Shown here: positions 1-64,000 of the stretch, in pieces
Position numbering within the stretch: the stretch's first letter is position 1
How the letters are laid out: the number at the start of each line of letters is the position of its first letter
Virus record (IMG/VR): IMGVR_UViG_3300011116_000574
Span: 36,658 to 100,657 of that record
Direction: 5' to 3' (one strand)
Origin: a virus
DNA length: 64,000 bases
Made by a program: the position numbers and the translations under genes
The notes under the pieces: generated by a model
What the model was told of the DNA's origin: nothing
The model's database searches: none
What the model saw: only the letters and a program-made list of their open reading frames with translations

Positions 1-17
1 GAATTGGGGGGCGGGAA

Positions 18-760
18 TTAAAGTTCCTTATCGTGCTTTTCCCAAGCAATTATAGAACTAAAGATAAGACCTATCATTGAAAACACAAAGCCGACAACAC
101 ACACACCAATTAGAACATCTAACATTAAGACCCCAACTTTTCTACAAGCATTTCCTCATAGTCTACATAGTCTGCTTCCATTAGTTCATCATTGAAATGC
201 CATACCTGATGATTGGGGTCAAATGCAACACCTTCATTTTCAAATTTTACCATTGTGGTGTCAATGTCAATCTCAAACTTATCTGTGTCCTCATCATAAA
301 AAACTACAAAATGATACTGCATTATTCTACTTCCAATCCATAAACATCATACTCAAAATGCTGACTGACTATTTTTAGGTCGTCTGCCATAAGTTCGTCA
401 AAAATCTTTATGGCTTCCTCTTGTGTGTCGGCTTCTATGATGTCCTCAAACTCGGTTACTCGTTTAGATGAAAAATAATAATTTGGCATTACACCACCTT
501 TTCCAAAATCTTAGTTAGTTGTTCTAGTGCTTCTGGCGATAGTTCATCTACCGCTTTCCAATCTATAACTGCTTCCCAATCTATCATTACTGCCCCACTC
601 CAAAATCTGTTGCTACAATTTCAACTGCTTCATCAAGACAGTCAATTAGATTTGCTAATTGTTCTGGGGTCAAATCCTCTACCATAAAACTAGGTAATTC
701 GGACTTCCACGCTATCTGTGAGCGGTAAGTATTGCCACACTCGGCACATTGTTCTGACAT
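18..760 (-). CDS. Operon of five small hypothetical ORFs (587-760, 489-587, 322-489, 125-322, 18-125)
   Basis: Translated by hand. Each stop overlaps the next start as TAATG. The first ORF has an RBS (GAAAGGA) and an array promoter upstream. Confidence 0.75.
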
Positions 761-896
761 TTGTTTTCCTTTCGGTAGGTTTATGTTTCAATGGTACACC
801 ATAGGTCAGACATAAATCAAGGATAATCCAGAGAAATTTTAAGTGTTTCGTAATTGACAACCCCGCAGCAGCGGGGTACCCCGAAGGGTGGTAGAT

Positions 897-1100
897 CTAA
901 CTACCCCACTCTATGCTTACTTGGGCGGAACTACCAAATAGTGCCTGGACAAAACCATTAGCATAGTAACGGTGGTTCTCGTTATCTTTATCAAACTCAA
1001 ATGGAACCTTGCTCAAAAACTCTTGCCAATGGTGGTCTATGTCCTCTGAATAGACAGACCAGTTACCCTCGCGGTATTGGCGACTAATAGTTGCTCTCAT
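897..1100 (-). CDS. hypothetical protein
   Basis: ORF track. ATG at 1100 follows the upstream stop. Confidence 0.7.
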   Translation of the reverse strand: MRATISRQYREGNWSVYSEDIDHHWQEFLSKVPFEFDKDNENHRYYANGFVQALFGSSAQVSIEWGS

Positions 1101-1101
1101 C

Positions 1102-1428
1102 TTATCCCCCAAATAATTCGTTTAGTTTGTCAATGTCGTTGCCGTTCACAATTTCACGCACTTTTTCAGAAACACCGTCAAACTTGCGAACAAAGTAATC
1201 GCCTGTGTCACCGCTTATGCTGTATGTGACAGACTTGGCTTCTGTTGTGTGTTGTGTGTTGTTGTACATAACATCTGAACCAAACTCTAGACGACCAATA
1301 AAGTCAATCATACCTTCGGTAGTAATGTCAGAAAGACCAAAGCCGTATTCACCTGTTTCCAACATCATACGGATAATGTCTGTTTCATCATAGGTTGTTT
1401 CAATTCGGGCGGTAATTTGATAGGTCAT
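1102..1428 (-). CDS. hypothetical protein
   Basis: 108-aa ORF with TAATG coupling to the upstream ORF. Confidence 0.75.
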   Translation of the reverse strand: MTYQITARIETTYDETDIIRMMLETGEYGFGLSDITTEGMIDFIGRLEFGSDVMYNNTQHTTEAKSVTYSISGDTGDYFVRKFDGVSEKVREIVNGNDIDKLNELFGG

Positions 1429-1664
1429 TAGTTTATTTCCTTTTCATAGTTGATGATTGTAAATGATTTTGTTTCCTCGTTGTAAATACACTTTACCATA
1501 AAAGTCATACAATGTAAAGAGATTTTGTAAGTTCTTACTTCTAGGTCATAAAAAAAGTTGTCGCCCTCCCATTCAATAGGGCAAGCGTTCCAAAGAAGTT
1601 CGTGCATAAAACTATCTTTGGATACAGGTTCTAATGTTTCTAGTAATCGTTTCATTTGGCTCAT
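1428..1664 (-). CDS. hypothetical protein, probably leaderless
   Basis: ATG lies 6 nt after the -10 TATTCT, with no SD. Confidence 0.7.
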   Translation of the reverse strand: MSQMKRLLETLEPVSKDSFMHELLWNACPIEWEGDNFFYDLEVRTYKISLHCMTFMVKCIYNEETKSFTIINYEKEIN

Positions 1665-1789
1665 ACATAAAGAATAGCAGGTACATCTGACAAAATCAAG
1701 AATAATTCCAGAGATTTTTTGGCAGCTTCGTAATTTACATTACGAAAGATCGGGTTATCCCGCACCCACCCCAAAGGGTGGGCGGTGGA

Positions 1790-1933
1790 TTAGAGCCACT
1801 CTGTCAAATCACCATCACCATAGTAATCTTGCTTATGACCATCTGCTTCAGCAATTACTTCCCAAAGTTCATCTTCGGTAAAATCGCCATCTGGATACCA
1901 CTCTGCTAGTAATTCATAAACTGCTTTATCCAT
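1790..1933 (-). CDS. small acidic hypothetical protein (MDKAVYELL...)
   Basis: 47 aa translated by hand, TAATG coupling. Confidence 0.65.
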   Translation of the reverse strand: MDKAVYELLAEWYPDGDFTEDELWEVIAEADGHKQDYYGDGDLTEWL

Positions 1934-2118
1934 TAAAATAAATCCTCTACTTCCTCTACTGAATAGCCGTGAGCAAACCTATGAGCAATTACAATACGCA
2001 TACTGTCGGTTGCTTCGTCAATCGCTTCCCACATTTCCTCTGTCCAATCATTGGTGTCTAGCAAGAGAATGCCCTCGCCATCACCATAGTTTCCGTCTGT
2101 TGCGAAATAATGTCCCAT
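1933..2118 (-). CDS. hypothetical protein
   Basis: ORF track, start MGHYF chosen by TAATG overlap. Confidence 0.7.
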   Translation of the reverse strand: MGHYFATDGNYGDGEGILLLDTNDWTEEMWEAIDEATDSMRIVIAHRFAHGYSVEEVEDLF

Positions 2119-2447
2119 TACACTTCCTGCCAAATCATCATACTCTCAAACGAGTAACCATTTACTGTATTTTTAGTTAGGTCAATCTCTACCCACTCTG
2201 ACCAATTATCAAATGTGACTTTAGGATTTACGGCAAAGATACCATAACCTGTTTCATCAAGGATTTCATTTTGGATTAGGTGTGAAATAACCATACGAGT
2301 CCAATAAGAGTGGTCGCCTATTCGTGGTTGTGCGTGGCGAATTGCTTGGGCTAAATCGTGTTCCCAACTGTCTGCCCCCCAATGTGAATAAAGTGCGACT
2401 GCGTGGTCAGTTCCGTCATTGAATACAAAGGTTACTCTAGCACCCAT
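2118..2447 (-). CDS. hypothetical protein (MGAR...LYSHWG type)
   Basis: RBS and array promoter upstream. The MG-R...Y-HW-G pattern is recalled from phage early proteins. Confidence 0.75.
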   Translation of the reverse strand: MGARVTFVFNDGTDHAVALYSHWGADSWEHDLAQAIRHAQPRIGDHSYWTRMVISHLIQNEILDETGYGIFAVNPKVTFDNWSEWVEIDLTKNTVNGYSFESMMIWQEV

Positions 2448-2594
2448 AATTTTCTCTCTTTCGGTAGGTTGATAAATCAAGTGTAGCAGTCTTGTCTGAC
2501 ATTTTCAAGGATAATTCCAGAGATTTTTGAACATCTTCGTACTTGACAACCCCGCAGCAGCGGGGTATCCCGCCTTTCGGCGGGGCTTTAATGG

Positions 2595-2864
2595 TTATTC
2601 CCAGAAGTCCTGTATTTCAGACAAGTCGTTGATACTTTCAATGTTGGCTCGCTCATAGCATAGGTAAAGCGTATTTAGTAAAGCGTGACCAATCATAGAA
2701 GCGGTGTCATAAGAAGCCAAATCTGCTTCTGTTAGATAATCAAAGTCAAATTCTTTTTCTGTTTCTGATAAAGCAAATAGGTATTGCTCTACAAGAGTTT
2801 CAAAGTCAATGAACATCTTGCCCTCGTGAACCATTGAATTTAGTTCGCCGTCTGCTATAAACAT
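2595..2864 (-). CDS. hypothetical acidic protein
   Basis: Single-gene cassette with GAAAGGAAAG RBS. Confidence 0.75.
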   Translation of the reverse strand: MFIADGELNSMVHEGKMFIDFETLVEQYLFALSETEKEFDFDYLTEADLASYDTASMIGHALLNTLYLCYERANIESINDLSEIQDFWE

Positions 2865-2984
2865 TTCTTTCCTTTCGGTAGGTTATGTAATAATCTTAGC
2901 ACACATTACCGACATTTTCCAGAGAAATTTTAACTAATCGTAAATAAGCTGAAAAAGATCGGGGTAGCCCGAAGACCCAGTTTG

Positions 2985-3191
2985 TCAAACTGGGTCGCAG
3001 GTGGTGTAGAAAAATTGGATACTATCCGCAGGAACATAAATTATTTCATCACCTGTTTTTGTTTCAAAAGATAGTAATCCGTTTTCAATACGGAAAGCAT
3101 TGTCTGGGTGAACATCTGGGAACTCATAGGGGTTAGCAATTCCGTTTGGTTGTTCTTTGTAGACAATGTGTAAGTTAGTTTGAAATTCCAT
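2985..3191 (-). CDS. hypothetical protein
   Basis: ORF with GAGGA RBS. Confidence 0.7.
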   Translation of the reverse strand: MEFQTNLHIVYKEQPNGIANPYEFPDVHPDNAFRIENGLLSFETKTGDEIIYVPADSIQFFYTTCDPV

Positions 3192-3296
3192 TTAGTAGTC
3201 CTCTTTCGCTTCTGGTACACTAGCACCGCATAGCATACAGGTTGGGTTGGTTCTGTCTGTTACATTGACAATCGGGTGAACTTTACACTCTTTCAT
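3192..3296 (-). CDS. tiny Cys/His peptide (MKECKVHP...CMLCG)
   Basis: 34 aa translated by hand, fills the gap between whiB and the 2985-3191 ORF. Confidence 0.5.
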   Translation of the reverse strand: MKECKVHPIVNVTDRTNPTCMLCGASVPEAKEDY

Positions 3297-3498
3297 TTTT
3301 CAATAACGCCTTTCGCTCGTCACCGAGTAGACCGCCATAAATACCGTCTACACTTTCATTTGAGAGTGCGAACTCTAAGCACTCTGATTTTACAGGGCAA
3401 GCGTTACACAATGACAACGCCAACGCCCTATCTTTTAGTTTGGCACTAAAAAAGATTTCTGGGTCTGCCTCTAAGCAATTTGCCTTATCCTGAAACAT
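3283..3498 (-). CDS. whiB: WhiB-family Fe-S transcription factor
   Basis: CLEADPEIFF...CNACPVKSECLEFAL...GIYGG...ER gives four Cys plus the G[IV][WY]GG turn. Start MFQDK follows GAAAGG. Confidence 0.93.
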   Translation of the reverse strand: MFQDKANCLEADPEIFFSAKLKDRALALSLCNACPVKSECLEFALSNESVDGIYGGLLGDERKALLKNERV

Positions 3499-3656
3499 AA
3501 TCTGCCTTTCGTTTGTTGGTAATACTATTATGACACACGCCACCGACATTTTTGGTAGCGACACGCACAATTTCAGAGATTTTTTTGGGGCTTCGTAATT
3601 TGACAAACCCCGAAGATCGGGGTACCCCGATCCCCCACGAAGTGGGGGCGGGAAGG

Positions 3657-4124
3657 CTAAAGTCCCAACCCTTCGGCAAGAGAGTTAGCAATTGCTCTAA
3701 CCTCTATTGCCCAATGCTCTGATAAGTCATCTTCAAGCATCTTTTCTGATAAGTCAAAGAGTTGTTTTACATAGTCTGGAACGCTGTCAGGTTGTGTTAC
3801 TAGGTCTTCATCTTCATCAAGCCAAGCATCATCTACATAGTCTTCATCATAGCACCAAGCGGATAGGTGGTGTTGTTCAATGATTGCCCAAGCAGGTGCG
3901 GTTGATTTACCATTTTTGTAGAATACACCTTCAGGCAGTTCAATTTCTAGACTGCCATTGTCTTCATTGTAAGCGTTGATTGCTTCAATACAAGGCTGAA
4001 CCATAGTCAATGGGATTGGTGGATAGTGATTGCTTGTTAGTTGAATAGCAATTTGCTGTTCAAGGCTAATGTCAATACCGTATTCTGATAGACTTGCTAA
4101 GTCGTTTGCTGTGTTGTTACCCAT
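3657..4124 (-). CDS. hypothetical protein (NHYPPIP...IIEQHHL)
   Basis: 155-aa ORF. Confidence 0.75.
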   Translation of the reverse strand: MGNNTANDLASLSEYGIDISLEQQIAIQLTSNHYPPIPLTMVQPCIEAINAYNEDNGSLEIELPEGVFYKNGKSTAPAWAIIEQHHLSAWCYDEDYVDDAWLDEDEDLVTQPDSVPDYVKQLFDLSEKMLEDDLSEHWAIEVRAIANSLAEGLGL

Positions 4125-4129
4125 AAGAG

Positions 4130-4273
4130 TTACCAACCTTTCTTGTGTTTTAGTTTGCGAGTGTAGGCTTTCTTATTTTTATGACCACCGCTTGCGTTGG
4201 AACGGCGTAATTCCAAGCGAGCCTGTAACTGTTCAGGTGTTGCCTGTGTTGCTGTAATCATTTTCTTTTTCAT
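4130..4273 (-). CDS. small basic protein, leaderless (RRSNAS...HKNKKAYTRKLKH)
   Basis: ATG lies 6 nt after TATTCT. 47 aa, very basic. Confidence 0.7.
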   Translation of the reverse strand: MKKKMITATQATPEQLQARLELRRSNASGGHKNKKAYTRKLKHKKGW

Positions 4274-4462
4274 ACCTAAAGAATAGCACACCTCACCGAC
4301 AATTTCCAGCATAACCCAGAGATTTTTTTGGAGTGTCGTAATTTGACAACCCCGCTCTGGCGGGGTATCCCGATCAGCCAGCTTTGTCAAGTCGGCTGTC
4401 GGTGTGTCTAATCTTTTTCGCTAAGAATTATGGCGATAAATTGCAATAGCATATAAATTAGT

Positions 4463-4996
4463 CTATTCATGTGAACCCCTGTAAATTATCCAGATTAGTG
4501 CTTGTGTTGTGCGAGGTGTTAGCCCCATTGCCTTAGCAACATCTTTAACCGCTTGTGCCATTTCGCGGTATTGTGTTTTATTTGGTGCATTGGTATCTAG
4601 TCCACCTGCGTAGCACATCCATACATCTATCGTTACCGCATTTTCATCGCCAGCAATTGCACGAGCGAACGCATTAGTTTTTAAGCCTTTAAGTGCATTG
4701 AACCCTAGCACTAAACTATTTTGTGCCATAACTAAATTGTTTTTTAGTCCTGTCGCTTTTCCTGTGTGTGCGAATTCTAACGCTTGCACAACATTTCTTG
4801 CCCAACGCTGACGAGGTGAGAATGATGAAACAACACTAGCACCATTTTCAATAGTTGCTTTTATGCCACGACTAGCAAGAATACGCACAACATCGTGTGC
4901 CACTAATTCTGCATCTGCATACCATTGCGTAGCCAATTCAATTTGGGTAGCGGTTGCCTTTTTTGCAATTGCGAGGTAGTGGTTGAAGTAATCCAT
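4463..4996 (-). CDS. putative HhH-GPD-like DNA glycosylase-fold protein
   Basis: WY...SP-x2-W-x2-N...K-x2-AF...GD-x2-AVTIDVW...QA-x2-W pattern. Confidence 0.55.
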   Translation of the reverse strand: MDYFNHYLAIAKKATATQIELATQWYADAELVAHDVVRILASRGIKATIENGASVVSSFSPRQRWARNVVQALEFAHTGKATGLKNNLVMAQNSLVLGFNALKGLKTNAFARAIAGDENAVTIDVWMCYAGGLDTNAPNKTQYREMAQAVKDVAKAMGLTPRTTQALIWIIYRGSHE

Positions 4997-5122
4997 TTTT
5001 GCTCTTTTCGGTAGGTTGTAGTAATACTGTACCAGATACCGCCGACATTTTCCAGAGAAATTTTAGGCGTGTCGTAACTTGACAACCCCGCCTTGGCGGG
5101 GTACCCCGAAGGGTGGTGGGAA

Positions 5123-5419
5123 TTAGTTTTCCCAACCAAACAAAGAGCCTTCCGCATAGTCATCAATCATGTAGTCCATGTCACCAGAACCAAAAATAGC
5201 GTTCCAACAGTCACCGCAAGTACCTGTAATAAAGCGTTCACGAACATCAACATCAAAATCAGATAGGACATCTTGAACATAAGCACCTTGATTGTATGCG
5301 TACAGTTTTTCAGGGGAAATCTGAATAGTGATAGTTTCATCACAGGTTGGGCAAACCTTAGAAGTAACTGAATAAGCGGATAGGTCGGCGGTCTTGACAA
5401 TGTTATTTAGAGTGAACAT
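5123..5419 (-). CDS. Zn-ribbon hypothetical protein
   Basis: CPTC...RERFITGTCGDCW. Confidence 0.75.
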   Translation of the reverse strand: MFTLNNIVKTADLSAYSVTSKVCPTCDETITIQISPEKLYAYNQGAYVQDVLSDFDVDVRERFITGTCGDCWNAIFGSGDMDYMIDDYAEGSLFGWEN

Positions 5420-5538
5420 TTTTTCTCCTTTAGGTTAATAGTTTTATTGTAGCATAACGCCCAGACATTTTCTAGAGATTATTTTGTGGTGTCGTAACAA
5501 GGCGAAGCTTGGCGGGGTACCCCGCAGGGTGATTGGGA

Positions 5539-5760
5539 TTATGCATCCCAACCAAAAAGGTATCCCTCAAAGCCCCTGTCCTCGTCACCCTCGTCAACTT
5601 CACAGACACACTCGTCTGTGCCACCGCAACTTGGGCATTCGTTGTCGTAGTCGTAGTCAGAGTATGGGTCATAAGTGTCAAGCAAAGCCTGTGTCCTTTC
5701 ATCCTCAAATTGGTTATTCCAGATTTCCATCATTGTTTCGGCGGTGTAGAACTCATCCAT
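5539..5760 (-). CDS. acidic Cys-containing hypothetical protein
   Basis: GAGGAG RBS. CPSCGGTDECVC. Confidence 0.7.
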   Translation of the reverse strand: MDEFYTAETMMEIWNNQFEDERTQALLDTYDPYSDYDYDNECPSCGGTDECVCEVDEGDEDRGFEGYLFGWDA

Positions 5761-5897
5761 AGGTACTCCTCAAGGTTAGGTTGATAAAATAATTGTAGCA
5801 GGGTGCGGTGACATTTTTCAGAGATTTTTAAGGGGTGTCGTAACAAGGGTTGGAGATCGGGGTACCCCGAAGGGCTGTGCTTGTCAAGCCGACACGC

Positions 5898-6083
5898 CTA
5901 CAAGACATTGTATGTTGCTAAAAAAACAAAAAGAGGGGAAAAACAAATAAGCAACATCAGAGGCAGGTCAAAACGGTATGCCTTGCCATTTGTTTTTTCA
6001 TAATTATCTAGTTCAATAGCACCTAACCAACTAAAACCAAAGGTAATAAGTGATAGTGCCGAAGCGATTAAGATTGTTTCCAT
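5898..6083 (-). CDS. small membrane protein
   Basis: Two hydrophobic segments, AGGAG RBS. Confidence 0.7.
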   Translation of the reverse strand: METILIASALSLITFGFSWLGAIELDNYEKTNGKAYRFDLPLMLLICFSPLFVFLATYNVL

Positions 6084-6092
6084 TTTTTCTCC

Positions 6093-6233
6093 TTATGAGT
6101 AGTAATCGGCTAGAGTGTCAAAGTCTGAATAATAGGCAGGGTCATCATAAGCACCATAGCATTCTGGGCAAAGTAGGTTGCCATTGTTTCCAACATAGTC
6201 CATTTCAATTTCGCAAAATACGCAAAGTTCCAT
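6093..6233 (-). CDS. small Zn-finger-like protein (MELCVFC...CPEC)
   Basis: 46 aa translated by hand, GGAG RBS and promoter. Confidence 0.65.
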   Translation of the reverse strand: MELCVFCEIEMDYVGNNGNLLCPECYGAYDDPAYYSDFDTLADYYS

Positions 6234-6384
6234 TTTTATCTCCGTTCGTTATGCTTCAATTTTAACACAGGCTACTGACATTTTTCCAGAGATTTTTTGA
6301 GTGTGTCGTAACTTGACAAAGATCAAAAACGGGGTACCCCGCAGGGGTCGGCGTGTCAAGTCGACACGCCGAGTGTCTTGTGAA

Positions 6385-6537
6385 TTACCGCAAGGTAATC
6401 CATTTTGTTTCGGTATCAGTTTCCACCAATACACGAACAATTTTATCGCCACTCTTGGTGGTCTGTTCTGCTACATCTAGGGCAACACCTGATGTGTTAC
6501 CGCTTGCTGATGTTACTAGGTCTCCGATTTTTACCAT
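6385..6537 (-). CDS. small beta-rich protein, paralogue 1 (MVKIGDLVTSASGNTSG...KWITLR)
   Basis: Translated by hand. Near-identical to 7487-7672 and 8171-8326. Confidence 0.8.
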   Translation of the reverse strand: MVKIGDLVTSASGNTSGVALDVAEQTTKSGDKIVRVLVETDTETKWITLR

Positions 6538-6548
6538 TTGGTTCTCCT

Positions 6549-6797
6549 TTAGTTTGATGTTGCTATTGTAGCGGATAGGTCTGACAATTCTTGATTTACT
6601 CCGTCAATTTCTCGCTGTAAAGTTTCGGTGAGTTGTCGCTTTCCAAAGCCATTATCTAAGCCAATGGATAAAAGATAACCAACCTTTATCCAACCGTGTA
6701 GGCGGTCAGCGGTTCTTGGGTATTTTATTTTATCCAATTCATACACAGCATTTACTAATTCCTCAGAAAGGTCTGCGAGTAATTTTTTGTCTGTCAT
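6549..6797 (-). CDS. hypothetical protein
   Basis: Start MTDKK after GGAG. Its 3' end overlaps the next promoter. Confidence 0.7.
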   Translation of the reverse strand: MTDKKLLADLSEELVNAVYELDKIKYPRTADRLHGWIKVGYLLSIGLDNGFGKRQLTETLQREIDGVNQELSDLSATIATSN

Positions 6798-6851
6798 TTG
6801 TTTCTCCATTTCGTTTGATGTTTTAATTTTAGCACGAGCCACCGACAAAAA

Positions 6852-6956
6852 TTATTTTTGAGTTGCTTTTGCGATTTGTGCTATTTTTTTGGCATCTGCT
6901 TTACGCTGTTCGTCACGCTCTGCTTTTACCATTTTTTTCCAGTCATCAAAATTCAT
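6852..6956 (-). CDS. small basic helical peptide (MNFDDWKK...)
   Basis: AGGAG RBS, own promoter. Confidence 0.65.
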   Translation of the reverse strand: MNFDDWKKMVKAERDEQRKADAKKIAQIAKATQK

Positions 6957-7113
6957 TTTTTCTCCTATTGGGTTGGTAGTTCTATTATGACAGACACCAC
7001 CGACATTTTTCAAGGATAACTCAGAGATTTTTTGGGCGTGTCGTAACTTGACAAAGATCAAAAACGGGGTACCCCGCCCACCCCACTTTGTCAAGTAGGG
7101 TGGGGTCTTTGGG

Positions 7114-7287
7114 TTAGAACGGAACTTCATCCCAAAGGCTTTCCTGCTCACGCATTTCATCATAGAAAAAATCAGGGTCGCACTCTGGACACATAATCAT
7201 CTCGCACTCGCAAGGGATGCCGTCAAACATCCAATCTGGAGATGAGGTCTTGAAACTGACAGGGGCGGTGAAATCAAAATCTGACAT
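7114..7287 (-). CDS. small acidic Cys protein (MSDFDF...CECEMIMCPEC...DEVPF)
   Basis: 57 aa translated by hand. Confidence 0.65.
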   Translation of the reverse strand: MSDFDFTAPVSFKTSSPDWMFDGIPCECEMIMCPECDPDFFYDEMREQESLWDEVPF

Positions 7288-7486
7288 TTTGAGCCTTTCG
7301 GTTGGTGAATACTAAAATTGTAACACAGGGGGCAGACATAAATCCAGAGAAAAATAAGGTGTGTCGTAACTTGACAAAGATCAGAAAACGGGGTACCCCG
7401 ATCTAATCCAGAGATTTTATTTTATCATCGTAACTAGAAGAATAAGCTGCCCCGCCAGGGGCGAATTTTTTCGCTGTTGAAGTGGA

Positions 7487-7672
7487 TTACCGTAGGGTAA
7501 TCCATTTCATTTCGTTACTGTCAGTTTCCACTAACACGCGAACAATTTTTTCACCAGACTTAGTGGTGAAAGGTTGAACATCAACCGCCACGCCTGAAGT
7601 GTTGCCACTCGCAGAAGTGACGAAATCGCCAACAGTTACATTTTCCAATAATGCTTCAAGAATGTTACCCAT
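7487..7672 (-). CDS. small beta-rich protein, paralogue 2
   Basis: VGDFVTSASGNTSGVAVDV...KWITLR. Confidence 0.8.
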   Translation of the reverse strand: MGNILEALLENVTVGDFVTSASGNTSGVAVDVQPFTTKSGEKIVRVLVETDSNEMKWITLR

Positions 7673-7726
7673 TTTTATCTCCTTTGTTTATGTTTCAATT
7701 GTAGCAGGGGGGACTGACAAAAATTA

Positions 7727-7867
7727 CTAATGTAATTCTGAACAGTCTTTCATAGTACCGTCAAGCAGATACTCTACGCAATAACCGCAAACTGTGTTTA
7801 GGTCACATACAGGGCAAGATACCCACTCTGACCACTCATCACAAAACATTGAACAATAATCTAACAT
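7727..7867 (-). CDS. small Cys-rich protein
   Basis: Translated by hand, CPVC...CGYC. GAGG RBS and promoter. Confidence 0.6.
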   Translation of the reverse strand: MLDYCSMFCDEWSEWVSCPVCDLNTVCGYCVEYLLDGTMKDCSELH

Positions 7868-8014
7868 TTGAACCTCTTTTCTTTATACCAAAATTGTACC
7901 ACGCACCACCGACAAAAATTGAAACGACACGCCCAAACCCAGAGAATTTGACAAGGCTTCGTAACTGTGATAAAATTTTTGCCCCTGGCGGGGCGAAATT
8001 TTCGCCCCACTTTT

Positions 8015-8104
8015 TTATCGGTCTTTTAGAATTCCAAAAGCGATTACGAATAGGGCTAGGGGTACGAACATTACGAACTCTGAGTGAATAAAGTTGTGTA
8101 GCAT
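8015..8104 (-). CDS. 29-aa membrane peptide
   Basis: MLHNFIHSEFVMFVPLALFVIAFGILKDR, with its own promoter. Confidence 0.55.
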   Translation of the reverse strand: MLHNFIHSEFVMFVPLALFVIAFGILKDR

Positions 8105-8170
8105 TTTATCTCTTTTCTTTTTGGTTATGGAATTAGTTTAGCGGATAGGTGTGACATTTTTTGAGGTGGA

Positions 8171-8326
8171 CTACCGTAGGGTAATCCACTTCAATTCGTT
8201 ATCTTTAGTTTCAACCAAAACTCTAACGATTTTTTCGCCAGCCTTAGTTGTCATAGGGTTCACCTCTACGGCTACGCCTGAAGTGTTGCCACTTGCCGAT
8301 GTTACCAAATCGCCGATGTTTGTCAT
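8171..8326 (-). CDS. small beta-rich protein, paralogue 3
   Basis: MTNIGDLVTSASGNTSG...KWITLR, AAGGAG RBS. Confidence 0.8.
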   Translation of the reverse strand: MTNIGDLVTSASGNTSGVAVEVNPMTTKAGEKIVRVLVETKDNELKWITLR

Positions 8327-8532
8327 TTGCGACTCCTTTTCTTTTTGTTGATAAATCAATAGTACCATACGCCACCGACATTTTTTGACAGACACGCCGA
8401 CAAAATAGATCCAAATTGTATACAATGTTTTTTGCGACACGCCGTCAGAGAATTTGACAACCGCTCGTAAATAAGCTAAAATTTTTGCCCCTGGCGGGGC
8501 GAAATTTTTTCGCTATTTTTTTCGGCGGGCGA

Positions 8533-8649
8533 TTATGATTTTTCCTCGCTCTCTTTACTATCTGCACACGCAGAATAAATAAATACGAATGGCATTGATG
8601 CGAATACGATTACGGATACGGTTAGGGTTATGTTTAGTAGTGTTAGCAT
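8533..8649 (-). CDS. 38-aa membrane peptide
   Basis: Translated by hand, own promoter. Confidence 0.55.
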   Translation of the reverse strand: MLTLLNITLTVSVIVFASMPFVFIYSACADSKESEEKS

Positions 8650-8704
8650 TTTTTCTCTTTTCGTTAGGTTGATGTTTCAATTGTAGGGGATAGGTACGAC
8701 ATTT

Positions 8705-8902
8705 TTACCAATTAGGTTTCATACCCTTGTGAGTGTCGCAAGTGTTTCCTGTACCTTGTTGGATAGGGCAGAAACAAATTACACAAGCAATTTGAACGGC
8801 GTTAGGGGTAACTAGGGCTAGTTCCAATTCAACGCTATCGGCGAATGATAGTTCGCTACTGTCAATCTGATTTTCACCATTTACGATTTTGATGTATCCC
8901 AT
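8705..8902 (-). CDS. hypothetical Zn-binding protein
   Basis: MGYIK...CVIC...CDTH, own promoter. Confidence 0.65.
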   Translation of the reverse strand: MGYIKIVNGENQIDSSELSFADSVELELALVTPNAVQIACVICFCPIQQGTGNTCDTHKGMKPNW

Positions 8903-9128
8903 TTTTTTCTCTTTTCTTTTTCTTGATGTTTCAATTGTAGCGCATAGCACCGACATTTTTTGACAGACACGCCAGAGATTTTTGCGGGGCAAAAATTGAA
9001 CAAATGTTCAAATTGGCGGGGCAAAAATTTTACCATAGGGGTATGACAAAAACGGTTAGCGACACGCCGAAAATAAAAAAACATTGGATACAATCTTTTT
9101 TCAAAACACTAGCCAAAATGCCCAAAAA

Positions 9129-9150
9129 TGTCGGCGGTATGTGTTACCAT
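9129..9150 (+). promoter_or_regulatory. array-type promoter, divergent orientation
   Basis: TGTC-N12-TACCAT. A second copy lies at 9352-9373 (TGTC-N12-TACAAT). Confidence 0.8.
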
Positions 9151-9184
9151 TGATGTATCAACAAAAAATGAAAGTAGGTTCAAA

Positions 9185-9343
9185 ATGGACATTTTGGAAA
9201 AAGTAGTCAAGCAACGCCTAGCAAATGCTAAGGCAACCGCAACCAATTTTGATGAATTGGGTTATGACAGTAGTGCCGAATTTTGGCATAGTGTCGCTGG
9301 AATTCTTGAAGCAATTCTTGATGAGGCAGAGATTTGGGCATAG
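9185..9343 (+). CDS. hypothetical protein
   Basis: Start MDILEK, downstream of the promoter at 9129. Confidence 0.7.
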   Translation: MDILEKVVKQRLANAKATATNFDELGYDSSAEFWHSVAGILEAILDEAEIWA

Positions 9344-9407
9344 CCCAAAAATGTCTGCCCTATCCGCTACAATTGACACATAAACAAAAAATGAAAGTTG
9401 GTAAAAA

Positions 9408-9707
9408 ATGTCATACTCTTACAATCCTAACGGCGAAAAGGTTCACGCCTACATTTTGGAACTAGACGCAATTTCGTTCGGCGTACTAATGGCGAATTTC
9501 GCGCATAGTATTTTTTCAAATGATAGTTGCGCCTACACAATTGAGAAATGGTGGAAATTCTGTGATGATGTAGCAGAATGGCTAATTTATGATGATGAGG
9601 AATTTGCGAATTCCCTAAACATTTATACGCCGACAGAATGCGCCGATTGTGGCGGAAAAGGTTGGTCATTGAACCCGATTGAACACGAATACTATTGCGG
9701 TTCATAA
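9408..9707 (+). CDS. hypothetical protein
   Basis: 99-aa ORF downstream of the promoter at 9352. Confidence 0.7.
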   Translation: MSYSYNPNGEKVHAYILELDAISFGVLMANFAHSIFSNDSCAYTIEKWWKFCDDVAEWLIYDDEEFANSLNIYTPTECADCGGKGWSLNPIEHEYYCGS

Positions 9708-9839
9708 AACGCTAATGCGTAATGGTGTGCCTATGGGCGCACTATTTTTTTTTGCCTACACGCAAAATTTTTGTATCATACAAAAAAAATAAATATTAAC
9801 ATTTTGATCAAACTGATTTATATGTGACCAATATCACAT

Positions 9840-10013
9840 TTATAAGTTGGCGGGGTCTATAAAAGAGCTATAAACTAAAAGCAGGGCAGCTATAGTCAAT
9901 ACAATGGGAGCAAATATTCCCTTTTTGGGTAATTTGCCCTTAATAATGTCTCTTGACAGCAAACAGATCATAAAAATGAGTGAAGTCAGGTAGAATAAAT
10001 TCAAAATAATCAC
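9840..10013 (-). CDS. small two-TM membrane protein
   Basis: Translated by hand, GTG start after AGGAG. Confidence 0.55.
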   Translation of the reverse strand: MIILNLFYLTSLIFMICLLSRDIIKGKLPKKGIFAPIVLTIAALLLVYSSFIDPANL

Positions 10014-10059
10014 AATTTTCTCCTAAAAGGGGTTATATTATTAAATACTACTGTATTTA

Positions 10060-10257
10060 TTAGTTATATCCAAGGTTAACATTGTCCAAATTTGGAACAA
10101 CTTTATTCAAATTGGCGGGACTTGAAGAACAGTCCACAACATGTGCATCAAACTTATCCATTATACTCTTATCAAATGGAATAACCACTGACATCTTGTA
10201 ATTCTTACAAATTTTGCACTCTAAAAAGCCTACTTTTGTTCTTGAAACTCTATTCAT
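10060..10257 (-). CDS. C2HC Zn-finger-like protein
   Basis: CKIC...HVVDC. Confidence 0.65.
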   Translation of the reverse strand: MNRVSRTKVGFLECKICKNYKMSVVIPFDKSIMDKFDAHVVDCSSSPANLNKVVPNLDNVNLGYN

Positions 10258-10468
10258 CTTTTAATTTCTCCAATAATTCTCTATTTTCGTCAATAACGAC
10301 ATTAATTGTATCATATAATCTATTTTTTCGTCTAACAGGACATTTATTTATGTGATCTTCAAATGATTTTTCTGCGTCAGGTGAAATTGGGAGCTGATAC
10401 ATCATTTTATAATCAAAACAGAAGGGACACACCATAATTCGGAGATTCGAACCATTAATTTGATCCAT
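10250..10468 (-). CDS. C2HC Zn-finger-like protein
   Basis: CPFC...HINKC. Confidence 0.65.
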   Translation of the reverse strand: MDQINGSNLRIMVCPFCFDYKMMYQLPISPDAEKSFEDHINKCPVRRKNRLYDTINVVIDENRELLEKLKDE

Positions 10469-10622
10469 TATCTGCACCACATGTAGCTACATGCTCTTCA
10501 ACTTGTGCTATTGCAGCTCCACTAAAGAATCCTTCTCCAGAAATGTTCCAATTATTACATTCTTCACAAGAAAATACTACAGTTTTTGTGCCATCATCCA
10601 AAGATGTTAAAATTTTAATCAT
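10455..10622 (-). CDS. C2HC Zn-finger-like protein
   Basis: Translated by hand: MIKILTS...CEEC...HVATC. Confidence 0.6.
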   Translation of the reverse strand: MIKILTSLDDGTKTVVFSCEECNNWNISGEGFFSGAAIAQVEEHVATCGADNGSN

Positions 10623-10851
10623 CCTCATCATCTATTATTAGGGCGGGATCTGGAGACAGGACCTTTCCTGACTCATGTAAAGAAATCAATTGCTCTACCT
10701 TAGTACTATTACTCTCACCTGATGCAATGAGTCCTAGTAGGTCATATATGCGAAGCAATTGGATATACATGCCCCCTAGAAGCTCATAGAGAGCCTCTGA
10801 ATTTATTTTGGCGGTATCTGGGGTATTTTCCCCTGACTTTAATTCAGACAT
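10615..10851 (-). CDS. hypothetical protein
   Basis: 78-aa ORF, overlap-coupled. Confidence 0.7.
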   Translation of the reverse strand: MSELKSGENTPDTAKINSEALYELLGGMYIQLLRIYDLLGLIASGESNSTKVEQLISLHESGKVLSPDPALIIDDEDD

Positions 10852-11065
10852 TTTCTACCTCGTTTATCAAATTAGTTACTTGTTCATACATCTTTAATCC
10901 AGGTCTTAATTTATAATCACATGCATAACAACGAAGCGTCAATTCTTCTTTTTCATCAAAGAAGGGAACAAGTGTCATATGTTCCTCATCTACCTTACAT
11001 TTCAATTGTGGAACTTTTCCATCAAGAGATAAAAGATAGTATTTAACAAAAATCTTTTTGTTCAT
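10844..11065 (-). CDS. hypothetical Zn-binding protein
   Basis: C...H...CYAC. Confidence 0.7.
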   Translation of the reverse strand: MNKKIFVKYYLLSLDGKVPQLKCKVDEEHMTLVPFFDEKEELTLRCYACDYKLRPGLKMYEQVTNLINEVENV

Positions 11066-11214
11066 AATAATATATATACCTTAATATAGATTATATAATT
11101 CTATAACTTATATAATTTATATTATTTATATAGGTTATATTATCTTATATATAAGAAAGTATAATGATAAAATTCAAAATTGTCAAATTAGAAATTATAT
11201 TTTATAATTAAGCC

Positions 11215-12186
11215 ATGAAGGTTTCTTTTACGGGTGCTCCCGAACATATGTATGTAGCTCTAGGCTATGGTAACGCATCTTGGCATATTTTTCAAAGTAT
11301 GAAGAAATTAGGTTTAGATCCCGTGGTTCGGGATAAAGAAGCAAAGGTTGGTATTTCTTTCTGTCAACCCGCTCATTATTCCTTCGGCGAAAATCAATAT
11401 AAAATTGGTTATACACCTTGGGAGTCTACAGAATTTCTTCCTAATTGGCAAGAGGGCTTAGAATTAGCAGATGAAATTTGGACTACATCGCATTGGAATA
11501 AGAAAATCTTTGAAGCTAAGTTAGATAAAGAAGTATTTGTCTACTTGCATGGTATAGACAAAGAGTTTATGCCTATGAAGCGTAAATGGGATAGATCAGA
11601 GCCATTTACCTTCTTACATATTGGCGAGCCATTTAATCGTAAAGATGGTCAACTTGTTGTAGATGTATTTGCAAGGCTCTATGGCAACGACCCCCGCTAC
11701 CGCCTGATTATGAAATGTACAAAGTCAAACATGCTAAGTCTGATGAATATGCCACCAAATCTAGTTTGCAACAACATTATCATCAGAAATGATGTTATTT
11801 CTCGTGAAGAACTCATCGACCTATACGCATCTGTTCAATGCTTTGTATATCCATCTTGGGGAGAAGGTTTTGGATTTAATCCACTTCAGGCACTAGCTAT
11901 GGGTATTCCAACTATTTGTACCGCAGAGTGGGCGGAGTACAAAGATAGAATTACACTACCTCTTGACTCTGAATCCGCATGGTCTCCTTGGCAAGAAGTT
12001 CACCCTGGATATATGGTAAAACCTAGTGCAGAACAACTTGCTCAACATATGGTAGAGGTTGTAGAAAACTATGATAAATATTGTGCAGTAGCATTTAAGA
12101 ACTCTGTAAAAGTTCATAGAGAATATGACTGGGATCTTGTTACAAGACCCGCTGCAGGTAGATTAAAAAAAATTATAAAAAACTAG
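11215..12186 (+). CDS. GT-B glycosyltransferase (GT4-like)
   Basis: RKDG...FVYPSWGEGFGFNPLQALAMGIPTI. Confidence 0.9.
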   Translation: MKVSFTGAPEHMYVALGYGNASWHIFQSMKKLGLDPVVRDKEAKVGISFCQPAHYSFGENQYKIGYTPWESTEFLPNWQEGLELADEIWTTSHWNKKIFEAKLDKEVFVYLHGIDKEFMPMKRKWDRSEPFTFLHIGEPFNRKDGQLVVDVFARLYGNDPRYRLIMKCTKSNMLSLMNMPPNLVCNNIIIRNDVISREELIDLYASVQCFVYPSWGEGFGFNPLQALAMGIPTICTAEWAEYKDRITLPLDSESAWSPWQEVHPGYMVKPSAEQLAQHMVEVVENYDKYCAVAFKNSVKVHREYDWDLVTRPAAGRLKKIIKN

Positions 12187-12250
12187 ATTTTAGAAAAAAA
12201 TAATGTTACACTAGAAACCTAATCAAAAAAATGAAAAGGTGTGTGTATAC

Positions 12251-14179
12251 ATGAGCGGGATAGAAAATCCTTATGAAAACTTTATTGCGCTTAGCCGTTA
12301 TGCTCGTTGGCTAAGCGAAGAAAATAGACGAGAAACTTGGTCAGAGACCGTAGATAGATATTTTGATTATATTCAAAAACATCTAAAGGACAAGCATGGC
12401 TATGTGCCAGATGAAAAGCTTGTTGCCGAATTAAAACAATTTGTATTCGATAGAAATGTAATGCCTAGCATGCGTTCAGTTATGACCGCAGGTACTGCGT
12501 TGGAAAGAGATAATGTTGCAGGATATAATTGCTCTTTTCTTCCTGTCGACTCACTTCGTTCATTCGATGAAGCAATGTATATTCTTATGTGTGGAACAGG
12601 GGTAGGTTTCTCAGTAGAGAGTATGTATGTGAATAAGCTTCCAGTAATTGCAGAGTCATTCGAAAAGACCGACACAATTATTGTTGTAGAAGATTCAAAG
12701 GCGGGCTGGTCAAAAGCACTGCGTGAACTTATTGCATTACTATATCAGGGTCAGATTCCTGCAATTGATGTTTCTAAGGTCCGACCTGCTGGTGCAAGAC
12801 TAAAAACTTTTGGTGGTCGTGCATCTGGTCCTCAGCCATTAATTAATCTTTTTGATTTTACTATCAAAACATTTAAGCATGCTGCTGGTCGTAAACTAAA
12901 GCCTATTGAAGCGCATGATGTCATGTGTAAGATCGGCGAGGTAGTTGTAGTCGGTGGTGTACGCCGTAGTGCTATGATTTCTCTTTCCGACCTCAGCGAT
13001 CACGATATGGCAACGGCAAAAACAGGTGCTTGGTGGGAGAATCATCCACAAAGAGCATTGTCTAACAACTCAGTTGCATTTGCTGGAAAGCCAGAAATGA
13101 ATGACTTTATTGCAGAATGGAAATCTGTTTATGACTCTAAGTCTGGTGAGCGTGGTATTTACAATGTAAAAGCTGCACAAACACAAGCAGCAAATTTTGG
13201 TCGCAGAGATTCAGAAATTCATTATGGAACTAATCCCTGCTCCGAAATCATTCTTAGACCATATCAGTTCTGTAATCTTTCAGAAGTTGTACTTCGTGAA
13301 GAAGACACAGTTGAGCATATTGCTCGTAAAGTAGAGTTGGCAACTATTCTTGGAACTTGGCAGTCAACCCTAACAGACTTTAAGTACTTGCGTAAAATTT
13401 GGAAAGATAATACAGAGGAAGAGCGTTTACTTGGAGTTTCACTTACTGGTCAGTTTGGTCATAAGTATATGTCTGGTCAACAGGGGCTTGAAAAGCTCGC
13501 TAACACCCTTGACTTTCTTAGAGAACTTGCAGTAACAACAAATGTTGAAGAGGCTGGCAAAATTGGAATTAATCCATCTGCAGCAATTACCTGCGTAAAG
13601 CCATCTGGAACTGTATCTCAGCTAGTTGGAGTTTCATCTGGCATGCATCCTTGGCACAGCGATTACTATATTCGCACTGTTCGTGGAGATAAAAAAGATC
13701 CACTAACTCAATTCCTAAAAGATTCTGGAATTCCCGCCGAAGATGATTTTATGAAGCCAAATGACACTACTGTTTTTTCATTCCCAATGAAAGCACCTAA
13801 AAATGCTATTAAGCGTAATGATCTTACAGCAATTGAACATTTAAATGTTTGGCTTACATACCAAAGACACTGGTGTGAGCATAAGCCATCAATTACAGTT
13901 TCTATTCGTGAAGACGAATGGATGGAAGTTGGTGCTTGGGTATACAAGCACTTTGATGAATTATCTGGAGTTTCGTTCCTGCCATATTCTGAACACACCT
14001 ATGTACAAGCACCTTATCAGGATGCTACAAAAGAAGAGTATGATGCTTTTGTAAAGAAAATGCCAAAGCATATTGCTTGGGAAAATCTTTCCCTTTACGA
14101 AACAGAAGATAATACTACTGGTTCTCAATCACTTGCCTGTACAAGTGGAGAATGTGAATTGGTAGATATTGGGGCATAA
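12251..14179 (+). CDS. nrdJ: class II (B12-dependent) ribonucleotide reductase
   Basis: PSMR, YNCSF, TNPCSEI, CNLSEV, TCVKPSGTVSQL and C-terminal ACTSGEC. Confidence 0.93.
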   Translation: MSGIENPYENFIALSRYARWLSEENRRETWSETVDRYFDYIQKHLKDKHGYVPDEKLVAELKQFVFDRNVMPSMRSVMTAGTALERDNVAGYNCSFLPVDSLRSFDEAMYILMCGTGVGFSVESMYVNKLPVIAESFEKTDTIIVVEDSKAGWSKALRELIALLYQGQIPAIDVSKVRPAGARLKTFGGRASGPQPLINLFDFTIKTFKHAAGRKLKPIEAHDVMCKIGEVVVVGGVRRSAMISLSDLSDHDMATAKTGAWWENHPQRALSNNSVAFAGKPEMNDFIAEWKSVYDSKSGERGIYNVKAAQTQAANFGRRDSEIHYGTNPCSEIILRPYQFCNLSEVVLREEDTVEHIARKVELATILGTWQSTLTDFKYLRKIWKDNTEEERLLGVSLTGQFGHKYMSGQQGLEKLANTLDFLRELAVTTNVEEAGKIGINPSAAITCVKPSGTVSQLVGVSSGMHPWHSDYYIRTVRGDKKDPLTQFLKDSGIPAEDDFMKPNDTTVFSFPMKAPKNAIKRNDLTAIEHLNVWLTYQRHWCEHKPSITVSIREDEWMEVGAWVYKHFDELSGVSFLPYSEHTYVQAPYQDATKEEYDAFVKKMPKHIAWENLSLYETEDNTTGSQSLACTSGECELVDIGA

Positions 14180-14192
14180 CTAATGCTTCATT

Positions 14193-14219
14193 AAGACCCC
14201 GCCTTTTGGCGGGGTCTTT
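14193..14219 (+). terminator. intrinsic terminator
   Basis: AAGACCCCGCC-TTTT-GGCGGGGTCTTT. Confidence 0.85.
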
Positions 14220-14236
14220 GTATTTCTACCTTAAAG

Positions 14237-14245
14237 TGGTATAAT
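14237..14245 (+). promoter_or_regulatory. extended -10 promoter, TGGTATAAT type
   Basis: The same TGnTAnnnT motif precedes gene blocks at about 20427, 22402, 25319, 28381, 29262, 44770, 53817 and 55098. Confidence 0.65.
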
Positions 14246-14276
14246 TTTGTTATAAATCTTATGGAATGGTCGTGGC

Positions 14277-14657
14277 ATGGCAACTAAAGCAAATTTTGAA
14301 CATATTCAGGGAGATAATTTTCGCCTGAATATTACATATTATGATTCAAGCGGTAGCGTTGTAAATCTATCGGGTTACTCTGCCGTACTTGAGGTTAGAG
14401 ATCAGCCTGGTGGTCAACTTTTATGCACCACTGCCTCTATTGGTTCAATTCCATCAAGTGGATCTTATTCTGGACTATATATATCTACCCCAAGTGCTTC
14501 TAGTGGGGCTTTAATTATTAATCTTCCAGGAACTGAAACAGCTAATTTCAATTACCCACGATCATCATATCAGATTAGAGTTCAGAGTTCGGGTGGGATA
14601 AAAGATACCCTTGCTCATGGATGGATTTCTGTAGATGCGGGTACCATTGACATATGA
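14277..14657 (+). CDS. virion-associated protein (BppU-N-like)
   Basis: IQGDNF...VNLSGYSA...G-x-I-x-V pattern. Confidence 0.6.
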   Translation: MATKANFEHIQGDNFRLNITYYDSSGSVVNLSGYSAVLEVRDQPGGQLLCTTASIGSIPSSGSYSGLYISTPSASSGALIINLPGTETANFNYPRSSYQIRVQSSGGIKDTLAHGWISVDAGTIDI

Positions 14658-15925
14658 GCGATAACTATTCCATAATTGAACCAATAATACATACAGTTAG
14701 TGCTACACAAATAACCAACACTGTTGTTGTTTCATCTCCAGGTCCACAAGGTCCAATTGGAGAATTTCAGCCTTCAAGTATTCCAACTGCATATCCAATA
14801 ACAAATGCTTCTGGAACAATTGGATACAATACATCTTATATTCCAGCTAGTGCTACATATTCTTCAAGTGCTGGTATTTCATCATCTACTACTCAAACAA
14901 ATTTTAACTCCCTGACTATAAGTGGTTCGAATGTGGCAACACAACAATATGTTTTGGCAAACATTCCAGCTTCTGCCCAATATGCTGGAAGTTCACAGTA
15001 TGCTACAAATTCTGGAAGTTCAAGTTATGCGACATTATCATCTAGTGCAAATATATCATCAAGCACTAACTATATTTTAGGATCTAATGTATCTGGTGCA
15101 GTTGCTAGTGCTACAATTTCAGCAAGCGGAATTATATCATCTAGTGCTAATATTTCTTCAAGTGCCATAACATCTTCAAGTGCTACAATCTCTTCTAGTG
15201 CAAACATATCAGCATCAGCAAACTATGCTATTAACTCTGAAAGTTTAAATGGTCAACCAGGTTCTTATTATGCTCCCGCCACATCTAGTGTTGGAATTGG
15301 TTCTACCAGAATTACTTTAAATACAACAACATCATCTTTAGGCGGGGTTTTAATAAACAATAGCTCATCAGTATTATCTCCACTTTTAATTCTTAATAAT
15401 ACTAATACGCAACCTTCAACTACTCAAGGTACGCTGTATTATGAAACAAACACCTTTAGTCCGACAATTGTTACTGACACTACCAGCCCAATTCACATGC
15501 TTCAGCAAGTTATGATTAGAGCGGTAAATGATAGTAATGCAACAATATCTAAGGGTCATGCTGTATACTTAAGTGGAGCACAAGGAAATAGACCTGCAGT
15601 AAAGTTAGCAATTGCTTCAAGTTCCACAACACATGATGTTATTGGTCTTGTATATGACGATATTGCAGCTCATCAAGATGGTTGGATTATTATACAGGGT
15701 CTTATAGAAGGCGTTGACACAAGAGCTTATACAGAAGGTGAATACATTTACCTTTCTGCAGCAAGTGCTGGAGGAATAACTTCTACAGCACCTTCTTATC
15801 CAAACTACGCCTATGTTGTTGCACAAGCACTTAATTCAACTGTTCAAGGCAAACTCCTTGTTAAGGTATATGATGCTTATAATCAAGTTAATATACCAGG
15901 AGCAATTCAGTTCTCTGATGGATAG
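14654..15925 (+). CDS. Ser/Ala-rich tail-fibre/decoration protein, part 1
   Basis: PGPQGP motif, SSSANIS repeats, C-terminal KGHAVYLSG...G-x-IEGVDT domain. Confidence 0.7.
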   Translation: MSDNYSIIEPIIHTVSATQITNTVVVSSPGPQGPIGEFQPSSIPTAYPITNASGTIGYNTSYIPASATYSSSAGISSSTTQTNFNSLTISGSNVATQQYVLANIPASAQYAGSSQYATNSGSSSYATLSSSANISSSTNYILGSNVSGAVASATISASGIISSSANISSSAITSSSATISSSANISASANYAINSESLNGQPGSYYAPATSSVGIGSTRITLNTTTSSLGGVLINNSSSVLSPLLILNNTNTQPSTTQGTLYYETNTFSPTIVTDTTSPIHMLQQVMIRAVNDSNATISKGHAVYLSGAQGNRPAVKLAIASSSTTHDVIGLVYDDIAAHQDGWIIIQGLIEGVDTRAYTEGEYIYLSAASAGGITSTAPSYPNYAYVVAQALNSTVQGKLLVKVYDAYNQVNIPGAIQFSDG

Positions 15926-17282
15926 AGCTGTTGGTTCTGAAAATGCCAAACTTGACATAAACGGAAATGCTTCCGTAACAACTTTAAATATTACTGCATC
16001 TACATTATCTACAAGTTCAACAACAGGAGCCTTAGTCGTTAAAGGTGGTATTGCTACAGGAGATGGAGTTACTGTAGGTGGAAATTTAACAGTCATTGGA
16101 AATATTAATGGATCAGCAACATTTGCAAATAATTCTGCAAGTTTAGACGGGATTATAAGTAGTTCTTATGCTCTTAAATCATATGTCGACTCTGCATCTT
16201 TAAATGCATATAATGCAGCAAGTGCTTATACGCAAAGCGGGTCCTGGAGTAATGCTAATGCTTCTGTTTCATACTCATCAAGTGTTGGCGGTAATTTAGT
16301 GGGTGGACTATTTAATACTTCTAGTGGGCAAGCAACATTATTCTCAACACCATCTTCAATTAATATTGGAATTGCGAATGCCAATGGTTTTCAAACTATT
16401 AATATTGGAAATTCAAGGGTCACAAGCAATAGATTAATAAATATTGGAGGAACTGATGTATTTACAGCAGTAGAAACAATTAATATTGGTACAGGTTCTG
16501 TAACTGTTGGTGGAAGAACAATAAATATTGGTACGGGAACCGCATCCAATAGCATTGTTATTGGAAGTCTGCTGACCGCATCAATTAATGCTAATACCTA
16601 TATAAATGGAGCTTTAACTGTTACAAACCTTATTTCTGGAACATCTGCCTCTGCCACCACATCTTCAAGTGCTAGATACTCATCAAGTGCCACAACTTCA
16701 TTAAATTCAGCAAGTTTGGGTGGTATTGTAGCAAGCGAGTACGCAACAGAAACAGATGTTTATACTGCACAATTAACTCCAACAACATCTATAGATCTTT
16801 TTCCAAGAACATCTATTGCGGGAGTAAGAACACTTGCTGCTGGCACAATTTATGCTACTGGATTTGTACCAATTAAAAACTTTACACTGAATACAGTTAC
16901 AGTAGTTTTAACATCTGCGGGAACATCATCAATACAGTTTGGTCTTATTTCTACATCTGGCTCTACACTAACGGTTGTTGCAAGTACCGTTGCAGTGGTT
17001 CCTGGAGGAGCTGGTATTTTTACTGGGTCTTTTTCTACTCCTCAAACATTAACCGCTGGTCAAAGCTATGCAATTGGATTTTTGGCGGTGGGCGGAACAA
17101 ACCCAACACTTGTTGGTCAAGCTTTTGCGACAACTAATGCGGGAATAAGTTATGGGCTATCTCCGTTTATGGCAGCAAATTCATCTACCACAACATACAC
17201 ATCAATTCCTGCTGCTGGAAACACTATTGCACTTAATACTGCAACACCAACAGTTGCAATGGCTTGGGCTAGGTTATCTTAA
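15918..17282 (+). CDS. Ser/Thr-rich tail-fibre protein, part 2
   Basis: STSSTTGALVVKGG and INIG repeats. In the +1 frame relative to part 1. Confidence 0.7.
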   Translation: MDRAVGSENAKLDINGNASVTTLNITASTLSTSSTTGALVVKGGIATGDGVTVGGNLTVIGNINGSATFANNSASLDGIISSSYALKSYVDSASLNAYNAASAYTQSGSWSNANASVSYSSSVGGNLVGGLFNTSSGQATLFSTPSSINIGIANANGFQTINIGNSRVTSNRLINIGGTDVFTAVETINIGTGSVTVGGRTINIGTGTASNSIVIGSLLTASINANTYINGALTVTNLISGTSASATTSSSARYSSSATTSLNSASLGGIVASEYATETDVYTAQLTPTTSIDLFPRTSIAGVRTLAAGTIYATGFVPIKNFTLNTVTVVLTSAGTSSIQFGLISTSGSTLTVVASTVAVVPGGAGIFTGSFSTPQTLTAGQSYAIGFLAVGGTNPTLVGQAFATTNAGISYGLSPFMAANSSTTTYTSIPAAGNTIALNTATPTVAMAWARLS

Positions 17283-17325
17283 TGACTGGCTTTAATAAAA
17301 ATCAAGAAAAGGTATAATAGATAGT

Positions 17326-20300
17326 ATGTCATATGATTTACAAGTACTAAGAGATAATCCAATTGGTTATTGGTCATTCAATAATACCAATAAGGATATT
17401 ACTAGATATGCTAATACGGCTACTGTTAGTGGGTCTTATACAACCCCGCCGATTATTGCAAATGGCGGATATTCGCTAAAAGTAAATAGTTCTACTACTG
17501 CTACTATAACTAACACTGCTGGTAAATATGAATGCTTTTCCAATAACTATCAAAATAGAACCTTTACGATTGCTTTTTGGCTTAGCCTTAATAACCAATT
17601 AAATGGTTCTGGTGCTGGAACTTATACAAACGATCAACTTACCCTACTATCAATTAAAAACGGTGCCACAGTAATTGGTAAAATTGTATACGATTATAAG
17701 TCGAATACGGTTAGGTATACTTTTCCAGGAACAAATAACAAAGATTCTTATGCGGTCATTGATGATTTTGACAAGCAATATTACATAGTTGCAACATATT
17801 CTAATGGAAGTCATTCTATAAAAATTAATGGTAGAAATGGGTTTATTGGTTTGGTTAGCGATTTTTCAAATATGACATCAGCAACAAAAAGCAATATCTC
17901 CTTTGTCATTGCTGATACAAGTACCACATCAAACTTTCTTACAAATAGTTTAGCTTTTTACGACTATCAAATTTCAGATGAGCAAATAAAAAGACATATT
18001 CTTTGGGCAGGAAATGATGAAAAACCAAACTTTCAAGGCTCAATTTCTGCAAGCACATCCATCTTTACATTCTTAGAAGAAAATCAAGATTTAGGTTATG
18101 CAAAAACTATTTCTGGTCAAGATTTCCTAATATTGGGAGAGTTGGATAAATTAAATGTGACGGATTCTGGATTAACTCCATTAAAGTTAGACACCCCAAC
18201 ATTTAATACCAACTACGATAGTACCGCATCCTATACAATAAATAGTTCTTCTGGAATAAATTGGTCGGGATCTGCGGGAGTAGACATTAATTTCTTTCCA
18301 AATTATTTTAATATGACAACTGGATTTACTTTATATATGACAGTAAATAGAACTTCTACTGGAAGTTATAACGAATATTTATTTGGACTATCAAATGTAA
18401 ACGGACAAAGCATGTTCCTTGAGTATAATGTTCCAGATGGAAATACAAACTATTATTTAAAAATGTATGATTCTTATACTGGCTCTACCACAACCATTGT
18501 TAGTCTAGCTAGTGGTCAATCAGCATCTACCGCAAAAATTTCAAATGTTGCCGTACAATTTTCTGGAAGCCTAATTAATCTTTACACATCTGACAATTCT
18601 GGAGTAACAGCATCGTCTACATCTGGTTTACCCCTTAATATGAATCAGAATTCAATATTAACCTTGGGAAATAGTTATAATTCTCCAAAAAATTTATATT
18701 CTTATATAGAAGATTTTGGGGTAACAGATCAGTATTTTGCTAGTGTTACATCAATCCCCTTTGGCAGTGTTTCTAACTTTATCATGCCATTAACAGCATC
18801 AGCTAGTCCATTTCTTATTAAACAAAGAGGAACCTGGATACATCAAGTACCATCCGTAGTTATACCTTTTTATAATTTTTACGGAACCGTTTTTGACTGG
18901 AAAACAATGGATAACTGTCAGGTTCTTTACTCTGTTGATAATGGAAGCACCTACAACATTGTAAATAGGCATCAAACTGCAAGTTTATATAATACGCTTG
19001 GTGTTGCGGGTAATATTGCAGTAAAAGTTCAAATTGATACAGACTATGTGTTAGATCAAAAAAATCAATCCTTTAATAATTTTTATTACAATGTTTATGG
19101 TCCGATGAGTTTAATTTCTGATAATGAAATGTATACTCTGTCATCATCAACATCTAGCGTTAGCCCAAACCTAAGAATATCTAATGGAACTAATAATATT
19201 TTAGCAAGACAAAAAAACTTTGGCGTTAAATTTGGAGGAGAGTTGCCAACAAATGCTCTTATTACTGTTCCAACATCATCTTCTTATTCCGCCATTGAAA
19301 TGTGGTATAGACCAGATTTTATTCCAACTCAAACATTAAGAACAAATATCATTAAAAATCCATCTTTTGAAGTTACCCCAACTGCGAGTATGTTTATAAC
19401 TTATAATACAAATTATCCAGTAAGCACATCAACAGCATCCCCACTATTTAGAACTAGAAGCGTAACTCAAAATACAGGAACATTCCTAAATGCACAGATT
19501 AGAATTGGTTTTCATAGAACTAACTCAGTAGCCCTTCCAATATATTATTCTTGTGATCCTGGTCAAGCATATACTTTTTCTTTCTATATGTCAGACATAT
19601 TAATGCCATCTCCATCTATTACTGCAAGAATAAGATTTTATAATTCTGCTGCATCAGCAACAGTTCTTTCAACAACAACTTCAACTAGCACTATATCAAC
19701 AGCATCTTACACAAGGGTTTCTGTGACCGCAACTGCACCCACATCTATAACAGCGTCTTTAAACGGAAATTTAATATTTCCAGACTTTTTTTGTCCTACA
19801 AACACTACATCAAGTTATAGTGGTGGTAGATTCCAGGCAGATGGAATTTTATTAGAGGCAAGTCCAGCACTAAATGAATATTTTGACGGTTCGTTTACAG
19901 GTGCTTCTTGGTCGGGAACTGCAGACATTTCATCATCAAGCTTGCTATACGCCAGTCCAGTTCATATAATAAATAATACAATAGATCAAAAAATTAGCTC
20001 TAGTTCTATTGCAACCGCCCCAGCTATATACATAGATAATTTGGGTAAATTTAGATCTTTGGGTGGAACCTTATATATAAACGGTGCATCCGTAGTTGAC
20101 GGGTCATATTCTGCTAGTCAAAATGAGCTGTATCATTTAACTTTGGTTTTATCATCACCAACATCATCGGCTTTGTATTTAAATGGTGGTAATTTAGTAA
20201 TGAACTCTACAAGAAGTAAAGGTACATATGGATATCTACAATTTTGGAATAGTACCCCAACTGCAGCAGATATTTTAGATAGATATTCCCAGTTTGTTGG

Positions 20301-20391
20301 TAAAACAATAGTGTCAATTACCGACACAAATACAACTAAATTATACTCTGCCTTGTCGCCAGAATTATATATTATCACCAGTCTTGGCTAA
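17326..20391 (+). CDS. minor tail protein with LamG/concanavalin-like and carbohydrate-binding domains
   Basis: MSY...VLRDNPIGYW, NIIKNPSFE, YFDGS motifs. Confidence 0.7.
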   Translation: MSYDLQVLRDNPIGYWSFNNTNKDITRYANTATVSGSYTTPPIIANGGYSLKVNSSTTATITNTAGKYECFSNNYQNRTFTIAFWLSLNNQLNGSGAGTYTNDQLTLLSIKNGATVIGKIVYDYKSNTVRYTFPGTNNKDSYAVIDDFDKQYYIVATYSNGSHSIKINGRNGFIGLVSDFSNMTSATKSNISFVIADTSTTSNFLTNSLAFYDYQISDEQIKRHILWAGNDEKPNFQGSISASTSIFTFLEENQDLGYAKTISGQDFLILGELDKLNVTDSGLTPLKLDTPTFNTNYDSTASYTINSSSGINWSGSAGVDINFFPNYFNMTTGFTLYMTVNRTSTGSYNEYLFGLSNVNGQSMFLEYNVPDGNTNYYLKMYDSYTGSTTTIVSLASGQSASTAKISNVAVQFSGSLINLYTSDNSGVTASSTSGLPLNMNQNSILTLGNSYNSPKNLYSYIEDFGVTDQYFASVTSIPFGSVSNFIMPLTASASPFLIKQRGTWIHQVPSVVIPFYNFYGTVFDWKTMDNCQVLYSVDNGSTYNIVNRHQTASLYNTLGVAGNIAVKVQIDTDYVLDQKNQSFNNFYYNVYGPMSLISDNEMYTLSSSTSSVSPNLRISNGTNNILARQKNFGVKFGGELPTNALITVPTSSSYSAIEMWYRPDFIPTQTLRTNIIKNPSFEVTPTASMFITYNTNYPVSTSTASPLFRTRSVTQNTGTFLNAQIRIGFHRTNSVALPIYYSCDPGQAYTFSFYMSDILMPSPSITARIRFYNSAASATVLSTTTSTSTISTASYTRVSVTATAPTSITASLNGNLIFPDFFCPTNTTSSYSGGRFQADGILLEASPALNEYFDGSFTGASWSGTADISSSSLLYASPVHIINNTIDQKISSSSIATAPAIYIDNLGKFRSLGGTLYINGASVVDGSYSASQNELYHLTLVLSSPTSSALYLNGGNLVMNSTRSKGTYGYLQFWNSTPTAADILDRYSQFVGKTIVSITDTNTTKLYSALSPELYIITSLG

Positions 20392-20441
20392 TATATGTCA
20401 CTAAATTTCGTTTTCATAAGTAAAAATGGTAAAATCTATTT

Positions 20442-20780
20442 ATGGGAAGAATGAATATAACAGAAGTAGAAGAAGTTTCTTATGGACTTTATCTCTGGGA
20501 AACTCCAGATGGCAAGTTGTTAATGGATGAAGACGGAAACTATCTTAATGTTGCTGCTATAAAGGGCGACATATCTAGAATCAATAGTATTAAGCAGGTA
20601 GCAAAATCTTTAGGTATAGAAGGTCAACCAGTATGGTTTTCTGGTCATAGAAGAGTGACCGAGGAAGAATATGAATACCAGAAGCAGAGAATGGATTTGG
20701 GTCTTATTCCAGATGAATTAGATGTTCCTGCAATCAAAGAGGATATTGAACAAAAGAGAAAGATGGGTCTTTACAAATAA
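20442..20780 (+). CDS. hypothetical protein upstream of portal, leaderless
   Basis: ATG 6 nt after TAAAAT. GLIPDELD motif. Confidence 0.75.
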   Translation: MGRMNITEVEEVSYGLYLWETPDGKLLMDEDGNYLNVAAIKGDISRINSIKQVAKSLGIEGQPVWFSGHRRVTEEEYEYQKQRMDLGLIPDELDVPAIKEDIEQKRKMGLYK

Positions 20781-22366
20781 TGGCTAATTTAACACCAATG
20801 GATGATGATGACTTTGACTTCAGTCAAACAATCAATATTGTTTCCGATAGAGATCGTGTTGCAAAATCTCAAGAATCAGAATATGATGACCCATTTGCAA
20901 AAAGCTGGGATGACTTAAAAAAGATTGATGGTCTTAGTGAAAACTTTAAGCGTAGAGCAAATAGACTAGAAAAGTCATTTACTGGTATTGATGATGCAAA
21001 GTCAAAGAAACTAGACCCACTTGACCTAACAGGATACTCTCTGTTTATGATTGTTCAGCCACCATACAATGTAATGTATTTGGCTCAACTTTTTGACCTT
21101 TCCCCATTTCATCATGCTGCAGTTGAAGCAAAGGTAGCAAATGTTATTGGTCTTGGTTATGAATTTCAAGAGACACAAAAAACTTTAGATAAGGTTGCCG
21201 ATGTAATGGACAACCCCGCAAGACTTGATAAAATTCGTAGAAATATTGCTCGTGGGCGGGTAGAGTTAAAAAATTATCTAGAAGATATGAACTCTGATGA
21301 CGGCTTCCTTGAGACACTAAAAAAGGCATATACAGACTTAGAAGTTACTGGAAATGCCTATATTGAAATTGGTAGAACATCATCTGGAAAGATTGGATAT
21401 ATTGGTCATATCCCTGCCATTACAATGCGTATTCGCCGTCATCGTGATGGCTTTGTTCAGGTTGTTTATAACCGCTATACATTCTTTAGAAATTATGGAG
21501 ACACGACAACAGAAGACCAAATTGGCACAGACCCAAGACCAAATGAAGTAATTCATTTAAAGAAGTACTCACCAACAAATACTTATTATGGAATTCCAGA
21601 TATTATGTCTGCAAAAAATGCTGTGGCGGGTGACGAATTTGCTCAAAGATTTAACCTTGACTATTTTGAAAACAAAGCTGTTCCAAGATACATTATTACC
21701 GTAAAGGGTGCTCGCCTTAATGCAGAGTCAGAAAGAAAACTTTTAGAATTTTTCCAGACAGGTCTAAAAGGTCGTAATCATAGAACCCTTTATATCCCAC
21801 TTCCTTCAGATGGAGAGAACGCTCGTGTAGAATTTAACATGGAGCCAATTGAAGCAGGTATTCAAGATTCTTCATTTACAAACTACGCCGTTGAAAGTCG
21901 TGACCGTATTCTTTTGGCGCACCGAGTTCCAATTAGCAAATTGGGAACACCGCAGGGAACATCTTTAGCAGGTGCAAGAGATGCAGATAAAACCTTTAAA
22001 GAGCAGGTATGTCGCCCGATGCAAGACTATATTGAAAAGAAACTAAGTGGAGTAATTGCCGAAATCACAGACGCATTTACTATACAACTAAACGAACTTA
22101 CCCTTACTGATGAAGAGACACAGGCAAGAATTGATGATGTTTATCTTAAAGATCAAGTTATTGTCCCTAATGATGTTAGACTTCGCAAGGGAATGCCACC
22201 TAGAGCGGGTGGTGACGATCCTCTAGTAATTGGTGCGAAAGATGCAGCAGAAGCCACAGCACAAGCTAATGGAACAAGACAAAGGGATCAGAAAAGAAAA
22301 ATAAATGCTCCCGATACTCAGGGCGAGGCTCGCAGTCCAAAAGGTCAGGGAAGAACACAGGAGTAA
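20780..22366 (+). CDS. portal protein
   Basis: DLEVTGNAYIE, EVIHLK...YYGIPD, YFENKAVP and position in the head module. Confidence 0.9.
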   Translation: MANLTPMDDDDFDFSQTINIVSDRDRVAKSQESEYDDPFAKSWDDLKKIDGLSENFKRRANRLEKSFTGIDDAKSKKLDPLDLTGYSLFMIVQPPYNVMYLAQLFDLSPFHHAAVEAKVANVIGLGYEFQETQKTLDKVADVMDNPARLDKIRRNIARGRVELKNYLEDMNSDDGFLETLKKAYTDLEVTGNAYIEIGRTSSGKIGYIGHIPAITMRIRRHRDGFVQVVYNRYTFFRNYGDTTTEDQIGTDPRPNEVIHLKKYSPTNTYYGIPDIMSAKNAVAGDEFAQRFNLDYFENKAVPRYIITVKGARLNAESERKLLEFFQTGLKGRNHRTLYIPLPSDGENARVEFNMEPIEAGIQDSSFTNYAVESRDRILLAHRVPISKLGTPQGTSLAGARDADKTFKEQVCRPMQDYIEKKLSGVIAEITDAFTIQLNELTLTDEETQARIDDVYLKDQVIVPNDVRLRKGMPPRAGGDDPLVIGAKDAAEATAQANGTRQRDQKRKINAPDTQGEARSPKGQGRTQE

Positions 22367-22419
22367 TATGATACCGTAAATTTTGTATTGCATACAAAAC
22401 TTGGTATCATTTAAGTAAT

Positions 22420-24039
22420 ATGAATATTCAAAAAGCCACATGGCAAAATGGAGATCGCAAGATGAGTCTTGCATTCCCATTTGCTAAAGTAGATAAAGAA
22501 AATCGCACAGTATCTGGCTTTGCTACATTGGATAATGTAGACAAGCATGGTGATATTGTTACTTCAGATGCAAGTAAAGCTGCATTTGAAAGATTTCGCG
22601 GAAACATTCGTGAAATGCATCAACCAATTGCGGTAGGTAAAATCCTTTCTTTTAACGAAGAAGATTACTACGATGCTAATGAAGGTAAAAATTACAAAGG
22701 TGTATTTGTACAAGCATATATTTCAAAGGGTGCTCAGGATACTTGGGAAAAGGTTCTAGATGGCACCCTTACAGGTTTTTCAATAGGCGGAAATATTGTC
22801 ACAGCCTCTATGGAAAAGGGTGACGATGAGGCAGACGAAGAGCGTAGAGTTATTAAAGAGTATGACCTACACGAATTAAGTCTAGTTGACAATCCCGCAA
22901 ACCCACTTGCAAATGTTTTTTCAATTCAAAAGAGTGGTGATAGTTTAATTTTTAAAGGAATGGCAACAGAAATTGAAACAGAAAATGTCTTCTGGTGCGG
23001 AACAGACCAGGTTGCTACAGCTTATTCGGGTGAGACAAAGGACTGCAGCATTTGCGGTGACACGATGGACACCATTGGCTGGGTTGAAAAAAGCGATACA
23101 GAAAAGAATCTATCTATTCAAAAAGTAATCAATGGTTACTTTAAGAAAGACGATGCTCCAGGTTCAGTACATGGTCCAAATGGAACACTAGATTCAAGTT
23201 CAACACCACTTAATCCCGTTATTGATTCAGAGGAAACAATTAACTTGTATCCAGATCAGAACAACATTAGTACAACAAAGGCTGCTGTTGGAGTTGGAAG
23301 TTTTGTTACATGGAAATCTAGCGGTGGAAAAGCATATGGTAAAATTATAAGTATTAAATCAAAAGGAACAATTAAGGTTCCAGATAGCTCGTTTGAGATC
23401 ACAGCAGAAAAGGATGATCCAGCAGCACTAATTAGAATTTATGAGAAAACAGCCGATGGTTTCAAAGAAACCGACAAAAAGGTTGGTCATAAAGTAAGTA
23501 CCCTTAAGCCAGCAAAAGGCTCAAAGGCTAAAAATAAAATCAGCAAAGGAGGTAGTATCGTGACAGAAGAAAATCTAGAAACTCAGGAAGCTGAAGAAAT
23601 TAATGAAGTAGTTGAAGAAAGTGATGATGCAGCAATTGAGAAGGCTGCAGATGTTTCGGAAATAGAAGTCGATGAATTAGACTTTACTAAGATGGTTACA
23701 GACCTCAAAGACTTTGTTGGTGAAAAGCTTGAGAAGAGCGCAGAAAGCGCAAAAGATAGCACAACAGAATTTAAGAAAGCTCTAGAAGCAGAAACATCAG
23801 GTTTGATAAAGAAATTTGATGAACTTTCTGCTGAAAAAAATGAGCTGGCTAAATCTATTGATGCTCTAAATAACCTTGTTACAGAACTACAAAAGTCTCT
23901 TACAGAGACAAACGAAAGGGTCGCATCTTATGAGAGCGACACCGCAATTAAAAAGTCTGGTGAAGTTGACAAAACAACATCAGTAACAAGAGAAGATAAA
24001 TTTTGGCAAGGATCCTTCCTCGGAGTAAATGCCCTATAA
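22420..24039 (+). CDS. prohead protease/scaffold fusion (HK97 type)
   Basis: IREMH, GFSIGG, ELSLVDNPAN and a C-terminal coiled coil. Confidence 0.9.
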   Translation: MNIQKATWQNGDRKMSLAFPFAKVDKENRTVSGFATLDNVDKHGDIVTSDASKAAFERFRGNIREMHQPIAVGKILSFNEEDYYDANEGKNYKGVFVQAYISKGAQDTWEKVLDGTLTGFSIGGNIVTASMEKGDDEADEERRVIKEYDLHELSLVDNPANPLANVFSIQKSGDSLIFKGMATEIETENVFWCGTDQVATAYSGETKDCSICGDTMDTIGWVEKSDTEKNLSIQKVINGYFKKDDAPGSVHGPNGTLDSSSTPLNPVIDSEETINLYPDQNNISTTKAAVGVGSFVTWKSSGGKAYGKIISIKSKGTIKVPDSSFEITAEKDDPAALIRIYEKTADGFKETDKKVGHKVSTLKPAKGSKAKNKISKGGSIVTEENLETQEAEEINEVVEESDDAAIEKAADVSEIEVDELDFTKMVTDLKDFVGEKLEKSAESAKDSTTEFKKALEAETSGLIKKFDELSAEKNELAKSIDALNNLVTELQKSLTETNERVASYESDTAIKKSGEVDKTTSVTREDKFWQGSFLGVNAL

Positions 24040-24069
24040 AAAACCACTATGAAAGGTAGGTGAAAAAAT

Positions 24070-25254
24070 ATGAGTAACGAACTTTTACAGAAAGTAATTG
24101 ATACAAGCAATCTTGGCGCAAACAGCCCATTGACCTCAACAGGTGACAATGGACCTACAGCACAGGGTGGTGCTGGTCTCCTTTACCCAGATCAGGCTAA
24201 TCGTTTCTTGGACTACATGTGGGATGCAACAATCTTGGCTAAGTCAGCTCGTACAATCCGTATGCGCTCAAACACAACCGAAATTGACCGTCTTGCAGTT
24301 GGTCAGAGAATTATGACAGTTGCAACAGAAGATAATCCTCGTGATTACACAAATAGCACAGGCGCAGGTTTTACTGCTGCAGGTGCTGTATTCTCAAAGA
24401 TCTCTTTGACAACCCGCAAGCTTCGTCTAGACTGGGAACTTTCAGCTGAAGCTCTTGAGGATAACCTTGAGGGTCCAGATTTGGAAGATCACATCGCTCG
24501 TCTGATGGCAACACAGGCTGGTAACGATGTCGAAGATGTTCTGATTAATGGTGATGGTTCTTCAGCAGGTCTGATGGGTGCTTTCAAAGGCTTCCGCACA
24601 CTTGCTAATACGAATGCACATGTCGTTGATGCACAGGGTTACGGTCTAGATAAGGCTGTATTCAACCTTGCAATCAAGACCTTGCCTCGTAAGTACAAGC
24701 AACGCCGTAATCAGCTAAGATTCTTCGCTGGTTCTAACTTGGTACAGGACTATTTGTATAACTTGACTAACACAGTTGGCAACTTCCTCCCATTTGATAT
24801 CTCTTCAGGTATCATCCGTGGCGATGTAGCAGCTAACGATGGTGGTCCAGGTACCACAACGCCATTTGCGTTTGGTATCCCAGTTATCAATGTTCCGCTA
24901 ATCGATGAGACTCGTGCTGGCACATACGCTGGTGCGAATGGTCTGCATGGTGATGTCCACTTGACATTCCCACAGAACTTTATCGTTGGTATCAAGCGTG
25001 ATGTTGTTGTTTACCGTCAGTTCGTGGCAAAGAAAGATACAATTGAATACACTCTATTCATTCGTGTCGGCTGTGCCCTAGAGAACTACGATGCACATGT
25101 TCTTGTTAAGAACATTAAGGTTGCAGGTACAACCGTACCACAAGGTTCAACATTCGGCTCTTTTGCAAATGGGTCTGGTCTAACAGACGACACTGCAGTA
25201 AGAGGTTCAAATGTAAACTTGAATCCAGGTACTGGAGGAGTTTCAACCTTCTAA
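24070..25254 (+). CDS. major capsid protein
   Basis: GLLYPDQANRFLD...ELSAEALEDNLEG and position after the protease. Confidence 0.9.
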   Translation: MSNELLQKVIDTSNLGANSPLTSTGDNGPTAQGGAGLLYPDQANRFLDYMWDATILAKSARTIRMRSNTTEIDRLAVGQRIMTVATEDNPRDYTNSTGAGFTAAGAVFSKISLTTRKLRLDWELSAEALEDNLEGPDLEDHIARLMATQAGNDVEDVLINGDGSSAGLMGAFKGFRTLANTNAHVVDAQGYGLDKAVFNLAIKTLPRKYKQRRNQLRFFAGSNLVQDYLYNLTNTVGNFLPFDISSGIIRGDVAANDGGPGTTTPFAFGIPVINVPLIDETRAGTYAGANGLHGDVHLTFPQNFIVGIKRDVVVYRQFVAKKDTIEYTLFIRVGCALENYDAHVLVKNIKVAGTTVPQGSTFGSFANGSGLTDDTAVRGSNVNLNPGTGGVSTF

Positions 25255-25273
25255 CATTAAGCGTGTTGTGGGT

Positions 25274-25301
25274 AAAGGGAGCATATATTGGCTCCCTTTA
25301 T
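25274..25301 (+). terminator. probable terminator after capsid gene
   Basis: AAAGGGAGC...GCTCCCTTT hairpin followed by T-rich sequence. Confidence 0.7.
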
Positions 25302-25353
25302 TCATTTTTAATATTATTTGGTATAATAATTCTATAAGAGAAAGAGGAATCAA

Positions 25354-25746
25354 ATGTCTTTTGATACTTTAAAAGTACAAGAATTGCGAGATATCGCAGA
25401 ATCATTTGCCGTAGATTTGCCAGCAAAGATTTCAAAGCAGCAACTAATAATGCTACTTGAAGAAGAGGGCGTAACCTACGACACATACCAAAGATTTTTT
25501 GAGAGTGAAAAACTTGAACCACAGCCAGATCCAAGCCCAAGAGCACAAAATCTGGATGTATCTTCACCAAATGTTGTTTTGGTAAAGATGGAAAGAGGCA
25601 ATATGTCTTATCAAGTTGGAAACTATGTTTTCAGTTATGAACATCCATTTGTTCCAATGACGGAATCAGATGCTCAAAGAATCTTTGACACCTATGAAGG
25701 TTTTAGATTAGCTACACCTAGAGAAGTCCAGGAATTCTACGGCTAG
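25354..25746 (+). CDS. hypothetical head-module protein
   Basis: N-terminal LKVQELRDIA resembles HeH/Rho-N. Ends ATPREVQEFY. Confidence 0.7.
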   Translation: MSFDTLKVQELRDIAESFAVDLPAKISKQQLIMLLEEEGVTYDTYQRFFESEKLEPQPDPSPRAQNLDVSSPNVVLVKMERGNMSYQVGNYVFSYEHPFVPMTESDAQRIFDTYEGFRLATPREVQEFYG

Positions 25747-25765
25747 TCTTATTGGAGGAATTTAA

Positions 25766-26707
25766 TTGCAACAGATCCACAATGGAACTCAGGAAACAGT
25801 TTCATTAGAAATTTATAAGCAAGGACAATTAACAAATGCTGACGGAGCAGTATTAGTAAAAATTAAAGATGCAGATGACGGTACTATCCTATTGTCATCT
25901 GCATCTGCTACTAATGAACAGCCAGAAGGTCAGTATTCGTTTGAAATCACCCCAGATTTAACATCTGAAAATCGGGTACTTCAAATTATTTGGTCCTATA
26001 CACTAAGTGGAAAAGCCACATCACAAACACAATATGCTCAAATAGTTACACCATACGCTTTAGTTAGTGATATTGTAGACTACTATAATATTGGAACTAA
26101 GCCATCAGAAATTAACTATTATTCACAGTCACAAATATTATCTGCAGAACAAATTGCAAGAACTATGATTAACAACTACACAAGCCTTGATTTTGGTAAA
26201 AGGTATGGTTTTCAAGAAATCTTTGGTTCTGGTAGCGATGCTTTAGAATTAACTGAAAAAATGCTATATGTAGACAAAGTTTATGAAAATGAAACTTTGC
26301 AGGTAGATTACACTGCAAGTCCCGCCTATAATGTTTTTGGGTATGATGTAGAACTAAGTCCTACAGGAAAAGTTGTTAGAATTTTAAATACATTTAACAA
26401 TGTTAGATACGACAATCAGGTAGATCCAACAATTCTGTACTACGGCAAATTCCGCGATAACGCCCGCTATAAAATTTATGGAGAAATTGGGTATAATTAT
26501 GTACCCCAAGATATTAAACTTTGCTCTCTGTTGCTTGTAGGGGATTTATTAAGCAATGACGCAGCATGGCGAACCAAATATTTGAAGAAAGTAAATCTTG
26601 CTGAAGTAACCTTTGAGTTAGCAGCGGGGGCTTTCAATGGTACAGGCAATGTCATTGTAGATGGAATCTTAGATCAATACCGTAATTACAACATTGTGGT
26701 GATTTAA
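25766..26707 (+). CDS. head-to-tail adaptor
   Basis: Position and GYNYVPQDIKLC motif. Confidence 0.7.
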   Translation: MQQIHNGTQETVSLEIYKQGQLTNADGAVLVKIKDADDGTILLSSASATNEQPEGQYSFEITPDLTSENRVLQIIWSYTLSGKATSQTQYAQIVTPYALVSDIVDYYNIGTKPSEINYYSQSQILSAEQIARTMINNYTSLDFGKRYGFQEIFGSGSDALELTEKMLYVDKVYENETLQVDYTASPAYNVFGYDVELSPTGKVVRILNTFNNVRYDNQVDPTILYYGKFRDNARYKIYGEIGYNYVPQDIKLCSLLLVGDLLSNDAAWRTKYLKKVNLAEVTFELAAGAFNGTGNVIVDGILDQYRNYNIVVI

Positions 26708-27163
26708 ATGTCTGTGTTTCAACTTAACTCATATGTAAATACATTTATGAATATGTCTGCCGATATATTTGTTCAGAAAAATATACAATCTGAAAGTGGT
26801 GCCATGACTCGTCAATGGGTATATGATCAGACAATTCATTGCAAAGTTATGTCAGTCCAAGACAAAGGTGGTCGTGGAGCATCAGATGACAAACAGTATA
26901 GTACTGGTGCTACAGGATATATCGAGGATGTTCATGTTAAAATGCAATCTCCAATTAGGCTAAGCAAGCGTTGGCGGGTTGGAAATGTTATTTCTGCAAA
27001 TGGAGAAAGAATATTTATTGAACCAGATAGACTAGACCTTGAAGATACAGTCTTTGATATTGTTTCTAATCACCCAGTTTTAGACCCATTTGGGCAAATT
27101 GCATACTACGCTATTAACTTACGAAGGGCACAGGTTCAAAATAATGATATCGTTACAGTTTAA
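26708..27163 (+). CDS. head-tail stopper/closure protein
   Basis: Position and size. Confidence 0.6.
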   Translation: MSVFQLNSYVNTFMNMSADIFVQKNIQSESGAMTRQWVYDQTIHCKVMSVQDKGGRGASDDKQYSTGATGYIEDVHVKMQSPIRLSKRWRVGNVISANGERIFIEPDRLDLEDTVFDIVSNHPVLDPFGQIAYYAINLRRAQVQNNDIVTV

Positions 27164-27851
27164 AAATATAGATTCTTTATATAAAGAATTAGAAAAAAAG
27201 GTTGCTGGGATAAACGAACTTATGAAACCAGCCACAAAAAACGAAGTTTCCAAAGCTCTTTTTACAATTACTGGAAAAAAGTTTTTAAAAGATATTGGCA
27301 TAGCAGCAAGACTAGATCCACAGAAATTTTTTCATGTTTTTGAATGGGGTCAATTAGGCAGTCCATCTGGAAAACTTTTTTTAATTAAAAGAACAAGGGT
27401 TGTTAACGGAAACCTTAGCATTAATTTTGCTTTTACCAAGTCTAAGAAAAATGTTCCTGTTCCAGCAAAACTTAGATCAAAAGTTAAAAAAAGAAGTGTT
27501 TTTGCAAATAAGGCAGAGGTTATGGAATCTGGAAAACCTGTATCATTTACTACAAAACAAACAATTGTTTTTTTAAGTCAAAAGGATGGTAATGTTCATT
27601 TTGTTGGACCTCGTGTTTTAATAAACATAAAAAATCCTGGAGGCAGGAAAACAACTGGTGCCTTTGAAAAATATGCGAATACTTGGTATTTAAAAAAATC
27701 TAACATTACTCTAAGTTCTTCAGGTTTAGTAAATGCTATAGGAAAGTCAGTTTCATCAACATTAAATAAAAAGGGTGCGGGACCAGCAGAAGCAAGAATG
27801 GCTATTTCTAATACTGCTCAAAAATACTCACAAGGAGTTACTGAATTTTAA
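27144..27851 (+). CDS. neck/tail-completion protein
   Basis: Basic protein with HVFEW motif, synteny. Confidence 0.55.
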   Translation: MISLQFKNIDSLYKELEKKVAGINELMKPATKNEVSKALFTITGKKFLKDIGIAARLDPQKFFHVFEWGQLGSPSGKLFLIKRTRVVNGNLSINFAFTKSKKNVPVPAKLRSKVKKRSVFANKAEVMESGKPVSFTTKQTIVFLSQKDGNVHFVGPRVLINIKNPGGRKTTGAFEKYANTWYLKKSNITLSSSGLVNAIGKSVSSTLNKKGAGPAEARMAISNTAQKYSQGVTEF

Positions 27852-28360
27852 TGTCTAATTATACAACCTTACCAATCTTTGAAATAAACAAATACATTTG
27901 GGATCAACTCAAGACTAATCAAATACTTGATGAGAACAAATACTATACAGATGAGTTTATGGATATTCTTATTCCAATTGTTCCAGCCCAGCAAATTCCA
28001 GAATTTAACAATTTGCTCCCAGGTCAGACCTATTTGATTTATGACTATGAAGACAAGCCAAATCCAGAAAATTGGTGGATATCAGAACAAGTACTTACTT
28101 ACTCTATTGTTTCACCAAATTACGACACAATTAATCAAATTATGAATATGCTAAAAGATACATTTCGTAGATATGATGATTCAGCAAAAGATTTAAATAC
28201 ATGGTCTGGAAAATCTGGATATTACAATTTCCACTTTATATATGTAGATAGCGTTATTTCTCCCCAACACTTTGCCAACGAGGGTGGCTTTATGATGGGT
28301 GAAGTTCAAATATGTGTATCTTATGCAAGAAATTTAGATCAAAACGGTAGATTTTCATAA
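27851..28360 (+). CDS. tail terminator-like protein
   Basis: Immediately before the major tail gene. Confidence 0.6.
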   Translation: MSNYTTLPIFEINKYIWDQLKTNQILDENKYYTDEFMDILIPIVPAQQIPEFNNLLPGQTYLIYDYEDKPNPENWWISEQVLTYSIVSPNYDTINQIMNMLKDTFRRYDDSAKDLNTWSGKSGYYNFHFIYVDSVISPQHFANEGGFMMGEVQICVSYARNLDQNGRFS

Positions 28361-28450
28361 TTCGCATTTAATACCTTGTGTGATAGAATTAAATTGAGGA
28401 AGTGAAAATTGCCAATATTCTATAAAATGAATAGAGGTGAAAAATAAATT

Positions 28451-29194
28451 ATGGCAGATGTAAAAAATATTATCGTTGGTGCCGCCCAGATTTTTATATC
28501 TACAGGCACTGGCGCAAACCGCCCATTAACAACAGCAAGTGCTCTTGGCTTTGGCGCATCAGTTAGTGCTAGAACAGCACTCGCTGCATCAGCATCTTGG
28601 AGAGATGTTGGTTACACAAATGCTGGTCTTGAGGTTTCTTACGAACCAGGTTACAATGATGTAATGGTTGATCAGCTACTTGATGCAGCTCGTTTGTTCA
28701 AGTCAACAATTAAAGTTATGCTTAAGACAGAATTGACTGAAGGTACACTTCAGAATATCAACCTTGTCTTTGGTCAGCAAGAGCAGGTTACAGCATACTC
28801 AGGTTCAGTAGCTTCAACATTCAATACTGTATCTGGTACATACAATGGTTCCGTTGGATCAGCAGGTTCTGCAACCTTGAGTATCTCTGGTGGTGCACTA
28901 GGTGATGCTCCTGTAGAGCGTTCACTTGTTGCCGTTGGCAATGCCCCTGGTGCCCTATCACTATCGGCATCAGCAAGAGATGCTGATACCGCTGTTGCAG
29001 CAGGTGCTAAGACAGAGCGTGTCTATGTAGCTCGCCGTGTTGTACAAATTGAAGCATCATCCCATGGTTTGAAGCGTGATTCTGCAACTGTATTCCCAGT
29101 TCAGTTCCGTTGCTTACCAGACGATGCAAATGTGTACGATGGTGCAGAATATGGTCTAATCATTGATCGTGTTCTTCCAAGTACTTGGAGCTAA
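28451..29194 (+). CDS. major tail (tube) protein
   Basis: NIIVGAA, DVGYTNAGLEVSYEP, VDQLLD, FPVQFRCLPD. Confidence 0.85.
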   Translation: MADVKNIIVGAAQIFISTGTGANRPLTTASALGFGASVSARTALAASASWRDVGYTNAGLEVSYEPGYNDVMVDQLLDAARLFKSTIKVMLKTELTEGTLQNINLVFGQQEQVTAYSGSVASTFNTVSGTYNGSVGSAGSATLSISGGALGDAPVERSLVAVGNAPGALSLSASARDADTAVAAGAKTERVYVARRVVQIEASSHGLKRDSATVFPVQFRCLPDDANVYDGAEYGLIIDRVLPSTWS

Positions 29195-29210
29195 TATTTA
29201 AAAGCTTAAT

Positions 29211-29243
29211 AAACACCCCCCCAAATTTTTGGGGGGGTGTTTA
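29211..29243 (+). terminator. terminator hairpin
   Basis: AAACACCCCCCCAA...TTGGGGGGGTGTTT. Confidence 0.8.
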
Positions 29244-29297
29244 TGTATTAAACAATACTTTTGGTATAATTCTAGTATACAAATAAAGGAGGTTGCT

Positions 29298-29633
29298 GTG
29301 GCAACAACAGTATACGATGTTGAGGAAATTCAACTATCAAATGGGGAGACATTAGTTATCAAACCACTTACAATTAAACACTTAAAGAAATTCTTAAAAG
29401 TAATGAAGAAAATGGAAGATCCTAAGATCGAATCCGAAGAGCAAGTTATGGAAATCTTTGTTGAAGGTGCAATGGTTTGTCTAGAACAGTTAAAGCCAGA
29501 ACTTTCAGAAGACCTTGAAGCATTTGAAGAGGTTATCGAAGTTCCTACACTTATGAAAATTTTAGAAGTTGCTGGAGGCTTAAAACTGAATGACCCAAAC
29601 CTAAGCGCAGCGAGTCTAGCTGGGATCAACTAG
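29298..29633 (+). CDS. tail assembly chaperone (G)
   Basis: GTG after AAGGAGG, between tail tube and tape measure genes. Confidence 0.85.
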   Translation: MATTVYDVEEIQLSNGETLVIKPLTIKHLKKFLKVMKKMEDPKIESEEQVMEIFVEGAMVCLEQLKPELSEDLEAFEEVIEVPTLMKILEVAGGLKLNDPNLSAASLAGIN

Positions 29634-29914
29634 ACCTCGCTGATTTAGAATCGGAAGTCTTTCTTCTGGGTCATTGGAAAAATTATGATGACTTGGAAGC
29701 CAGTTTATCTGTCGAAGAATTGCTTGCTACACTTAAAGCAATTTATAATCGTGAAGACAGAAATAATAGATTCCAAGCTGCGTTACAAGGGGTGGATCTT
29801 GATGAGAAATCAAATGATGAGGAACTTGTATCGGATGTTAAGACCCTTACAGGGTACAGTGCTTCAAAGGCAGGATTTGGCATTGGTCTCGGTTTGGGAT
29901 ATGTGGAGGAATAA
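29594..29914 (+). CDS. tail assembly chaperone -1 frameshift extension (GT)
   Basis: Slippery C-CCA-AAC at 29594-29600. The -1 frame is open from there to 29914. Confidence 0.8.
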   Translation, partial: PKPKRSESSWDQLDLADLESEVFLLGHWKNYDDLEASLSVEELLATLKAIYNREDRNNRFQAALQGVDLDEKSNDEELVSDVKTLTGYSASKAGFGIGLGLGYVEE

Positions 29915-29917
29915 TAA

Positions 29918-32900
29918 GTGGTAAATCGTATTGACATTCAAGTTAATGCCACGGGAAACTTTGGTCAACTTCATGCTCAAATAGCGGAGTTAAAGGCTGC
30001 AGTTGCACAACTGCAGTCTAAACCACTTTTAGGAGATACTGGTAGGGCTACTGCTGCTCAACTTTCTCAAATACAAACACAGTTTGACAAGATGCTTTTG
30101 GCAACAAGAGCATTTAATGTTGAAACTGTAAAGATGTCAAACTCTATAGATAACTTTGGAAATAGATTACAGGCAGGAAAACTACACTTCTCTGAGTATG
30201 CAAGAATGTACCGTCAGACAATGAAGGGCATGCGTAACGAACTTGACGCACTTGCAGATTCACAAGCAAGAGTTGCAAAATCGGTTGTTCTTCCAGATGC
30301 ATTAAGAACTGGTTACGCTAGAGTAATTACAAATCTTACATCCGACCTTAAATCACTTAATGCTGCAGAAGAAGCAGCAATAATAAAAACAAAAGCTTTA
30401 AACTCTGTTATCCATGGAATGGGAACATCTTTGGTTAATATGGGTAAAAATACACAGTGGGCTGGTCGCCAGCTTACTGTTGGTCTTACCGTTCCAGTTG
30501 CAGCATTTGGCGCAATGGCTGCAAAAGTATTTAAAGATGTAAATACAGAACTTACAAGAATGCAGAGAATGTATGGTACTGGTTTATCTCTGCCTAGCGA
30601 ACAAGAAATAGCAAAAGTATCTACCGCAATTATAGATCTAAGTAAAAAAGTTGCAGAAAATATGGGTATTGCCCAAAAAGAAACTGTTACTGCTGCTGCT
30701 AATTTTGCTGCTGTTGGTACAACTGGAGATGCACTTATTGTAGCAACAGAACAGGCTATGCGACTTTCAAAACTTGGTGCCGTTAATGCTGACACCGCAC
30801 AAAAAACAATTACATCTTTGCAGACAACATTTAGGGTAGGCACTAAAGATGTTGCTGAAGCAGTAAACTTTTTGAATGATATTCAAAAACAGACATCCAC
30901 AGACTTACAAGATCTAACCGATGCAATTCCTCGTGTTGGTCCAATTGTATCTCAACTTGGTGGAACATATAAAGACACCGCAGTTATGATGGTTGCCATG
31001 AAAGAAGCTGGTGTTCCAGCAGCACAATCTGCAAACGCAATCAAATCCGCAGTTGCGTCTATGATTGGTCCAACTCGTCAAGCCAGGGATGAGTTTGAAA
31101 AGTATGGAATTAGTCTAACAAAAATTAAAGATGATACTCAGGGTAATCCAATTAAAATGATTGAAGCACTTCAGACTTCTTTGCAAAAATTATCACCACT
31201 TGTTCAAGCTCAGTTAATTGAAAAACTATTTGGTAAGTTTCAGTTTGCTCGTGTGACTGCACTTATTAACAATCTTGGTGCTGCAGGAAGTCAGACACAA
31301 AATGCTTTTCTAGTAGCAAAAGCTAGTGTTTCAGAACTTGCAAGACTAGCAGACTCAGAAATGAAAATTGCTACTGAATCAACAACAGCAAAGTGGTCTA
31401 GAGCACTAGAAGGATTTAAATCAACCTTGCTTCCTTTGGGTGAAAAGTTTATGAAATTTGGAACCAAAATCTTAGACTTCTTCTCTAAAGTAATGCATTT
31501 CTTAGATAGATTTAAACCTTTAGAAAACCTCTTAGTTAATGTTTTGGGTGGAGCAGCAATAGTTGGTCCTATTCTTATGCTAGTTGGTTTGTTTGGAAAC
31601 CTTGCTGGTAACATAATTAAGGGTGTAAACTACTTCAGAATGTTTGCTCAAGGGGCTAAAGATGGCGGAATTTTAGCTGGCTTTAAGAGCATGGCTAACT
31701 TCTTTGAAATGATTAACATTGAAACACTTGCATCTTCAAAAAATATGGATGGTCTTACAACATCTACTCAAAAAACCGTAGAGGCTTTTGCTGTACTTAA
31801 TCAAGAAATTGGAATTATGACCAGAAGTCTTAATGAAGTATTTGCTCGTAGCACTAGAATGCCAATAGTTGCATCTCCATATGCACAACAAACATTGGCA
31901 CAATTACAGACAATAAATCCCGAATATGTTGGCGGAGTAACAAAGGGACTAGAAAGACCACACATGTTCCCTGCTGCAAGACTTTGGGAAGGTTGGGCTG
32001 CAAATGAAGGAAACATACAGGGCAGAGTGCCAACGCTAAACGCCTTTTTACAAAATAGAGCACTTAATCCAACAATGGAGGCTCAGGAAAACTTTATGAG
32101 AGGTGGAATGCCAGAACAATGGGGTGCTCCAGTTCCATCAGGTGGTTTAGCTGCTCAACTTCAAAAAGAATACGGAACCGAAGATGTTATTCACGGTCCA
32201 AAATTTGGTCTTTCAAAAGAAGATGTTTACTCAAGAGGTTTTCAAAAAATAGAAAACATTAGGAGTAAAATACTTGACGAAAGAATAGCTGCAGATAGTA
32301 AAGTAGCAATAGAGCTTGCAAAAATTGACGCATTGCCAGAAGAACAAAAAGTTCAAGCTTTAACACAAATTATTCAGAAAGTTACATTTACTGAAGAACA
32401 ATATTTCAACAACCTAATTGAATCATTAGTTCAAACTCAAGCTTTACTTACCGCTCCAGAAGAAATGCTAAAGGCTGTAGACACAAAGGTTAAAACAGTC
32501 CTTGCTGACCCAACAATTGAAAATAAGTCTGTTGCTATTCAAGCAATACTAACCGAGTTTAACGCAGACTTTAAACTTCTTGGAGGAACAGTAGTTGAAG
32601 AAATAACTAAATATAGAACTTTAGTTCAACAGACAATACTCAGTACCACATCCACTTTTGAAACTGCCATAGCAGCAGCTAATTTTAGGGCTGGTATAGT
32701 TGCTAGTGCCGAAATGTTTGGCGGGGTAAGAAAAGGTGCTTTAGGAAGATTTGTCAGTATGGACAAACAAGCTTTATCACAATCAATATTAATGGCAAGA
32801 GATATTCCAAAAGGTTTCCAAACTGGTGGAGCAATTCATGCACAAGACGGTGTTTGGGTTCCAGGAACTGGCTCTGGAGATAGAGTTCCTGCAATGCTTG

Positions 32901-35900
32901 AGCCAGGAGAATTTGTTGTTAATCGTAATGCTGCTAAACAATATGGCGGGTTACTAGAACATTTAAACTGGAATGCTGCTCCAAGATTTGGAACTGGTGG
33001 AACTCCTAGTCCTACATCTGTTGGAATTAGAGGATATCAAAATGCTGGAGATGTAGAAAAGCCTAGGGTTAAAGCTTGGGTACCAAAAGATTTACTTGGC
33101 TTATCTAAAGGAGAAAACTTTTTTGCTCGCGACATGTATTCTCCAGGAAGCCAATTTCGAAGAATATTGTATGGTCCGATTTTAGATCAATTAAGAAATC
33201 AAGGCTATAAAGATGATGTTATTGAAAGAATTAAAAAAAGTTTTGACTCAGACAGAAATTTAAGATTATATGAGGATAGGTCTGCTTTATCAGAAGCACT
33301 TTCATCAGTAATTAGAAGAGGTAATCCATATGGAATAGACATAAGGGCTTTTTCAGAGGATGCTCGTGGAAGAATTATGGCAACAATTGAAAACGAAAGA
33401 CTTAGAACACACGAAGTTCATGATTTCAAATACTTTGACCCTAATGCACCAGTAAGGTTTTCACCAACAAGAGGCATGCCATCAATATTTAAACCTCTAA
33501 GAAAATTGAGTTTTGATGAAGCATATGGAGGAGATATAGGTTGGGTTAGAAAGCTAGTCCCAAGTCTAGCTGAAACATATATGTTAGCCCCATGGAAAGC
33601 CGATGATTATTTATTAGAAAAGCATGGGGCGCATATACTCTCTACAGCTCGTACACCACGCATAACTGTTGCTCAAAAAGGCGGTGGAATTCCAGGATAT
33701 CAAAGCGGATTAACAGTCCCAAGTATGGCATCTTTAAATAGAGAAGAACAGCAAGCTTTGATGGAAGAATATATTCAAAAAGCCCTACGCCCATCAAGTG
33801 CATTAAGTTTGTTACAAGAAGAAATTTTTTCTGCTGTTAGCCCATCTCAATTAGAATTGATACAAAAAGGTTATGGACATGAAGTTTTGCAATACAATTC
33901 AAATCTTGCAAAAATATTAGAACAGTACACTTTTAATGAAAAATCATTTGTTCTTCGACCAGGATATACTCCGCAAAGAGAGAGCTTTAACCTTTTCAAT
34001 ACATTGGGTAAAAATGAAAGATTCCATATGGGCATGAGCAAAACTCAATTTGAAACTTGGCAACCAACATCAATGTTTTCTACTAGCGAAAGGTCTCCTT
34101 TATTTACTAGAACTTTGGCTCAGGCTATCAAAGAGCAGGGCAAGGGAATTGGAAGTATTGGAGTTGTTCCAGAAGAACTAAGTTTAAGTCCTTTTAGTGA
34201 AAAAATGTATCAGAATTTAAGAAGACGGGGAATGGGAATAGAAGTTACAGGTAACGAGCCAGACTTTAGATCAACCCTATACGAAACAAATGATATTGAT
34301 TTAGAAGAATCAAGAAATACAACAAGACATATTTTGGATAGATTGTTGAGAAGAATAACAACTGACAAACTTTACAATAACTCTTTTACTTATAATTCTC
34401 AAAAACCTATTAGTGGTCAGCCTGGTGCTTATAGCATTAGTCGTGGTTTTGTGGATCAAATGGATGTTCAACATAGAATTCCAGAATTAGAAGCAAGAAC
34501 AACCATGATGAGATTCTTGAGACAAGGTATGTTTAAGCAAAAGGGTGGTGGAATTCCAGGATATGAGCAAGGTGGTGGTCCTACATGGATGGCTAGAGGC
34601 AATCCATATACAGAAGCACAGTTCCAACAATCTTTAGAATCTTGGATTAGACCAGTTCTTCACGGAATGGCTCCTTGGAATAATCCAGAAAAAGAAACTT
34701 ATCGACCAATGGGAGAATTATACAAAGGTTTCTACAGAGACATATTTAATGATCAGATGAGAAATATTGGTAGACAAGATCTTCTAAGAGCAATGGTTGT
34801 AGATAATGTTAAGGGCGGAGCAAACATGCACCCTTGGCTTACAAATATGGTAAATGCAGCAGAAGATCGCTATTACCCACCAGGCTTTCAGGGAATTAGG
34901 GTTCCAGCTATGGAAAATATTCAAGGTCCATGGGTAGCAAAAACAACAAGACCATTTACATCCTTTACTGACATTAAGGATACCAGCTTCTTGAAGAAAA
35001 GATTTATGCCAGACTTTGGAGATAAAAGATTCTGGAATGCAATGAATCGCGGAAACAAACTTCCATTTTTCTTGCATGCAATGACTGGACCAGAAACTAT
35101 GGGTCTGCCAGTTTCAAAATTATTTGCTGGACAAACTTACTATGGAAATGAAGGCGAGTATGTTTTACCACAAGGTCAAAAATTCCCAATGACGGGATAC
35201 AGTAGTGACCTTGCTACTAGATTACCAATAGTCCATTCTATTGCTCCAGGCTCAACTAAGATGATTGGCGGGATGAGAATTCCTGTTGCTCAAACTGGCG
35301 GTATGATTCCAGGATTCCAAGAGGGATACACAGATTATCTTGGCTCTAAAATTACAGGTCCGCTAGGATATGCTGTTCAGAGCGGAATTACGGGGACATA
35401 TAATCTAGAAACTAGCACAGGACCACAAACAGCTTATCTGAAGCAAATGTTTGAGCCTGGAATGTTTGATTATGGCGAAGCTCCAGTTAATAAAAGAGAG
35501 ATGGTTATGGAAGCATTCCTTAACCAATTACAAAGAGGCTTGGGTGGGTCTCAGGCTGCTATAGATCAAGTGTATTCAAGATTAATTGATCCATCTGGCG
35601 AAGGAGCATTAAGAGAAACCTCTGTTCTAAGGTCAAAGTTTTTGGAAGGTTTTGAAACTTACAAGAGTTCTGGATTATCAACAGCAGTTGGCGTAGAAGA
35701 TTTTAAGGGCAGAATAGATCCTCAACAAACATTCAAAAGGTTTATGGAGTCAGCACTTATTGGTAATGAAGATCTCCATGATGAAAACTTTGGCTATGTA
35801 GGCAAAACACCAACTGTTGTTGATAGTGGTATAACCGCTATACACAAACTATTAAAGGGTTATAGTGGATTTGATAATACTATATCTGAGCATGTAAACC

Positions 35901-38900
35901 TTGGAAATATGCACGATATGCGTAAAGCTGCAATGGTGGCAAAAACTTTACTTCAAGAGCAGGGAATCAGTATTGAAGAATTTAGTAAAACTCATATTGA
36001 TAGTTTAAGGTCAAAACTTTCAGAGGAACTTATTCATAACGCATTATTAAAAGCAACTGGCGGAGTCCCCGAATTAATGACCGTGTTTGATGAACTTACG
36101 CAAAAAAGCTATGGAGCAAATTTTGTTCCATCAATCACTAAAGTTTTGCACAAAAGACTTGATAGTTTAGCAAGGTTTGCAGATCCCACAAATCCTATGT
36201 CTGGAGCATTACCAAAATCAACTACACCACCACTTGCATCTAACATTATGAAAGGTTTTATGACCACTAGACTTCAAACTGGTGGAAGTGCTTGGGTTCC
36301 AGGATTTGGCGAGGGCGATAGGGTTCCAGCCATGCTTGAACCTGGTGAGTATGTAATTAATAAAAAAGCTGCTAAAGCATATGGCGGTTTACTAGAAGAT
36401 ATTAACTGGAATCAAGCCCCTAGATTTGAAACTGGAAATGAAGTTGGCAATAGACAAACTAGAAGAGGAAATGTTCCAATTGCTGTTACAAAAAACCAAG
36501 TTGGGGCAAATATTAAAGAATTTAATAATATGATGGCGGGTGTTCCAAGAATTGGATCAACATTAATTGCTGCAGGACAATCATTAAAAGTTTCAATTCT
36601 TAATGGAGCGCAAGCCTTAAAACAATCTGCAATAGCAACCAGAGAAGCCAACATGACTAGAGGAATGATTGCAAAAAATGAACTTAGAGGATTAAAGGAT
36701 AGTGTTGTTAATGGTGTAAGAAGTGGTGTTCTTGGTGCCGCTAAAGCTCCTGGAGCAATGATGAGAGGAATTGGAAGCTTTGGATATAATTCAATAGCAT
36801 CAATTAAAGAGGGTGGTAGAAACTTTGGTACGGGCTTTATGGGAGCAAGGCAAATGCAACCGATCCTTGGCGCAGACGGAAAGCAAGTATTTGATGAAAA
36901 AGGAAATCCTCAAAGCCGTTATGCAAAATTTAGTGAAGCAAAAGGTGTCGGTGGAAAGCTTGGCTATGCTTTAGGAAGACAATCTAGACCAGGAATGGGT
37001 TCTATGATTGGTGGTCAAATGCTTGGTATGGCTGCCATGCAAATGGCTGGAGGAATGCAGGAGGGTACTGCAAAATCTGCACTGTCTGGTGCAGGAATGG
37101 GTGCAATGCTTGGCGGTATGACCCCACTTGGTCCAATTGGTGGTGCTGCTATAGGAGCAATTGCATCGGGCGCATATAGCATGTATAAGCAGCATGAACA
37201 AAAACTTAAAAATGCAGCAACTCTAGTCAAAGACTCTTTAAATATGAGTGCTATTGCAATGCAACACTTAGGTGTTCAGGCTAGAGATTTTTCAAATATT
37301 ATGATTGATTCTTCTGGAAAAGCAACAAAAGCTACATCAGAATTTCAAGTTCAGGTTAATGATTATAAAAATGCTCAAGATGAAGAAACAAAAACTGCCG
37401 TTCAAGGAATGAAAGAAAAATTAGAATCGGGAGATATTTCTGGACTAAAAGAAATTATAAAAACAAGAGTTGCAACACAAATGAGCAGCCTTGTCAATCC
37501 AAATGATCCAGAAGCTAGAAAGAAAGTAATTCAAGACAACAAGGCTTTTGTTGCTTCATCTGGAGCAGGAATTGCAACACAAAGAGAAATTTTTTCTGGA
37601 ATTTCTTCAAAAACAACTCCAGAGTCAGCTATAAAACAACAACTAAAGCAGCTAGGTCTTTTTGACTTTAATTCTGTACAGAAAACTCAAATGATATTAC
37701 CAGCAGGAGTAAACAGGAAAAAATATCTTGAAGAGCATCCTTTAGCTGGACAAGATTTAACTATTGCAAATTTAGCAGCGGGTACAAATATGGGTGCTAA
37801 TACTACTCAAAAAATACAAATGACTAAAACCGCTAGTTCAATAACTTTTGACGAATCAAAAATGCAAGCTTTAATTACACAACTTCAAACAAAAACAGAT
37901 CCAATGCAACTTGGGAAAATGCTTGGACCATTAAATAAAGCAAGCGGAGATGTAAAATTGTTTAAAGAATCTATGAGCACTGTTGGTGTTGGTGGTGCTG
38001 GTTGGCAAAAACTTTTAGAAAGTGTAAAGAAGATGGATCCAGCTTTAGCAAAACTAGATCAACAATACGGAAGATATATTACAGATGGTACTCAAATAAT
38101 TAGAATAAATAATCTTATGTCTGCTGGAATGACACAATTAAATATTTCTCAACAAAGGCAAATTAATACTAATCCCAACTTAATTTCTGGATTAGAAGCT
38201 CAGTATAGTGCACAAAGTGCCGTAAGTGGCGGAATAGCAGATTGGATTTCAAATGCAGCACAGTATGACGCACAACAAAATGATCAAGCAGATGCTGCAA
38301 ATAAAGCAGCAGAAGCTTTACAAAGTCAAAAGGATCACATAAACAATTTAATTGATGGTCAAAACAATTATATTAAGTGGCAAAATAAAGCTATTGATGG
38401 TGTGCAAAAAGAAATGGATGCAAGAAACAAACTTGCAGATACACAAAATAAAGAAATCGAAAGAGAAAGAACACTAGCAGACCTAAAAGACTCTGTAACG
38501 GCTGCAAGAGCTTCTGGAAACTTACTTCAAATGGCAAGTGCTCAAAGCAAGTATAACGAAGAATTAGCTAAACAAGAAGAAGCTAAGAAAAAAGAAGCAG
38601 CTGATGCAGCCGATGAAAAGAAAATTGCAGCCTATAAAGCAAATATTGATAAAGCAAGTGCTCAAATTGAAAAGTATAATAAAAAACTTGAAGATCTGGA
38701 TAAAGCTTCAAATGACACTACAAAAACACAATCTAAGAACTGGAACACTGTTTCTGGAAAAGCGCATAAAGCAGAAAACGCAGTTAATGATGTTGGCACA
38801 GCCATTAAAGATGTTGGAAGTGGTGGGACATGGACTAGCCTAAAAGATTTCCAAGAAAAAGTTCTTGGTCAAAAAGGTATGAAGGGTAAATTAGAGGCTG

Positions 38901-39763
38901 CTGGATTATCTTCAGATCAAGTAAGAGATAAGATAAAAGAGCTATACACAAGTTTTGGGGGAAGTAAACAGGCAAAAGCAAATGAAGCGTTAGTTTCTAC
39001 TAAAAATGCAATCCTTGATATTAAAGATGCATCAGAAAAAGCTTTAGCTGTTCAACTTTTCACCAATATGTACACAGCAGACCCAACTGGAAATGTTAAA
39101 GACATGTCAAAGAGAGCAATGGCTGCTGCACATCAATTTACAGCTGCTACAAGTAATATGCCAACATCTCCTCCCACCCCAACACAAGACATGAAAAATG
39201 GTGCTGGTGACGGAAATTGGTATCAAGATCCAAAAGAAAAAGATTATTACTGGTTGTGGAAAGCAAAGGATAAAAAATTCTTTGAGACTCCTTCAGACAA
39301 AGCTGAGATGAAAGAAAAGGAAAGATTTGGATGGCACGACTATAGCGGTGGTAAATGGGGCGCAACAATTGAAGGAAAAGCTTTTGGTGGAATAATACAT
39401 GCAGCTACTGGTATAGGACCAGTTATGGGTCCAGGTGGACCAAGAGATGATTTAATTCCCGCCATGCTTTCAAATGGTGAGTATGTAATTCAAGCATCAT
39501 CTGTAAATAAATACGGAAAGACTATGATGGATGCAATTAATGGAGGAAACTTTTCTCCTAGATACGCAACTGGTGGTATAATGAGATCATATAGTGTTGG
39601 CGGGGATATTAATAACAATAGTGTTCTTCCAGCCCCACAGTACAATGTTAACATTGTTGTAAATGGCGCAAATGCAAGCGCAGATGATATAGCCGATATG
39701 GTTGCAACTAGATTTAGAAGAGAGACAGAAAGTATGTCTTCAGGTAGGAGTTTGAGAGCATAA
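29918..39763 (+). CDS. tape measure protein with internal cargo domains
   Basis: 3281 aa. TP901-type core (aa ~180-500), three PAML-x-x-GE[FY]V motifs, position after the chaperones. Confidence 0.92.
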   Translation: MVNRIDIQVNATGNFGQLHAQIAELKAAVAQLQSKPLLGDTGRATAAQLSQIQTQFDKMLLATRAFNVETVKMSNSIDNFGNRLQAGKLHFSEYARMYRQTMKGMRNELDALADSQARVAKSVVLPDALRTGYARVITNLTSDLKSLNAAEEAAIIKTKALNSVIHGMGTSLVNMGKNTQWAGRQLTVGLTVPVAAFGAMAAKVFKDVNTELTRMQRMYGTGLSLPSEQEIAKVSTAIIDLSKKVAENMGIAQKETVTAAANFAAVGTTGDALIVATEQAMRLSKLGAVNADTAQKTITSLQTTFRVGTKDVAEAVNFLNDIQKQTSTDLQDLTDAIPRVGPIVSQLGGTYKDTAVMMVAMKEAGVPAAQSANAIKSAVASMIGPTRQARDEFEKYGISLTKIKDDTQGNPIKMIEALQTSLQKLSPLVQAQLIEKLFGKFQFARVTALINNLGAAGSQTQNAFLVAKASVSELARLADSEMKIATESTTAKWSRALEGFKSTLLPLGEKFMKFGTKILDFFSKVMHFLDRFKPLENLLVNVLGGAAIVGPILMLVGLFGNLAGNIIKGVNYFRMFAQGAKDGGILAGFKSMANFFEMINIETLASSKNMDGLTTSTQKTVEAFAVLNQEIGIMTRSLNEVFARSTRMPIVASPYAQQTLAQLQTINPEYVGGVTKGLERPHMFPAARLWEGWAANEGNIQGRVPTLNAFLQNRALNPTMEAQENFMRGGMPEQWGAPVPSGGLAAQLQKEYGTEDVIHGPKFGLSKEDVYSRGFQKIENIRSKILDERIAADSKVAIELAKIDALPEEQKVQALTQIIQKVTFTEEQYFNNLIESLVQTQALLTAPEEMLKAVDTKVKTVLADPTIENKSVAIQAILTEFNADFKLLGGTVVEEITKYRTLVQQTILSTTSTFETAIAAANFRAGIVASAEMFGGVRKGALGRFVSMDKQALSQSILMARDIPKGFQTGGAIHAQDGVWVPGTGSGDRVPAMLEPGEFVVNRNAAKQYGGLLEHLNWNAAPRFGTGGTPSPTSVGIRGYQNAGDVEKPRVKAWVPKDLLGLSKGENFFARDMYSPGSQFRRILYGPILDQLRNQGYKDDVIERIKKSFDSDRNLRLYEDRSALSEALSSVIRRGNPYGIDIRAFSEDARGRIMATIENERLRTHEVHDFKYFDPNAPVRFSPTRGMPSIFKPLRKLSFDEAYGGDIGWVRKLVPSLAETYMLAPWKADDYLLEKHGAHILSTARTPRITVAQKGGGIPGYQSGLTVPSMASLNREEQQALMEEYIQKALRPSSALSLLQEEIFSAVSPSQLELIQKGYGHEVLQYNSNLAKILEQYTFNEKSFVLRPGYTPQRESFNLFNTLGKNERFHMGMSKTQFETWQPTSMFSTSERSPLFTRTLAQAIKEQGKGIGSIGVVPEELSLSPFSEKMYQNLRRRGMGIEVTGNEPDFRSTLYETNDIDLEESRNTTRHILDRLLRRITTDKLYNNSFTYNSQKPISGQPGAYSISRGFVDQMDVQHRIPELEARTTMMRFLRQGMFKQKGGGIPGYEQGGGPTWMARGNPYTEAQFQQSLESWIRPVLHGMAPWNNPEKETYRPMGELYKGFYRDIFNDQMRNIGRQDLLRAMVVDNVKGGANMHPWLTNMVNAAEDRYYPPGFQGIRVPAMENIQGPWVAKTTRPFTSFTDIKDTSFLKKRFMPDFGDKRFWNAMNRGNKLPFFLHAMTGPETMGLPVSKLFAGQTYYGNEGEYVLPQGQKFPMTGYSSDLATRLPIVHSIAPGSTKMIGGMRIPVAQTGGMIPGFQEGYTDYLGSKITGPLGYAVQSGITGTYNLETSTGPQTAYLKQMFEPGMFDYGEAPVNKREMVMEAFLNQLQRGLGGSQAAIDQVYSRLIDPSGEGALRETSVLRSKFLEGFETYKSSGLSTAVGVEDFKGRIDPQQTFKRFMESALIGNEDLHDENFGYVGKTPTVVDSGITAIHKLLKGYSGFDNTISEHVNLGNMHDMRKAAMVAKTLLQEQGISIEEFSKTHIDSLRSKLSEELIHNALLKATGGVPELMTVFDELTQKSYGANFVPSITKVLHKRLDSLARFADPTNPMSGALPKSTTPPLASNIMKGFMTTRLQTGGSAWVPGFGEGDRVPAMLEPGEYVINKKAAKAYGGLLEDINWNQAPRFETGNEVGNRQTRRGNVPIAVTKNQVGANIKEFNNMMAGVPRIGSTLIAAGQSLKVSILNGAQALKQSAIATREANMTRGMIAKNELRGLKDSVVNGVRSGVLGAAKAPGAMMRGIGSFGYNSIASIKEGGRNFGTGFMGARQMQPILGADGKQVFDEKGNPQSRYAKFSEAKGVGGKLGYALGRQSRPGMGSMIGGQMLGMAAMQMAGGMQEGTAKSALSGAGMGAMLGGMTPLGPIGGAAIGAIASGAYSMYKQHEQKLKNAATLVKDSLNMSAIAMQHLGVQARDFSNIMIDSSGKATKATSEFQVQVNDYKNAQDEETKTAVQGMKEKLESGDISGLKEIIKTRVATQMSSLVNPNDPEARKKVIQDNKAFVASSGAGIATQREIFSGISSKTTPESAIKQQLKQLGLFDFNSVQKTQMILPAGVNRKKYLEEHPLAGQDLTIANLAAGTNMGANTTQKIQMTKTASSITFDESKMQALITQLQTKTDPMQLGKMLGPLNKASGDVKLFKESMSTVGVGGAGWQKLLESVKKMDPALAKLDQQYGRYITDGTQIIRINNLMSAGMTQLNISQQRQINTNPNLISGLEAQYSAQSAVSGGIADWISNAAQYDAQQNDQADAANKAAEALQSQKDHINNLIDGQNNYIKWQNKAIDGVQKEMDARNKLADTQNKEIERERTLADLKDSVTAARASGNLLQMASAQSKYNEELAKQEEAKKKEAADAADEKKIAAYKANIDKASAQIEKYNKKLEDLDKASNDTTKTQSKNWNTVSGKAHKAENAVNDVGTAIKDVGSGGTWTSLKDFQEKVLGQKGMKGKLEAAGLSSDQVRDKIKELYTSFGGSKQAKANEALVSTKNAILDIKDASEKALAVQLFTNMYTADPTGNVKDMSKRAMAAAHQFTAATSNMPTSPPTPTQDMKNGAGDGNWYQDPKEKDYYWLWKAKDKKFFETPSDKAEMKEKERFGWHDYSGGKWGATIEGKAFGGIIHAATGIGPVMGPGGPRDDLIPAMLSNGEYVIQASSVNKYGKTMMDAINGGNFSPRYATGGIMRSYSVGGDINNNSVLPAPQYNVNIVVNGANASADDIADMVATRFRRETESMSSGRSLRA

Positions 39764-40269
39764 TGCCATATAATGCAAGTGCGGGTATCGCAATAGCAAC
39801 ACAGTCTGCTTCAAATGTATTTTATCCACTAACCGATCATAATCGTCAACCCATAAATTTTGACTATGAAATCATAGAAAGATCAGCAAGAATGGCTGAC
39901 GGAACAATGCGTAAATTTGTTGTTGCTAAAAAAATGAAAATTGGTACATCTTGGAGAGATCTTCCATCTGGAACATTTGCGCCAACAACTGGGTCAAGTC
40001 AAGGCTACACGATGACTGTTGACGGATATAAGGGCGGGGCTTGGATTAAAGACTTTTATGAAACTAACCTATTTAAGCCAGTATATGTAAGAATAACACA
40101 TTCTCAAGATACCGCTAGTGCTAATGCAGCAAGTGCTTTTTACCCATCTCCAACCGCATCAGCATATGAAACTATTCAAGCATTTATGACAGGTTTGTCA
40201 TACGAAGTAACAAAACGCTATACCTTTACAGACTTAGTAAATATATCAATAGATTTTACGGAGATATAA
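39763..40269 (+). CDS. distal tail-like protein
   Basis: RMADGTMRKFVVA, directly after the tape measure gene. Confidence 0.7.
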   Translation: MPYNASAGIAIATQSASNVFYPLTDHNRQPINFDYEIIERSARMADGTMRKFVVAKKMKIGTSWRDLPSGTFAPTTGSSQGYTMTVDGYKGGAWIKDFYETNLFKPVYVRITHSQDTASANAASAFYPSPTASAYETIQAFMTGLSYEVTKRYTFTDLVNISIDFTEI

Positions 40270-43200
40270 TGTTAGGAAGTTCGACAACACAAGCACTTTT
40301 TGCTTCTGCAAATTCAATAGCAATTATTCCAAAATTGTGGGCGGAATGGAATTATAATTCATTTGTTCAGCCATATGTTGTAACATCTTCTAGTGCATCT
40401 AAAATAACAACTAGCTATAATACTGCTGGGTCATGGACATCAGACACAAATGGTTATGTTCAAACAGGAACACTTGGAGACAATGTAAGTTCTAAAATTA
40501 CCCCATCAACACCGCTTGTATTTACTATAATGAGAAAAATAAACACCGATGGTCCGTATAAAGGTCAGATTACATCTGTTTTTTCTGGACCCGTTAAAAG
40601 CTTAAATAATACCGTTGCAGGAAAATTTTATAAGTTTGTTTTTTATGTAAAAGCCTATGATGTTGGAGAAGACTACAATACCCCTAAAAAAGTTAATTTT
40701 ATTTCAGCAAGTAGCAATATAGCTGGATCAACTAGCGTGACTTACAGAATTGCTGGAGTCAATTCTAATAATCAACACATTCAAAATCCTTTAGCGTTGC
40801 CATCAAAAACTGTTACAACTACATCTGGGGCTTCTGTCACTTTAAAATTTCAACCTGGTGGCTATAATACCAGTTCTTTTAAAGTTTATAAAACAATTGG
40901 TACAAATAATACTACACACTATTTAACTACTGTTAAAAACATTCTTGGTAGTACAGCAAGCTATGTAGATGAAACCCCTACAGTTTATGCACAATCATAT
41001 ACCCCTTCAACATACACAAATAATGTTTTTGTTTGTCCAGAATTGACTGCAGTAAATACTGGCGGTAAATCAATTAGTTTAGACTCTTTTACAAGAACAA
41101 CAGATCTTGTTAACGGAGAACTCTCTGGAGTAGAAGGGTCTATAGAAGCGTTACCAGATATTTGGAGACGGGTAGAAGTATGGTTTGGAACCCCACTTGA
41201 CGGACAAAATGAAATAAATAACATAAGATTATCAATTACCGCTATGGCAGAATATGAGTACGCAAAGTTCCTAGTATCTGACATTGAATTGTATCCTATA
41301 ACCGAACACGATTTTTATTTAAACAACTATTACCCAACAGAATCTGCATTTAAACCATTTAGACCTGGAGAAGCTTTATTGCATCCACTTTTACCTAGTG
41401 CAGATCGATGGGTTAAAACAAACACATTTACTGCAAGTTATGCTAAGCCAGCAACATTTGCCGTAAAAACTCCGCAAACTATTTTTACAAAAGAACTTTT
41501 ATCTCCAGAAATTGCAATGCTTCCATCAACATATGATAAGTTTAAGTATTATATTTCATCTTCTAATGAAAGATCTATTCAGGCAAAGTATAATCAATAT
41601 ATTTCTATCAACAAGTTGGTACTAAAATATACCAACAGGGTTTCAAAAATGACATCTGGTAGCGTCATTATATATTCTGGTTCAGGTACAGCGTCTACAG
41701 CAGTAGCCTTGTCATCATCAGATTTTAATGATAATGGAATTACAGTGTTATATTATGATGGGTCAAACTGGTCTACAAGCTCTTGGGTATCTCCCCCCAC
41801 TTTATCTTCAAGCGGGACTTTTCAAAATGTTGCAGCCAGTGTACAGGGAATAACATTTACTGTTCCATCATCAGCAATGAATATCTATAATAGACCAAAC
41901 GGAACATCAACTGAAGATAAGCAGAAAATTCATATAGTAGAAATATCACCTAGATTAGAAATTGATTTATCTCCGTTATTACAAGATTACAATATTAGAA
42001 CAGATTTCACATCCCCAAACACCAATGGTTTTCCAATCTCATACATTAACTCAAATTCTGGTCAGGCTACACTAAGCAATATCCCTGTCTATCAAACTGA
42101 TACTATTGGGGCAACAGTTTTTGAAAATCAATCAGAAAAATCATCATTTTATAATTTGTTGAGACAAGGCGTAAAATTTTATGGTTTCTTGGAATCACCG
42201 TCTTTCCAACCAGACCTGACTGAAAAAATTCCACAATATGTCATGTATGTAAACAACTGGAACATAAATGACTTTAACAATGTTTCGGTAGAAATGTTTG
42301 ATATAACCAAGGTTCATAATGGACTAGAATCACCACACTTTGCTTGTGAAAGAAGTAACCTTTTTGATATTATAACCACATTACTAAACATTATTGGATT
42401 CAGTGACTACGACTACGATGACTTGTGGCAAATTTGTGATTCATCAACTAACACTCCAAGTTTTTGGTATGATGAGTCAAAAAGCGTAATGGACAACTTA
42501 CAAGATCTTTTAGTTTCACATCAAATTAGTGCTTCTATGGATGAGTATGGGGTTATGAGATTTAAGAGCTTAAAAAATCTTTTGCAACAAGTTTCATCTT
42601 TAGAATATATTCCAGACTTTTCAATTACTGATGTTACTAGAACAAATGTTGGATCATCCAGCATTACATATATACCAAATATTATTCCAGACTCATATGC
42701 AGAATCAGTTGGAGACAAAGTTGGAAAAATTCAAATTAAATATAGAATTCCTAAAAATTACAATAGTGCAGATAATGATGAAAAAAACAATACATCTAAT
42801 AACAAACAATGGTCTTTGGATTCAGAATCATCGACAACGGTTTGGGCAGAAGAAGAAGATTTTGCCCTATCAAGCTTTGACCTAGGCTCATCACTTCATT
42901 CTGGTGACAACTACATATCTTTCGATGTTCAGAAGAATTTTTCAGACCCTAGAAAAACAATAACACAGTATCATGGAGACCTCATGATCGGATCTGAAAT
43001 CGTAGGTTATTCTGGAATAGAATATGTATTTTATCCAGTTGGAATACCATATGTCTATCTATCTAGAATAGTTCAAGAGCCAGCCGACATAGCAAGATGT
43101 ATAGAAGAAATAAAAGATGTTTATACATCTAGCGGATTACCGCTATCTAAAGTAGAGTATATTCCTACTGGAAAACTTGTAGGAGTTCAAAGAGGAAAAT

Positions 43201-44768
43201 ATGGAACTTCAATAGAAAACCATGTTATTGCTACAAGTGATTCACTAACAAATTTTGACAAGTATACATATAATATAAGTAGCACAAGTGCAGTTGCTGC
43301 AACAAAAAAGGTAAGTGTTGGCTCAAAAGGAGTAACTTTATCAACAAGTCAAGCAAATGAATATGTTATGCTTTCTCCAAAAAATGATAAAAATGCTGGA
43401 TATAACCTGTTTTCTTTGGACTTTACTGTTCCAATGGAGTCAGACAAAGTAAAAGCAAGAACAGTAACAAATCATTATAAAAAAGTTAATAAAAAGCTGG
43501 TAAAAGATAAAAATGGAACCATTGTGAAAACAAAAAAGGTAAGTGCTTATAGCGACTACCATAATCTTTCAGTAGGAATATTTTTTAATTTAGATGAAAC
43601 AGTTGTTAGCGGTTCGTCAGAATCTTCTGCTACCCACTTCTTAGAGATAAAATCTGCACAATCTGAATTTGGTAAAAGAGAAGTATTATACTATCTATAT
43701 TTTTATAGAATAAAAAATAATAAAAAACAGCTTCTAACAGGTACTATGAAAATAGATAATGTTTTTGATGGACAGCCCCACAGACTTTCTCTATACATGA
43801 ACGATAAAGATATTGCAATATCTATTGACGGAAAAAGAATCATAAATACTAGAAAAACAAAAATTGATGAACCTTTTTATAATAGAAAAGACTCAAGTTT
43901 TGGAGTGTATGTAAGGGCGGAAGAAAAAAATCAATCCGTAAGCATGATTGTTAACGAAATATATGCCGATAAGGTAGATGGAGATTTAACAGGTTGCATT
44001 CCATCCGCACAAAGATACCCAATTGAAAACAAATATTATTTCTCATCTGAGTATGCTTTAAATAATATAGTTGGCGGATTTGCCCAAAGAAAAACATCTT
44101 ACTTATTTCAATCTAAACCAAAAGCATACGGATTAAAACTTTACGATGTAAAGCATAGTCTTAGTCCAATTAGACCTGCCACAGCAAAAATACTTCCAGT
44201 TCAATATGGCTCCAAAGCAACAGCAAGCAAAACAAATGATCAGGCAAATATATTGGGTCCTATAACATCAAAAGATGTGTCTTATTCATCTCTTTATTCA
44301 ACACCCTTTATGTCTAGATTTATTGCCGTCAACAACTCAGACGAAAATGTAATTCTTGCATCTTCTGGAGATTCAGAATCTCACAATCCGCTACAAATAT
44401 TGTCAAACTATCAATTGCTTTCAGAAGAAAGAATCGTAGAGCGAGTCATAGATCCAAACTATACATTAACAATTGATTTGACTACAGATTGGGTGGCATC
44501 AAAAGCTGAGGCAGAGAGTCTGGCAAAACTTTTGGCTAAAGCAACAAACACATTTTATTCAGATATAAATGTTTCAATATTTGGAAACCCATTGGTTCAA
44601 GTTGGAGACTTTGTTGAAGTTACTTATGGACTCAAAAGAATTGGTTATGACCCAACTAATCCATCATTTAATAATACATTGAATTGTATGGTAGTTTCTG
44701 TAGATCAGGGATTTAGCAATAGTTTGGCAGACACCAGATTAGTATTAAAACCCTTGATAATCTCATAA
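40269..44768 (+). CDS. large minor tail/hub protein
   Basis: AEWNYN start, GVQRGKYGT, C-terminal FGNPLVQVGD. Confidence 0.75.
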   Translation: MLGSSTTQALFASANSIAIIPKLWAEWNYNSFVQPYVVTSSSASKITTSYNTAGSWTSDTNGYVQTGTLGDNVSSKITPSTPLVFTIMRKINTDGPYKGQITSVFSGPVKSLNNTVAGKFYKFVFYVKAYDVGEDYNTPKKVNFISASSNIAGSTSVTYRIAGVNSNNQHIQNPLALPSKTVTTTSGASVTLKFQPGGYNTSSFKVYKTIGTNNTTHYLTTVKNILGSTASYVDETPTVYAQSYTPSTYTNNVFVCPELTAVNTGGKSISLDSFTRTTDLVNGELSGVEGSIEALPDIWRRVEVWFGTPLDGQNEINNIRLSITAMAEYEYAKFLVSDIELYPITEHDFYLNNYYPTESAFKPFRPGEALLHPLLPSADRWVKTNTFTASYAKPATFAVKTPQTIFTKELLSPEIAMLPSTYDKFKYYISSSNERSIQAKYNQYISINKLVLKYTNRVSKMTSGSVIIYSGSGTASTAVALSSSDFNDNGITVLYYDGSNWSTSSWVSPPTLSSSGTFQNVAASVQGITFTVPSSAMNIYNRPNGTSTEDKQKIHIVEISPRLEIDLSPLLQDYNIRTDFTSPNTNGFPISYINSNSGQATLSNIPVYQTDTIGATVFENQSEKSSFYNLLRQGVKFYGFLESPSFQPDLTEKIPQYVMYVNNWNINDFNNVSVEMFDITKVHNGLESPHFACERSNLFDIITTLLNIIGFSDYDYDDLWQICDSSTNTPSFWYDESKSVMDNLQDLLVSHQISASMDEYGVMRFKSLKNLLQQVSSLEYIPDFSITDVTRTNVGSSSITYIPNIIPDSYAESVGDKVGKIQIKYRIPKNYNSADNDEKNNTSNNKQWSLDSESSTTVWAEEEDFALSSFDLGSSLHSGDNYISFDVQKNFSDPRKTITQYHGDLMIGSEIVGYSGIEYVFYPVGIPYVYLSRIVQEPADIARCIEEIKDVYTSSGLPLSKVEYIPTGKLVGVQRGKYGTSIENHVIATSDSLTNFDKYTYNISSTSAVAATKKVSVGSKGVTLSTSQANEYVMLSPKNDKNAGYNLFSLDFTVPMESDKVKARTVTNHYKKVNKKLVKDKNGTIVKTKKVSAYSDYHNLSVGIFFNLDETVVSGSSESSATHFLEIKSAQSEFGKREVLYYLYFYRIKNNKKQLLTGTMKIDNVFDGQPHRLSLYMNDKDIAISIDGKRIINTRKTKIDEPFYNRKDSSFGVYVRAEEKNQSVSMIVNEIYADKVDGDLTGCIPSAQRYPIENKYYFSSEYALNNIVGGFAQRKTSYLFQSKPKAYGLKLYDVKHSLSPIRPATAKILPVQYGSKATASKTNDQANILGPITSKDVSYSSLYSTPFMSRFIAVNNSDENVILASSGDSESHNPLQILSNYQLLSEERIVERVIDPNYTLTIDLTTDWVASKAEAESLAKLLAKATNTFYSDINVSIFGNPLVQVGDFVEVTYGLKRIGYDPTNPSFNNTLNCMVVSVDQGFSNSLADTRLVLKPLIIS

Positions 44769-44796
44769 ATGGTATAATATAAGGGTCGGAGGAAAA

Positions 44797-45267
44797 ATGG
44801 CAAAAGCTCATCAAAAGAAAAAAAACAAAAAGGTTAATAAGTATACTAACCCAGTATCCGTTCCTGCAAAAAATAAAATAAAGATAAATCAGGATGACCC
44901 AAGAAATAACAAGTCTTACAAGAACAAAATTGGCGAAATCTATGAAGTTATAGATGAGAATGATTTAGATTTATTAGATGACATAGACACTTATGATTAT
45001 CTATGGGATGAAGATATTGACCCATCTGCATACCTTGAAGATAACGAAGATATGGAAATTCCGACTCCATCAGATACTATGCAAGATTTTTCTTTAGACT
45101 TTTCACTATCTGCCCCAAAAAACTTGTATATAGATCCAAATAGCTTTATGCTGGAGGATAAAAATTCAAATTCAGACGGGGTTGTCAGGTGGACAGCCTA
45201 CCTATATTTTGACGATGTTGCGGGTGCAGAATCTTACGAATACACAATTAATGCGAGGACCACATGA
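44797..45267 (+). CDS. hypothetical tail-module protein
   Basis: GGAGG RBS. Basic N-terminus, acidic middle. Confidence 0.65.
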   Translation: MAKAHQKKKNKKVNKYTNPVSVPAKNKIKINQDDPRNNKSYKNKIGEIYEVIDENDLDLLDDIDTYDYLWDEDIDPSAYLEDNEDMEIPTPSDTMQDFSLDFSLSAPKNLYIDPNSFMLEDKNSNSDGVVRWTAYLYFDDVAGAESYEYTINARTT

Positions 45268-46202
45268 TAAAAGGTAAATATGTTTTTAAAGTAAATGGAG
45301 AAGTAGTTTTTGAAAAAGAAAATGTTATTACTCAAAATGGCATAGATATGATTAATCGCTATTTAGCTCAAAGTGTTCAGGATTGGGCGGGAACCGTAGT
45401 AGTTGGTGCATTAGGAACTACATCTGCATCTACAGATACATCTCTTGCCTATGAGATTAGTAGGTCTCCCGTCATATTGAGAACATACTCTCCATCTGGA
45501 ACATATGTAAACGGTGCTGTTAGTGGATCAAATCAAATAGTTATAAAAGCTAGTTTAGATCCACTTTTAATTGGTTCAATTTATGAAATTGGTATTATTC
45601 CTCAAAATTTCACACAAACATCTACCAAAAACAATTTTTACTTAACAGAATTTGATGAGATTTATGGTACATCTGGATTAAGTGATTGGATATCTAGTGG
45701 TGCAAGTGCTAATAAAACTTTATACGCTAGTTCTAGATTTGGAAACTATAACATAACATTGACCGCAGGAAGCGTTGTTTCTAGATCGAACTTTGATTTA
45801 GATTTTACCGATTATAATACAAATGACTTTTTACAATTACTTTATTTTGCAACTGGAGCAGCTCCATCCGCATCAGTAATATTTTCATTTACAGATACAT
45901 CTGGAAATTCTTGGGTTGCTCCAACAATAACTTTAAATCCAGGAGCAAGTGGATATTTTACGGCATCAACATTACTGTCTAATAGTCCAGCTTCAGCTTT
46001 TAATTACAGTGTTAGCACAATTAGTGCCAGTGCTGGAAGTGCTATATCGGGGGTCATTTATTTAGACTCCTTGAAACTGATGGCGGGAGATGCAAAAACT
46101 ACAGAAGAACAATTAGTTAGTAGAACATCTTCTTCTGCAGGACTTGTCACAACAAAGTATGGTCAGCCAACAGAAATTGAATACTACCTAACGGTGACAT
46201 AA
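45264..46202 (+). CDS. minor tail protein
   Basis: ENVITQNG...DTSLAYEISR...IYEIGI. Confidence 0.7.
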   Translation: MIKGKYVFKVNGEVVFEKENVITQNGIDMINRYLAQSVQDWAGTVVVGALGTTSASTDTSLAYEISRSPVILRTYSPSGTYVNGAVSGSNQIVIKASLDPLLIGSIYEIGIIPQNFTQTSTKNNFYLTEFDEIYGTSGLSDWISSGASANKTLYASSRFGNYNITLTAGSVVSRSNFDLDFTDYNTNDFLQLLYFATGAAPSASVIFSFTDTSGNSWVAPTITLNPGASGYFTASTLLSNSPASAFNYSVSTISASAGSAISGVIYLDSLKLMAGDAKTTEEQLVSRTSSSAGLVTTKYGQPTEIEYYLTVT

Positions 46203-48523
46203 TGGCTGCTGTTTTATTAAATAAATTACAACCAGGAAAAACATACACCGTAGCTGTAAAAGCAATCGACTCAGACGGTAATGTTTCTCCCAACTCTCTT
46301 ACATATACCTTTACCACTCCAACAACAAACCTTGATGGAACTGCACTTGTTGGATACAATAGCGCAGTAAATGTTGCTGTGGGCGCATCTGGGGCTATGA
46401 CTGCTGGAACATTAAGTCAAACTGGATTACAAGCAGCTGGAACTTTAGATTTATATGATGTTTGGAGTAAAACAGTTAATACTGGTTCTGGATACACAAA
46501 TTTAACTGGATCAATTGGCGGAACCATAATAATAAACAAAAATGGTATTCTTGGCTACTCTATTACATCTAGTGCAACAAGTGGATCATCTCAGGGAACA
46601 GCAAAATTTCTTTTAGATAATAAAAATGGAGATGCATATTTTAATGGTACCATTTGGACTACATCTAAAGTAGGAACGCTCCCAATTGCTGACTGGACTG
46701 CTAGTCAAATTAATAATAGTCCACTTGTTGGTTCCGCATATAATGTTGCAGCAAGTGCACTTCTTTCAGCCGACTCTGCAAGCACTAATGCTTTAAATTA
46801 TTTAGGAGTAAAAAATACTTCAATTTCTGGAAGCGCACTTATTTCATCAGCAAATACAATCACAAATGCTTCAAATCAACTTACCACTATATCTTCAAAC
46901 GGAATAACAATTACTACTGCTTCTGGAGCGTCAGCATCTACAGCATCTGGAGCAAGAATTGTTTTGAATTCGGTTGGCTTTGCTTCTTATAACGCATCTG
47001 GAAGTCCTACTGTTACTATTACTGCAGCAGATGGAACAGCAAGATTTACAGGTTCTGTTATTGCTACTGCTGGATTAATTGGTGGATTTAATTTAACTGC
47101 ATCTAATCAAAATGGTGATGCTCAAATGTATATTGGTACAGCAAGTCAACAAAATTGGACTGGAATGATTCCAGGAACGCAATGGTCTTTCTTTTCAGGA
47201 GCTTTAGACAACACAGGGTCTGCTGCTTTATTTAGAGTAAGTAATGCGGGTCTTTTATATGCACAAAATGCTGTTATTACAGGATCAATAACGGCACAAT
47301 ACGGAGTAATAGGTAACTGGAATATTGGTTCACAAAGTTTATGGGCGGGAGATGTTGGTGTTCAAAATTTTGCGGGAATGATTCCAGGAACAACAAATGT
47401 ATTTTTTGGTGGAGCAACATCTTCTGCTGCCGACAATGCTACATTTAGAGTTACAAATACAGGTTCTGTACTTGCAACTGCTGGACAGATTGGTGGGTGG
47501 TCTTTGGGACAAACATCATTATCTTCAAGAAATACAAAAAATATATTCTCTCAGTATGACCCATCATTTGAAAGCGGAGATTATGTAAATTATTGGAAAT
47601 CTAGTTTTTATTCAGTTGCAGGTTTTTCATCCTATATTTTATCAGACTCTTCCAAAGTAGACGGACTAAAAAGCATTGTTGTTGGCAGAATTGCTACCAG
47701 TGGAATATTAGGAAATTTTTATACCTATCCTTTTGCTAAAATGTATAAAAACCCAACAACACTTCAAAGATTTTCTATTGCAGATTTAAATCTTACACCT
47801 GGAAATACTTATGTTTTTTCAGCATATGTTAATTCTGGTACAAACTGGAGTACTGCTCAAGTTGGTGTCTATGTAGATCAATATACTGCTTCAAGTGGTG
47901 GAACTTTAAAAGGATCAAGTACCGCTGGAAATACCGTACCATCAGGAACTTGGACAAGAGTTTCATCTTCATTTACAGCAAGTTCTAATAGTTATTTTGA
48001 GTTTATTGTTTGGTCAGATGCAGCCGATACTTGGTATGCAGGATACCCAACAACAGCAGATGATATATTTTATGTGGATGCTGTTCAATTAGAATCTGGA
48101 AACACCGCAACAACCTATCAAATAAATAATGCAATTGTCATGTCTTCAAGTGCTGGAAGCTCTCCAATGCAATTTGGAACTCCAACAAATGATGGTGGAA
48201 TTATTTCCAATTTATCAGTTTCTCCAGAAGGAGTGCTAAATACAAAAGGATTAACATTGTATGGAACCCAACCATTTAATATTGCAACTGGTGTTGCTAC
48301 ATCATCTTCAGCAGCATTTACAACCATAACTTTACCAGCAGGAAGATTTTCCGCAACACCAAGAGTAACAGCAACAATTAGAAGCAATGTCTTTAGTGCT
48401 CTTTCTGGATATTATTCAATATATGTCGGTAATGAATCAAAGTCAAGTTTTACTGTTTATACAGCATCTGGCTCTACAAGTACAACAGGAAATTCTTTTA
48501 GCTGGATTGCTGTTCAAATATAG
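46202..48523 (+). CDS. tail fibre/receptor-binding protein
   Basis: FN3-like N-terminus, G-x-IGG[WF] repeats, CBM-like region (PSFE...YVDAVQLE), C-terminal FSWIAV. Confidence 0.75.
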   Translation: MAAVLLNKLQPGKTYTVAVKAIDSDGNVSPNSLTYTFTTPTTNLDGTALVGYNSAVNVAVGASGAMTAGTLSQTGLQAAGTLDLYDVWSKTVNTGSGYTNLTGSIGGTIIINKNGILGYSITSSATSGSSQGTAKFLLDNKNGDAYFNGTIWTTSKVGTLPIADWTASQINNSPLVGSAYNVAASALLSADSASTNALNYLGVKNTSISGSALISSANTITNASNQLTTISSNGITITTASGASASTASGARIVLNSVGFASYNASGSPTVTITAADGTARFTGSVIATAGLIGGFNLTASNQNGDAQMYIGTASQQNWTGMIPGTQWSFFSGALDNTGSAALFRVSNAGLLYAQNAVITGSITAQYGVIGNWNIGSQSLWAGDVGVQNFAGMIPGTTNVFFGGATSSAADNATFRVTNTGSVLATAGQIGGWSLGQTSLSSRNTKNIFSQYDPSFESGDYVNYWKSSFYSVAGFSSYILSDSSKVDGLKSIVVGRIATSGILGNFYTYPFAKMYKNPTTLQRFSIADLNLTPGNTYVFSAYVNSGTNWSTAQVGVYVDQYTASSGGTLKGSSTAGNTVPSGTWTRVSSSFTASSNSYFEFIVWSDAADTWYAGYPTTADDIFYVDAVQLESGNTATTYQINNAIVMSSSAGSSPMQFGTPTNDGGIISNLSVSPEGVLNTKGLTLYGTQPFNIATGVATSSSAAFTTITLPAGRFSATPRVTATIRSNVFSALSGYYSIYVGNESKSSFTVYTASGSTSTTGNSFSWIAVQI

Positions 48524-48535
48524 AAAGGATAGAGA

Positions 48536-48691
48536 ATGGAAAATATAGAGTTTGAGGGATATTCAGTTACTTGTAATAATTCCAAATGTGAAAATTATGA
48601 AATAATTATTGTTGTCCTTGCAGAAAAAAATAATCCACAAGTAATATGTGGACCATGTGGGCAAAATTTAAATCCAGAAAAACTTATATAG
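48536..48691 (+). CDS. small Cys protein after tail fibre
   Basis: Translated by hand: CNNSKC...CGPCG, with GAAAGGA RBS. Confidence 0.6.
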   Translation: MENIEFEGYSVTCNNSKCENYEIIIVVLAEKNNPQVICGPCGQNLNPEKLI

Positions 48692-48693
48692 AC

Positions 48694-48722
48694 TTGCACT
48701 ATTAGAAAATAAATAGTATACT
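48694..48722 (+). promoter_or_regulatory. sigma70-type promoter
   Basis: TTGCAC-N17-TATACT. Confidence 0.6.
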
Positions 48723-48746
48723 TACATAGACAATAAGGAGATATAA

Positions 48747-48980
48747 ATGTCAGAACAGAATGAATTTGTTCCAGATCCCCGCTATGTGGCTCCACAGCCA
48801 TCTTTGCAGGATTTTCGCACACTAGAAATGTTGGTGCAGGAACTACAAAATCGTATTGGTCAGATTACAAGTCAGTATGAAGTCCAACTAGCACAACTAA
48901 AAGCACAGGCTACGCATGAAATTCAGTCCCGTGAACAGCGTATTCAGGAGCTTCAGGTAAATGCTCAGAAGGCAAATTAA
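48747..48980 (+). CDS. coiled-coil hypothetical protein
   Basis: AAGGAG RBS. Confidence 0.75.
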   Translation: MSEQNEFVPDPRYVAPQPSLQDFRTLEMLVQELQNRIGQITSQYEVQLAQLKAQATHEIQSREQRIQELQVNAQKAN

Positions 48981-49347
48981 ATATACCCCTCGTGTTCCTA
49001 GTGGAATGATTGCCAAGACAGAAAAAGGTTACTTTTATGTCAAGGGGGAAAAACGATTCCGTTTTATTTCAGATAGGGCACGAGATTCCTGGAATCTTCG
49101 TATTGTGCCCACATCTGAATTAGCCATGACAAATATAAAAGTGGTGGGAATTGTGGGATTTAGAGATGGAACTTTGATAAGAGACATATCTAATGGTAAA
49201 ATATATCTTATAGTAGATAACAAAAGAAGTCTGATTACAGACCCAGATGATTTAAAATCGCTGGGATTTAAAAAACAAGATATTATTCTTGTCAGTAAAA
49301 AAGAAGCAGACTTTCAAAAAGAAGGAGAAGCACTAAATGCCAGATAA
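48961..49347 (+). CDS. hypothetical protein
   Basis: GFRDGTLI...GKIYLI motif. Confidence 0.7.
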   Translation: MLRRQIKYTPRVPSGMIAKTEKGYFYVKGEKRFRFISDRARDSWNLRIVPTSELAMTNIKVVGIVGFRDGTLIRDISNGKIYLIVDNKRSLITDPDDLKSLGFKKQDIILVSKKEADFQKEGEALNAR

Positions 49348-49777
49348 TGTTAGCTTAACAGTATCAGAAATTAACCAAATGAAACAAACATCTAATAGTT
49401 TAATTAGTAGACTAAAAGATAAAACATTTACTTTTTCATCAAGTAAAGAAAAAGATACTGCAAAATCTTACCCGATCATATCGGATGATGAAGGTGGCTT
49501 GATGATATACGCAGCCAGAGAGACATTGAAGTTGTCAAAGACTACAAACAATACTGTTGTTTTTACCTTGCCAACTATAGATTTTTCGGGAACGCCCATA
49601 ATACAAGTTACGCTTACAGCCGTGACTGACAAAAGTAAATACTTACTTAGCACTTCGGCAACATGGGAACCTTCTGGTAAAATTACGGTTCATGTTTCTT
49701 CGGGAGTAGATTCAAAAACTTTAACAAAAGACAAACCTTCAGTTTATGTCAATGTTTTGGCTATAGGTCTTGGCTAG
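49337..49777 (+). CDS. hypothetical protein (H-lectin/gp53-like C-terminus)
   Basis: FSGTPIIQVT...VNVLAIG. Confidence 0.6.
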   Translation: MPDNVSLTVSEINQMKQTSNSLISRLKDKTFTFSSSKEKDTAKSYPIISDDEGGLMIYAARETLKLSKTTNNTVVFTLPTIDFSGTPIIQVTLTAVTDKSKYLLSTSATWEPSGKITVHVSSGVDSKTLTKDKPSVYVNVLAIGLG

Positions 49778-50033
49778 TTATAAAGTTTTGAAATCTTGGT
49801 CCAAAAGAGATAAAAAAGTTTCAAAAGAAGGGTATGTTCTGATAAAAATTCCAGAACATCCAAAATCATTTGGTGGTTGGTATTACGAACACCGACTGGT
49901 AATTGAAAAAACACTTGACAGAATACTAGAAGTATGGGAAACTATACATCATATCAATGAAGATAAAACAGACAATAGAATAGAAAATCTATTTCTATGT
50001 ACAAGAGAGCAACATAATAAAGCTCATAAATAG
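49770..50033 (+). CDS. HNH endonuclease
   Basis: EHRLVIE...IHHINEDKTDNRIENL...H. Confidence 0.85.
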   Translation: MASYKVLKSWSKRDKKVSKEGYVLIKIPEHPKSFGGWYYEHRLVIEKTLDRILEVWETIHHINEDKTDNRIENLFLCTREQHNKAHK

Positions 50034-50045
50034 AAAGTAATATAA

Positions 50046-50855
50046 ATGACAAACGATCTTAAGTGGATGTTATCGTCTGACCAGCAATTCCCTTATCAGG
50101 ATGATAAGATGATTGAATTGTGGTTTAAGGTTATGAAGTGGTTTAAGCCAGATGTTGTAGATTATCTTGGCGACACGGATGACCAGGCTTGCTATAGCAA
50201 GTATTCAGAGGGCAGATCTGCAGAATTTCTTAAAATGTATAAAGACAACAATGGAGACCAAATTGTCCCATTGATACAGCATGAGGCAAAATTAGCAAGA
50301 GATTTTTATACTAAAACTAGAAAAATTGCTAAAAATGCTCAACTGTTTTCTGCGTTGGGTAATCACGATATTCGTATCTTTGATTATATTGATGCAAAAC
50401 TTCCAGAGTATATTCAGGTTGTTGACCCAGAAAAACTTTGGGGACTTGATTCTTTGGGTTATGATTACATTTATTATAACGAGCCACCTAAGTTAAGATT
50501 TGGCGATATCCATGTTCATCATGGAAATGCTATTTCACAAAACGCTGGTGAGTCAGTTCGTAAAGATGTAGATAACTTTGGGGTATCACTTATTCGTGGT
50601 CACTCCCATAGAGCTGGTGTGTATTTTAATACATACGAGTTAAGAAACGGCGGGAAAGGTGAAACACTTCGTGGCTATGAAATTGGTCATATGTGTGATG
50701 AAAAGTCTAAAGGTATGATGTATACAAATAATCATAATTGGCAAAAAGCATTTGCTATTGCTCATATTGAAAATGGCGTATACCCACATATTCAACTTAT
50801 TCATGTATCACCTGATTATTCCTGCTTTGTTGATGGAAAAAAGATTTCTATCTAA
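50046..50855 (+). CDS. calcineurin-like metallophosphoesterase
   Basis: SD-x-Q, LGD-x-x-D, GNHD, HHG, GHSH. Confidence 0.85.
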   Translation: MTNDLKWMLSSDQQFPYQDDKMIELWFKVMKWFKPDVVDYLGDTDDQACYSKYSEGRSAEFLKMYKDNNGDQIVPLIQHEAKLARDFYTKTRKIAKNAQLFSALGNHDIRIFDYIDAKLPEYIQVVDPEKLWGLDSLGYDYIYYNEPPKLRFGDIHVHHGNAISQNAGESVRKDVDNFGVSLIRGHSHRAGVYFNTYELRNGGKGETLRGYEIGHMCDEKSKGMMYTNNHNWQKAFAIAHIENGVYPHIQLIHVSPDYSCFVDGKKISI

Positions 50856-50873
50856 TTATAAAAGGAGAATAAG

Positions 50874-51185
50874 ATGAATTTAACAGATTCACAAACCACA
50901 TCTTTAGCGGTGTTGGGACTAGGAGCATTAGTTGTTCTAGGTTCATCATTTCTAAAGACAGTAAACCTTTCATCTAAGGTTTCACATGCAATTGCAATTG
51001 TGCTAAGTATTGCAACTGGCTTTGTTAGTGATTATTTTGCTAACAATGGCACCACCGATCTAACCACAATTGCTCAGCAATCTACCTATATTTACACAGC
51101 ATCACAGTTGATTTACGCCTACGCACTCAAAGGCACCACCTTTGATGTATGGCTAACAAAATTTAATTTGTTTACTACTAAGTAA
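50874..51185 (+). CDS. membrane protein, holin-like
   Basis: Two to three hydrophobic segments, 103 aa. Confidence 0.55.
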   Translation: MNLTDSQTTSLAVLGLGALVVLGSSFLKTVNLSSKVSHAIAIVLSIATGFVSDYFANNGTTDLTTIAQQSTYIYTASQLIYAYALKGTTFDVWLTKFNLFTTK

Positions 51186-51187
51186 AT

Positions 51188-51373
51188 ATGCACTGTAAAT
51201 CGTGCGGGGGTAGAACTTTTATAGACAGAGTATTTTCTCAGAAGATGCGAATTGAGTTATTCTGTATAATGTGTGGAAAAAGATGGGTTATTAAAAAAGA
51301 TGGGAATGTGTTTGGAGAATGGCTAGTAAACCAAGAAAGAAAACTAGCGAAAAGATCTTGTATTTCTACCTAA
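51188..51373 (+). CDS. Zn-ribbon protein
   Basis: CKSCGG...CIMCG. Confidence 0.75.
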   Translation: MHCKSCGGRTFIDRVFSQKMRIELFCIMCGKRWVIKKDGNVFGEWLVNQERKLAKRSCIST

Positions 51374-51834
51374 ATGGTAGTTTACATAAAGCTTTGCATA
51401 AAAACAGGGCGGAAGACCTTTTGATTGCTTGGAATTACATAGAGCATAAGCGTATGGCTTATTCTCTAGTTGATGTTGTTCGAAATAAAACAAATGCGTA
51501 TACTATCACCCAAGTTGGAAAGATGATTGGTAGAAGTCCAGATACCATTAAAAGACATTGGCGAGCTGGGGAAATTAGAAAACCCCAGCAAACCTACTCT
51601 CTTGACGGACAAGAAAGACCAAATAAATTCTTTTTTAGCGAAGACGATGTTAGATCCCTGCAAGATTTTTTTAAAACAGTTCATCGGGGTAGACCAAGAA
51701 AAGATGGTCTTATTACCCCAAGTAATATTCCGAGTAAAGCAGAATTAGAAGCACTTATGAGAAACGAAAAAGTTCTTTATACAAAAAATGAAGATGGGGA
51801 ATTTGTCCCTGTCTGGAAACAACCAGAGTGGTAA
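51319..51834 (+). CDS. HTH DNA-binding protein (MerR/Xis-like)
   Basis: YTITQVGKMIGRSPDTIKRH and an AT-hook-like RGRPR. Confidence 0.75.
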   Translation: MASKPRKKTSEKILYFYLNGSLHKALHKNRAEDLLIAWNYIEHKRMAYSLVDVVRNKTNAYTITQVGKMIGRSPDTIKRHWRAGEIRKPQQTYSLDGQERPNKFFFSEDDVRSLQDFFKTVHRGRPRKDGLITPSNIPSKAELEALMRNEKVLYTKNEDGEFVPVWKQPEW

Positions 51835-51835
51835 T

Positions 51836-52051
51836 ATGAGTAACCTTGAAAAAGACCCAACAAAAATTTTAAAATCTTCCCTAGAAATACTTCAAAAATC
51901 TTATAGGGTAGCAAAGAAAAAAGACGATATTGAAAATATGCTTGCCATATCAGACCGACTTATGCTATTATATGAATTGTTAAAGAATGGTGCCGAAAGC
52001 AAAAAGCCACCATCATTAGGATTTTTAGGAGTATTAGAAGATGACGAATAA
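51836..52051 (+). CDS. hypothetical protein
   Basis: ORF within the operon. Confidence 0.65.
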   Translation: MSNLEKDPTKILKSSLEILQKSYRVAKKKDDIENMLAISDRLMLLYELLKNGAESKKPPSLGFLGVLEDDE

Positions 52052-52253
52052 TACAAGCGTTAGAGTAGCATTAGAATTTGTTCGCAATTTAGGCAATTAC
52101 GAAAGTATCCGAATTTCAATCGGAGTAGAAGACTCTCTCAGACAAAGTGAAACAGTAGATCAGGCAACAGAGCGTGTCTACGCATTTGTTGAAAATAAGC
52201 TTATTGAAAAAGCAAATGAAATAGAAGCCGAACTTAAGGGCAACAAAAAGTAA
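52041..52253 (+). CDS. hypothetical protein (RNLGNYESIRI type)
   Basis: NLGNYES motif recalled from actinophage proteins. Confidence 0.75.
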   Translation: MTNNTSVRVALEFVRNLGNYESIRISIGVEDSLRQSETVDQATERVYAFVENKLIEKANEIEAELKGNKK

Positions 52254-52576
52254 TGACCAAAGATTCCGCAAAACTTGCTCACGCATTAGTGACCAAGTAT
52301 TCAAACATGTATGAATTAAAATATAATAAAAAGCCCACAATGAATCGTCACAGAGAAAAATGGGCAATGCAAGATGTTCTAGATAGTGTTGGATATGATA
52401 GGGCTTTAGAAATACTAGAGTATTATTTTTCTGTAACTAAACCAGGGCATCCATTATCTTGGTTTTATTTTAACTTTGACAAGCTTGACGAAGTTATGGT
52501 AAAGTTAGACCAAGACAAAGAACGCCGACAAAAGTTGCGGGAACAAACAAAGAGAATGGTAGAAGAGAATGAATAG
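52253..52576 (+). CDS. hypothetical protein, possible helicase loader
   Basis: Coupled directly upstream of the helicase. Confidence 0.6.
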   Translation: MTKDSAKLAHALVTKYSNMYELKYNKKPTMNRHREKWAMQDVLDSVGYDRALEILEYYFSVTKPGHPLSWFYFNFDKLDEVMVKLDQDKERRQKLREQTKRMVEENE

Positions 52577-53795
52577 TGAAGCAGAGTTAATTTCATCAAT
52601 ATGTAGTACAAAAGATATTTCAACAGTTTTGGCAAGTAACATAGATGAAATTTTTGTTTCTCACAAAGATGTTTGGGATGGGTTAAAATCCTATTACAAC
52701 AAATTTCGCTCTGTTCCAGATGCAGAAGTTTTGCAGGAAAAGTTTAAAGATTTTGAGCCTGTGCAAGTAAAAGGTGAAACTGCTTATTATTTAGATAAAG
52801 CTAAAAATGATTACCTTACATCCCGAATTAGAAATATTCTTTTAGACTCTGGTAATAGTCTAAAGACAAATGCTGCATCAAGAGTGATTGCAGATTTACA
52901 AGCACAAGTATCTAATCTTTCTCGCATTACAACCAATGTCCGAGATGTAGACCTAACAGACTTTGAAATGGCTGAAAAGCACTATGAAGCTGTTCGTGAG
53001 CGAGCAGCAACTATGGGCGGTAGTCCAGGAATTATGACTGGATTCAAGGCTATTGATTATGCTTACCCAACAGGTATGGCTGCAGGTCACTTAATTGTTA
53101 TGATTGGTTGGGCTGGTCGTGGTAAAACATGGATGAGTTCCTATCTTGCTTGTAAAGCATGGGAACAAGGATTTAAGCCAATGATTATTTCGCTTGAAAT
53201 GACCCCAGAAAATATGCGAGATCGCATATATACAATGCTTGGTTCTGGCTTATTTAAAGCCTCAGACTTTTCTCGGGGAAGTGTGAACACTGATGATTTT
53301 GGAAACTGGGCTAAAAAGAAGTTTGACGACACAAATGGATTTATTCTTGTGTCAAATGAAGGTTCTAGTCAAGTCACTCCACAAACAGTTCAGGCTAAAA
53401 TTGATCAGCATAAGCCAGATATTGTAATCCTTGACTATCATCAATTGTTTGCAGACTCAAATAACTCAAAGTCTACAACAGAACGCAACATGAATATCTC
53501 TCGTGAGTTTAAGAATTTGGCGGTACGCAATAACATCCCCGTTATTGATATTGTTTCTGCCACCATGGAAGATATTTCTAGTCAGGATTCACCGCCATTA
53601 CTTTCACAAGTAGCATGGTCAAAACAAATTGAATATGATGCAGATATGGCTATGGCTGTGCATCGCACACCAGATACCAATATTATTGAAGTTGTAAGTC
53701 GAAAAAATCGACACGGTACGGACTTTGACTTCTTTTTAGATTGGGATATTAATCGGGGTATTGTAAAAGAAGTTTACGAAAACCCATTCGATTAG
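52569..53795 (+). CDS. dnaB: DnaB-like replicative helicase
   Basis: GWAGRGKT, SLEM, ILDY, IEYDAD, KNRHG. Confidence 0.92.
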   Translation: MNSEAELISSICSTKDISTVLASNIDEIFVSHKDVWDGLKSYYNKFRSVPDAEVLQEKFKDFEPVQVKGETAYYLDKAKNDYLTSRIRNILLDSGNSLKTNAASRVIADLQAQVSNLSRITTNVRDVDLTDFEMAEKHYEAVRERAATMGGSPGIMTGFKAIDYAYPTGMAAGHLIVMIGWAGRGKTWMSSYLACKAWEQGFKPMIISLEMTPENMRDRIYTMLGSGLFKASDFSRGSVNTDDFGNWAKKKFDDTNGFILVSNEGSSQVTPQTVQAKIDQHKPDIVILDYHQLFADSNNSKSTTERNMNISREFKNLAVRNNIPVIDIVSATMEDISSQDSPPLLSQVAWSKQIEYDADMAMAVHRTPDTNIIEVVSRKNRHGTDFDFFLDWDINRGIVKEVYENPFD

Positions 53796-53838
53796 TTATG
53801 TAAAAGCCTTAATTCCTGGTAAAATATTAGGAAGAGAG

Positions 53839-54123
53839 GTGGAAATGTTAAATAGAAATATAAAAAGTTTCTACATGAATGGAACTATAAAGAGCGATTC
53901 TGATATCGTAAGGCTTAGAGAAATGTATGAAAAGCTATTACTTGATGAAATGCGTACAAAAGGATATGTTCCAGTTCTTGACATTGACCCCCAATTTGCG
54001 ATAAAATATAACCATGAAAAAGATAACTACAGCTTCCATCTAGAAATGCATGGGGTTTTTGTAGGTAAGCGTAAGGCTTGGGAAATCGAAGGATTCTCAG
54101 GTCAGAATTACATTAAAAGGTAG
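53839..54123 (+). CDS. hypothetical protein
   Basis: GYVPVLDIDP motif. Confidence 0.7.
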   Translation: MEMLNRNIKSFYMNGTIKSDSDIVRLREMYEKLLLDEMRTKGYVPVLDIDPQFAIKYNHEKDNYSFHLEMHGVFVGKRKAWEIEGFSGQNYIKR

Positions 54124-54126
54124 AAA

Positions 54127-55083
54127 ATGAACGAAGTATATACTAAATCGGATATCCGATCAATTCTTAATGCCATAAATCTAAAAATTGAATCAGAAAC
54201 TGGACAACATTTCCTATGCCTGTGTCCATTTCATGCCAATAGAAATACCGCATCTTTTGAAATTGACTATAACAAAGGGTTGTATTTTTGCTTTAACCCA
54301 TCGTGTGGAGCAAGAGGCACATTAAATGATCTTATTAAAGAAACTACGCATCGTAACGACTTTGAAACAATTAGGTTTATTTTGGCTAACAAACAGTCTA
54401 GTTCAAATATTGATTCCGAACTTGCAGAAATATTAGACGAAGTTCCAGACTTTGTAGAGTTTCCACCAGACACCGCAGAAAAGCTGCACAATGATTTATT
54501 AAATAATAAAACAGCTCTGGAATATTTTTATTCTAGGGGCATATCTCAGGACTCCATTGTAGATTTTTATTTAGGGTATTCGTCTGTGCAGGATTTAGTG
54601 ACAGTTCCTCTGCGTTCCCCAGATGGAATGCTGGTGGGTGTTATTGGCAGATCAATTGAGGGTAAGACATTTAAAAATAGTCACAACCTGCCAAGAAACA
54701 AAACCCTATTTAATATTAATCGTGCCAAAAAGCATGGTGGAAAGATTATTGTTTGTGAGTCGTCATTTGATGCTATTCTAATTGCACAGGCGGGATTTCC
54801 AAATGTGGTTGCTACGCTAGGTGCACACTTGTCTAAAGAGCAAATTCAATTACTAAATAGATATTCATCTACAATTATAATTATGACGGACAATGATGAA
54901 GCTGGTAGAAAATTGGGCACCAATATTGCTCAAAGACTAAATAATAAAAATATCTTGTGGGGGTCGTATGATTATGGTACAATATATCCACATGAAGCAA
55001 AAGATGCAGGTGAATTAACACCAGAAGAAATTCGTCAATGTATAATCAATGCAATTCCGCATTATGAATATGCCTTGACATAA
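54127..55083 (+). CDS. dnaG: DNA primase (CHC2 Zn finger + Toprim)
   Basis: CPFH...CFNPSC, CESSFD, DNDEAG. Confidence 0.9.
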   Translation: MNEVYTKSDIRSILNAINLKIESETGQHFLCLCPFHANRNTASFEIDYNKGLYFCFNPSCGARGTLNDLIKETTHRNDFETIRFILANKQSSSNIDSELAEILDEVPDFVEFPPDTAEKLHNDLLNNKTALEYFYSRGISQDSIVDFYLGYSSVQDLVTVPLRSPDGMLVGVIGRSIEGKTFKNSHNLPRNKTLFNINRAKKHGGKIIVCESSFDAILIAQAGFPNVVATLGAHLSKEQIQLLNRYSSTIIIMTDNDEAGRKLGTNIAQRLNNKNILWGSYDYGTIYPHEAKDAGELTPEEIRQCIINAIPHYEYALT

Positions 55084-55152
55084 ATTACCTAAGTCTGATA
55101 TAATAATAAAACAAGGGCACAGTATAGCCCATTACACAAAGGAGATATACAA

Positions 55153-55821
55153 ATGGGATTAGTTAAAGGTTTATCCGCTATGAACAAGGCTTTGGACAAG
55201 CCGTCTTATTCAGAAGATAGTCCAAAAGGTCGTTGGCTAAAGCTTAACGATGGTCAGAGTGTTAAGATTCGTTTCCTGCAGGAACTTGACCCAGACTCAA
55301 AGAGTTATGTTGCAGATGCAGGTCTTGGCTTTATTGCCGTAGAACACACAAATCCAACAGATTACCGCCGTAAGGCTCTGTGCTCTATTGAAGATCAGGG
55401 GCGTTGTTATGGCTGTGAGCAGCATCGCCGTGATCCAAAGGCTGGCTGGAAGGGTCGTAGTCGTTTGTACATTAATGTACTTGTAGATGATGGCACAGAA
55501 GAGCCATATGTTGCAATTTTCTCGCAGGGTGCAGGTCCTAAATCTGCTACCCCAGAAATTATTCAGTATGCTGGTGAAACAGGAAGTATCTCGGATGTAA
55601 TCTGGCGTTTGAAGCGCACAGGTGAAAAGACAGATACCAATTACAGCATCATTCCACTTCCAACTGCAGACATTCAGCCAGTTGATGTTACTAAGTACGA
55701 AATCATCGATCTTGAAAAGGTTGCTGTTCGTGATGTAACTTATGATGAACAAGAAGATTTTTATCTTGGTCGTTCATCCACCAATGATGATTCATCTTCA
55801 TCCTCTTCCGTAGAGTGGTAA
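55153..55821 (+). CDS. single-stranded DNA-binding protein (gp32-like)
   Basis: KIRFL, R-x-G-x-x-TDT-x-Y, acidic/Ser tail, replication context. Confidence 0.7.
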   Translation: MGLVKGLSAMNKALDKPSYSEDSPKGRWLKLNDGQSVKIRFLQELDPDSKSYVADAGLGFIAVEHTNPTDYRRKALCSIEDQGRCYGCEQHRRDPKAGWKGRSRLYINVLVDDGTEEPYVAIFSQGAGPKSATPEIIQYAGETGSISDVIWRLKRTGEKTDTNYSIIPLPTADIQPVDVTKYEIIDLEKVAVRDVTYDEQEDFYLGRSSTNDDSSSSSSVEW

Positions 55822-55828
55822 AAAACTA

Positions 55829-55858
55829 TTGACAAGTCTGGGGGACTGGTGTTATACT
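55829..55858 (+). promoter_or_regulatory. consensus sigma70/SigA promoter
   Basis: TTGACA-N18-TATACT with TG extension. Confidence 0.75.
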
Positions 55859-55888
55859 GGTCCCTCAGCACAATAGATTGGAATTAAT

Positions 55889-56383
55889 ATGCAAACTTTT
55901 TTACCTTATGTTTATAACTTTGACCTATCCGCAAAAGCTCTAGACAATAAACGACTTAACAAGCAACTGCTTGAGGGTCGTCAAATTTATGCAGCATTAC
56001 TTGGTCGCACAAAAGGTTGGGTAAATCACCCAGCAACTCGTATGTGGCGCAATCACGAAAACATGTTATATAAGTATCTTTATGCCATTATGCGTGAATG
56101 CAAACGGCGTGGCATTGCTACAGAAAAAAATTGGACTGCAATTGAAGAGCTACATGAATCTAATTGGAATCGTGGAGACAATTTAACTGTACCTGCATGG
56201 ATGGTAGATGAATCAATTGCTAACAAGATTGAGATTACTCATCGTGGCAATTTGTACAATAAGGATCCAGAGTACTACTTTGAATTTTATCGGGAATCTA
56301 AAAAGTTCCACAACTATGTATGCTGCGATAAATGTAACTATTATTGGTTTACACATAAATTAATTAACAACGAGGAGTTTTAA
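55889..56383 (+). CDS. pyrimidine-dimer DNA glycosylase-like protein (DenV/MSMEG_6728 type)
   Basis: MQTFLPY...LDNKRLNKQ-x-x-E...GWVNHPATRMW. Confidence 0.85.
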   Translation: MQTFLPYVYNFDLSAKALDNKRLNKQLLEGRQIYAALLGRTKGWVNHPATRMWRNHENMLYKYLYAIMRECKRRGIATEKNWTAIEELHESNWNRGDNLTVPAWMVDESIANKIEITHRGNLYNKDPEYYFEFYRESKKFHNYVCCDKCNYYWFTHKLINNEEF

Positions 56384-59300
56384 TGTCAGACTTTGTACAC
56401 TTACATGTGCATTCACACTATAGCCTTATGGATGGTCTTTGTACCCCACAAGAACTTTTAGTTGCTGGTAAAGCACTTGGTCAAAAAACTATGGCTATTA
56501 CCGATCATGGAACATTGTCATCACATAGAGATATGCAAATTGCTGCAAAAGAATTGGATATGAAACCAATTCTAGGACTTGAAGCATATATTTCTGCAAC
56601 GGATCGTTTTGACAAGCGTGATGTTAAAAAGCGTGATGATAATACTCAGGTGTACAATCACATTATTCTATTAGCAAAGGACCAAAATGGACTCAAAAAT
56701 TTACAGGCTATGTCTGAGATTGCTTGGACAGAGGGTTACTATCATAAGCCACGCATTGATCTTGAAATTCTTAACGACTTTGGTGACGGCATTATTGTAC
56801 TTTCTGGATGTATGAATGGGCTTATCTCAAAAGCCATTGACCGTGATGACATGGAAAAAGCTAGAGAGTATATGCGTTGGTTTAAAAACAGATTTGCCGA
56901 TGATTTTTATATTGAAATTCAAGCACACAATCCTGCAGATTTAAATTATAAACTACTAGAACTTGCAGACGAATTTGATGTTAAGCCAGTTGTAACATCG
57001 GATGCACACTTTGATTCCCCAGAGCAAAGGGCTTTGGAGGAAATCCTACTTATTATTTCTACCAAACCTAAAATGGACAGCGAAGCCAACTACGAGTCTG
57101 GTAAAAAGATTAAAAATATTTTTGAGCGACTTAACCACCTATACCCTGAACGACCAATCTCCTTTGAGGAAATTGATGTTTATATTCAGAGTCGTGATGA
57201 AATTAAAAAGTCTATGCTTAAGCAGGGCATTGATCGTCAAGATATTTATGACAGCACCTTAGAGATTGAATCTAAGATTGGTGAGTATGAATTTTATGAA
57301 GGTTTGGAGTTATTGCCTAAGCCTAAAAACGATGCTAATGATGAACTGCGTAAGTTGTGTGAAGAAGCATTAGATAATCTTGCTGTGCTAGATACAGCAT
57401 ATGGAACAGATTATTCTGTTAGATTGGAAGAAGAACTTGAAGTTATTAAAGATAAAGACTTTGCATCATACTTTCTTGTTGTTGCCGACATGGTTGGTTG
57501 GGCTAAAGATCAAGATATTATGGTCGGTCCTGGGCGTGGTTCTGCTGCTGGCAGCCTTGTTTGCTACCTATTGGGAATTACGGATGTCGATCCAATAATC
57601 CATGACCTTTTGTTTTTCCGTTTTATTAACCCAGAGCGTAATGACTTTCCAGACATTGATACTGACTTTATGGATAGACGGCGGGGAGAGGTAAAGGAAT
57701 ACCTTAGAACTAAGTTTAAGAATGTTGCTTCTATCTCTACATTCCAATATTTTAAAGATAAAGGTGTTGTACGAGATGTTGGTAGAACATTTGGTGTACC
57801 TCTAGGTGAAATAAATAAAGCTCTAAAAGGCATTGAAACATTTGAAGACTTGGAATCAAATCCTAATGCATCATGGTTTAGGGATAAGTATCCAGAAGTT
57901 ATGCAATATGCATCACTACTTCGTGGTAAAATTCGTGGTGTTGGTATGCATGCTGCTGGTGTGGTTGTGGCTAATCAACCAATTTCTAATTATGTGCCAA
58001 TTGAAACCCGAAAAGATCCAGATGATTCAGTATCTGGGCGTATTCCAGTAGTTGGTTATGATATGGAGCAAGCTGCCGATATTGGTCTTATTAAGCTGGA
58101 TGCTCTTGGTCTAAAGTCTTTATCTGTAATTAAAGATACATTGGACACAATCAAGGCTAGAGAGGGCGTAGAAATTAATTTAAAAACCCTGCCTCTAGAT
58201 GACCCAGAAGTATTTAAAGACCTCTCAGAGGGCTTTACAAGGGGCGTATTCCAGGCTGAGGCGACCCCATACACCAATTTGCTCATAAAAATGGGTGTGG
58301 ATAACTTTGAGGACCTTGTAGCATCCAACGCCCTAGTTCGACCAGGTGCTATGAATACCGTGGGTGGGGCTTATGTAGGTCGTAAAAGAGGCACTGAGAT
58401 GGTGGAATATGTTCATCCAATTATGCAGGACTTTACAAGAAACACATATGGTGTTATTATTTATCAGGAGCAGGTTATGCAAGCCTGTGTCCATCTTGGC
58501 GGTATGACTTGGGCGGAAGCAGATAAGGTTCGCAAGATTATTGGAAAGAAAAAGGATGCTCGTGAATTTGATTTATTTAGAGACAAGTTTGTTAATGGTG
58601 CAAGTAAGCACATTTCTAAAGAAAGTGCAGAAGATCTGTGGCATGACTTTGAGGCTCATGCTGGTTATTCTTTTAATCGTTCCCACGCTGTTGCTTATTC
58701 TATGCTTTCCTATTGGACTGCTTGGCTTAAACACTATCATCCGTTGGAGTTCATCTATTCCATTCTTAAAAATGAAAAGGATAAAGATGCCCGAACAGAA
58801 TACTTACTGGAAGCCAAAAGACTTGGAATCAAAGTTCTTTTGCCACATGTTAATGAATCAGAGTCGGGATTCAGCATCCAAGGAAACTCTATCCGATTTG
58901 GACTAGGTGACATTAAATACATCTCCGACAACATTGCATCAAAATTGATTGCAAATAGACCATACAAAAACTATGAGCATTTGCTAGAGATATCTCGTTC
59001 TAAGGGTAGTGGCATTAACGCTAGAGCAATTGAATCATTAAACATGATTGGCGGAGCAGCTTTTACAGATAATCCCCGAAAAGGAAACGAGTCAGAAAAC
59101 CTATATGAATATCTTACAATTCCAAAATTTGATATCCAGGGACTTGAGCCAAAAATTAAAGCACAAATTCAACCGCTTGAAGAATTTCTTGAAGAGGGTT
59201 GCTATGTTCTTATGGCTATGGTTCGTTCAATTAAAAAGGGTAAAGGCTGGAGTCGCGTAGAACTTGTGGATGATACAGGTGCTATTGGTATCTTCCATTC

Positions 59301-59667
59301 TGAAAATACCCAAATTGAAACTGGCAATATGTATTTCTTTTTAGTAGGAGATAATCGTATTCATCGGTATGTTAATATTGAAGATGTTATTAATAAGAAA
59401 GATGATCCATTTATTAACTGGCTCTATGCAGATAAATTAGATGTGCCAGATGAAAAATACTTAGTAGTTGATTTTACACACTACAAAACAAAAACAAACA
59501 AGATGATGGCTCACATTATTTTGTCTAATAATGAAAAAGAACTTTTGCGAGTTCTTGTGTTCCCAACACTCTATGCCAAAGCATTAGGCAAGATGAAAGC
59601 GGGTTCAGTTTGTGAGCCAATAATTAAATATGATGATAAAACTATATTCGTAAAGGAAGTAATATAA
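56383..59667 (+). CDS. dnaE: DNA polymerase III alpha subunit
   Basis: PHP motif HLHVHSHYSLMDG, GRGSAAGS, PDIDTDF, FNRSHA. Confidence 0.95.
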   Translation: MSDFVHLHVHSHYSLMDGLCTPQELLVAGKALGQKTMAITDHGTLSSHRDMQIAAKELDMKPILGLEAYISATDRFDKRDVKKRDDNTQVYNHIILLAKDQNGLKNLQAMSEIAWTEGYYHKPRIDLEILNDFGDGIIVLSGCMNGLISKAIDRDDMEKAREYMRWFKNRFADDFYIEIQAHNPADLNYKLLELADEFDVKPVVTSDAHFDSPEQRALEEILLIISTKPKMDSEANYESGKKIKNIFERLNHLYPERPISFEEIDVYIQSRDEIKKSMLKQGIDRQDIYDSTLEIESKIGEYEFYEGLELLPKPKNDANDELRKLCEEALDNLAVLDTAYGTDYSVRLEEELEVIKDKDFASYFLVVADMVGWAKDQDIMVGPGRGSAAGSLVCYLLGITDVDPIIHDLLFFRFINPERNDFPDIDTDFMDRRRGEVKEYLRTKFKNVASISTFQYFKDKGVVRDVGRTFGVPLGEINKALKGIETFEDLESNPNASWFRDKYPEVMQYASLLRGKIRGVGMHAAGVVVANQPISNYVPIETRKDPDDSVSGRIPVVGYDMEQAADIGLIKLDALGLKSLSVIKDTLDTIKAREGVEINLKTLPLDDPEVFKDLSEGFTRGVFQAEATPYTNLLIKMGVDNFEDLVASNALVRPGAMNTVGGAYVGRKRGTEMVEYVHPIMQDFTRNTYGVIIYQEQVMQACVHLGGMTWAEADKVRKIIGKKKDAREFDLFRDKFVNGASKHISKESAEDLWHDFEAHAGYSFNRSHAVAYSMLSYWTAWLKHYHPLEFIYSILKNEKDKDARTEYLLEAKRLGIKVLLPHVNESESGFSIQGNSIRFGLGDIKYISDNIASKLIANRPYKNYEHLLEISRSKGSGINARAIESLNMIGGAAFTDNPRKGNESENLYEYLTIPKFDIQGLEPKIKAQIQPLEEFLEEGCYVLMAMVRSIKKGKGWSRVELVDDTGAIGIFHSENTQIETGNMYFFLVGDNRIHRYVNIEDVINKKDDPFINWLYADKLDVPDEKYLVVDFTHYKTKTNKMMAHIILSNNEKELLRVLVFPTLYAKALGKMKAGSVCEPIIKYDDKTIFVKEVI

Positions 59668-59864
59668 TGAGTGAAGAAGTACAAAATGTACAATTAACAG
59701 TAGAGCAAATTCTTGCTGCAATTTTAAATAAAATTGGTAAAACAGATTTGACGGAAGCAGAATTGTTAGCAGATTACTCCAACTATGTTGTTGCAGTAGA
59801 TCCAGTAGATGAAAAAACAGTTAGTTTTCAACTTGTAGAAGAAGGTGCTGCAGAAAATGAATAA
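59667..59864 (+). CDS. hypothetical protein
   Basis: TAATG-coupled to dnaE. Confidence 0.7.
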   Translation: MSEEVQNVQLTVEQILAAILNKIGKTDLTEAELLADYSNYVVAVDPVDEKTVSFQLVEEGAAENE

Positions 59865-60210
59865 TTATTTAGATAGTATTGCAAAAGATATCCATGATGT
59901 TTCTATGGACAAAGGTTTTTGGCGTAAAGTTTATATTGACGGCAGATCATATCCAGCTAAAGATATTGATTTTATGCTTGCAAAACTTGCTCTAGTTCAT
60001 TCTGAGGTTAGTGAAGTTTTAGAAGCAATGCGTAAACAGATGGATGAAGAAAAAATTGTAGAAGAGCTTGTAGATATTTTTATTAGGCTTATGGACTTTT
60101 ATCAGGGCGCAAAAAATTGCGGTTGGGTAGAGTCTTCTTTTGACAAAGTTTATGAAAAGAAAATGGGAGTAAATAAATCCCGCCCTAAAATGCATGGTAA
60201 TTTAGCCTAA
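59857..60210 (+). CDS. MazG-like nucleotide pyrophosphohydrolase
   Basis: LVHSEVSEVLEA...EELVDIFIR...N-x-x-RP-x-x-HG. Confidence 0.85.
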   Translation: MNNYLDSIAKDIHDVSMDKGFWRKVYIDGRSYPAKDIDFMLAKLALVHSEVSEVLEAMRKQMDEEKIVEELVDIFIRLMDFYQGAKNCGWVESSFDKVYEKKMGVNKSRPKMHGNLA

Positions 60211-60247
60211 AAGACAAAAATCGTTTTTTATTGTATAATATAGGTAT

Positions 60248-60532
60248 ATGAGTGATGCCTACATCCTAGAGGGTATCGAAGACGATTACCTTTTAGTAAT
60301 AAAAGCGGAAGATCAAGAAACTATCTTGAGTATTATAGATAGGTTGAGCACCAGTCGCTCAAAATGGATTAAAGAACTGGCATCAATATTAGAAGAGAGT
60401 TTACATGACACTGGTCGCAGAAGAGATTCTAGCAAAACTAGACCCAAAGACACGCCAAAGAGTACAAATGGCAACAAGCGTAGACGCACAAAAACAGCAA
60501 ACACCAAGCATCGGTCTAAACCTCGCACTTAA
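60248..60532 (+). CDS. hypothetical protein overlapping recA
   Basis: Start lies just after TATAAT. The 3' 128 bp overlap recA. Confidence 0.55.
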   Translation: MSDAYILEGIEDDYLLVIKAEDQETILSIIDRLSTSRSKWIKELASILEESLHDTGRRRDSSKTRPKDTPKSTNGNKRRRTKTANTKHRSKPRT

Positions 60533-61409
60533 AGGCGGGTTTGGATACGGAAGACAAATTTTAGTTTGGGGAAATAAATCAGCAGGTAAGTCATCATTTT
60601 GTTTGCAAATGATTGCTGATGCACAAAAAAATGGAAAGACCTGTGCCTGGATTGATTCTGAGGCATCATATTCTGCTGATTGGGCAGAATTGCTGGGAGT
60701 TAATTCAAGTGAATTGATTTATTCTCCAGCTAAATCAATCAACGATATGGTTGATGTTGCAGTTCAGTTAATGGATGCTGGAGTAGATATCATTGTTGTA
60801 GATTCAATTTCAGCACTACTACCAGCAATTTACTTTGAAAAAGATGGCAATGAATTAAAAGATTTACAAGACACCAAACAGATTGGTGCAGAAGCAAAGG
60901 ATATGACCCATGCGGTCAAGATGTTAAATTATGCAAACAAAAACACATTACTGGTTCTTATCTCTCAGCAAAGAAATCAATTTGGCTCTATGCATGCAAG
61001 CCACATCCCAACAGGAGGAATGGCGGTCAAGTTTTTCAGTAGTACCATTATCAAGTTATGGGCTTCGGAAGCCGAAGCTAATGCTATTAAGTCTGGTGTT
61101 CAGGTTGGCGACAAAATTATTGAACAAAAAGTTGGAAGACCAGTCAATTGGATTATTGATTACAACAAACTCGGACCACCCAATTTATCTGGACAGTACG
61201 ATTTCTATTACCAAGGAGACCATGTAGGTGTAGATGGTGTTGGAGAAGTACTTGATGTTGCAGAAATGATGGGAATTGTTCAGCGTGGCGGATCTTGGTA
61301 TACAGTAGAGGAAGAGCGTTTTCAGGGTCGTGCAAAGACTGTAGATTATTTACGGGAAAATCCTAAAGTAGTAGAAGTATTAAGGAAAAAGATTTATGAC
61401 AAAATTTGA
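60405..61409 (+). CDS. recA: RecA-like recombinase
   Basis: GNKSAGKSS, IDSE, VVDSI, TGGMAVKFFSS, GGSWY. Confidence 0.93.
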   Translation: MTLVAEEILAKLDPKTRQRVQMATSVDAQKQQTPSIGLNLALKGGFGYGRQILVWGNKSAGKSSFCLQMIADAQKNGKTCAWIDSEASYSADWAELLGVNSSELIYSPAKSINDMVDVAVQLMDAGVDIIVVDSISALLPAIYFEKDGNELKDLQDTKQIGAEAKDMTHAVKMLNYANKNTLLVLISQQRNQFGSMHASHIPTGGMAVKFFSSTIIKLWASEAEANAIKSGVQVGDKIIEQKVGRPVNWIIDYNKLGPPNLSGQYDFYYQGDHVGVDGVGEVLDVAEMMGIVQRGGSWYTVEEERFQGRAKTVDYLRENPKVVEVLRKKIYDKI

Positions 61410-61581
61410 CGATTTTATGAAAGGTTCTTTAAAAGAAGTAAAAGATTTGCAAGAACTTTTCGGAGATTATGGATGTCAAAGCTGTGAGAAGCAGACACCA
61501 AAGGCTTATTTTAATGAAAAAGATTTAGAAATTATTTGGTTCTGTGAAGATGAGCATCGTTCATCAATTAAGCTGGGCTAA
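61396..61581 (+). CDS. small Zn-binding protein
   Basis: CQSC...C-x-x-x-H. Confidence 0.7.
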   Translation: MTKFDDFMKGSLKEVKDLQELFGDYGCQSCEKQTPKAYFNEKDLEIIWFCEDEHRSSIKLG

Positions 61582-61895
61582 TGTCTGAAAGAGGAGAAGC
61601 AAAGCGTGATGGAGCAAAACTCCAAAAAAATTCTGGTCGGGGGCAATATCAAAAGGGTGATGCTACTTGGCGTAGTTTTCTTGTTGACTATAAAGAGTAT
61701 GAAAAGTCGATTTCGATTACCAAAGAAATCTGGGCAAAAGTTTGCACAGACACTTTTAAGGTCAGCAGAGAAAAATTTCCAGTACTCAAACTTATACTTG
61801 GAAGAGACAACAGCAAAACAAGATTAGCCGTAATTGAATGGGCACTGCTAGAAGAACTTATAGAATGTTGGGAAAAAAATAATGTTGATAATTGA
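61581..61895 (+). CDS. PD-(D/E)XK nuclease, Holliday-junction resolvase-like
   Basis: NSGRG...KGD...VDYKE. Confidence 0.7.
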   Translation: MSERGEAKRDGAKLQKNSGRGQYQKGDATWRSFLVDYKEYEKSISITKEIWAKVCTDTFKVSREKFPVLKLILGRDNSKTRLAVIEWALLEELIECWEKNNVDN

Positions 61896-61963
61896 AATTA
61901 TAATAATGTTTGGCGTTACCATAAATTGTTATGTCAATGTAAAAAAATATCTGGAGGACAAGC

Positions 61964-62287
61964 GTGGCGGATAACATACTTGAATCGGTAAGCAATGTTA
62001 CCGAATTTAATGAAATGAAAGAGTTTATGAATGATCCAGAATTGGATGAAGCCCTAGACCTAATCATTAAATTAATTATGAAGCCAGATGTACCTGCTGG
62101 TAAATCTCCAGAACTTATTGTCAGGCTGCAAGCCCTGAGTGCAAAGTTTGCCATGTTGTCTAGATATTACACAACATTTGAAAAAGGTGGGGACTCTTCA
62201 AAAAAGAAGAATGTTTACTACACCGTATCTGATGCGTTAGATAAATTAGTAGACAGTGTAAAATATTTAGCGAGGTATGGTCTTTAA
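61964..62287 (+). CDS. hypothetical protein
   Basis: GGAGG RBS, GTG start. Confidence 0.75.
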   Translation: MADNILESVSNVTEFNEMKEFMNDPELDEALDLIIKLIMKPDVPAGKSPELIVRLQALSAKFAMLSRYYTTFEKGGDSSKKKNVYYTVSDALDKLVDSVKYLARYGL

Positions 62288-63069
62288 TGGCAAGAAATAT
62301 TGTTGGAAATTTAAAATTTAGAAAGACACAAGACGGCGGGTTCGACCCAGATGTACTTGCTGAAGAAATTGAAGCTGCTTATCTTGCAGATAATAGAGCG
62401 GGATTTACACAAAAGAAAACTTTTGCCCCTTCAACTGTAGGCTATGGTCATGGTAATTGTCCCAGATACTGGTACATAGCATTTGATGGAGCAGACTTTG
62501 AAGATAATTCTGACGCTTTAGCAAAAGCAAATATGCTTAATGGAACTTATGTACATGAAAGACTACAGGCAATTATGCAAAAAATTCCTGGAAATAGAAT
62601 TAAAGAAGTAGAACGGGAGATTGTTAGTCAAGATCCACCAATCCGTGGCTTTGCAGATCTTATTGTTAATTGGGAAGATAAAGAAGTTCTTGGAGAAATT
62701 AAGTCGGCTAAAGAAGAAAACTATTCAATTAGAAAATCTGCGATGAAAGGTTCTGGAAACCACCAGCTACAATTGCTACTCTATATGTACATTGAAAAAA
62801 TTGATCAAGGATTCTTTTTGTATGAAAACAAAAACGATAACGAAATGCTTATTATTCCTATCAACATGACCGACTCAAACAAGAAACTAATTGAAGATAC
62901 ATTAGATTGGTTACGCAAGGTTTATGCTAATTGGGAAAATCAAACATTACCAACAAGAGCATTTACTAAAACTCAGTCTGCTTGTAAATACTGCCCTGTT
63001 AAAAAGGTGTGCTGGAAACAACTTGACGAGGGTGAAGTTGAAATAGAAGCGATGGTGCCACCTAAATGA
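62287..63069 (+). CDS. Cas4-like exonuclease
   Basis: CPR...GT-x-x-H...GFAD...EIKS...QL-x-x-Y...CKYCP-x-x-x-x-C. Confidence 0.85.
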   Translation: MARNIVGNLKFRKTQDGGFDPDVLAEEIEAAYLADNRAGFTQKKTFAPSTVGYGHGNCPRYWYIAFDGADFEDNSDALAKANMLNGTYVHERLQAIMQKIPGNRIKEVEREIVSQDPPIRGFADLIVNWEDKEVLGEIKSAKEENYSIRKSAMKGSGNHQLQLLLYMYIEKIDQGFFLYENKNDNEMLIIPINMTDSNKKLIEDTLDWLRKVYANWENQTLPTRAFTKTQSACKYCPVKKVCWKQLDEGEVEIEAMVPPK

Positions 63070-63353
63070 TATGTGCAAATGAAGGTTGCGAAAACGAATT
63101 CGATCCAAAAACTCATAACATGAAATACTGTGGCGATGAGTGTTGCCGTGAAGCGACTAATGCAAAAATTAAACAAAAGTATTATGATAAAAAGGCAAGG
63201 TTGGCTGGTCAAAAAAGAACTTGCTCTAACAAAGGCTGCACCACCACACTCAACAGATATAACCCATCTAATGTTTGTGAAAACTGTGTTGCTAATGAAA
63301 AGCTAGAACAACAAAAAAAATTATTGGGGATGATTAAGAATGTCTCTCGCTGA
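63066..63353 (+). CDS. Cys-rich Zn-finger protein
   Basis: Several Cys pairs. Confidence 0.75.
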   Translation: MICANEGCENEFDPKTHNMKYCGDECCREATNAKIKQKYYDKKARLAGQKRTCSNKGCTTTLNRYNPSNVCENCVANEKLEQQKKLLGMIKNVSR

Positions 63354-63894
63354 GTTAAAAAAGCAACATCATAAAGTCTTGGCTATTGATGCAAGCACTA
63401 ATACTGTTGCGTTTTGTTTAATGAATGGAAAAGAGCCAGTTAAGTGGGGAGAAATAACCTTTACGGGCTCCGATGTTTATGATAGAATATTAGATGCAAA
63501 GAAAAAATTGCGGGCGTTTAAAGACCTGTTAGACTATGACTATGTAGTTCTTGAGGCAGCAGTAATGGTTAGATCCGCTAATACTGGATTAAAGATGGCT
63601 TATGTATTTGGTGCAATTCTTGGAGAATTACTTAAAGACGGAATTGATGTAATTGAAGTCCATCCAATCACTTGGCAGTCTTATATTGGAAACAAAAACT
63701 TTACAAAGGTTGAAAAAGAAGCGGTAAGAAAAGAGTTTCCAGGCAAGTCGGATAACTGGTATAAAGCCAAGATCAGAGAAAAGAGAAAACAAAAAACTAT
63801 GGATTTTGCAAAAAGCATTGGCGTTGCTACCGTTAATGACAATGTTGGTGATGCTGTTGGTATTGCTTGGTATGCAGTAAATGAGTTGGTGTAA
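63340..63894 (+). CDS. RuvC-like resolvase
   Basis: LAIDAST...VVLE...W...DAVGIA. Confidence 0.85.
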   Translation: MSLAELKKQHHKVLAIDASTNTVAFCLMNGKEPVKWGEITFTGSDVYDRILDAKKKLRAFKDLLDYDYVVLEAAVMVRSANTGLKMAYVFGAILGELLKDGIDVIEVHPITWQSYIGNKNFTKVEKEAVRKEFPGKSDNWYKAKIREKRKQKTMDFAKSIGVATVNDNVGDAVGIAWYAVNELV

Positions 63895-64000
63895 TGTCTA
63901 AGCTTTATGAGTCCCGCGATTGGTTATATAATCGATACATAATTAAAAAAATGAACATTGTAGATATGGCTAAAGAGGATGGATGCAGCCACATGACTAT
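63894..64000 (+). CDS. HTH protein, truncated by window end
   Basis: MSKLYESRDWLYNRY...MAKEDGCSHMT. Confidence 0.6.
   Translation, partial: MSKLYESRDWLYNRYIIKKMNIVDMAKEDGCSHMT

Follow-up and report, generated by a model that had tools for sequence, protein, structure and literature searches.

The leftward block of small genes described here is likely to be an early-type region made of modular scaffold cassettes, which would be shuffled by homologous recombination with the phage's own machinery. The evidence comprises the observed anatomy, statistics and phasing of the scaffolds, their rearrangements and concerted evolution, and the recombination genes of the phage. The region consists of about thirty autonomous mini-operons of small genes, and none of the cargo proteins tested has a known function. 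Coordinates refer to the window, i.e. the whole stretch of 64,000 nucleotides analysed; negative positions lie to the left of its edge. The contig of 100,657 bp is about 81% complete, the phage being a virulent siphovirus with a genome of roughly 120 kb.

Extent and composition of the array

A composite scaffold of about 100-160 bp is found at the start of most units and has five parts in fixed order: a gene-specific GC hairpin, a mini-hairpin formed by a G-run and a C-run, a bipartite upstream module (P_A) composed of Box 1 (TTACGA), an A-tract and Box 2, a predicted host-type extended -10 promoter (P_B) in which a conserved TGTC(A/T)GAC box occupies about -28 to -20 while the -35 is not conserved, and a short Shine-Dalgarno leader. 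The promoter consensus of 135 copies is aAAAa-TGTCAGACC-N-TGc-TAnGAT.

By motif counts over the whole contig the array runs from about 9100 to about -8450, some 17.5-18 kb, of which 8.4 kb are located to the left of the window; an earlier note on this DNA had predicted that it continued beyond this edge. The scaffold repeats are confined to the array, with none in the rest of the 100.6-kb contig, and lie on the minus strand throughout. The motif TTACGA-N12-14-TCTCT[GA] is present in 20-21 copies, without exception on the minus strand (shuffled sequence gives an expectation of 0.0), CGGG-N4-CCCG in 19 copies (0.1 expected), eight of which carry the exact CGGGGTACCCCG, and the strict TGTC-N9-TGN-TANNNT in 18 copies, on the minus strand only (0.5 expected), the latter two motifs again occurring only in the array. 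All the scaffold elements which the earlier note had described are thus present where it had placed them, far above chance, including the ribosome-binding leader CCTACCGAAA with its five copies, exclusively on the minus strand. Within the window there are 21 minus-strand and two plus-strand copies of the TGTC-N12-[TC]ANNNT promoter (P_B), 15 copies of P_A and 12 palindromes. The window part of the array holds about 23 units with about 33-35 ORFs, close to the approximately 22 units and 35 ORFs counted previously, and the gene then reported as triplicated is indeed found in three copies sharing 76-81% amino acid identity. The reading of the whole segment 1-9707 as minus strand holds for 1-9100, but not for 9100-9707, where two plus-strand cassettes carry the same promoter, inverted. 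The main features are:

1-9100, minus strand: window part of the cassette array, by motif counts (whole array about 9100 to -8450)
4463-4996, minus strand: DUF7178 cassette (family g7), whose position varies among relatives
6385-6537, minus strand: triplicated gene of 50-61 amino acids, copy 1
7487-7672, minus strand: the same gene, copy 2
8171-8326, minus strand: the same gene, copy 3
9129-9343, plus strand: inverted cassette, P_B (9129-9150, plus strand) and a small ORF
9352-9707, plus strand: inverted cassette, P_B (9352-9373, plus strand) and ORF 9408-9707
11158-11208, no strand assigned: divergent canonical promoters, right end of the minus-strand block

Two types of junction are present, the full scaffold and a minimal form which lacks the terminator and has the stop codon within TAAAAA-TGTC. 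The unit plan proposed earlier is correct for the full scaffolds, but does not cover the minimal junctions. All of the following are on the minus strand:

791-883: full scaffold; palindrome 872-883, P_A 829-852, P_B 791-812
1671-1762: full scaffold; crossover with the closest relative (G003) at 1692-1739
2480-2572: full scaffold; palindrome 2561-2572, P_A 2518-2541, P_B 2480-2501
2893-2971: full scaffold; brackets, with 2480-2572, a cassette (ORF 2595-2864) found only in our phage
3527-3629: full scaffold separating g3 and g16, which overlap in L137, L138 and L140
4280-4372: full scaffold; G003 crossover at the palindrome, 4362-4371
5026-5108: full scaffold; G003 crossover at P_A, 5052-5085
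5446-5524: full scaffold of the compact 30-bp spacing class
5792-5869: full scaffold, compact spacing class
6259-6341: full scaffold; palindrome followed by a T-run, resembling an intrinsic terminator
6565-6586: minimal junction, P_B only
6826-6847: minimal junction, P_B only
6984-7076: full scaffold of the 41-bp spacing class, with TTGAAA as -35
7317-7432: full scaffold with an extra tandem P_A, 7409-7432
7698-7719: minimal junction, P_B only
7893-8016: variant scaffold; P_A 7940-7963, P_B 7893-7914
8135-8156: minimal junction, P_B only
8359-8522: variant scaffold, second copy; P_A 8446-8469, P_B 8359-8380
8680-8701: minimal junction, P_B only
8934-8955: P_B promoter
9027-9048: P_B, the furthest upstream on the minus strand; diverges from the plus-strand copy at 9129

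On its plus strand the variant scaffold at 7893-8016 has TTGACA-17-TAAAAT, with a hairpin and a T-run after it.

Hairpins, upstream module and promoter

Strong structure is predicted for the 70 nt preceding Box 1 (mean z -3.2, with z below -2 in 15 of 21 copies), and folding revealed hairpins of the G3-5/N1-4/C3-5 type alongside the gene-specific ones. There are 26 terminator-like sites where 9.7 would be expected, and only some of the hairpins have a U-tract behind them. The two hairpin parts would jointly serve as terminator or insulator; this activity, like that of P_B as promoter, is predicted from the sequence. The hairpin core and Box 2 vary between genomes and are uniform inside each genome, i.e. 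the scaffolds evolve in concert, while Box 1 is invariant across genomes. In several relatives the palindrome is imperfect, with cores CA, CTA, A and CGA.

Across nine genomes the distance from Box 1 to P_B is quantised at about 30, 41, 52 and 63 bp, although these classes may partly stem from the common descent of scaffold subfamilies instead of selection for phasing. Since these distances correspond to whole helical turns, the upstream module is most likely a rotationally phased element, putatively activating or binding a regulator. The same module could alternatively be a second promoter, read by a polymerase modified by a phage factor (middle or alternative class), so that tandem promoters would differ in timing and Box 2 would vary because it co-evolves with that factor. 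Its constitution as a fixed unit of 25-26 bp with an AT-rich centre, the genome-specific Box 2 beside an invariant Box 1, the occurrence of the module without P_B at 7409-7432 and twice at the array end, and the TTGTCA-N16-AAAAAT of some copies in our phage, which has a sigma-70-type score of 9 of 12, are all compatible with this. On the other hand, the contig (about 81% complete) yielded neither a sigma factor nor a phage RNA polymerase, the modules of most relatives are without TTGTCA, and spacing by whole helical turns is better explained by an upstream element acting on P_B, so that we regard a second promoter as rather improbable.

Rearrangement of cassettes among relatives

Homologous arrays with collinear flanks are present in fourteen related contigs, and within them cassettes are transposed, swapped, duplicated, inserted or replaced. 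Cassette order and content thus differ among relatives with breaks concentrated at the scaffolds, which is what the earlier note had led one to expect: against G003, 9 of 16 scaffold junctions are broken and seven kept, while none of the 19 tight junctions is broken. Over eight relatives the odds ratio for broken scaffold versus tight junctions is 6.2, the pairwise genome comparisons being non-independent and p-values therefore nominal. Only 8% of the segment 5500-9100 aligns to G003; across the array the aligned share is 8-81%, and in the flanks 94-100%.

Four of the joints between our phage and G003 fall within the conserved scaffold core, the alignments overlapping by 9-54 bp precisely on P_A or the palindrome. 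Indels of the PeSL (promoter-early stem-loop) type are also found, in which a cassette has a scaffold on either side where the relative has a single scaffold, with 16-42 bp shared at the joint. In our phage only, a complete scaffold of 159 bp is inserted precisely between the stop codon of one and the start codon of the other of the genes g12 and g2, which otherwise abut. Of the ends of indels and rearrangements, 36% overall and 56% for large events fall no further than 40 bp from a scaffold, against 18% expected, an enrichment partly inseparable from selection against intragenic breaks, as the long intergenic space is nearly all scaffold. The place of the joint varies by event between P_A, palindrome, P_B and leader. 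Many indels of 100-270 bp are located inside tight operons away from scaffolds, about half of the smaller indels end away from any scaffold, and a test for scaffold enrichment across all alignment ends was not significant. The scaffolds are preferred joints, as had been proposed, but they are not the only ones used.

The contig encodes its own recombination functions:

55153-55821, plus strand: single-strand DNA-binding protein (SSB)
60405-61409, plus strand: UvsX-like (RecA-family) recombinase
62287-63069, plus strand: Cas4/RecB-type exonuclease
63340-63894, plus strand: RuvC-like Holliday-junction resolvase

An HNH endonuclease gene is found elsewhere in the contig. When the contig, incomplete as it is, was searched with PF00589 and PF00239, nothing rose above cut-off, and neither a tyrosine nor a serine recombinase was found, in agreement with the integrase-free system postulated before. 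As each cassette has its own promoter, as there is no attC-type site and as crossovers are spread over the scaffold, the shuffling mechanism suggested is homologous recombination; on the same three grounds the designation "integron-like" is not supported.

In the mechanism proposed, each unit would consist of terminator or insulator hairpins, upstream module, promoter and leader followed by one or a few small genes. Because roughly 100 bp are repeated some 20-30 times, always in the same orientation, the scaffolds would double as portable homology. Recombination of scaffold copies by UvsX, SSB, exonuclease and RuvC would move, insert, delete, duplicate or replace a cassette or insert a bare scaffold, every product retaining promoter and terminator, and the same exchanges would homogenise the copies within a genome. 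More tentatively, the scaffold could be a self-spreading "plug-in expression unit" which inserts between any genes, as between g12 and g2, and whose copies are kept uniform by gene conversion, with Box 1/A-tract/Box 2 and the GTC(A/T)GAC box as operators of a putative phage regulator. Such a regulator would then evolve together with Box 2 and act from a fixed helix face to switch more than twenty promoters jointly.

It is also conceivable, though rather improbable, that the repeats are transcription signals only, alike because the same polymerase and regulator must read them, and that illegitimate recombination occurs anywhere, selection retaining the breaks in intergenic space, almost all of which is scaffold. 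The non-significant test on all alignment ends and the smaller indels without scaffold ends would be in keeping with this, and the adjacency test is biased towards scaffolds, since tight junctions are intolerant of breaks. Such signals would not, however, account for four joints lying exactly on conserved scaffold cores, for cassette indels that have a scaffold at each end against a single one in the relative and sequence in common at the joint, or for the insertion of an entire scaffold between stop and start codon; and the mosaic sub-modules, with diagnostic variants uniform within a genome, require copying between sites. A site-specific, integron-like system, in which an unrecognised recombinase or the HNH nuclease would cut the G-run/C-run palindrome to excise and insert cassettes, is very unlikely: the palindrome is genome-specific and sits at cassette boundaries, and one G003 joint falls on it, but the joints occupy varied places, the imperfect palindromes of several relatives fit a hairpin better than a dimer-binding site, each cassette has its own promoter, as integron cassettes do not, and the contig shows neither class of recombinase.

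Kinship and known systems

Its predicted proteins place the phage among the siphoviruses, as a distant relative of the cluster-BE Streptomyces phages (Stanwilliamsviridae). The tape measure protein has 3,281 amino acids, the portal is nearest to Stanwilliamsviridae, and identity to BE phages is 53-57% for the portal and 49-50% for the DUF932 protein. In BE phages the DUF932 gene is gene 2, found at two places per record inside a terminal repeat of 10.7-11.5 kb. Here its strand and its place beside the structural genes are unchanged, in synteny with the BE terminal repeat. The contig order of plus-strand block, array and structural genes is compatible with a collapsed terminal repeat. The array is probably the counterpart of the terminal-repeat early region of about 11 kb of the BE phages; by this analogy it would itself lie in a terminal repeat and be expressed early, and its cargo may be the early effector genes of the earlier note. 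The searchable literature gave us no account of a repeated scaffold or of shuffled cassettes in BE phages.

Among known systems, integrons share the small, mostly single-gene cassettes, the repeated boundary elements and the rapid turnover. They differ in having an integrase and attC-type sites with a fixed crossover point, whereas joints here are scattered over the boundary element, and in their promoterless cassettes served by a single Pc, whereas in the array every cassette is equipped with a promoter, and usually also a terminator, of its own. T4 middle promoters, with a MotA box at -30 and TAnnnT (PMC2988021), likewise replace a recognisable -35 by a conserved box about 12 bp 5' of a TAnnnT -10; the box sequence is unrelated, the likeness is one of layout only, and the TGTC box may reflect a mere host or spacer preference. 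In halovirus HF2 (PMC8707807) repeated intergenic viral sequences are reported to act as promoters, although this is an archaeal virus with other motifs.

The terminal-repeat early or host-takeover regions of BE phages (PMC5764925), SPO1 and T5 resemble the array in that 10-20 kb beside the structural genes are filled, on a single strand, by small genes whose function is unknown. With the BE repeat the array has in common the DUF932 gene and, in Samisti12, the scaffold plan of hairpin, palindrome, promoter and CGAAAGG leader. In content DUF932 is the sole gene clearly shared, we saw no Box 1/Box 2 module in Samisti12, and the array's own place in a terminal repeat is presumed.

PeSLs, described in the T4-type myoviruses phi1/RB49, PST/T4 and nt-1/KVP40 (PMC2839356, PMC4122927), are similarly composite intergenic repeats of terminator and promoter of about 100 bp. 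They share the stem-loop of a G-run then a C-run, the AT-rich stretch 5' of the promoter, the stop codon of the upstream gene inside the element, the position before ORFans in a hyperplastic region, and a phage-borne UvsX-type recombination system; in both cases the elements bound indels and replacements between relatives, here as the preference given above for large events. PeSLs are further characterised by an early promoter of the host sigma-70 type and by the formation of excised mini-circles. They were defined in T4-like myoviruses, to which the present siphovirus is unrelated, and lie in several scattered regions, whereas here there is one co-oriented array of about 18 kb. The array further differs in its extended -10 promoter, which lacks a consensus -35 and has the conserved box between -28 and -20, its additional bipartite upstream module at whole helical turns, its clearly genome-specific hairpin and Box 2 variants, and in that its promoters and terminators are computational predictions. 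The earlier comparison with PeSLs and terminal-repeat early regions was apt, given the shared features, DUF932 and the Samisti12 scaffold plan: "integron-like" does not fit the array, "PeSL-like" does.

Extent and anatomy of the array

On the minus strand, small ORFs follow one another across the leftmost 9.1 kb of the window, split by a repeated composite element, here called the scaffold, whose parts are a hairpin, a palindrome, P_A (Box 1, TTACGA, followed by an A-tract and Box 2), the promoter-like P_B and a leader. On the whole contig (100,657 bp, completeness estimate ~81%), P_A (TTACGA-N12-14-TCTCT[GA]) occurs 20-21 times, each time on the minus strand, with no copy expected by chance. 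The palindrome CGGG-N4-CCCG has 19 copies (0.1 expected) and strict P_B, TGTC-N9-TGN-TANNNT, has 18 (0.5 expected); by this count the scaffold parts are restricted to one region and one strand. The outermost P_A copies lie at w8469 and w-8441 (w, window coordinate; negative values are left of the window). The array is therefore about 17.5 kb long with 8.4 kb past the window's left edge, and the continuation proposed in the earlier note is borne out.

The window itself holds 21 P_B on the minus strand, 15 P_A and 12 palindromes; the P_B count also has the following entry:
w9100-9707, plus strand, two cassettes with the same P_B

Two types of junction are found. The full scaffold is composed, in order, of a gene-specific hairpin, the G-run/C-run mini-hairpin (the palindrome), P_A, P_B and a Shine-Dalgarno leader. 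In the minimal type the stop codon of the upstream gene lies inside a conserved TAAAAA-TGTC and the terminator is absent.

The unit directly upstream of the DUF932 cassette carries a tRNA-Asp gene (minus strand, G000 contig positions 35347-35421, window about -1310 to -1236), the only Rfam match in the array; tRNA-like 3' ends occupy its place in three related contigs (G003, L136 and L137). Elsewhere the contig has five plus-strand tRNAs and a tmRNA (tag GVSQNTLALAA), as is also the case in the cluster-BE Streptomyces phages (BE phages). A conserved leader of about 40 nt, without Rfam match, moves with one scaffold: it precedes a DUF1281-like cassette in the phage under study, G0 (window about -2570 to -2650); in G003 (array about 11885-11960) another gene follows it.

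Signals predicted in the scaffold

For the 70 nt 5' of Box 1, folding predicts two or three hairpins in tandem, with a mean MFE of -24 kcal/mol and a mean z of -3.2 against shuffles (z < -2 in 15 of 21 copies). A U-tract follows the hairpins in some copies only, and a generic terminator scan gave 26 terminator-like sites against 9.7 expected. The mean of 135 P_B copies from eight genomes reads aAAAa-TGTCAGACC-N-TGc-TAnGAT. Its -10 is of the extended type, and positions from about -28 to -20 form a conserved box around a palindromic 7-bp core, GTC(A/T)GAC; no -35 hexamer is conserved (CCAAAA, TTGAAA, CTAAAA). The spacing between Box 1 and P_B falls into classes of 29-31, 40-43, 50-54 and 60-63 bp, corresponding to whole helical turns, in each of the nine genomes examined. 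Rotational phase matters for the action of upstream elements of the A-tract-bend or factor-site type, and the simplest reading would be that such an element must be turned towards the polymerase at P_B, whether it works as a bend or as a site for a factor. A phage RNA polymerase or sigma factor as the reader of Box 1 and Box 2 was rejected, since no such gene was found in the contig; the PF00940 search gave zero matches even in control genomes and is thus uninformative. The palindromes were also considered as restriction-type decoys or targets and judged incidental, the element being imperfect as a palindrome in several relatives.

Some further signals were seen in single places. Around Box 1 in L135 and L136, two related contigs, there may be a covarying hairpin, judged by eye only. 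A near-consensus plus-strand promoter, TTGACA-17-TAAAAT (11/12 matches), occurs in two copies that are 83% alike (window 7940-8016 and 8446-8522), each with two GC hairpins and a T-run within about 10 nt downstream; either promoter could yield a transcript of about 35 nt, antisense to the terminators of minus-strand cassettes. At the junction between gene families g1 and g5 in L135-L138 the end of the upstream gene forms an 11-bp inverted repeat whose 3' arm is the P_B box, TGTCAGACCCC, so that terminator and promoter overlap. In G0 this junction has given way to unrelated DNA with a canonical TTGACA-N17-TACACT promoter.

Cassette order, joints and proposed exchange between scaffolds

Searches with the scaffold pattern and with the DUF932 protein recovered 14 related IMG/VR contigs; a loose scaffold pattern against IMG/VR gave chance singletons only. 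The closest relative, G003, has 70-86% DNA identity and is collinear with G0 on both flanks of the array, but its cassette order differs. Gene-family maps of the 15 arrays show transpositions ([g7], [g6], [g34]; [g1][g5]; g11; g18), a swap of [g69 g11 g36] with [g4 g29 g10], duplicated families (g65, g49, g20, g25, g111) and many lineage-specific cassettes. Strict adjacency counts were noisy from spurious small ORFs and were repeated with shared families only.

Junctions broken and kept, with and without a P_B scaffold
G0 vs G003: P_B-scaffold junctions, 9 broken, 7 kept; others, 0 broken, 19 kept
G0 vs eight relatives: P_B-scaffold junctions, 49 broken, 39 kept; others, 14 broken, 69 kept

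For the eight relatives the odds ratio is 6.2 at a nominal p of 1e-7, the comparisons being non-independent through common ancestry, and several of the 14 broken non-scaffold junctions are scaffold junctions which the pattern missed. At four of nine rearrangement junctions between G0 and G003 the two alignments share 9-54 bp, and the shared stretch coincides exactly with a conserved core:
w5052-5085, overlap on P_A
w1692-1739, overlap on P_A
w-2525 to -2579, overlap on P_A
w4362-4371, overlap on the palindrome

A cassette found only in G0 (ORF w2595-2864) has a scaffold on each side. Closer pairs give the textbook event of the promoter-early stem-loop cassettes (PeSL) of T4-type phages, a cassette between two scaffolds in one genome and a single scaffold in the other (L139, 575 bp; L137, 1,507 bp; L136, 1,322 bp), with 16-42 bp of common sequence at the joint in the L137 and L136 cases. 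Scaffolds can also be gained without cargo, as a full scaffold of 159 bp separates g12 from g2 in G0, where five relatives have one base between the two genes, and g3|g16 is a second such case.

Of 287 breakpoint ends, 102 lie no more than 40 bp from P_A or P_B, as do 69 of 124 for large events, against an expected fraction of 0.18, an enrichment of which part could reflect selection against breaks within genes, since scaffolds occupy nearly all long intergenic space. A test on all alignment ends was not significant for scaffold enrichment, because alignments fragment within diverged genes, and was replaced by the junction-restricted tests. The earlier note expected relatives to differ in cassette order and content with breakpoints inside the scaffold; order and content do differ and joints at scaffolds are favoured, but tight operons carry many indels of 100-270 bp with no scaffold nearby.

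The architecture is the same in all genomes and Box 1 is invariant among those compared, while the diagnostic letters of other parts are genome-specific.

Genome-specific letters of the scaffold
Hairpin core: G0, TA or ATA; G003, CA, CTA, A or AT; L135 and L136, TCGA; L137, L138 and L140, CGA or TCG; L144, CG
Box 2: G0 and G003, TCTCTG; L135-L140 and L146, TCACNG; more distant contigs, TCCCC

Within G0 the post-palindrome spacer, the six bases after Box 1, the spacing class and the P_B flavour combine independently. Together with the genome-specific letters, this mixing of sub-modules indicates copying of scaffold sequence between sites.

The search found no tyrosine or serine recombinase, RecT or ERF, in agreement with the integrase-free system of the earlier note. 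The phage does encode a UvsX-like recombinase, an SSB, a Cas4/RecB-type exonuclease and a RuvC-like resolvase, a recombination toolkit of the same type as that of T4-like phages, the hosts of PeSLs. Crossovers dispersed over the scaffold and the lack of an integrase favour homologous recombination between the repeats over a site-specific system, and the integron-like part of the earlier proposal is not supported.

Phage kinship and comparison with PeSLs

The window encodes a portal, a prohead protease, a major capsid protein, a 3,281-aa tape measure protein, a DNA polymerase, a helicase and a primase, which makes this a large virulent-type siphovirus; an N4-like phage with hairpin promoters was rejected, the 3,281-aa ORF being the tape measure gene. 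By megablast, neither the array nor a 20-kb structural block matched any GenBank phage. The nearest cultured relatives are the BE phages (~130 kb, family Stanwilliamsviridae), with 53-57% amino acid identity in the portal. The most conserved array gene, for a 330-aa DUF932 protein, is 49-50% identical to gene 2 of the BE phages, which lies on the minus strand at 1.2-2.2 kb and has two locations per record. BE phages have a direct terminal repeat of 10.7-11.5 kb (PMC5764925), so that gene 2 falls within it. The Samisti12 repeat has small minus-strand genes in a row with gaps of 100-190 bp, which contain a GC hairpin, a GGGCCC-centred palindrome, a TGn-TAGACT promoter and a CGAAAGG leader. On this evidence the scaffold plan is common to the family, with DUF932 the only cargo clearly common to both. 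The contig order (plus-strand block, array, structural genes) is the one that a collapsed terminal repeat would give.

Just downstream of the final two P_A copies are four DnaA boxes (TGTGGATAA) and an AT-rich stretch (L132, a stretch left of the window, 9940-10060; window about -8600 to -8720). Three GTACAATTTTG iterons precede them, and the site may be a replication origin or the boundary of a terminal repeat. Single DnaA boxes occur inside scaffolds of several relatives. Beyond the origin-like region are four or five small minus-strand ORFs (L132:8800-9900), each ending in DGEQ and with overlapping start codons, which may be paralogues of one another. Three nucleotide-sugar epimerase-like genes and an aminotransferase (plus strand, L133:1428-2441 and 12586-15701, left of the window) and a glycosyltransferase (window 11215-12186) might serve DNA or virion glycan modification. 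Neither Pfam nor PDB has a sequence match for a 1,021-aa protein (window 17326-20391), which by its language-model features resembles viral concanavalin-A/Laminin_G_3 lectin proteins.

PeSLs are defined as repeats about 100 bp long that carry a strong sigma-70 early promoter and an AT-rich upstream stretch, sited before ORFans in hyperplastic regions, with indels between close relatives at the elements and with mini-circles (PMC2839356, PMC4122927). The array shares their structural and comparative features, its promoter and terminator roles being predicted from sequence. It differs in its host lineage, a siphovirus and not a T4-like myovirus, in being one dense co-oriented array, in a promoter that lacks a -35 and bears a conserved box, in the helically phased bipartite upstream module and in clear concerted evolution. 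Searches of the available literature turned up no account of such scaffolds for Stanwilliamsviridae. The comparative evidence is unusually clear (collinear flanks, joints within the repeat, bare scaffold insertion, concerted evolution), and since cultured Streptomyces phages show the same plan in their terminal repeat, the idea, including the role of the phased module, is open to bench experiments. Such arrays are probably a store and exchange site for host-takeover or counter-defence genes, nearly all of unknown function. PeSL-style regulatory cassettes acting as recombination joints are not confined to T4-like myoviruses, and in a separate siphovirus lineage they organise a whole putative early region.

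What the first reader, a model, noticed from the sequence alone, without database searches (positions are those of the whole stretch)
32813..36436. Tape measure protein carries a cassette of four cargo domains separated by repeated linkers: candidate injected effector polyprotein
Seen: aa ~966-2173 of the 3281-aa tape measure protein (TMP) are bracketed by two near-identical ~55-aa modules, QTGG...WVPG-x-G-x-GDRVPAMLEPGE[FY]V-x-N-x-x-AAK-x-YGGLLE-x-x-NWN-x-APRF-x-TG (32813-33001 and 36272-36436). Between them lie four unrelated ~200-315-aa segments that do not look like TMP sequence. They are separated by a recurring linker: GIRGYQNAG (~33023), AQKGGGIPGYQSG (33671), KQKGGGIPGYEQGGG (34535) and AQTGGMIPGFQEG (35288). 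Two segments carry enzyme motifs (see next findings). Established: TMPs are ejected into the cell during infection and are often proteolytically processed, and T4 injects the ADP-ribosyltransferase Alt. Inference: the TMP serves as a delivery vehicle for a swappable set of host-takeover or anti-defence enzymes, and the GG linkers are cleavage and/or recombination points.
Basis: partly seen in the sequence, partly recalled or inferred. Interest (0 to 1): 0.93.

Follow-up and report, generated by a model that had tools for sequence, protein, structure and literature searches.

The report
Tape measure protein carrying swappable enzymes
The 3,281-residue tail "ruler" protein of an uncultured lake phage holds four unrelated inserted segments set between repeated joint motifs, one folding as a kinase and one looking like an NAD-using toxin; related phages swap these segments, so the tail probably carries ready-made enzymes into the host, though delivery and cutting are untested.

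Summary
The gene at 29918-39763 is a real tape measure protein (TMP). Residues 964-2181 contain two copies of a ~70-aa module (71% identical) that bracket four mutually unrelated segments separated by a repeated joint, Q-x-GG-x-IPG-[YF]. The joint is also the first half of the module.

The module is a known TMP element. It occurs in 413 cultured phage TMPs, mostly from actinophages. It matches the predicted "hook" of the phage JBD30 TMP. In mycobacteriophage Douge, two copies bracket an NlpC/P60 wall hydrolase. The joint resembles the one mapped TMP cleavage site, in T5 pb2 (R1127|AEGGMMYPG).

- **Segment 4** is a protein-kinase-like domain. K, E, D-x-H-x-x-N and DSG are invariant or near-invariant across copies down to 16% identity. 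The model has pLDDT 61, and every top structural match is an atypical kinase.
- **Segment 3** is probably an R-S-E ADP-ribosyltransferase, on lead-level evidence only.
- **Segments 1 and 2** remain unknown.

Relatives gain, lose or replace segments exactly at the joints. Delivery, cleavage and activity are inferred, not shown. This is a new variant of a known kind: P23-45 has a TMP-fused RNA polymerase, and polyvalent proteins are known. This scan has already noted similar TMP cassettes on at least eight other genomes.

The parts
29918..39763 (+). Tape measure protein gene, 3281 aa
   Evidence: Single ORF. PF10145 at aa 241-439, E 8e-29. TIGR01760, E 8e-25. phrog_10030 tail length tape measure protein, E 1e-99. 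It lies after the portal, protease, capsid and Ig-domain tail genes and before a 1499-aa minor tail protein.
31520..31630 (+). Hydrophobic hairpin (aa 535-571) in the N-terminal TMP core, a candidate membrane-inserting segment
   Evidence: Kyte-Doolittle 19-residue window reaches 2.3.
32807..33025 (+). Module copy 1 (aa 964-1036), joint-core-joint; ends in PRFGTGG followed by the weak joint GIRGYQNAG
   Evidence: Module HMM E 5e-31. The profile matches Douge and JBD30 TMPs in the PDB sequences.
33050..33667 (+). Segment 1 (aa 1045-1250), unknown function, the most variable slot
   Evidence: No Pfam, PHROG, NCBIfam or PDB sequence match. Homologous only in P0002 and P0009. Replaced by unrelated 230-340-aa segments in P0012, P0013, P0004 and P0005.
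33671..33709 (+). Joint 2, AQKGGGIPGYQSG
33719..34531 (+). Segment 2 (aa 1268-1538), unknown function
   Evidence: No family match. Present in all window-type relatives at 38-93% identity.
34535..34579 (+). Joint 3, KQKGGGIPGYEQGGG
34583..35287 (+). Segment 3 (aa 1556-1790), probable R-S-E ADP-ribosyltransferase-like domain. Motifs TTRPFTSFT (S1682) and GNEGEYVLPQG (E1745, E1747 at 35150-35158).
   Evidence: F..SF and G.NE.E.VLP.G are invariant across copies down to 27% identity. The nearest language-model clusters are phage PF03496 ADP-ribosyltransferases, score 0.94. Scabin-like E 0.1-0.17 on the E-x-E stretch of a relative. No usable structural model.
35288..35326 (+). Joint 4, AQTGGMIPGFQEG
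35327..36256 (+). Segment 4 (aa 1804-2113), protein-kinase-like domain. K1842, E1865, catalytic loop GNEDLHDEN (D1952, N1957) and DSG (D1969) at 35762-35830.
   Evidence: These residues are invariant or near-invariant in 11 or more copies at 16-79% identity. The model has pLDDT 61 and pTM 0.69. The top 49 Foldseek PDB matches are all kinases. VIA-align gives CtkA Z 9.9, MavQ 9.8, CotH 9.7, PI4KIIa 9.4 and HipA 8.8. HipA_C weak hits fall on the catalytic loop.
36257..36460 (+). Module copy 2 (aa 2114-2181)
   Evidence: Module HMM E 3e-34.
36461..39397 (+). Ala/Gln/Lys-rich TMP-type region (aa 2182-3160) with a Gly/Met-rich stretch at about 36983-37190
   Evidence: Composition matches the N-terminal core. 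Sequence; internal repeat D8. It is the least conserved region, 53% identical to P0002.
39398..39610 (+). Module copy 3 (aa 3161-3231), ends in PRYATGGIMRSY
   Evidence: Module HMM E 8e-33. 413 cultured phage TMPs match it.
39611..39760 (+). C-terminal 50 residues, probable plug that sits in the baseplate hub
   Evidence: Position after the hook and joint, as in T5 pb2C. 90-98% identical in relatives whose middle region is only 29-53% identical. The role is inferred.

Best explanation
This is a siphovirus tape measure protein whose usual C-terminal layout, hook module then joint then plug, has been multiplied. Two extra hook modules and three extra half-module joints create slots in the middle of the protein. 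These slots have captured four unrelated domains: an atypical protein-kinase-like enzyme, a probable R-S-E ADP-ribosyltransferase, and two domains of unknown function.

Shown here: the architecture; the kinase fold with conserved catalytic residues; and exchange of whole segments between relatives exactly at the joints.

Inferred: the domains lie unfolded or stretched in the tail lumen as part of the TMP trimer, three copies per virion. They leave the tail ahead of the DNA, refold, and act in the host cytoplasm, because kinases and ADP-ribosyltransferases need ATP and NAD+. The joints may also be processing sites like the T5 pb2 site, freeing the domains during tail assembly or on ejection. 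The host is probably a low-GC freshwater actinobacterium.
For: **TMP identity:**

**The module is a known TMP element**
- The profile matches Douge TMP twice (E 2.5e-16) and JBD30 TMP residues 1020-1067 (E 0.005).
- The JBD30 authors predict residues 1022-1066 to be a hook, like the T5 pb2* C-terminus that anchors in the opened baseplate hub (PMC11445458; PMC10038345).
- 413 cultured phage records match it, all under annotated TMPs.
- Douge holds an NlpC/P60 domain between its two modules, so a module-bounded enzyme slot exists in a cultured phage.

**Joints**
- The motif occurs 7 times in the TMP and nowhere else in the structural ORFs.
- The T5 pb2 cleavage after R1127 lies in FVPR|AEGGMMYPG. 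This resembles SPRYATGGIM and AQTGGMIPG.

**Swapping**
- P0005 lacks segment 3 and has the hybrid joint KQKGGGIPG-FTEGYTDYLG.
- Per-region identity is mosaic. Against P0004 it is seg1 21%, seg2 42%, seg3 90%, seg4 30%.
- The order module, then ART-like, then kinase-like recurs in TMPs whose N-terminal core is only about 33% identical.

**Kinase**
- K, E, G[ND]xDxxxxN and D are invariant or near-invariant.
- Model pLDDT is 61, and 70-89 over residues 67-300.
- All top PDB matches are kinases.
- Viral matches include PI3K/PI4K proteins of tailed viruses and large phage proteins annotated as ART, MuF or portal.
- HipA_C E 3.9e-4 in P0003 and E 0.013 as the only hit in the whole genome, both on the catalytic loop.
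- LepB_N-type clusters by language-model features.

**ART lead:**

**Precedents**
- P23-45 gp96, a TMP-fused RNA polymerase found on phage DNA in cells 5 min after infection (PMC10770324).
- Polyvalent proteins carry ART and kinase domains (PMC5512222).

**Host:** two WhiB genes.
Against: - No experiment bears on delivery, cleavage or activity, and the phage is uncultured.
- All Pfam matches to kinase and ART families fall below the curated cut-offs.
- The N-lobe of the kinase model (residues 1-66) is below pLDDT 50.
- The best Z of 9.9 is only a little above the 7-8 that models without a true match typically reach.
- The window's segment 3 lacks about 43 residues between the Arg and S-T-S positions that the more canonical copy in L010 has. 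It could be a reduced or inactive form, and its fold could not be modelled.
- Segments 1 and 2 have no assignable function.
- Only three copies of each enzyme would enter per virion.
- No processing peptidase domain was found in the TMP.
- The module HMM does not detect T5 pb2, so the link to the T5 cleavage site is a short motif resemblance.
Confidence: 0.58

Rival explanations
1. The inserted domains act on the cell envelope during penetration, like the T5 pb2C peptidase or the NlpC/P60 domain in mycobacteriophage TMPs, and not inside the cell.
For: The same module-bounded slot holds NlpC/P60 in Douge. T5 pb2C is muralytic. Segments 1 and 2 are unassigned and could be wall-active.
Against: Segment 4 has a kinase fold with an intact ATP and Mg site, and segment 3 looks NAD-dependent. 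Neither cofactor is available outside the cytoplasm. No hydrolase family matched any segment.
Confidence: 0.12
2. The segments mainly serve as length, setting a tail of about 490 nm, or as assembly elements. The enzyme-like features are relics without catalytic function.
For: Every TMP residue is expected to add to tail length (established for lambda; basis is my own knowledge). The window's ART-like segment lacks a stretch present in L010. All family matches are sub-threshold.
Against: Catalytic residues stay invariant across copies at 16-35% identity, including paralogous copies within one protein. The enzyme-like segments are more conserved than the ruler region: 95% against 53% versus P0002. 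Length alone would not need four different non-helical sequences.
Confidence: 0.12
3. The enzymes work in the producing cell late in infection, while the TMP is made in quantity and before it is threaded into tails. They might modify host or phage proteins there. Their presence in the virion would be incidental.
For: Late genes are highly expressed. T4 ModA and ModB act without being injected (PMC5512222).
Against: Fusing an enzyme into a protein that must be kept unfolded by chaperones and stretched in a tube is an odd way to express it. The same payload types are fused to head-delivery carriers (MuF, portal) in other phages. The P23-45 precedent shows action after ejection.
Confidence: 0.1

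Closest known systems
Thermus phage P23-45 gp96 (5,002-aa TMP with fused virion RNA polymerase; PMC10770324)
   Same: A giant TMP carries a cytoplasm-acting enzyme as part of the same polypeptide. The enzyme is shown to be in virions and on phage DNA in the cell 5 min after infection.
   Different: P23-45 has one enzyme at the N-terminus. Here four segments sit in the middle, between repeated hook modules and joints, with different enzyme classes and clear cassette exchange among relatives.
Phage T5 pb2 (pb2* plus pb2C; PMC10038345) and the JBD30 TMP hook (PMC11445458)
   Same: Both have a hook before the C-terminal plug. The T5 cleavage at R1127|AEGGMMYPG resembles the joint motif here. The fragment beyond the cut carries an enzyme motif and is expelled first.
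   Different: T5 has one hook, one joint and one small wall peptidase. Here there are three hooks and seven joints, with kinase and ART-like cargo. The module HMM does not detect T5 pb2, and cleavage here is untested.
Mycobacteriophage TMPs with embedded wall hydrolase motifs (e.g. Douge gp16, PDB 8ZDO; PMC13033339)
   Same: The same module occurs twice and brackets an enzyme domain, NlpC/P60. The host phylum is probably the same.
   Different: Douge has a single slot with a peptidoglycan hydrolase that acts outside the membrane. Here there are four slots with nucleotide-dependent enzyme types.
Polyvalent proteins and MuF-toxin fusions (Iyer et al. 2017, PMC5512222; MuF-VIP2 fusions in Microbacterium phages, PMC7302621)
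   Same: Several conflict-type enzyme domains, with ART the most common and a kinase clade also present, sit in one virion-associated polypeptide with recombinational variability. Viral structural matches of segment 4 include large proteins annotated as ART, MuF or portal.
   Different: Those ride on head proteins (MuF, portal) or on conjugation systems and usually carry a processing metallopeptidase. Here the carrier is the TMP, no peptidase domain was found, and the paper does not mention tape measure proteins.
Sle1-type effectors of actinobacterial contractile injection systems (PMC13277306)
   Same: A TMP-related chassis carries exchangeable functional domains.
   Different: Those are cargo of phage-tail-like particles of the bacterium itself, with one C-terminal functional domain. 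They are not the working TMP of a phage.

Membership tests
Phage tail tape measure protein (PF10145 / TIGR01760) | N-terminal TMP domain above the curated cut-off | tested here: met
   PF10145 101 bits against cut-off 33. TIGR01760 88 bits against 29.
Phage tail tape measure protein (PF10145 / TIGR01760) | Gene position between the tail tube or chaperone genes and the distal tail or hub genes | tested here: met
   ORF order and PHROG names.
Protein-kinase-like superfamily (HipA/CtkA, PI3/4-kinase-like, CotH, MavQ/LepB) | Bilobal kinase fold | tested here: met
   Model pLDDT 61 and pTM 0.69. The top 49 Foldseek PDB matches are all kinases. VIA-align Z 9.9-8.2 for ten different atypical kinases with 190-230 aligned residues. 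The N-lobe is modelled with low confidence.
Protein-kinase-like superfamily (HipA/CtkA, PI3/4-kinase-like, CotH, MavQ/LepB) | Catalytic loop D-x-[HK]-x-x-N, metal-binding D-x-G, ATP-binding Lys and its Glu partner | tested here: met
   G1949, D1952, N1957, D1969 and E1865 are invariant in 9 copies at 16-79% identity. K1842 is invariant in the 7-row alignment.
HipA_C (PF07804) | Score above the Pfam gathering cut-off (30.5 bits) | tested here: not met
   11 bits in the window and 20.6 bits in P0003. hhalign against E. coli HipA aligns 15 columns only. It works like this superfamily but is not a member of this family as defined.
R-S-E ADP-ribosyltransferases (PF03496, C3/VIP2/Scabin type) | E-x-E on strand 5 followed by hydrophobic residues and a Pro/Gly turn | tested here: met
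   NEGEYVLPQG, with E1745, E1747, V, L, P and G invariant in 6 copies down to 27% identity.
R-S-E ADP-ribosyltransferases (PF03496, C3/VIP2/Scabin type) | Arg on strand 1 and the S-T-S strand at normal spacing | tested here: inconclusive
   F-T-S-F-T has S1682 invariant. Arg is present as TTR only 3-4 residues before it. The distant copy in L010 has FRG about 47 residues before SFST.
R-S-E ADP-ribosyltransferases (PF03496, C3/VIP2/Scabin type) | ART fold | tested here: inconclusive
   The only model covering it has pLDDT about 30. Language-model neighbours are PF03496 clusters at 0.94 with 152-162 shared features. No Pfam hit to PF03496 in the genome.
Polyvalent proteins (Iyer et al. 2017) | Two or more conflict-type effector domains in one virion-delivered polypeptide | tested here: met
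   A kinase fold, a probable ART and two further non-TMP segments sit in a virion protein.
Polyvalent proteins (Iyer et al. 2017) | Processing metallopeptidase (MPTase), the hub domain of the class | tested here: not met
   No peptidase family matched at E up to 1 in the TMP or at E up to 0.1 in five relatives.
T5 pb2-type processed TMP | Hook motif before the C-terminal plug | tested here: met
   Module copy 3 lies 50 residues from the C-terminus. The module matches the JBD30 stretch that its authors equate with the T5 hook. T5 itself is not detected by the HMM.
T5 pb2-type processed TMP | Proteolytic cleavage at the joint | not testable with these tools
   Only a motif resemblance to R1127|AEGGMMYPG is available.

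The most novel reading that the evidence does not exclude
The hook-and-joint repeats form a general cassette system in tape measure proteins of actinophages and their relatives. The joints are cut during tail assembly, so the tail lumen stores a stack of free, unfolded enzymes. These are fired through the TMP channel into the cytoplasm ahead of the DNA, which would make the siphovirus tail tube a protein-injection device. Nucleotide-dependent enzymes in the cargo would then be direct evidence that the central part of a TMP reaches the cytoplasm.
Probability: 0.3. Interest if true: 0.8.

Novelty: new variant of a known kind. Interest (0 to 1): 0.64.

Why it matters
Where a siphovirus TMP goes after ejection is still unsettled. 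A TMP that carries ATP- and NAD-dependent enzyme types argues that part of it enters the cytoplasm.

If confirmed, the tail lumen would join the phage head as a route for pre-made effector proteins. The module-and-joint grammar would offer a simple way to find such cargo in metagenomes. It would also offer a natural scaffold for loading proteins into phage tails.

The payload pair, a kinase plus an ADP-ribosyltransferase, matches what head-delivered polyvalent proteins carry. That suggests a common set of first-minute host manipulations reached by two different delivery routes.

Tried and rejected
**Structure prediction**
- First run, segments 3+4 together with 11 rows: pLDDT 35, unusable.

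**Sequence searches**
- Sequence and profile searches of PDB sequences with the cargo, the segment-4 profile and the segment-3 profile gave only chance-level rows.
- hhalign of the segment-4 profile against E. coli HipA aligned only the 15-residue catalytic loop.
- blastn and tblastn of the cargo, and of the L010 ART-like copy, against 50,697 phage records gave no match.
- A phmmer search of the 1090-aa cargo region between modules 1 and 2 against 1.84 billion representatives gave only 10 hits, nine of them giant TMP-like proteins and one a 169-aa fragment.
- A profile search for stand-alone or mid-length homologues of the kinase segment found one fragment of a TMP and nothing else.
- PF03496 and LepB_N gave no hit in the genome.

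**Idea rejected**
- I tested whether each segment ends in a degenerate full module. The module HMM gives no significant match in the segment tails. Only short words (VPAM, GEYV) recur, plus a 23-nt DNA match at 83% (D16).

Loci for relatives came from the search for related loci instead.

Full report
**What is there**

The window is the right-hand 64 kb of a 100,657-base IMG/VR virus record, about 81% complete, with GC near 37%. A single ORF at 29918-39763 (+) encodes 3281 residues.

It is a tape measure protein (TMP):
- PF10145 at aa 241-439, 101 bits.
- TIGR01760.
- phrog_10030, E 1e-99.
- A position after the portal, protease, capsid and Ig-domain tail genes and before a 1499-aa minor tail protein.

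Two WhiB-family genes in the record, together with the distribution of the module described below, point to an actinobacterial host. At this GC content it is probably a freshwater lineage.

**The observation**

The two bracketing modules are 71% identical in protein and 78% over 148 nt in DNA.

A third copy sits at aa 3161-3231, 50 residues from the C-terminus. Joints 2, 3 and 4 share 27 nt at 74-93% identity.

The joint is the first half of the module: RLQTGGSAWVPGFGEG in module 2 against VAQTGGMIPGFQEG in joint 4. The module also ends in a related motif, PR[FY]xTGG. Counted together, these joints occur seven times in the TMP and not once in the 22 other structural ORFs.

The four segments between them are unrelated to each other (hhalign probability below 1% for all pairs). 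They are poorer in Ala and richer in aromatic residues than the flanking TMP.

**The module is a known TMP element**

- A profile of the three copies matches the TMP of mycobacteriophage Douge twice (aa 961-1025 and 1416-1463, E 2.5e-16). It also matches the TMP of Pseudomonas phage JBD30 at aa 1020-1067, E 0.005.
- The JBD30 authors predict residues 1022-1066 to form a hook. They equate it with the C-terminus of T5 pb2*, which anchors the TMP in the opened baseplate hub once the C-terminal fragment has left (PMC11445458; PMC10038345).
- tblastn finds the module in 413 cultured phage records, always under an annotated TMP. The counts are Gordonia 133, Mycobacterium 107, Arthrobacter 34, Corynebacterium 16, and also Burkholderia, Vibrio and Brevundimonas.
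- In Douge the stretch between the two modules carries an NlpC/P60 match above the Pfam cut-off. So a module-bounded enzyme slot already exists in a cultured phage with a solved virion.

**The joint and cleavage**

T5 pb2 is cut after R1127, and both fragments stay in the tail. I read the T5 sequence: the site is FVPR|AEGGMMYPGVSY. This resembles the end-of-module joint SPRYATGGIMRSY and joint 4, AQTGGMIPGF.

The resemblance is a short motif. The module HMM does not detect T5 pb2. It makes cleavage at the joints plausible but does not show it. I checked it here independently.

**Relatives and swapping**

The cargo region has only ten hits in 1.84 billion representative proteins. Nine are giant TMP-like proteins and one is a 169-aa fragment. 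A few more turned up in the 90% clusters and in viral or metagenome contigs.

Architecture maps show the following:
- The window-type N-terminal core plus module 1 is followed by a slot that holds segment 1 in two proteins and unrelated 230-340-aa segments in five others.
- Segment 2 is present throughout this clade.
- Segment 3 is absent from P0005.
- Segment 4 occurs once to three times per protein.
- P0009 has module, segment 1, module and nothing else in the slot.
- A second clade, whose core is about 33% identical, has module, then ART-like, then a variable stretch, then kinase-like.

P0005 carries the joint KQKGGGIPG-FTEGYTDYLG. This is the left half of joint 3 fused to the right half of joint 4, the expected scar of a deletion by recombination between joints.

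Per-region identities are mosaic. Against P0004 they are seg1 21%, seg2 42%, seg3 90%, seg4 30% and middle region 29%. Against P0002 they are seg3 and seg4 95% but middle region 53%.

**Segment 4 is a kinase-fold domain**

Eleven copies from seven proteins, and later nine rows down to 16% identity, keep the following:
- A Gly-rich turn.
- A Lys (K1842) and a Glu (E1865).
- G-[ND]-x-D-x-x-x-x-N (D1952, N1957).
- A following D (D1969).

The spacing is that of protein kinases.

Folded alone with nine rows, the model reaches pLDDT 61 and pTM 0.69, with 70-89 over residues 67-300.
- The top 49 Foldseek PDB matches are all kinases: CtkA, PI4K, LepB, HipA, CotH and PI3K, with E 4e-3 to 2e-2.
- The Foldseek-independent VIA-align search puts CtkA (Z 9.9), MavQ (9.8), CotH (9.7), PI4KIIa (9.4), HipA (8.8) and Fam20 (8.6) on top. 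Some 40 of the 50 listed rows are kinases.
- Z near 10 is only a little above background for this tool. The uniformity of the list and the conserved catalytic residues carry the argument.

Weak sequence matches agree:
- HipA_C, E 3.9e-4 in P0003.
- HipA_C is the only hit in the whole genome, at window 35711-35800, E 0.013.
- LepB_N-type clusters by language-model features.

All of these are below curated cut-offs. The domain therefore belongs to the superfamily by fold and active site, but not to any defined family. No stand-alone homologue was found.

**Segment 3 is probably an ADP-ribosyltransferase**

F-x-x-S-F and G-x-N-E-x-E-x-V-L-P-x-G are invariant in copies down to 27% identity. The nearest language-model clusters are phage PF03496 proteins, score 0.94 with 152-162 shared features, so a lead only. 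The E-x-E stretch of a relative gives Scabin-like E 0.1.

A distant copy in L010 has the canonical FRG ... SFST ... DEKEWVL layout. The window's copy lacks about 43 residues between the Arg and Ser positions. No usable model exists. I put the ART fold at about 0.6-0.65.

**Segments 1 and 2**

Their function is open.

**How it most likely works**

Shown:
- The architecture.
- The kinase fold and its active site.
- Cassette exchange at the joints.

Inferred from established knowledge:
- The TMP trimer fills the tail lumen and is expelled before the DNA, C-terminus first (PMC10038345, PMC13033339).
- The order of exit would be: plug; module 3; the Ala/Gln-rich region with its Gly/Met-rich stretch; module 2; kinase; ART-like segment; segments 2 and 1; module 1; and then the N-terminal core with its hydrophobic hairpin.
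- Kinases and ADP-ribosyltransferases need ATP and NAD+, so the central part should reach the cytoplasm. This has been demonstrated for the RNA polymerase fused to the TMP of P23-45 (PMC10770324).
- Whether the joints are cut, by what enzyme, and what the targets are remains unknown.

The payload types match those of head-delivered polyvalent proteins (PMC5512222). They also match the large ART-, MuF- or portal-annotated phage proteins that share the kinase fold.

**Novelty and score**

Enzymes embedded in TMPs are known: wall hydrolases, and one RNA polymerase. Multi-enzyme virion proteins are also known. In the library I could search, I found no paper describing kinase or ART cassettes in a TMP.

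This scan has already recorded similar TMP cassettes on at least eight other genomes. This is one more member of a recurring, unpublished pattern.

I class it as a new variant of a known kind, with interest 0.64.

Noticed in passing
window 3283-3606 (-); second copy outside the window at G000:C1:23199-23372: Two WhiB-family genes (E 1.9e-18 and 2.1e-11) in a 37% GC phage. This points to a low-GC actinobacterial host.
   Followed up: partly
P0013, P0004, P0003; L005 about aa 1938-3273: The longer relatives (3570-4885 aa) carry an extension with further kinase-like copies and a different repeated joint, roughly YGSWWSAIxDSSxRxKGFWGSGxLHxxxNP[FY]VxLGRxxGY (consensus; map).
   Followed up: no
L010:734-1921 (IMGVR_UViG_3300032328_000712): A distant TMP holds an ART-like copy with the canonical FRG ... 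SFST ... DEKEWVL layout, followed by two kinase-like domains. One has GNADTHPGN and the other RGDSDLQPDN.
   Followed up: partly
window 17326-20391 (+): A 1021-aa ORF just upstream of the portal gene matches only an unknown-function PHROG over its first 290 residues. It could be a head-associated multidomain protein.
   Followed up: no
window 22420-24039 (+): The prohead protease ORF is 539 aa, but the protease match covers only residues 1-244. The rest is unassigned. Another reader flagged passenger domains and a nested scaffold start here (e1-6027255).
   Followed up: no
window 36983-37190 (+), TMP aa about 2356-2425: A Gly/Met-rich stretch with an internal 33-nt repeat (D8) looks like a glycine-zipper membrane segment. 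It was not flagged by the hydropathy scan.
   Followed up: no
BFVD entries A0A6B9L6W7 (Mycobacterium phage Onyinye), A0A4D6E245 (Gordonia phage GodonK): Large proteins (1340 and 1479 aa) of cultured actinophages, one annotated as an ADP-ribosyltransferase, share the kinase fold of segment 4. They may be head-delivered counterparts of this cargo and are experimentally tractable.
   Followed up: no

What the first reader, a model, noticed from the sequence alone, without database searches (positions are those of the whole stretch)
34580..35287. ADP-ribosyltransferase-like domain inside the tape measure protein
Seen: the third segment has, in the expected order, GFQGIR, then PFTSFT (~34952-34969), then YGNEGEYVLPQGQKF (E-x-E at 35150-35158). 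Established: R-S-E clade ARTs (VIP2/C3/Alt-like) have [YF]RG, an S-T-S-type strand and E-x-E-[VI]-L-L-P-R-G-x-x-F. Inference: this is a virion-delivered mono-ART that could modify RNA polymerase, ribosomes or defence proteins. The first Arg appears substituted or shifted, so activity is uncertain.
Basis: partly seen in the sequence, partly recalled or inferred. Interest (0 to 1): 0.82.

Follow-up and report, generated by a model that had tools for sequence, protein, structure and literature searches.

The report
Divergent ADP-ribosyltransferase-like module in tape measure
One 236-residue module inside the giant tail "ruler" protein of an uncultured 100-kb phage has the catalytic-loop signature of ADP-ribosylating toxins, so the phage may carry a host-modifying enzyme into the cell, but its fold could not be confirmed.

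Summary
All three motifs lie in frame, at the stated coordinates, in a 3,281-aa tape measure protein (TMP, window 29918-39763).

The segment (aa 1555-1790) is a discrete module bounded by Q-x-G-G linkers. It occurs only in about six clusters of giant TMPs, at different positions, and is under purifying selection (dN/dS 0.14-0.19).

The ADP-ribosyltransferase (ART) reading is partly supported:
- No Pfam, PHROG, NCBIfam or PDB sequence match reaches significance.
- Both AlphaFold runs failed (pLDDT 33-34), so the fold is untested.
- Profile-profile comparison with 32 diverse viral PF03496 ARTs gives 69% probability and P 4.5e-5 (score 37.5; shuffled 12.8 +/- 2.5).
- The module's HMM scores real ARTs far above shuffled ones.
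- The only other real protein in IMG/VR carrying GNEGE-x-x-LP-x-G is a bona fide ART.
- The signal lies in the ~45-residue block from the ARTT (ADP-ribosylating turn-turn) loop through ExE to beta5-6. The N-terminal two thirds score at null level.

My best reading, at about 0.55, is a new, highly divergent R-S-E ART family carried as TMP cargo. Activity and delivery are inferred. The scan holds many ART-in-TMP notes on other genomes; none found shares sequence with this family.

The parts
29918..39763 (+). Tape measure protein gene, 3,281 aa (GTG start as listed)
   Evidence: ORF list. PF10145 PhageMin_Tail at aa 241-439, E 8.3e-29. Eleven TMP PHROGs, best E 1.2e-99. PDB TMP chains 8zdo_S, 9g8s_w and 8rk3_A matched by the family profile. 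It lies between an Ig-domain protein (candidate tail protein, my inference) with a small ORF and a 1,499-aa minor tail protein.
34538..34579 (+). Upstream linker (aa 1541-1554: QKGGGIPGYEQGGG)
   Evidence: Recurring Q-x-G-G / GG-x-IPG[YF] linker. The same kind of linker precedes the module in all homologous TMPs.
34580..35287 (+). ART-like module, aa 1555-1790 (236 aa), as given in the finding
   Evidence: Homologous as one unit in P0003-P0009 and L001-L014. BLAST to distant TMPs ends at aa ~1541 and ~1802-1806. dN/dS is 0.14-0.19.
34787..34789 (+). Invariant Arg (module R70, TMP R1624) in [LF][LM]-R-A; candidate catalytic Arg or N-terminal helix Arg
   Evidence: Invariant in A1, A2 and A4. 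hhalign pairs it with the catalytic Arg of Alt or with the helix motif N-x-x-L-R of other ARTs.
34898..34900 (+).
   Evidence: Every one of 12 distinct members has an Arg 19 (window group) or 15 (other groups) residues before F-T-S. hmmsearch aligns it to the Arg of R-G in ART L078.
34949..34969 (+). R-P-F-T-S-F-T (module R124 to T130): invariant Arg plus F-T-S, candidate S-T-S strand
   Evidence: R124, F126, T127 and S128 are invariant. The same variant A-F-T-S-V-S is found in the bona fide ART L096. The N-part hhalign places F-T-S-f on f-S-T-S. Two other hhalign runs place the ART S-T-S on K-R-F-M instead.
35120..35200 (+). ARTT-loop / ExE / beta5-beta6-like block (module L181-Y207), with E-G-E at 35150-35158
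   Evidence: N190, E191, E193, L196, P197 and G199 are invariant; the x of ExE varies (G or K in L001). This is the only region aligned with confidence to ART profiles. Weak Pfam Scabin-like matches in two members fall here.
35201..35287 (+). C-terminal 29 residues (candidate beta7-beta8), ending ...HS-x-x-PG-x-TK-x-I-x-G-x-x-[IV]-P
   Evidence: Invariant H219, S220, P223, G224, T226, K227. hmmsearch extends the match to ART L090 through this stretch.
35288..35329 (+). Downstream linker (aa 1791-1804: AQTGGMIPGFQEGY)
   Evidence: In P0004 and P0005 the sequence downstream of this linker differs from the window's.

Best explanation
Amino acids 1555-1790 of the tape measure protein form an autonomous, exchangeable cargo module. 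It is most likely a very divergent member of the R-S-E clade of mono-ADP-ribosyltransferases (the C3 / VIP2 / Alt type). Shown: it is a discrete, selected module found only inside giant TMPs, and its C-terminal ~45-55 residues match the ARTT-loop / E-x-E / beta5-beta6 signature of true ARTs. That match includes the aromatic residue three positions before the first Glu. Inferred: the whole module adopts the ART fold. E1745 and E1747 (ExE), S1682 (F-T-S) and one of R1624, R1661 or R1678 would form the NAD site. Because the TMP lies in the tail lumen and leaves the virion ahead of the DNA, the module would reach the host envelope or cytoplasm at infection. There it would refold, with or without cleavage at the Q-x-G-G linkers, and ADP-ribosylate a host target. 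An ExE rather than a QxE motif is, from established knowledge of this clade, typical of arginine-specific protein modification. The purpose would be host takeover or counter-defence, as with T4 Alt.
For: The gene is a TMP. Module boundaries lie at linkers. The module is third after the bracket motif here, first in P0008 and P0009, and second in P0007. The other cargo segments are not shared with those TMPs. Only about 6 clusters hold it among 1.84 billion representatives, and four of the six carry PF10145. dN/dS is 0.14-0.19, and the module is 95% identical to P0003 against 54% for the C part. hhalign versus 32 diverse non-Alt viral ARTs gives probability 68.7%, P 4.5e-5 and score 37.5; 80 column shuffles gave 12.8 +/- 2.5, maximum 21.4. 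hhalign versus Alt-type ARTs gives P 6.6e-4 and score 31.3; 150 shuffles gave 14.1 +/- 2.7, maximum 23.7, and the reversed query 14.9. The two subfamilies match separately (P 5.9e-4 and 1.4e-4). The module HMM scores 70% of 47 true ARTs at 2 bits or more, against 1.7% of 1,880 shuffles. The top real scores are 14.4, 11.8 and 10.3; the shuffle maximum is 5.0, and other window proteins reach at most 3.5. Along the TMP, only windows covering this block score high. A scan of 2.9 million viral contigs for GNEGE-x-x-LP-x-G found 8 loci: 5 from this family, 2 in short frames, and 1 bona fide PF03496 ART (E 2.8e-16) that also has A-F-T-S-V-S. The protein-atlas neighbours of the window module are viral PF03496 clusters (score 0.94, 14 of 30 hits). 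Pfam Scabin-like, a DNA-ART family, gives E ~0.1 on the ExE block in 2 of 6 members. All candidate catalytic residues are present in all 12 distinct members.
Against: No curated model reaches even E = 10 on the window module (Pfam, PHROGs, NCBIfam), and no PDB sequence does. Without the ExE block the similarity drops to null level (scores 13.0 and 12.4). True ART families match each other at P 9e-34, so this module lies far outside normal PF03496 variation. The atlas result was not reproduced with the 35%-identical member L006 (score 0.81, no family), and the window hit shared only 162 features. Spacing is unusual: Arg to Ser is 18-21 residues, or 50-58 for the other candidate, and Ser to Glu is 65-73. 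hhalign is inconsistent about which residues match R and S-T-S. No ADP-ribosylhydrolase or macro domain is found in the phage record, which is 81% complete.
Confidence: 0.55

Rival explanations
1. It is a conserved TMP cargo or structural module of another, unknown fold. It shares only a short convergent loop-strand motif (aromatic-x-x-E-x-E-h-h-L-P-x-G) with ARTs. Its function could be envelope penetration, channel formation, binding of a host factor, or a different enzymatic activity.
For: All detectable similarity is confined to ~45-55 residues. No ART model or PDB sequence matches. The low-confidence AF2 models are mostly helical before residue 190. The atlas result was not reproduced for L006. 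Motif spacing is atypical.
Against: The motif is long and specific: fewer than 0.005 are expected per window, and the only unrelated real viral protein with the same word is an ART. The upstream F-T-S-x-[ST] and Arg residues are invariant and collinear with ART motifs. The match to ART L090 extends through the last strands. Module length and the 43-residue tail after ExE fit ART domains.
Confidence: 0.27
2. It is an ART-fold descendant that no longer transfers ADP-ribose. It could be a pseudo-enzyme used as a binding or scaffold module, or an NAD+ glycohydrolase that depletes NAD+ rather than modifying a target.
For: It is extremely divergent from all ART families. The catalytic Arg is uncertain. 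The middle residue of S-T-S is replaced by F or Y.
Against: Both Glu of ExE, the Ser and three Args are invariant across 35-42% identical members while the x of ExE varies. That pattern is expected for retained catalysis. dN/dS is 0.14-0.19.
Confidence: 0.13
3. It is ordinary tape-measure spacer sequence with a chance motif and no function of its own.
For: TMPs tolerate long, poorly conserved inserts. The C part of this TMP is only 54% identical to P0003.
Against: The module is the best conserved part of the protein (95% to P0003) and is under purifying selection. It is shared as a unit with distant TMPs that lack the neighbouring segments. About 60 of its columns are invariant.
Confidence: 0.03

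Closest known systems
T4 Alt (Pfam PF03496 ADPrib_exo_Tox), a virion-packaged ART injected with the DNA
   Same: It is an enzyme carried in the particle and delivered at infection. It has the E-x-E-V-I-L-P-R-G block with an aromatic residue three positions before the first Glu, a long (~85 aa) S-T-S to ExE spacing, and an Arg four residues before the first Ser of S-T-S, which resembles R-P-F-T-S here.
   Different: Alt is a separate head-internal protein, whereas this is an internal module of the TMP. PF03496 matches Alt at E 4e-38 but does not match this module at all. Profile-profile similarity reaches only P 6.6e-4 and is limited to the ExE block.
MuF-VIP2 ART fusions of actinobacteriophages / MuF polymorphic toxins (PMC7302621; PMC12226406 abstract)
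   Same: An ART toxin domain is fused to a virion structural protein and is predicted to be a virion component. Most canonical viral ARTs fetched here are likewise C-terminal parts of larger ORFs.
   Different: Those ARTs are C-terminal domains of a head protein and are recognised by Pfam. This one sits between linkers in the middle of a tail protein and is invisible to Pfam.
IMG/VR ART L096 (IMGVR_UViG_3300050120_000091, 520-aa ORF, PF03496 E 2.8e-16)
   Same: It has the same motif variants: A-F-T-S-V-S-T for S-T-S and G-G-N-E-G-E-I-I-L-P-R-G for the ExE strand.
   Different: It has the canonical V-F-R-G Arg motif, the canonical N-terminal Y-x-x-x-x-Y-x-x-I-N helix, and short spacings (R to S 26, S to E ~45). 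It is a C-terminal domain, not a TMP module. The module HMM scores it at only 10.3 bits.
C3 exoenzymes and VIP2 / iota-type binary-toxin catalytic domains (R-S-E clade; motif knowledge from memory, not tested against their sequences here)
   Same: The motif order is Arg, then S-T-S-type strand, then ARTT loop with aromatic-x-x-[EQ]-x-E followed by h-L-L-P-x-G-x-x-h. Domain size is ~210-240 aa with ~40 residues after ExE.
   Different: No sequence or structure comparison with these proteins was possible here. S-T-S is F-T-S-[FY]-[ST], and the spacings differ.
Pfam PF22596 Scabin-like (a DNA-ART family, from memory)
   Same: Weak matches (E 0.09-0.14, profile positions 75-105 of 130) cover the ExE block of two family members.
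   Different: The scores of 12.5-13.1 bits are far below the cut-off of 27 bits. There is no match for the window's own module.

Membership tests
Pfam PF03496 ADPrib_exo_Tox (VIP2 / C3 / Alt) | Match to the family HMM at or above the gathering score (23.4 bits) | tested here: not met
   There is no match at E <= 1 for the module or the whole TMP. None of 6 members matches at E <= 10. None is found in the whole phage record. Positive controls: T4 Alt at 126.9 bits and L096 at 59.9 bits.
R-S-E clade mono-ADP-ribosyltransferases | E-x-E (or Q-x-E) catalytic motif at the start of beta5, preceded by an ARTT loop with an aromatic residue | tested here: met
   [YW]-G-N-E-x-E-x-[VI]-L-P-x-G is invariant in 12 distinct members, and the x of ExE varies. 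It aligns to ExE of ART profiles with high per-column confidence.
R-S-E clade mono-ADP-ribosyltransferases | S-T-S motif on the strand before the phosphate-nicotinamide loop | tested here: inconclusive
   F-T-S-[FY]-[ST] is invariant and equals the variant in the true ART L096. However, hhalign puts the ART S-T-S either on it or on K-R-F-M 14 residues later. The Ser to Glu spacing is 65-73.
R-S-E clade mono-ADP-ribosyltransferases | Catalytic Arg on beta1 ([YF]-R-[GS] type) | tested here: inconclusive
   Three Args are conserved in all members, at -1/-2, -15/-19 and -49 to -59 from F-T-S. None is preceded by an aromatic residue. Different alignments choose different ones.
R-S-E clade mono-ADP-ribosyltransferases | ART fold (split beta-sandwich NAD-binding core) | tested here: inconclusive
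   Two AlphaFold2 runs with 7- and 14-row alignments gave mean pLDDT 33.1 and 33.9. The models are unusable, so no fold search was run.
R-S-E clade mono-ADP-ribosyltransferases | NAD+-dependent ADP-ribosyl transfer | not testable with these tools
   This needs biochemistry.
Phage tail tape measure protein (PF10145 PhageMin_Tail, TP901 type) | Match to the family HMM and position in the tail gene module | tested here: met
   PF10145 scores 101.3 bits against a cut-off of 33.2. There are TMP PHROGs and PDB TMP chains. The gene lies downstream of head and candidate tail genes and upstream of minor tail proteins.

The most novel reading that the evidence does not exclude
This is a previously unrecognised ADP-ribosyltransferase family that no curated model detects. 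It exists only as an exchangeable cassette in giant tape measure proteins of uncultured phages. The TMP would act as an effector polyprotein: several unrelated enzyme modules, here four, are threaded through the tail. They are released or exposed at conserved Q-x-G-G linkers and act in the host before any phage gene is expressed.
Probability: 0.3. Interest if true: 0.8.

Novelty: new variant of a known kind. Interest (0 to 1): 0.55.

Why it matters
Virion-delivered ARTs are known from the phage head (T4 Alt, MuF fusions). My three literature searches found no paper describing an ART inside a tape measure protein. If the module is active, the tail lumen is a second delivery route for pre-made host-modifying enzymes. 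The TMP's length would then no longer simply measure the tail, and a globular domain would have to travel unfolded through a ~4-nm tube and refold. It would also define an ART family that current annotation pipelines miss entirely. If it is not an ART, it is still a strongly conserved, mobile TMP module of unknown function.

Tried and rejected
1. Curated libraries: Pfam, PHROGs and NCBIfam scans of the module and of six family members gave nothing significant.
2. PDB sequence searches with the single sequence and with the family profile gave only chance hits: bL28 at E 0.26 and XRE regulators at E 0.65.
3. GenBank phages: blastn and tblastn found no match.
4. Other collections: 185,579 prokaryote genomes had no relative. 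Near-length proteins among 5.8 billion had none at E <= 10 with the family profile.
5. AlphaFold2 was run twice, with the window module and with the shorter L004 variant as target. Both gave pLDDT ~33. I ran no fold search on them because the result would be meaningless.
6. The protein atlas on the distant member L006 gave no family.
7. Internal paralogy: the four cargo segments are not related to each other.
8. Three apparent hits of the big search (P0006, P0010, P0012) are repeat proteins. They add up 10-33 sub-threshold stretches, so I rejected them as artefacts.
9. An ADP-ribosylhydrolase or macro-domain partner is absent from the record.
10. I tested whether canonical ARTs embedded in larger ORFs of five IMG/VR records lie in PF10145 TMPs. 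No PF10145 was found in those records, so no session-internal precedent was obtained.
12. The genome search 'relatives' is not available for virus records.

Full report
**The observation.** Window 34580-35287 (+) is open and encodes 236 aa. This is aa 1555-1790 of a 3,281-aa ORF at 29918-39763. The loose ART strand pattern [EQ]xE-h-[VIL]-LP-x-G occurs once in the six-frame translation of the window and never in 200 residue shuffles.

**The gene.** The ORF is a tape measure protein.
- PF10145 matches aa 241-439 at E 8e-29.
- Eleven TMP PHROGs match the N- and C-terminal parts.
- The family profile finds solved TMP chains 8zdo_S, 9g8s_w and 8rk3_A.
- The gene follows portal, capsid and an Ig-domain protein (a candidate tail protein, my inference) and precedes minor tail proteins.
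- No ORF of sheath size lies between capsid and TMP, so the morphology is probably siphovirus-like (inference).
- The window is bases 36658-100657 of a 100.7-kb IMG/VR virus record estimated 81% complete.

**A discrete, mobile module.** A ~55-aa motif containing VPAMLEPGE occurs at aa ~990, ~2136 and ~3180. Between the first two copies lie four segments separated by Q-x-G-G / GG-x-IPG[YF] linkers at aa 1253, 1541 and 1792. The four segments are not paralogues.

A search of 1.84 billion representatives with the module gave only six true clusters. All six are proteins of 1,819-4,885 aa, and four of them carry PF10145. The other three hits are repeat artefacts. IMG/VR and JGI metagenome scans added loci L001-L014 of the same three subfamilies.

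In every case the module is flanked by ...Q-x-G-G... on both sides. It is the third module after the bracket motif here and the first in P0008 and P0009. Distant TMPs share only the N-terminal core, the bracket motif, this module and the C end with the window's TMP. They do not share the neighbouring segments.

Against P0003 the module is 95% identical, while the C part of the TMP is 54% identical. dN/dS against three 88-89% identical relatives is 0.14-0.19. The module is therefore functional in its own right.

**Is it an ART? Negative results.**
- No match in Pfam, PHROGs or NCBIfam at E <= 10 for the window module.
- No PDB sequence relative.
- No near-length relative.
- Both AlphaFold2 jobs failed, with mean pLDDT 33.1 and 33.9.

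**Is it an ART? Positive results.**
- *Atlas.* The atlas placed the window module next to viral PF03496 clusters (score 0.94; 14 of 30 hits). It shared only 162 features, and the 35%-identical member L006 gave nothing.
- *Scabin-like.* Two members give weak Scabin-like matches exactly on the ExE block.
The first holds T4 Alt plus 46 Alt-type ARTs. The second holds 32 diverse non-Alt viral ARTs.
- *hhalign, whole family.* The 12-member family scores 31.3 against the Alt type (P 6.6e-4). Shuffles gave 14.1 +/- 2.7 with a maximum of 23.7 in 150, and the reversed query gave 14.9. Against the non-Alt set it scores 37.5 (probability 69%, P 4.5e-5). Shuffles there gave 12.8 +/- 2.5 with a maximum of 21.4 in 80.
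- *hhalign, subfamilies.* The two subfamilies match separately.
- *HMM against sequences.* The module HMM separates true ARTs from shuffled ones and from the other proteins of the window.
- *Position along the TMP.* Only the windows covering this block stand out.
- *Exact-word scan.* A scan of IMG/VR for GNEGE-x-x-LP-x-G found five loci of this family, two short spurious frames and one other protein. That protein, L096, is a bona fide PF03496 ART (E 2.8e-16). It also writes its S-T-S motif as A-F-T-S-V-S.

**Limits of that evidence.** With the ExE block removed, the similarity is at null level: 13.0, and 12.4 against a null of 11.5 +/- 2.1. At default stringency only 42 columns are aligned. 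Real ART families match each other at P 9e-34.

The statistics therefore say one thing: the last ~45-55 residues carry an ART-type ARTT / ExE / beta5-6 signature well beyond chance. The match to L090 extends to the final strands.

The N-terminal part is merely collinear. In the N-only alignment F-T-S-f falls on f-S-T-S and the G-x-R region near y-R-G. Other runs shift these assignments.

**Catalytic residues.** E191 and E193 (TMP E1745 and E1747) are invariant while the residue between them varies. An aromatic residue sits three positions before the first Glu. F126-T127-S128 are invariant.

In fact every member has an Arg 19 (window group) or 15 (other groups) residues before F-T-S. A 3-4-residue indel hides this in the automatic alignment. 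R70 and R124 are invariant as well. Which one is catalytic cannot be decided here.

**Mechanism (inferred).** The TMP fills the tail lumen and exits first. A module in it would reach the host at the moment of DNA entry and would have to travel unfolded or extended and then refold. ExE suggests arginine-directed protein modification by analogy with Alt, VIP2 and iota; this rests on established knowledge and was not tested. Whether the Q-x-G-G linkers are cleaved is unknown. No ADP-ribosylhydrolase or macro domain is encoded in the record.

**Comparison and novelty.** The functional analogues are T4 Alt and the MuF-VIP2 fusions (PMC7302621). By the Pfam criterion the module is not a member of PF03496. 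Its membership of the R-S-E clade rests on one motif met and two inconclusive, with the fold untested.

I found no paper on an ART inside a TMP. This scan's notebook holds 182 unchecked notes on ART-in-TMP in at least 126 other genomes. None that could be found shares sequence with this family.

**Verdict.** The module is real and selected. An ART identity is the best single explanation (about 0.55) but remains unproven.

Noticed in passing
window 32813-33001, 36272-36436 and about 39400-39620 (aa ~990, ~2136, ~3180 of the TMP): A ~55-aa motif (GD-x-VPAMLEPGE ... IN-x-x-x-APRF) occurs three times. Two copies bracket the four cargo segments and one lies at the C end. Homologous TMPs have 1-3 copies. 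The Q-x-G-G linkers look like the first residues of this motif.
   Followed up: partly
window 35327-36271 (TMP aa ~1805-2118, the fourth segment): In the relative P0005 the homologous segment gives a weak Pfam HipA_C match (E 3.9e-4, 20.6 bits, below the cut-off of 30.5). This is in line with another first-reader note on a HipA-like kinase module. In P0004 and P0005 the sequence just after the linker differs from the window's.
   Followed up: partly
window 31520-31627 (aa 535-570), and 36992-37186 (aa 2359-2423): There is one strongly hydrophobic, transmembrane-like stretch (Kyte-Doolittle mean 2.3 over 19 aa). Downstream of the cargo cassette lies a long Gly/Met/Ala-rich, glycine-zipper-like stretch. 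Both are possible membrane-insertion parts of the TMP.
   Followed up: no
window 36485-39367 (TMP aa 2190-3150): This long C part is only 54% identical to the closest relative P0003, while the cargo modules are 86-95% identical. The presumed ruler part evolves much faster than the cargo.
   Followed up: no
L096:3209-4771 (IMGVR_UViG_3300050120_000091): A 520-aa ORF with a C-terminal PF03496 ART (aa 328-483) uses the unusual motif variants A-F-T-S-V-S and G-G-N-E-G-E-I-I-L-P-R-G. It is a singleton in IMG/VR by close-relative scan and a possible bridge between canonical ARTs and the TMP family.
   Followed up: partly
window 34784-35077 (- strand): A 97-aa antisense ORF lies inside the module. 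It is probably spurious, because the + frame is under purifying selection.
   Followed up: no

Follow-up and report, generated by a model that had tools for sequence, protein, structure and literature searches.

The tape measure protein (TMP) of Thermus phage P23-45, gp96, is 5,002 aa long, and its N-terminal part works as a virion RNA polymerase, which acts in the newly infected cell ahead of phage gene expression and transcribes pre-early genes (PMC10770324). Upon infection, TMPs are expelled (PMC13033339), and the injected 'polyvalent proteins' described by Iyer et al. (2017) include kinases and ARTs, in a paper that does not mention tape measure proteins (PMC5512222). The gp0.7 kinase of phage T7 broadly disarms host defences (PMC13645617), and 'Gratiaviridae' gut phages encode a stand-alone HipA-family kinase (HHpred probability 99 to HipA), for which late superinfection immunity was proposed (Benler et al. 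2021, PMC8008677).

We analyzed a stretch of 64,000 nucleotides (hereafter, the window; positions 36,658 to 100,657 of IMG/VR record IMGVR_UViG_3300011116_000574) from an uncultured 100-kb phage, in which a giant TMP contains a predicted kinase-fold module, termed module D; we found no published description of such a module in the literature. The locus shares with P23-45 a giant TMP that carries an enzyme, here a predicted one, and gp96 thus provides a functional precedent for TMP-borne enzymatic cargo; however, gp96 has a working RNA polymerase at its N-terminus, whereas the kinase-fold module is situated in mid-protein, bounded by linkers, within a multi-module cassette. With the polyvalent-protein kinases and T7 gp0.7 it would share the concept of early modification of host proteins by phage kinases, which may be joined in a single polypeptide to ARTs and other effectors, but the former are of the Ser/Thr/Tyr type and lack the C-terminal subdomain (PMC5512222), unlike module D, and the T7 kinase is an early gene product that the virion does not contain. 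The 'Gratiaviridae' kinase is likewise HipA-related and located in a phage structural gene block, but lies outside the TMP.

The TMP gene and its cargo cassette

A single ORF on the + strand (29918-39763) encodes the 3,281-aa TMP (P0002), with a GTG start codon and the sequence GGAGG 7 nt 5' of it. Its identity follows both from family matches (PhageMin_Tail in Pfam, E 8e-29, aa 241-439; PHROG tape measure families, best E 1e-99) and from its position between tail tube/chaperone and distal tail genes: it follows an Ig-domain tail-tube-like gene and a small ORF and precedes the gene for a 1,499-aa minor tail protein. Relatives are named 'TP901 family phage tail tape measure protein' in their sources. 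The features of the gene are as follows.

29918..39763, + strand: TMP gene (P0002), carrying the whole cassette (single ORF, Pfam, PHROG, RBS)
30638..31234, + strand: aa 241-439, matching PhageMin_Tail, the canonical core of a TMP (Pfam)
31520..31627, + strand: hydrophobic uncharged segment, aa 535-570, candidate membrane-inserting, upstream of the cassette (Kyte-Doolittle scan)
32825..33001, + strand: long boundary motif, copy 1 (GG...DRVPAMLEPGEFV...PRFGTGG), cassette start (sequence repeat)
33008-33667, + strand: module A, between boundary motif copy 1 and a short linker
33680-33709, 34544-34576 and 35297-35326, + strand: short linkers GG-IPG-[YF]-x-x-G, which separate the modules
33713-34537, + strand: module B, linker-bounded
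34583-35287, + strand: module C, linker-bounded
35327..36271, + strand: module D, predicted kinase-fold domain, aa 1804-2118 (P0001; translation, linkers, relatives)
36281..36436, + strand: long boundary motif, copy 2 (GGSAWVPGFGEGDRVPAMLEPGEYV...PRFETG), cassette end (sequence repeat)
36992..37186, + strand: uncharged segment rich in Gly, Ala and Met (aa 2359-2423), resembling a glycine zipper, on the 3' side of the cassette (Kyte-Doolittle scan)
39386..39577, + strand: third copy of the long boundary motif, close to the C-terminal end of the TMP (sequence repeat)

The cassette is thus placed between two hydrophobic segments of the TMP; at the site equivalent to the Gly/Ala/Met-rich segment, the relative P0008 displayed weak Gly-zipper and DUF1269 matches. 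The long boundary motif type was matched by the TMP gp16 of mycobacteriophage Douge (PDB 8zdo, E 1.4e-15), while modules A, B and C had no match in Pfam or PDB sequence searches. Module occupancy varied among the relatives: A was present in two proteins, B in six, and C in five, P0005 not being one of them. Module D was missing from the TMP L005, whose best segment was 68% identical to P0008. In GC content, module D (37.7%) is the same as the genome (37.3%). Given the repeated flanking linkers and the variable presence of modules, module D is best read as an optional cargo of the TMP and, being absent from L005, would not be required for tail building.

Catalytic motifs and conservation of module D

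The translation of 35327-36271 (+ strand) is an open stretch of 315 aa in frame with the TMP. The module begins straight after a linker, about 20 residues ahead of its Gly loop; the folded core spans approximately aa 1810-2090 and is followed by a tail of ~30 residues with little conservation. The following motifs were located within it.

35378..35401, + strand: Gly-rich loop QSGITGTY, with G23 invariant and G20 in 9/10 copies (copy alignment)
35432-35446, + strand: AYLKQ (translation)
35441..35443, + strand: invariant Lys K39 (K1842 of the TMP), in [YF]-[LIV]-K, candidate ATP-phosphate-binding residue (copy alignment)
35498-35518, + strand: EMVMEAF (translation)
35510..35512, + strand: invariant Glu E62 (E1865), in M-x-x-E-[AS]-F-x-N-Q, candidate alphaC Glu (copy alignment)
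35753..35791, + strand: catalytic-loop motif ALIGNEDLHDENF, with G146, N147, D149, L150, H151 and N154 invariant (copy alignment)
35816..35830, + strand: VVDSG, with D166, S167 and G168 invariant; DFG-like, with a putative metal-binding Asp (copy alignment)

Relatives of module D formed five clusters among 1.84 billion proteins, all of them in giant TMPs. We aligned 10 domain copies from seven TMPs (three copies in P0006 and two in P0007), which fell into five subtypes with 23-39% identity between subtypes. Only 26 positions were invariant across the 10 copies, and these included G23, K39, E62, G-N-x-D-L-H-x-x-N and D-S-G; the consensus of the Gly loop was G-[ILV]-[TN]-G-x-[YF]. The catalytic constellation of the protein-kinase-like (PKL) fold superfamily, made up of a Gly-rich loop, the beta3 Lys, the alphaC Glu, the Asp and Asn of the catalytic loop and a metal-binding Asp further on, was accordingly present in all five subtypes (G23, K39, E62, D149, N154 and D166), correctly ordered and plausibly spaced. 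The preliminary description had named five motifs, all of which lie in one frame of the TMP at the positions listed above (the catalytic loop at exactly 35753-35791), and its expectation that D-x-H-x-x-N be conserved in homologues was borne out in every copy; the same went for the Gly loop, for the Lys and Glu, and for the Asp that follows further downstream. Because the Gly loop, the Lys, the alphaC Glu, D-x-H-x-x-N and the Asp of DSG are all kept, module D most probably works as an ATP-dependent phosphotransferase, with D1952 of the TMP as the candidate catalytic base. On the best explanation, module D founds a small family confined to the giant TMPs of related uncultured siphoviruses, which probably infect actinobacteria.

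Sequence relationship to HipA-like kinases

None of the curated family models of Pfam or NCBIfam reached its cut-off on module D, and NCBIfam contained nothing matching it. The sole Pfam match of the domain was a weak one to HipA_C (PF07804), below the gathering cut-off of 30.5 bits, and hmmscan of the domain did not list HipA_C. When the HipA_C model was searched against the 100-kb phage genome, a single match was obtained, at 35711-35800 (11 bits, E 0.013); for P0006, with its three copies, HipA_C was the top Pfam match (20.6 bits, E 3.9e-4, in two stretches). PDB sequence matches were limited to HipT(Lp) (8ezr) and a HipA_C protein (7vkb), with an E-value of 1.4 at the catalytic loop, which aligned to L-V-G-N-E-D-M-H-L-K-N-F of HipT(Lp). 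The loop is nearly identical to the [LIV]-G-N-x-D-x-H-x-x-N-[FL] of HipA-like kinases (E. coli HipA, HipT and Legionella HipT(Lp) 8ezr/7vkb).

We compared the domain profile with HipA families using hhalign and with shuffled controls. Against 54 diverse HipA_C proteins, the probability was 62-65% (P 6e-5), and the score of 40.6 compared with 34.0±2.4 for motif-keeping shuffles, 1-2 of 60 of which reached the real score; the 14-residue motif alone therefore gives most of the HipA_C score. With the narrow E. coli HipA clade, just 15 columns aligned. Against HipA_2 (PF20613), the score was 34.1 at a probability of only 30-38% (P 3-5e-4); the alignment ran without a break in order through 102-105 columns, E62 to D166, and in it the conserved Glu, Ser strand, catalytic loop and metal-binding Asp of HipA_2 fell in line with those of module D. 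Here the motif-keeping shuffles scored 14.6±1.6 (maximum 20.7; 0/100 reached 34.1), block shuffles 16.6±3.2, the reversed alignment 16 and six other TMP segments 10-20. E62 aligned with the conserved Glu of both HipA_2 and HipA_C.

The HipA_2, PI3_PI4_kinase (PF00454) and CotH (PF08757) models had no match in the phage genome at E <= 10, nor did the LepB_N model match. In the reverse search, the domain profile did not retrieve the HipA genes of 121 bacterial genomes. The nearest protein-language-model neighbours that carried names were all atypical kinases, namely LepB_N, PI3_PI4_kinase, HipA_2 (15/30), HipA_C and Fam20C; within the neighbour clusters, the PI3_PI4_kinase name was on just 19% of members.

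Several differences from HipA were observed. The N-terminal subdomain of HipA is not present in module D, in which the HipA N-terminal domain gave no Pfam match; the G-x-Q-x-K loop of HipA stands against G-[ILV]-[TN]-G-x-[YF]; and the metal-binding Asp of HipA is in P-x-Y-D at an Asp-Asp spacing of 23 (HipA_C alignment numbering), against V-D-S-G and a spacing of 17 residues from the catalytic-loop Asp in module D. In the HipA_C alignment, the helical C-lobe of module D stops where HipA stops. HipA is the toxin of a toxin-antitoxin pair, whereas module D has no antitoxin (HipB/HipS) and lies inside a TMP ORF with tail genes as neighbours. The best reading is that module D represents a new family with a kinase fold, close to the HipA-like kinases (HipA_C and HipA_2), of which it would be a distant relative. 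Of the HipA/PI3-4-kinase-like assignment originally made, the part that stood is that HipA_C and HipA_2 are the nearest sequence families. Membership of the HipA or the PI3/PI4-kinase family by their own models was rejected, with scores below cut-off or no match.

Predicted fold and the class of kinase

Two AlphaFold (AF2) models of the domain had low confidence, at mean pLDDT values of 50.6 and 51.7, with pLDDT <50 for the N-terminal ~120 residues and the N-lobe beta-sheet missing. Both were compared with PDB structures, model 2 exhaustively against 48,161 PDB chains. Atypical kinases made up 30/50 of the top structural neighbours of the low-confidence model 2 and 11/50 of those of model 1, for which HipA was at rank 1. 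Ranks 1-6 of model 2 were CotH (Z 7.2), CtkA (6.0), two HipA (5.7), MavQ (5.5) and the kinase 7wcf (5.0), all Z-scores in the search being <8, a range in which, as the tool warns, scores can mean common arrangements. CotH, the Bacillus spore-coat Ser/Thr kinase (PDB 5jda), aligned over 214/288 residues and CtkA of Helicobacter pylori (PDB 3akj) over 191; both are atypical kinases of small size whose C-lobe is helical, as is predicted for module D, but they lack sequence similarity to it (3-10% identity in the structural alignment of a low-confidence model, 3% for 5jda; rmsd 5.5-6.2 Å). HipT was, with HipA, among the top structural neighbours, and a Foldseek search with the domain model found nothing. 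The predicted fold resembles CotH, CtkA and the PI3/PI4 kinases, and the neighbours of both models point to the kinase-like fold expected beforehand, as far as low-confidence models allow.

The claim of a protein kinase comparable to HipA toxins was not supported in this form, as the structural neighbours were protein kinases (CotH, CtkA, HipA, Fam20C) and lipid kinases (MavQ, PI3K, PI4K) about equally. One alternative is that the domain has a kinase fold but is a lipid, sugar or small-molecule kinase acting at the inner membrane face, at the site of TMP insertion, or transfers AMP. PI3/PI4 kinases, MavQ and LepB act on lipids and the like at the membrane, and SelO-type pseudokinases transfer AMP. 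In addition to MavQ, the lipid kinases PI4KIIalpha (Z 4.9), PI3KC2a (4.8) and PI3Kalpha (4.8) were as prominent structurally as protein kinases (PI3K/PI4K range, 4.3-4.9); LepB_N and PI3_PI4_kinase were the best named language-model neighbours; the Asp-Asp spacing of 17 is closer to the ~18 of PI3K, from catalytic-loop Asp to metal Asp, than to that of HipA; and hydrophobic segments flank the cassette. However, similarity at the sequence level was confined to HipA-like protein kinases, the PI3_PI4_kinase and LepB_N models had no match, and the top structural matches, CotH, CtkA and HipA, are protein kinases. We accordingly regard this alternative as rather unlikely.

Proposed activity and delivery

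Overall, it is likely that aa 1804-2118 constitute an active, compact, HipA-related atypical kinase-fold domain of the protein-kinase-like superfamily, carried as TMP cargo and delivered to the host; we infer the catalysis and the delivery, as well as the substrate class, the refolding, the arrival in the cytoplasm and the biological role. Module D and other optional cargo modules would be strung between Gly-rich linkers in the middle of a TMP that occupies the lumen of the tail and, upon infection, leaves it before the DNA does. The cargo would reach the host envelope or cytoplasm as a pre-made protein and refold. The virion may in this way carry a ready-made kinase into the host, which would phosphorylate a target there ahead of all phage gene expression, in the service of takeover or counter-defence. 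Two points weigh against this reading: a folded 30-kDa domain is too large for the tail-tube lumen and would have to be stored extended and then refold, and ATP would be within reach of module D only upon arrival in the cytoplasm.

The kinase might instead be active in the producing cell, where it would phosphorylate proteins of the phage or the host in late expression or tail assembly, or block superinfection. The TMP is encoded by a late structural gene, before tail assembly the domain could already be folded with ATP at hand, and Benler et al. made a similar argument for a HipA-family kinase among head genes (PMC8008677). Embedding in the middle of an expelled TMP, with linkers and swappable modules, fits cargo better, however; the TMP-fused enzyme of P23-45 acts after delivery (PMC10770324), and two to three copies per TMP are hard to reconcile with a role in assembly, which makes action in the producing cell improbable. 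That module D is a non-catalytic structural or spacer module (length-setting, tube-binding or membrane-interacting), its motifs being a relic or coincidence, would agree with the mainly structural nature of TMPs, the N-lobe not folded by AlphaFold, the family-model thresholds that were all unpassed and a tail lumen too narrow for folded enzymes, but is very improbable given an exact kinase catalytic set that is invariant in five divergent subtypes with so few other invariant positions, a domain dispensable for tail building and a collinear HipA_2 similarity far above controls.

If module D is an active, delivered kinase, it would represent a new compact branch of the atypical-kinase superfamily. 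Phage kinases such as that of T7 need expression first, whereas one built into the TMP would enter together with the DNA and could pre-empt the sensing of the phage by defence systems; taken with the TMP-RNA polymerase of P23-45, such a kinase would suggest a general role of giant TMPs as vehicles for enzymes. A broader and only tentative proposal is that the TMP is a modular effector-delivery polyprotein, in which the cassette (the kinase-fold module together with two unknown modules and one that may be ADP-ribosyltransferase-like) would be threaded into the cytoplasm before the DNA enters, a ready-made kinase hitting defence or takeover targets before transcription and the modules being duplicated and swapped in an arms race. 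Under this proposal, module D would be the virion-borne counterpart of the T7 kinase. Since the domain is short enough for easy expression, the hypothesis is testable in vitro without a cultured host. ATP would be within reach of module D only upon arrival in the cytoplasm.

Module D within the tape measure protein

A single ORF of 3,281 residues at 29918-39763 (+) begins with GTG and has GGAGG 7 nt upstream. The Pfam model PhageMin_Tail matched its residues 241-439 (E = 8e-29), and 14 of the 16 PHROG families that matched the ORF are annotated as tape measure (best E = 1e-99); these profile matches identify the ORF as a tape measure protein (TMP). A cassette of four modules, A to D, occupies its middle part.

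Table. Modules, linkers and flanking segments of the TMP cassette (window positions; aa, TMP residues)
33008-33667, module A
33713-34537, module B
34583-35287, module C (aa 1556-1790)
35327-36271 (+), module D, putative kinase-fold domain (aa 1804-2118; 315 residues, stop-free translation)
aa 1255, 1543 and 1794, short linkers G-G-x-I-P-G-[YF]-x-x-G between modules
32825-33001 (aa 970-1028) and 36281-36436 (aa 2122-2173), long boundary motif ...D-R-V-P-A-M-L-E-P-G-E-[FY]-V..., bracketing the cassette
39386-39577, third copy of the long boundary motif, near the TMP C-terminus
31520-31627 (aa 535-570), classic hydrophobic segment upstream of the cassette
36992-37186 (aa 2359-2423), Gly/Ala/Met-rich uncharged segment, glycine-zipper-like, downstream of the cassette

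On the basis of its motifs and predicted fold, our reading of module D is that it represents a small, new family within the protein-kinase-like superfamily, with the catalytic set intact. A kinase-like domain had been proposed here in a preliminary description from the following motifs, every one of which we found in place in the open frame 35327-36271.

35378-35401, QSGITGTY
35432-35446, AYLKQ
35498-35518, EMVMEAF
35753-35791, ALIGNEDLHDENF
35816-35830, VVDSG

Relatives and conservation of module D

When 1.84 billion representative proteins were scanned in full with HMMER, only five clusters were recovered, all of them giant TMPs of 2,929-4,885 aa; a word-indexed search returned the same near relatives. 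Stand-alone or mid-sized homologues were found neither among proteins of 173-552 aa nor among those of 553-2,000 aa, no match was obtained in 50,697 phage records, and the matches in IMG/VR and the JGI metagenomes were near-identical loci only. The module is repeated in the related TMPs P0006 (three copies; aa 538-823, 2392-2648 and 3161-3448) and P0007 (two copies; aa 1829-2107 and 3677-3936). In total, there are ten copies in five subtypes, with 23-39% identity between subtypes. Multiple copies inside one related TMP are divergent (25-30% identical), and P0007, with 4,885 aa, has additional C-terminal cargo.

Only 26 positions are invariant in the ten copies: G23, K39, M59, E62, F64, N66, Q67, R70, G74, A78, D80, Q81, L101, S103, G146, N147, D149, L150, H151, N154, D166, S167, G168, A243, F266 and R277 (numbered from the start of module D). 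This set includes the Gly loop, the Lys, the Glu, the D-x-H-x-x-N loop and a DFG-like D-S-G in kinase-like order and spacing. The preliminary description had let its reading depend on conservation of D-x-H-x-x-N in homologues, and the motif was invariant in 10 of 10 copies. Such invariance of a kinase catalytic set makes a relic or a chance resemblance less likely.

Module D is also optional, dispensable cargo, as judged by sequence comparison, because it is absent from the TMP of another IMG/VR locus (IMGVR_UViG_3300032330_000956, 3001-9927; matched stretch of ~2,309 aa), the best segment of which is 68% identical to the related giant TMP P0008.

Profile links to known kinase families

None of the curated family models reached its cut-off on module D, although the faint signals obtained were specific ones. 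Formally, module D does not belong to HipA_C, HipA_2, PI3_PI4_kinase or CotH, since each family model was either below cut-off or without a match; the HipA_2, LepB_N, PI3_PI4_kinase and CotH models and NCBIfam gave no match. When the HipA_C model was run over the whole phage genome, the single candidate was located at 35711-35800 (E = 0.013, 11 bits). For P0006, HipA_C was the top Pfam match (E = 3.9e-4, 20.6 bits, in two stretches), below the cut-off of 30.5. A phmmer search of the PDB returned only two sequences at E <= 10, namely HipT(Lp) (8ezr) and a HipA_C protein (7vkb), both aligned at LIGNEDLHDENF against LVGNEDMHLKNF.

We compared a module D profile, built from the 10-copy alignment, with alignments from sampled genomes of 54 diverse HipA_C proteins, 10 HipA_2 proteins and 28 Pkinase domains. 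Against HipA_C, hhalign gave Prob 62-65% (P = 6e-5); the aligned region begins at the helix that precedes the catalytic loop and continues to the C-termini of the two domains. When the 14-column motif was left in place and every other column shuffled, the score was still 34.0±2.4, compared with 40.6 for the real alignment; most of the HipA_C score is thus attributable to the motif. Against HipA_2, the score was 34.1 over 102-105 collinear columns (E62, the Ser strand, the catalytic loop and D166), with Prob of only 30-38% (P = 3-5e-4) and with a HipA_2 catalytic loop that differs from that of module D. Motif-keeping shuffles of this comparison scored 14.6±1.6 (maximum 20.7), none of 100 reaching the real score; block shuffles scored 16.6±3.2 (maximum 25.9), the reversed alignment 16, and six other real TMP segments 10-20 against HipA_2 and HipA_C. 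These low control scores suggest that, at the profile level, the similarity is specific to module D and, for HipA_2, extends well beyond the motif.

Against a narrow E. coli-type HipA clade, 15 columns only were aligned (Prob 0.2%), and the score against canonical Pkinase was at background level (15.1), a comparison with no power given that profiles of true HipA_C and HipA_2 proteins likewise gave background scores. In the reverse direction, a 4-row module D profile run over 121 bacterial genomes yielded 8 chance-level matches and did not retrieve the HipA genes present there. With the whole-TMP profile A2 (all 3,382 columns), comparison with proteins gave noise and the PDB search was dominated by the TMP motif.

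An ESM-Atlas feature search ranked unnamed clusters of ~300 aa first (score 0.96-0.97), which we regard as a lead and not as proof. The named sets retrieved were LepB_N, PI3_PI4_kinase, HipA_2 (15 of 30 matches), HipA_C and Fam20C, all atypical kinases. The closest clusters consist of hypothetical proteins of ~290-320 aa from Spirochaetota and phages, sharing 184-191 of 256 features, and may be stand-alone relatives missed by sequence searches.

Predicted fold of module D

We ran AlphaFold2 on two shallow alignments, A2 (6 rows; model 1) and A7 (5 rows, including the divergent P0008 copy; model 2). Both models were of low confidence (pLDDT 50.6 for A2; 51.7 with pTM 0.57 for A7), residues ~1-120 being below 50 and the C-terminal helices alone reaching 65-88. 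The fold evidence is indirect, mainly because the alignments contain 5-6 rows. Foldseek gave no match in the PDB at E <= 0.001, and its top rows were unrelated helical proteins.

An exhaustive structure aligner was then applied against 48,161 PDB representatives. For model 1, Shewanella HipA ranked first (Z 4.8), followed by CotH (rank 2), the 7wcf kinase (rank 5), CtkA (rank 9) and HipT (rank 12), and by our count atypical kinases made up 11 of the top 50. For model 2, the leading matches were CotH (Z 7.2, 214/288 aligned), CtkA (6.0), E. coli HipA (5.7), Shewanella HipA (5.7), MavQ (5.5) and 7wcf (5.0) at ranks 1 to 6. Lower ranks included ATM, PI4K, PI3K, SMG1, HipT, Tel1, Fam20C, Vps34, mTOR, actin-fragmin kinase and Golgi casein kinase, with atypical kinases accounting for ~30 of the top 50 by the same kind of count. 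All Z values were below 8, the tool's caution line, and rmsd was 5-7 Å, so that no structural match is conclusive by itself. If the fold were unrelated, one rare fold class would not be expected to be so enriched in two models from different alignments. The kinase-like fold of the preliminary description is thus favored by the atypical-kinase enrichment as far as low-confidence models allow, whereas Foldseek lends it nothing. In our reading, the nearest kinases to module D are the HipA-like ones by sequence, and CotH, CtkA and HipA by predicted structure.

Possible action of module D

Given its catalytic residues, module D is probably an active ATP-dependent phosphotransferase. Compared with HipA, it lacks the N-terminal subdomain, has a different Gly loop, carries its metal-binding Asp in D-S-G instead of P-x-Y-D, has a shorter Asp-Asp spacing and is accompanied by no antitoxin. 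By analogy with other injected proteins, the cassette would be delivered to the new host as pre-made protein, would refold, and might modify host targets ahead of phage gene expression, perhaps in the cytoplasm, where ATP is available; its modules may be separated by cleavage at the linkers. If both flanking segments insert in the membrane, the ~1,790 residues between them, all cargo included, would lie on one side.

Inside the tail lumen, the TMPs of phage Douge are extended trimers, which are expelled before the DNA (PMC13033339). In P23-45, a virion RNA polymerase that forms part of the TMP transcribes the pre-early genes once infection has begun (PMC10770324), which shows that TMP-borne enzymes can act in the new host. 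Injected 'polyvalent proteins' repeatedly contain kinases and ARTs, according to an account that does not mention TMPs (PMC5512222), and host defences are disarmed by the T7 kinase (PMC13645617). HipA-family kinases encoded by phages, enzymes fused to TMPs and kinases within injected polyproteins are each already known separately; literature searches on tape measure proteins with a kinase domain, polyvalent proteins or ART/effector proteins brought up no account of a kinase within a TMP.

The nature of the substrate allows a variant of this reading. Because the structural neighbours include kinases of both protein and lipid, both are candidate substrates, and there is perhaps one chance in a few that module D is a lipid or small-molecule kinase, or an AMP transferase. 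It is rather unlikely that module D is a kinase active in the producing cell, as proposed for a Gratiaviridae HipA-family kinase (PMC8008677); the P23-45 polymerase is a precedent for action in the new host. That module D is a non-catalytic spacer is very improbable, as both its conservation pattern and its optional occurrence speak against it.

Other features of the TMP and the genome

The boundary motif comprises ~55 residues, G-G...[GP]-G-x-G/x-D-x-[VI]-P-A-M-L-x-x-G-E-[FY]-V...Y-G...[LM]-x-x-[IL]-N, and matched the mycobacteriophage Douge TMP gp16 (PDB 8zdo) at two places (E = 1.4e-15). It appears to be a widespread, general feature of TMPs, possibly serving as a docking, hinge or processing site.

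Modules A-C had no sequence match in Pfam or the PDB (for module C, none at E <= 10). Their occupancy varies, with module A present in 2 proteins, module B in 6 and module C in 5; module C is conserved at >=89% in four relatives and is absent from the related TMP P0005. Module C contains an R / S-x-S / E-x-E-like series (TYRPMGE, PFTSFT, NEGEYVLPQG) reminiscent of ADP-ribosyltransferases.

Along the genome, the genes for the head protease, the capsid and an Ig-domain tail protein are followed by a small ORF, the TMP gene, another small ORF and the gene for a 1,499-aa minor tail protein. The whole virus record has 100,657 bp and a GC content of 37.3%, and the GC content of module D (37.7%) is the same as this genome composition. 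Streptomyces phages made up 127 of the 227 records matched by the capsid protein, whose nearest cultured relatives are Streptomyces siphoviruses (54% identity); an actinobacterial host is therefore plausible. The prohead protease ORF (22420-24039) has 539 aa, and the best stretch of its best protease family (PHROG 9427) spans the first ~244 residues only; additional domains or a nested scaffold may make up the C-terminal half of the ORF. A ribonucleotide reductase gene is located upstream of the structural module (12239-14179; PHROG 367, E = 2.5e-191).
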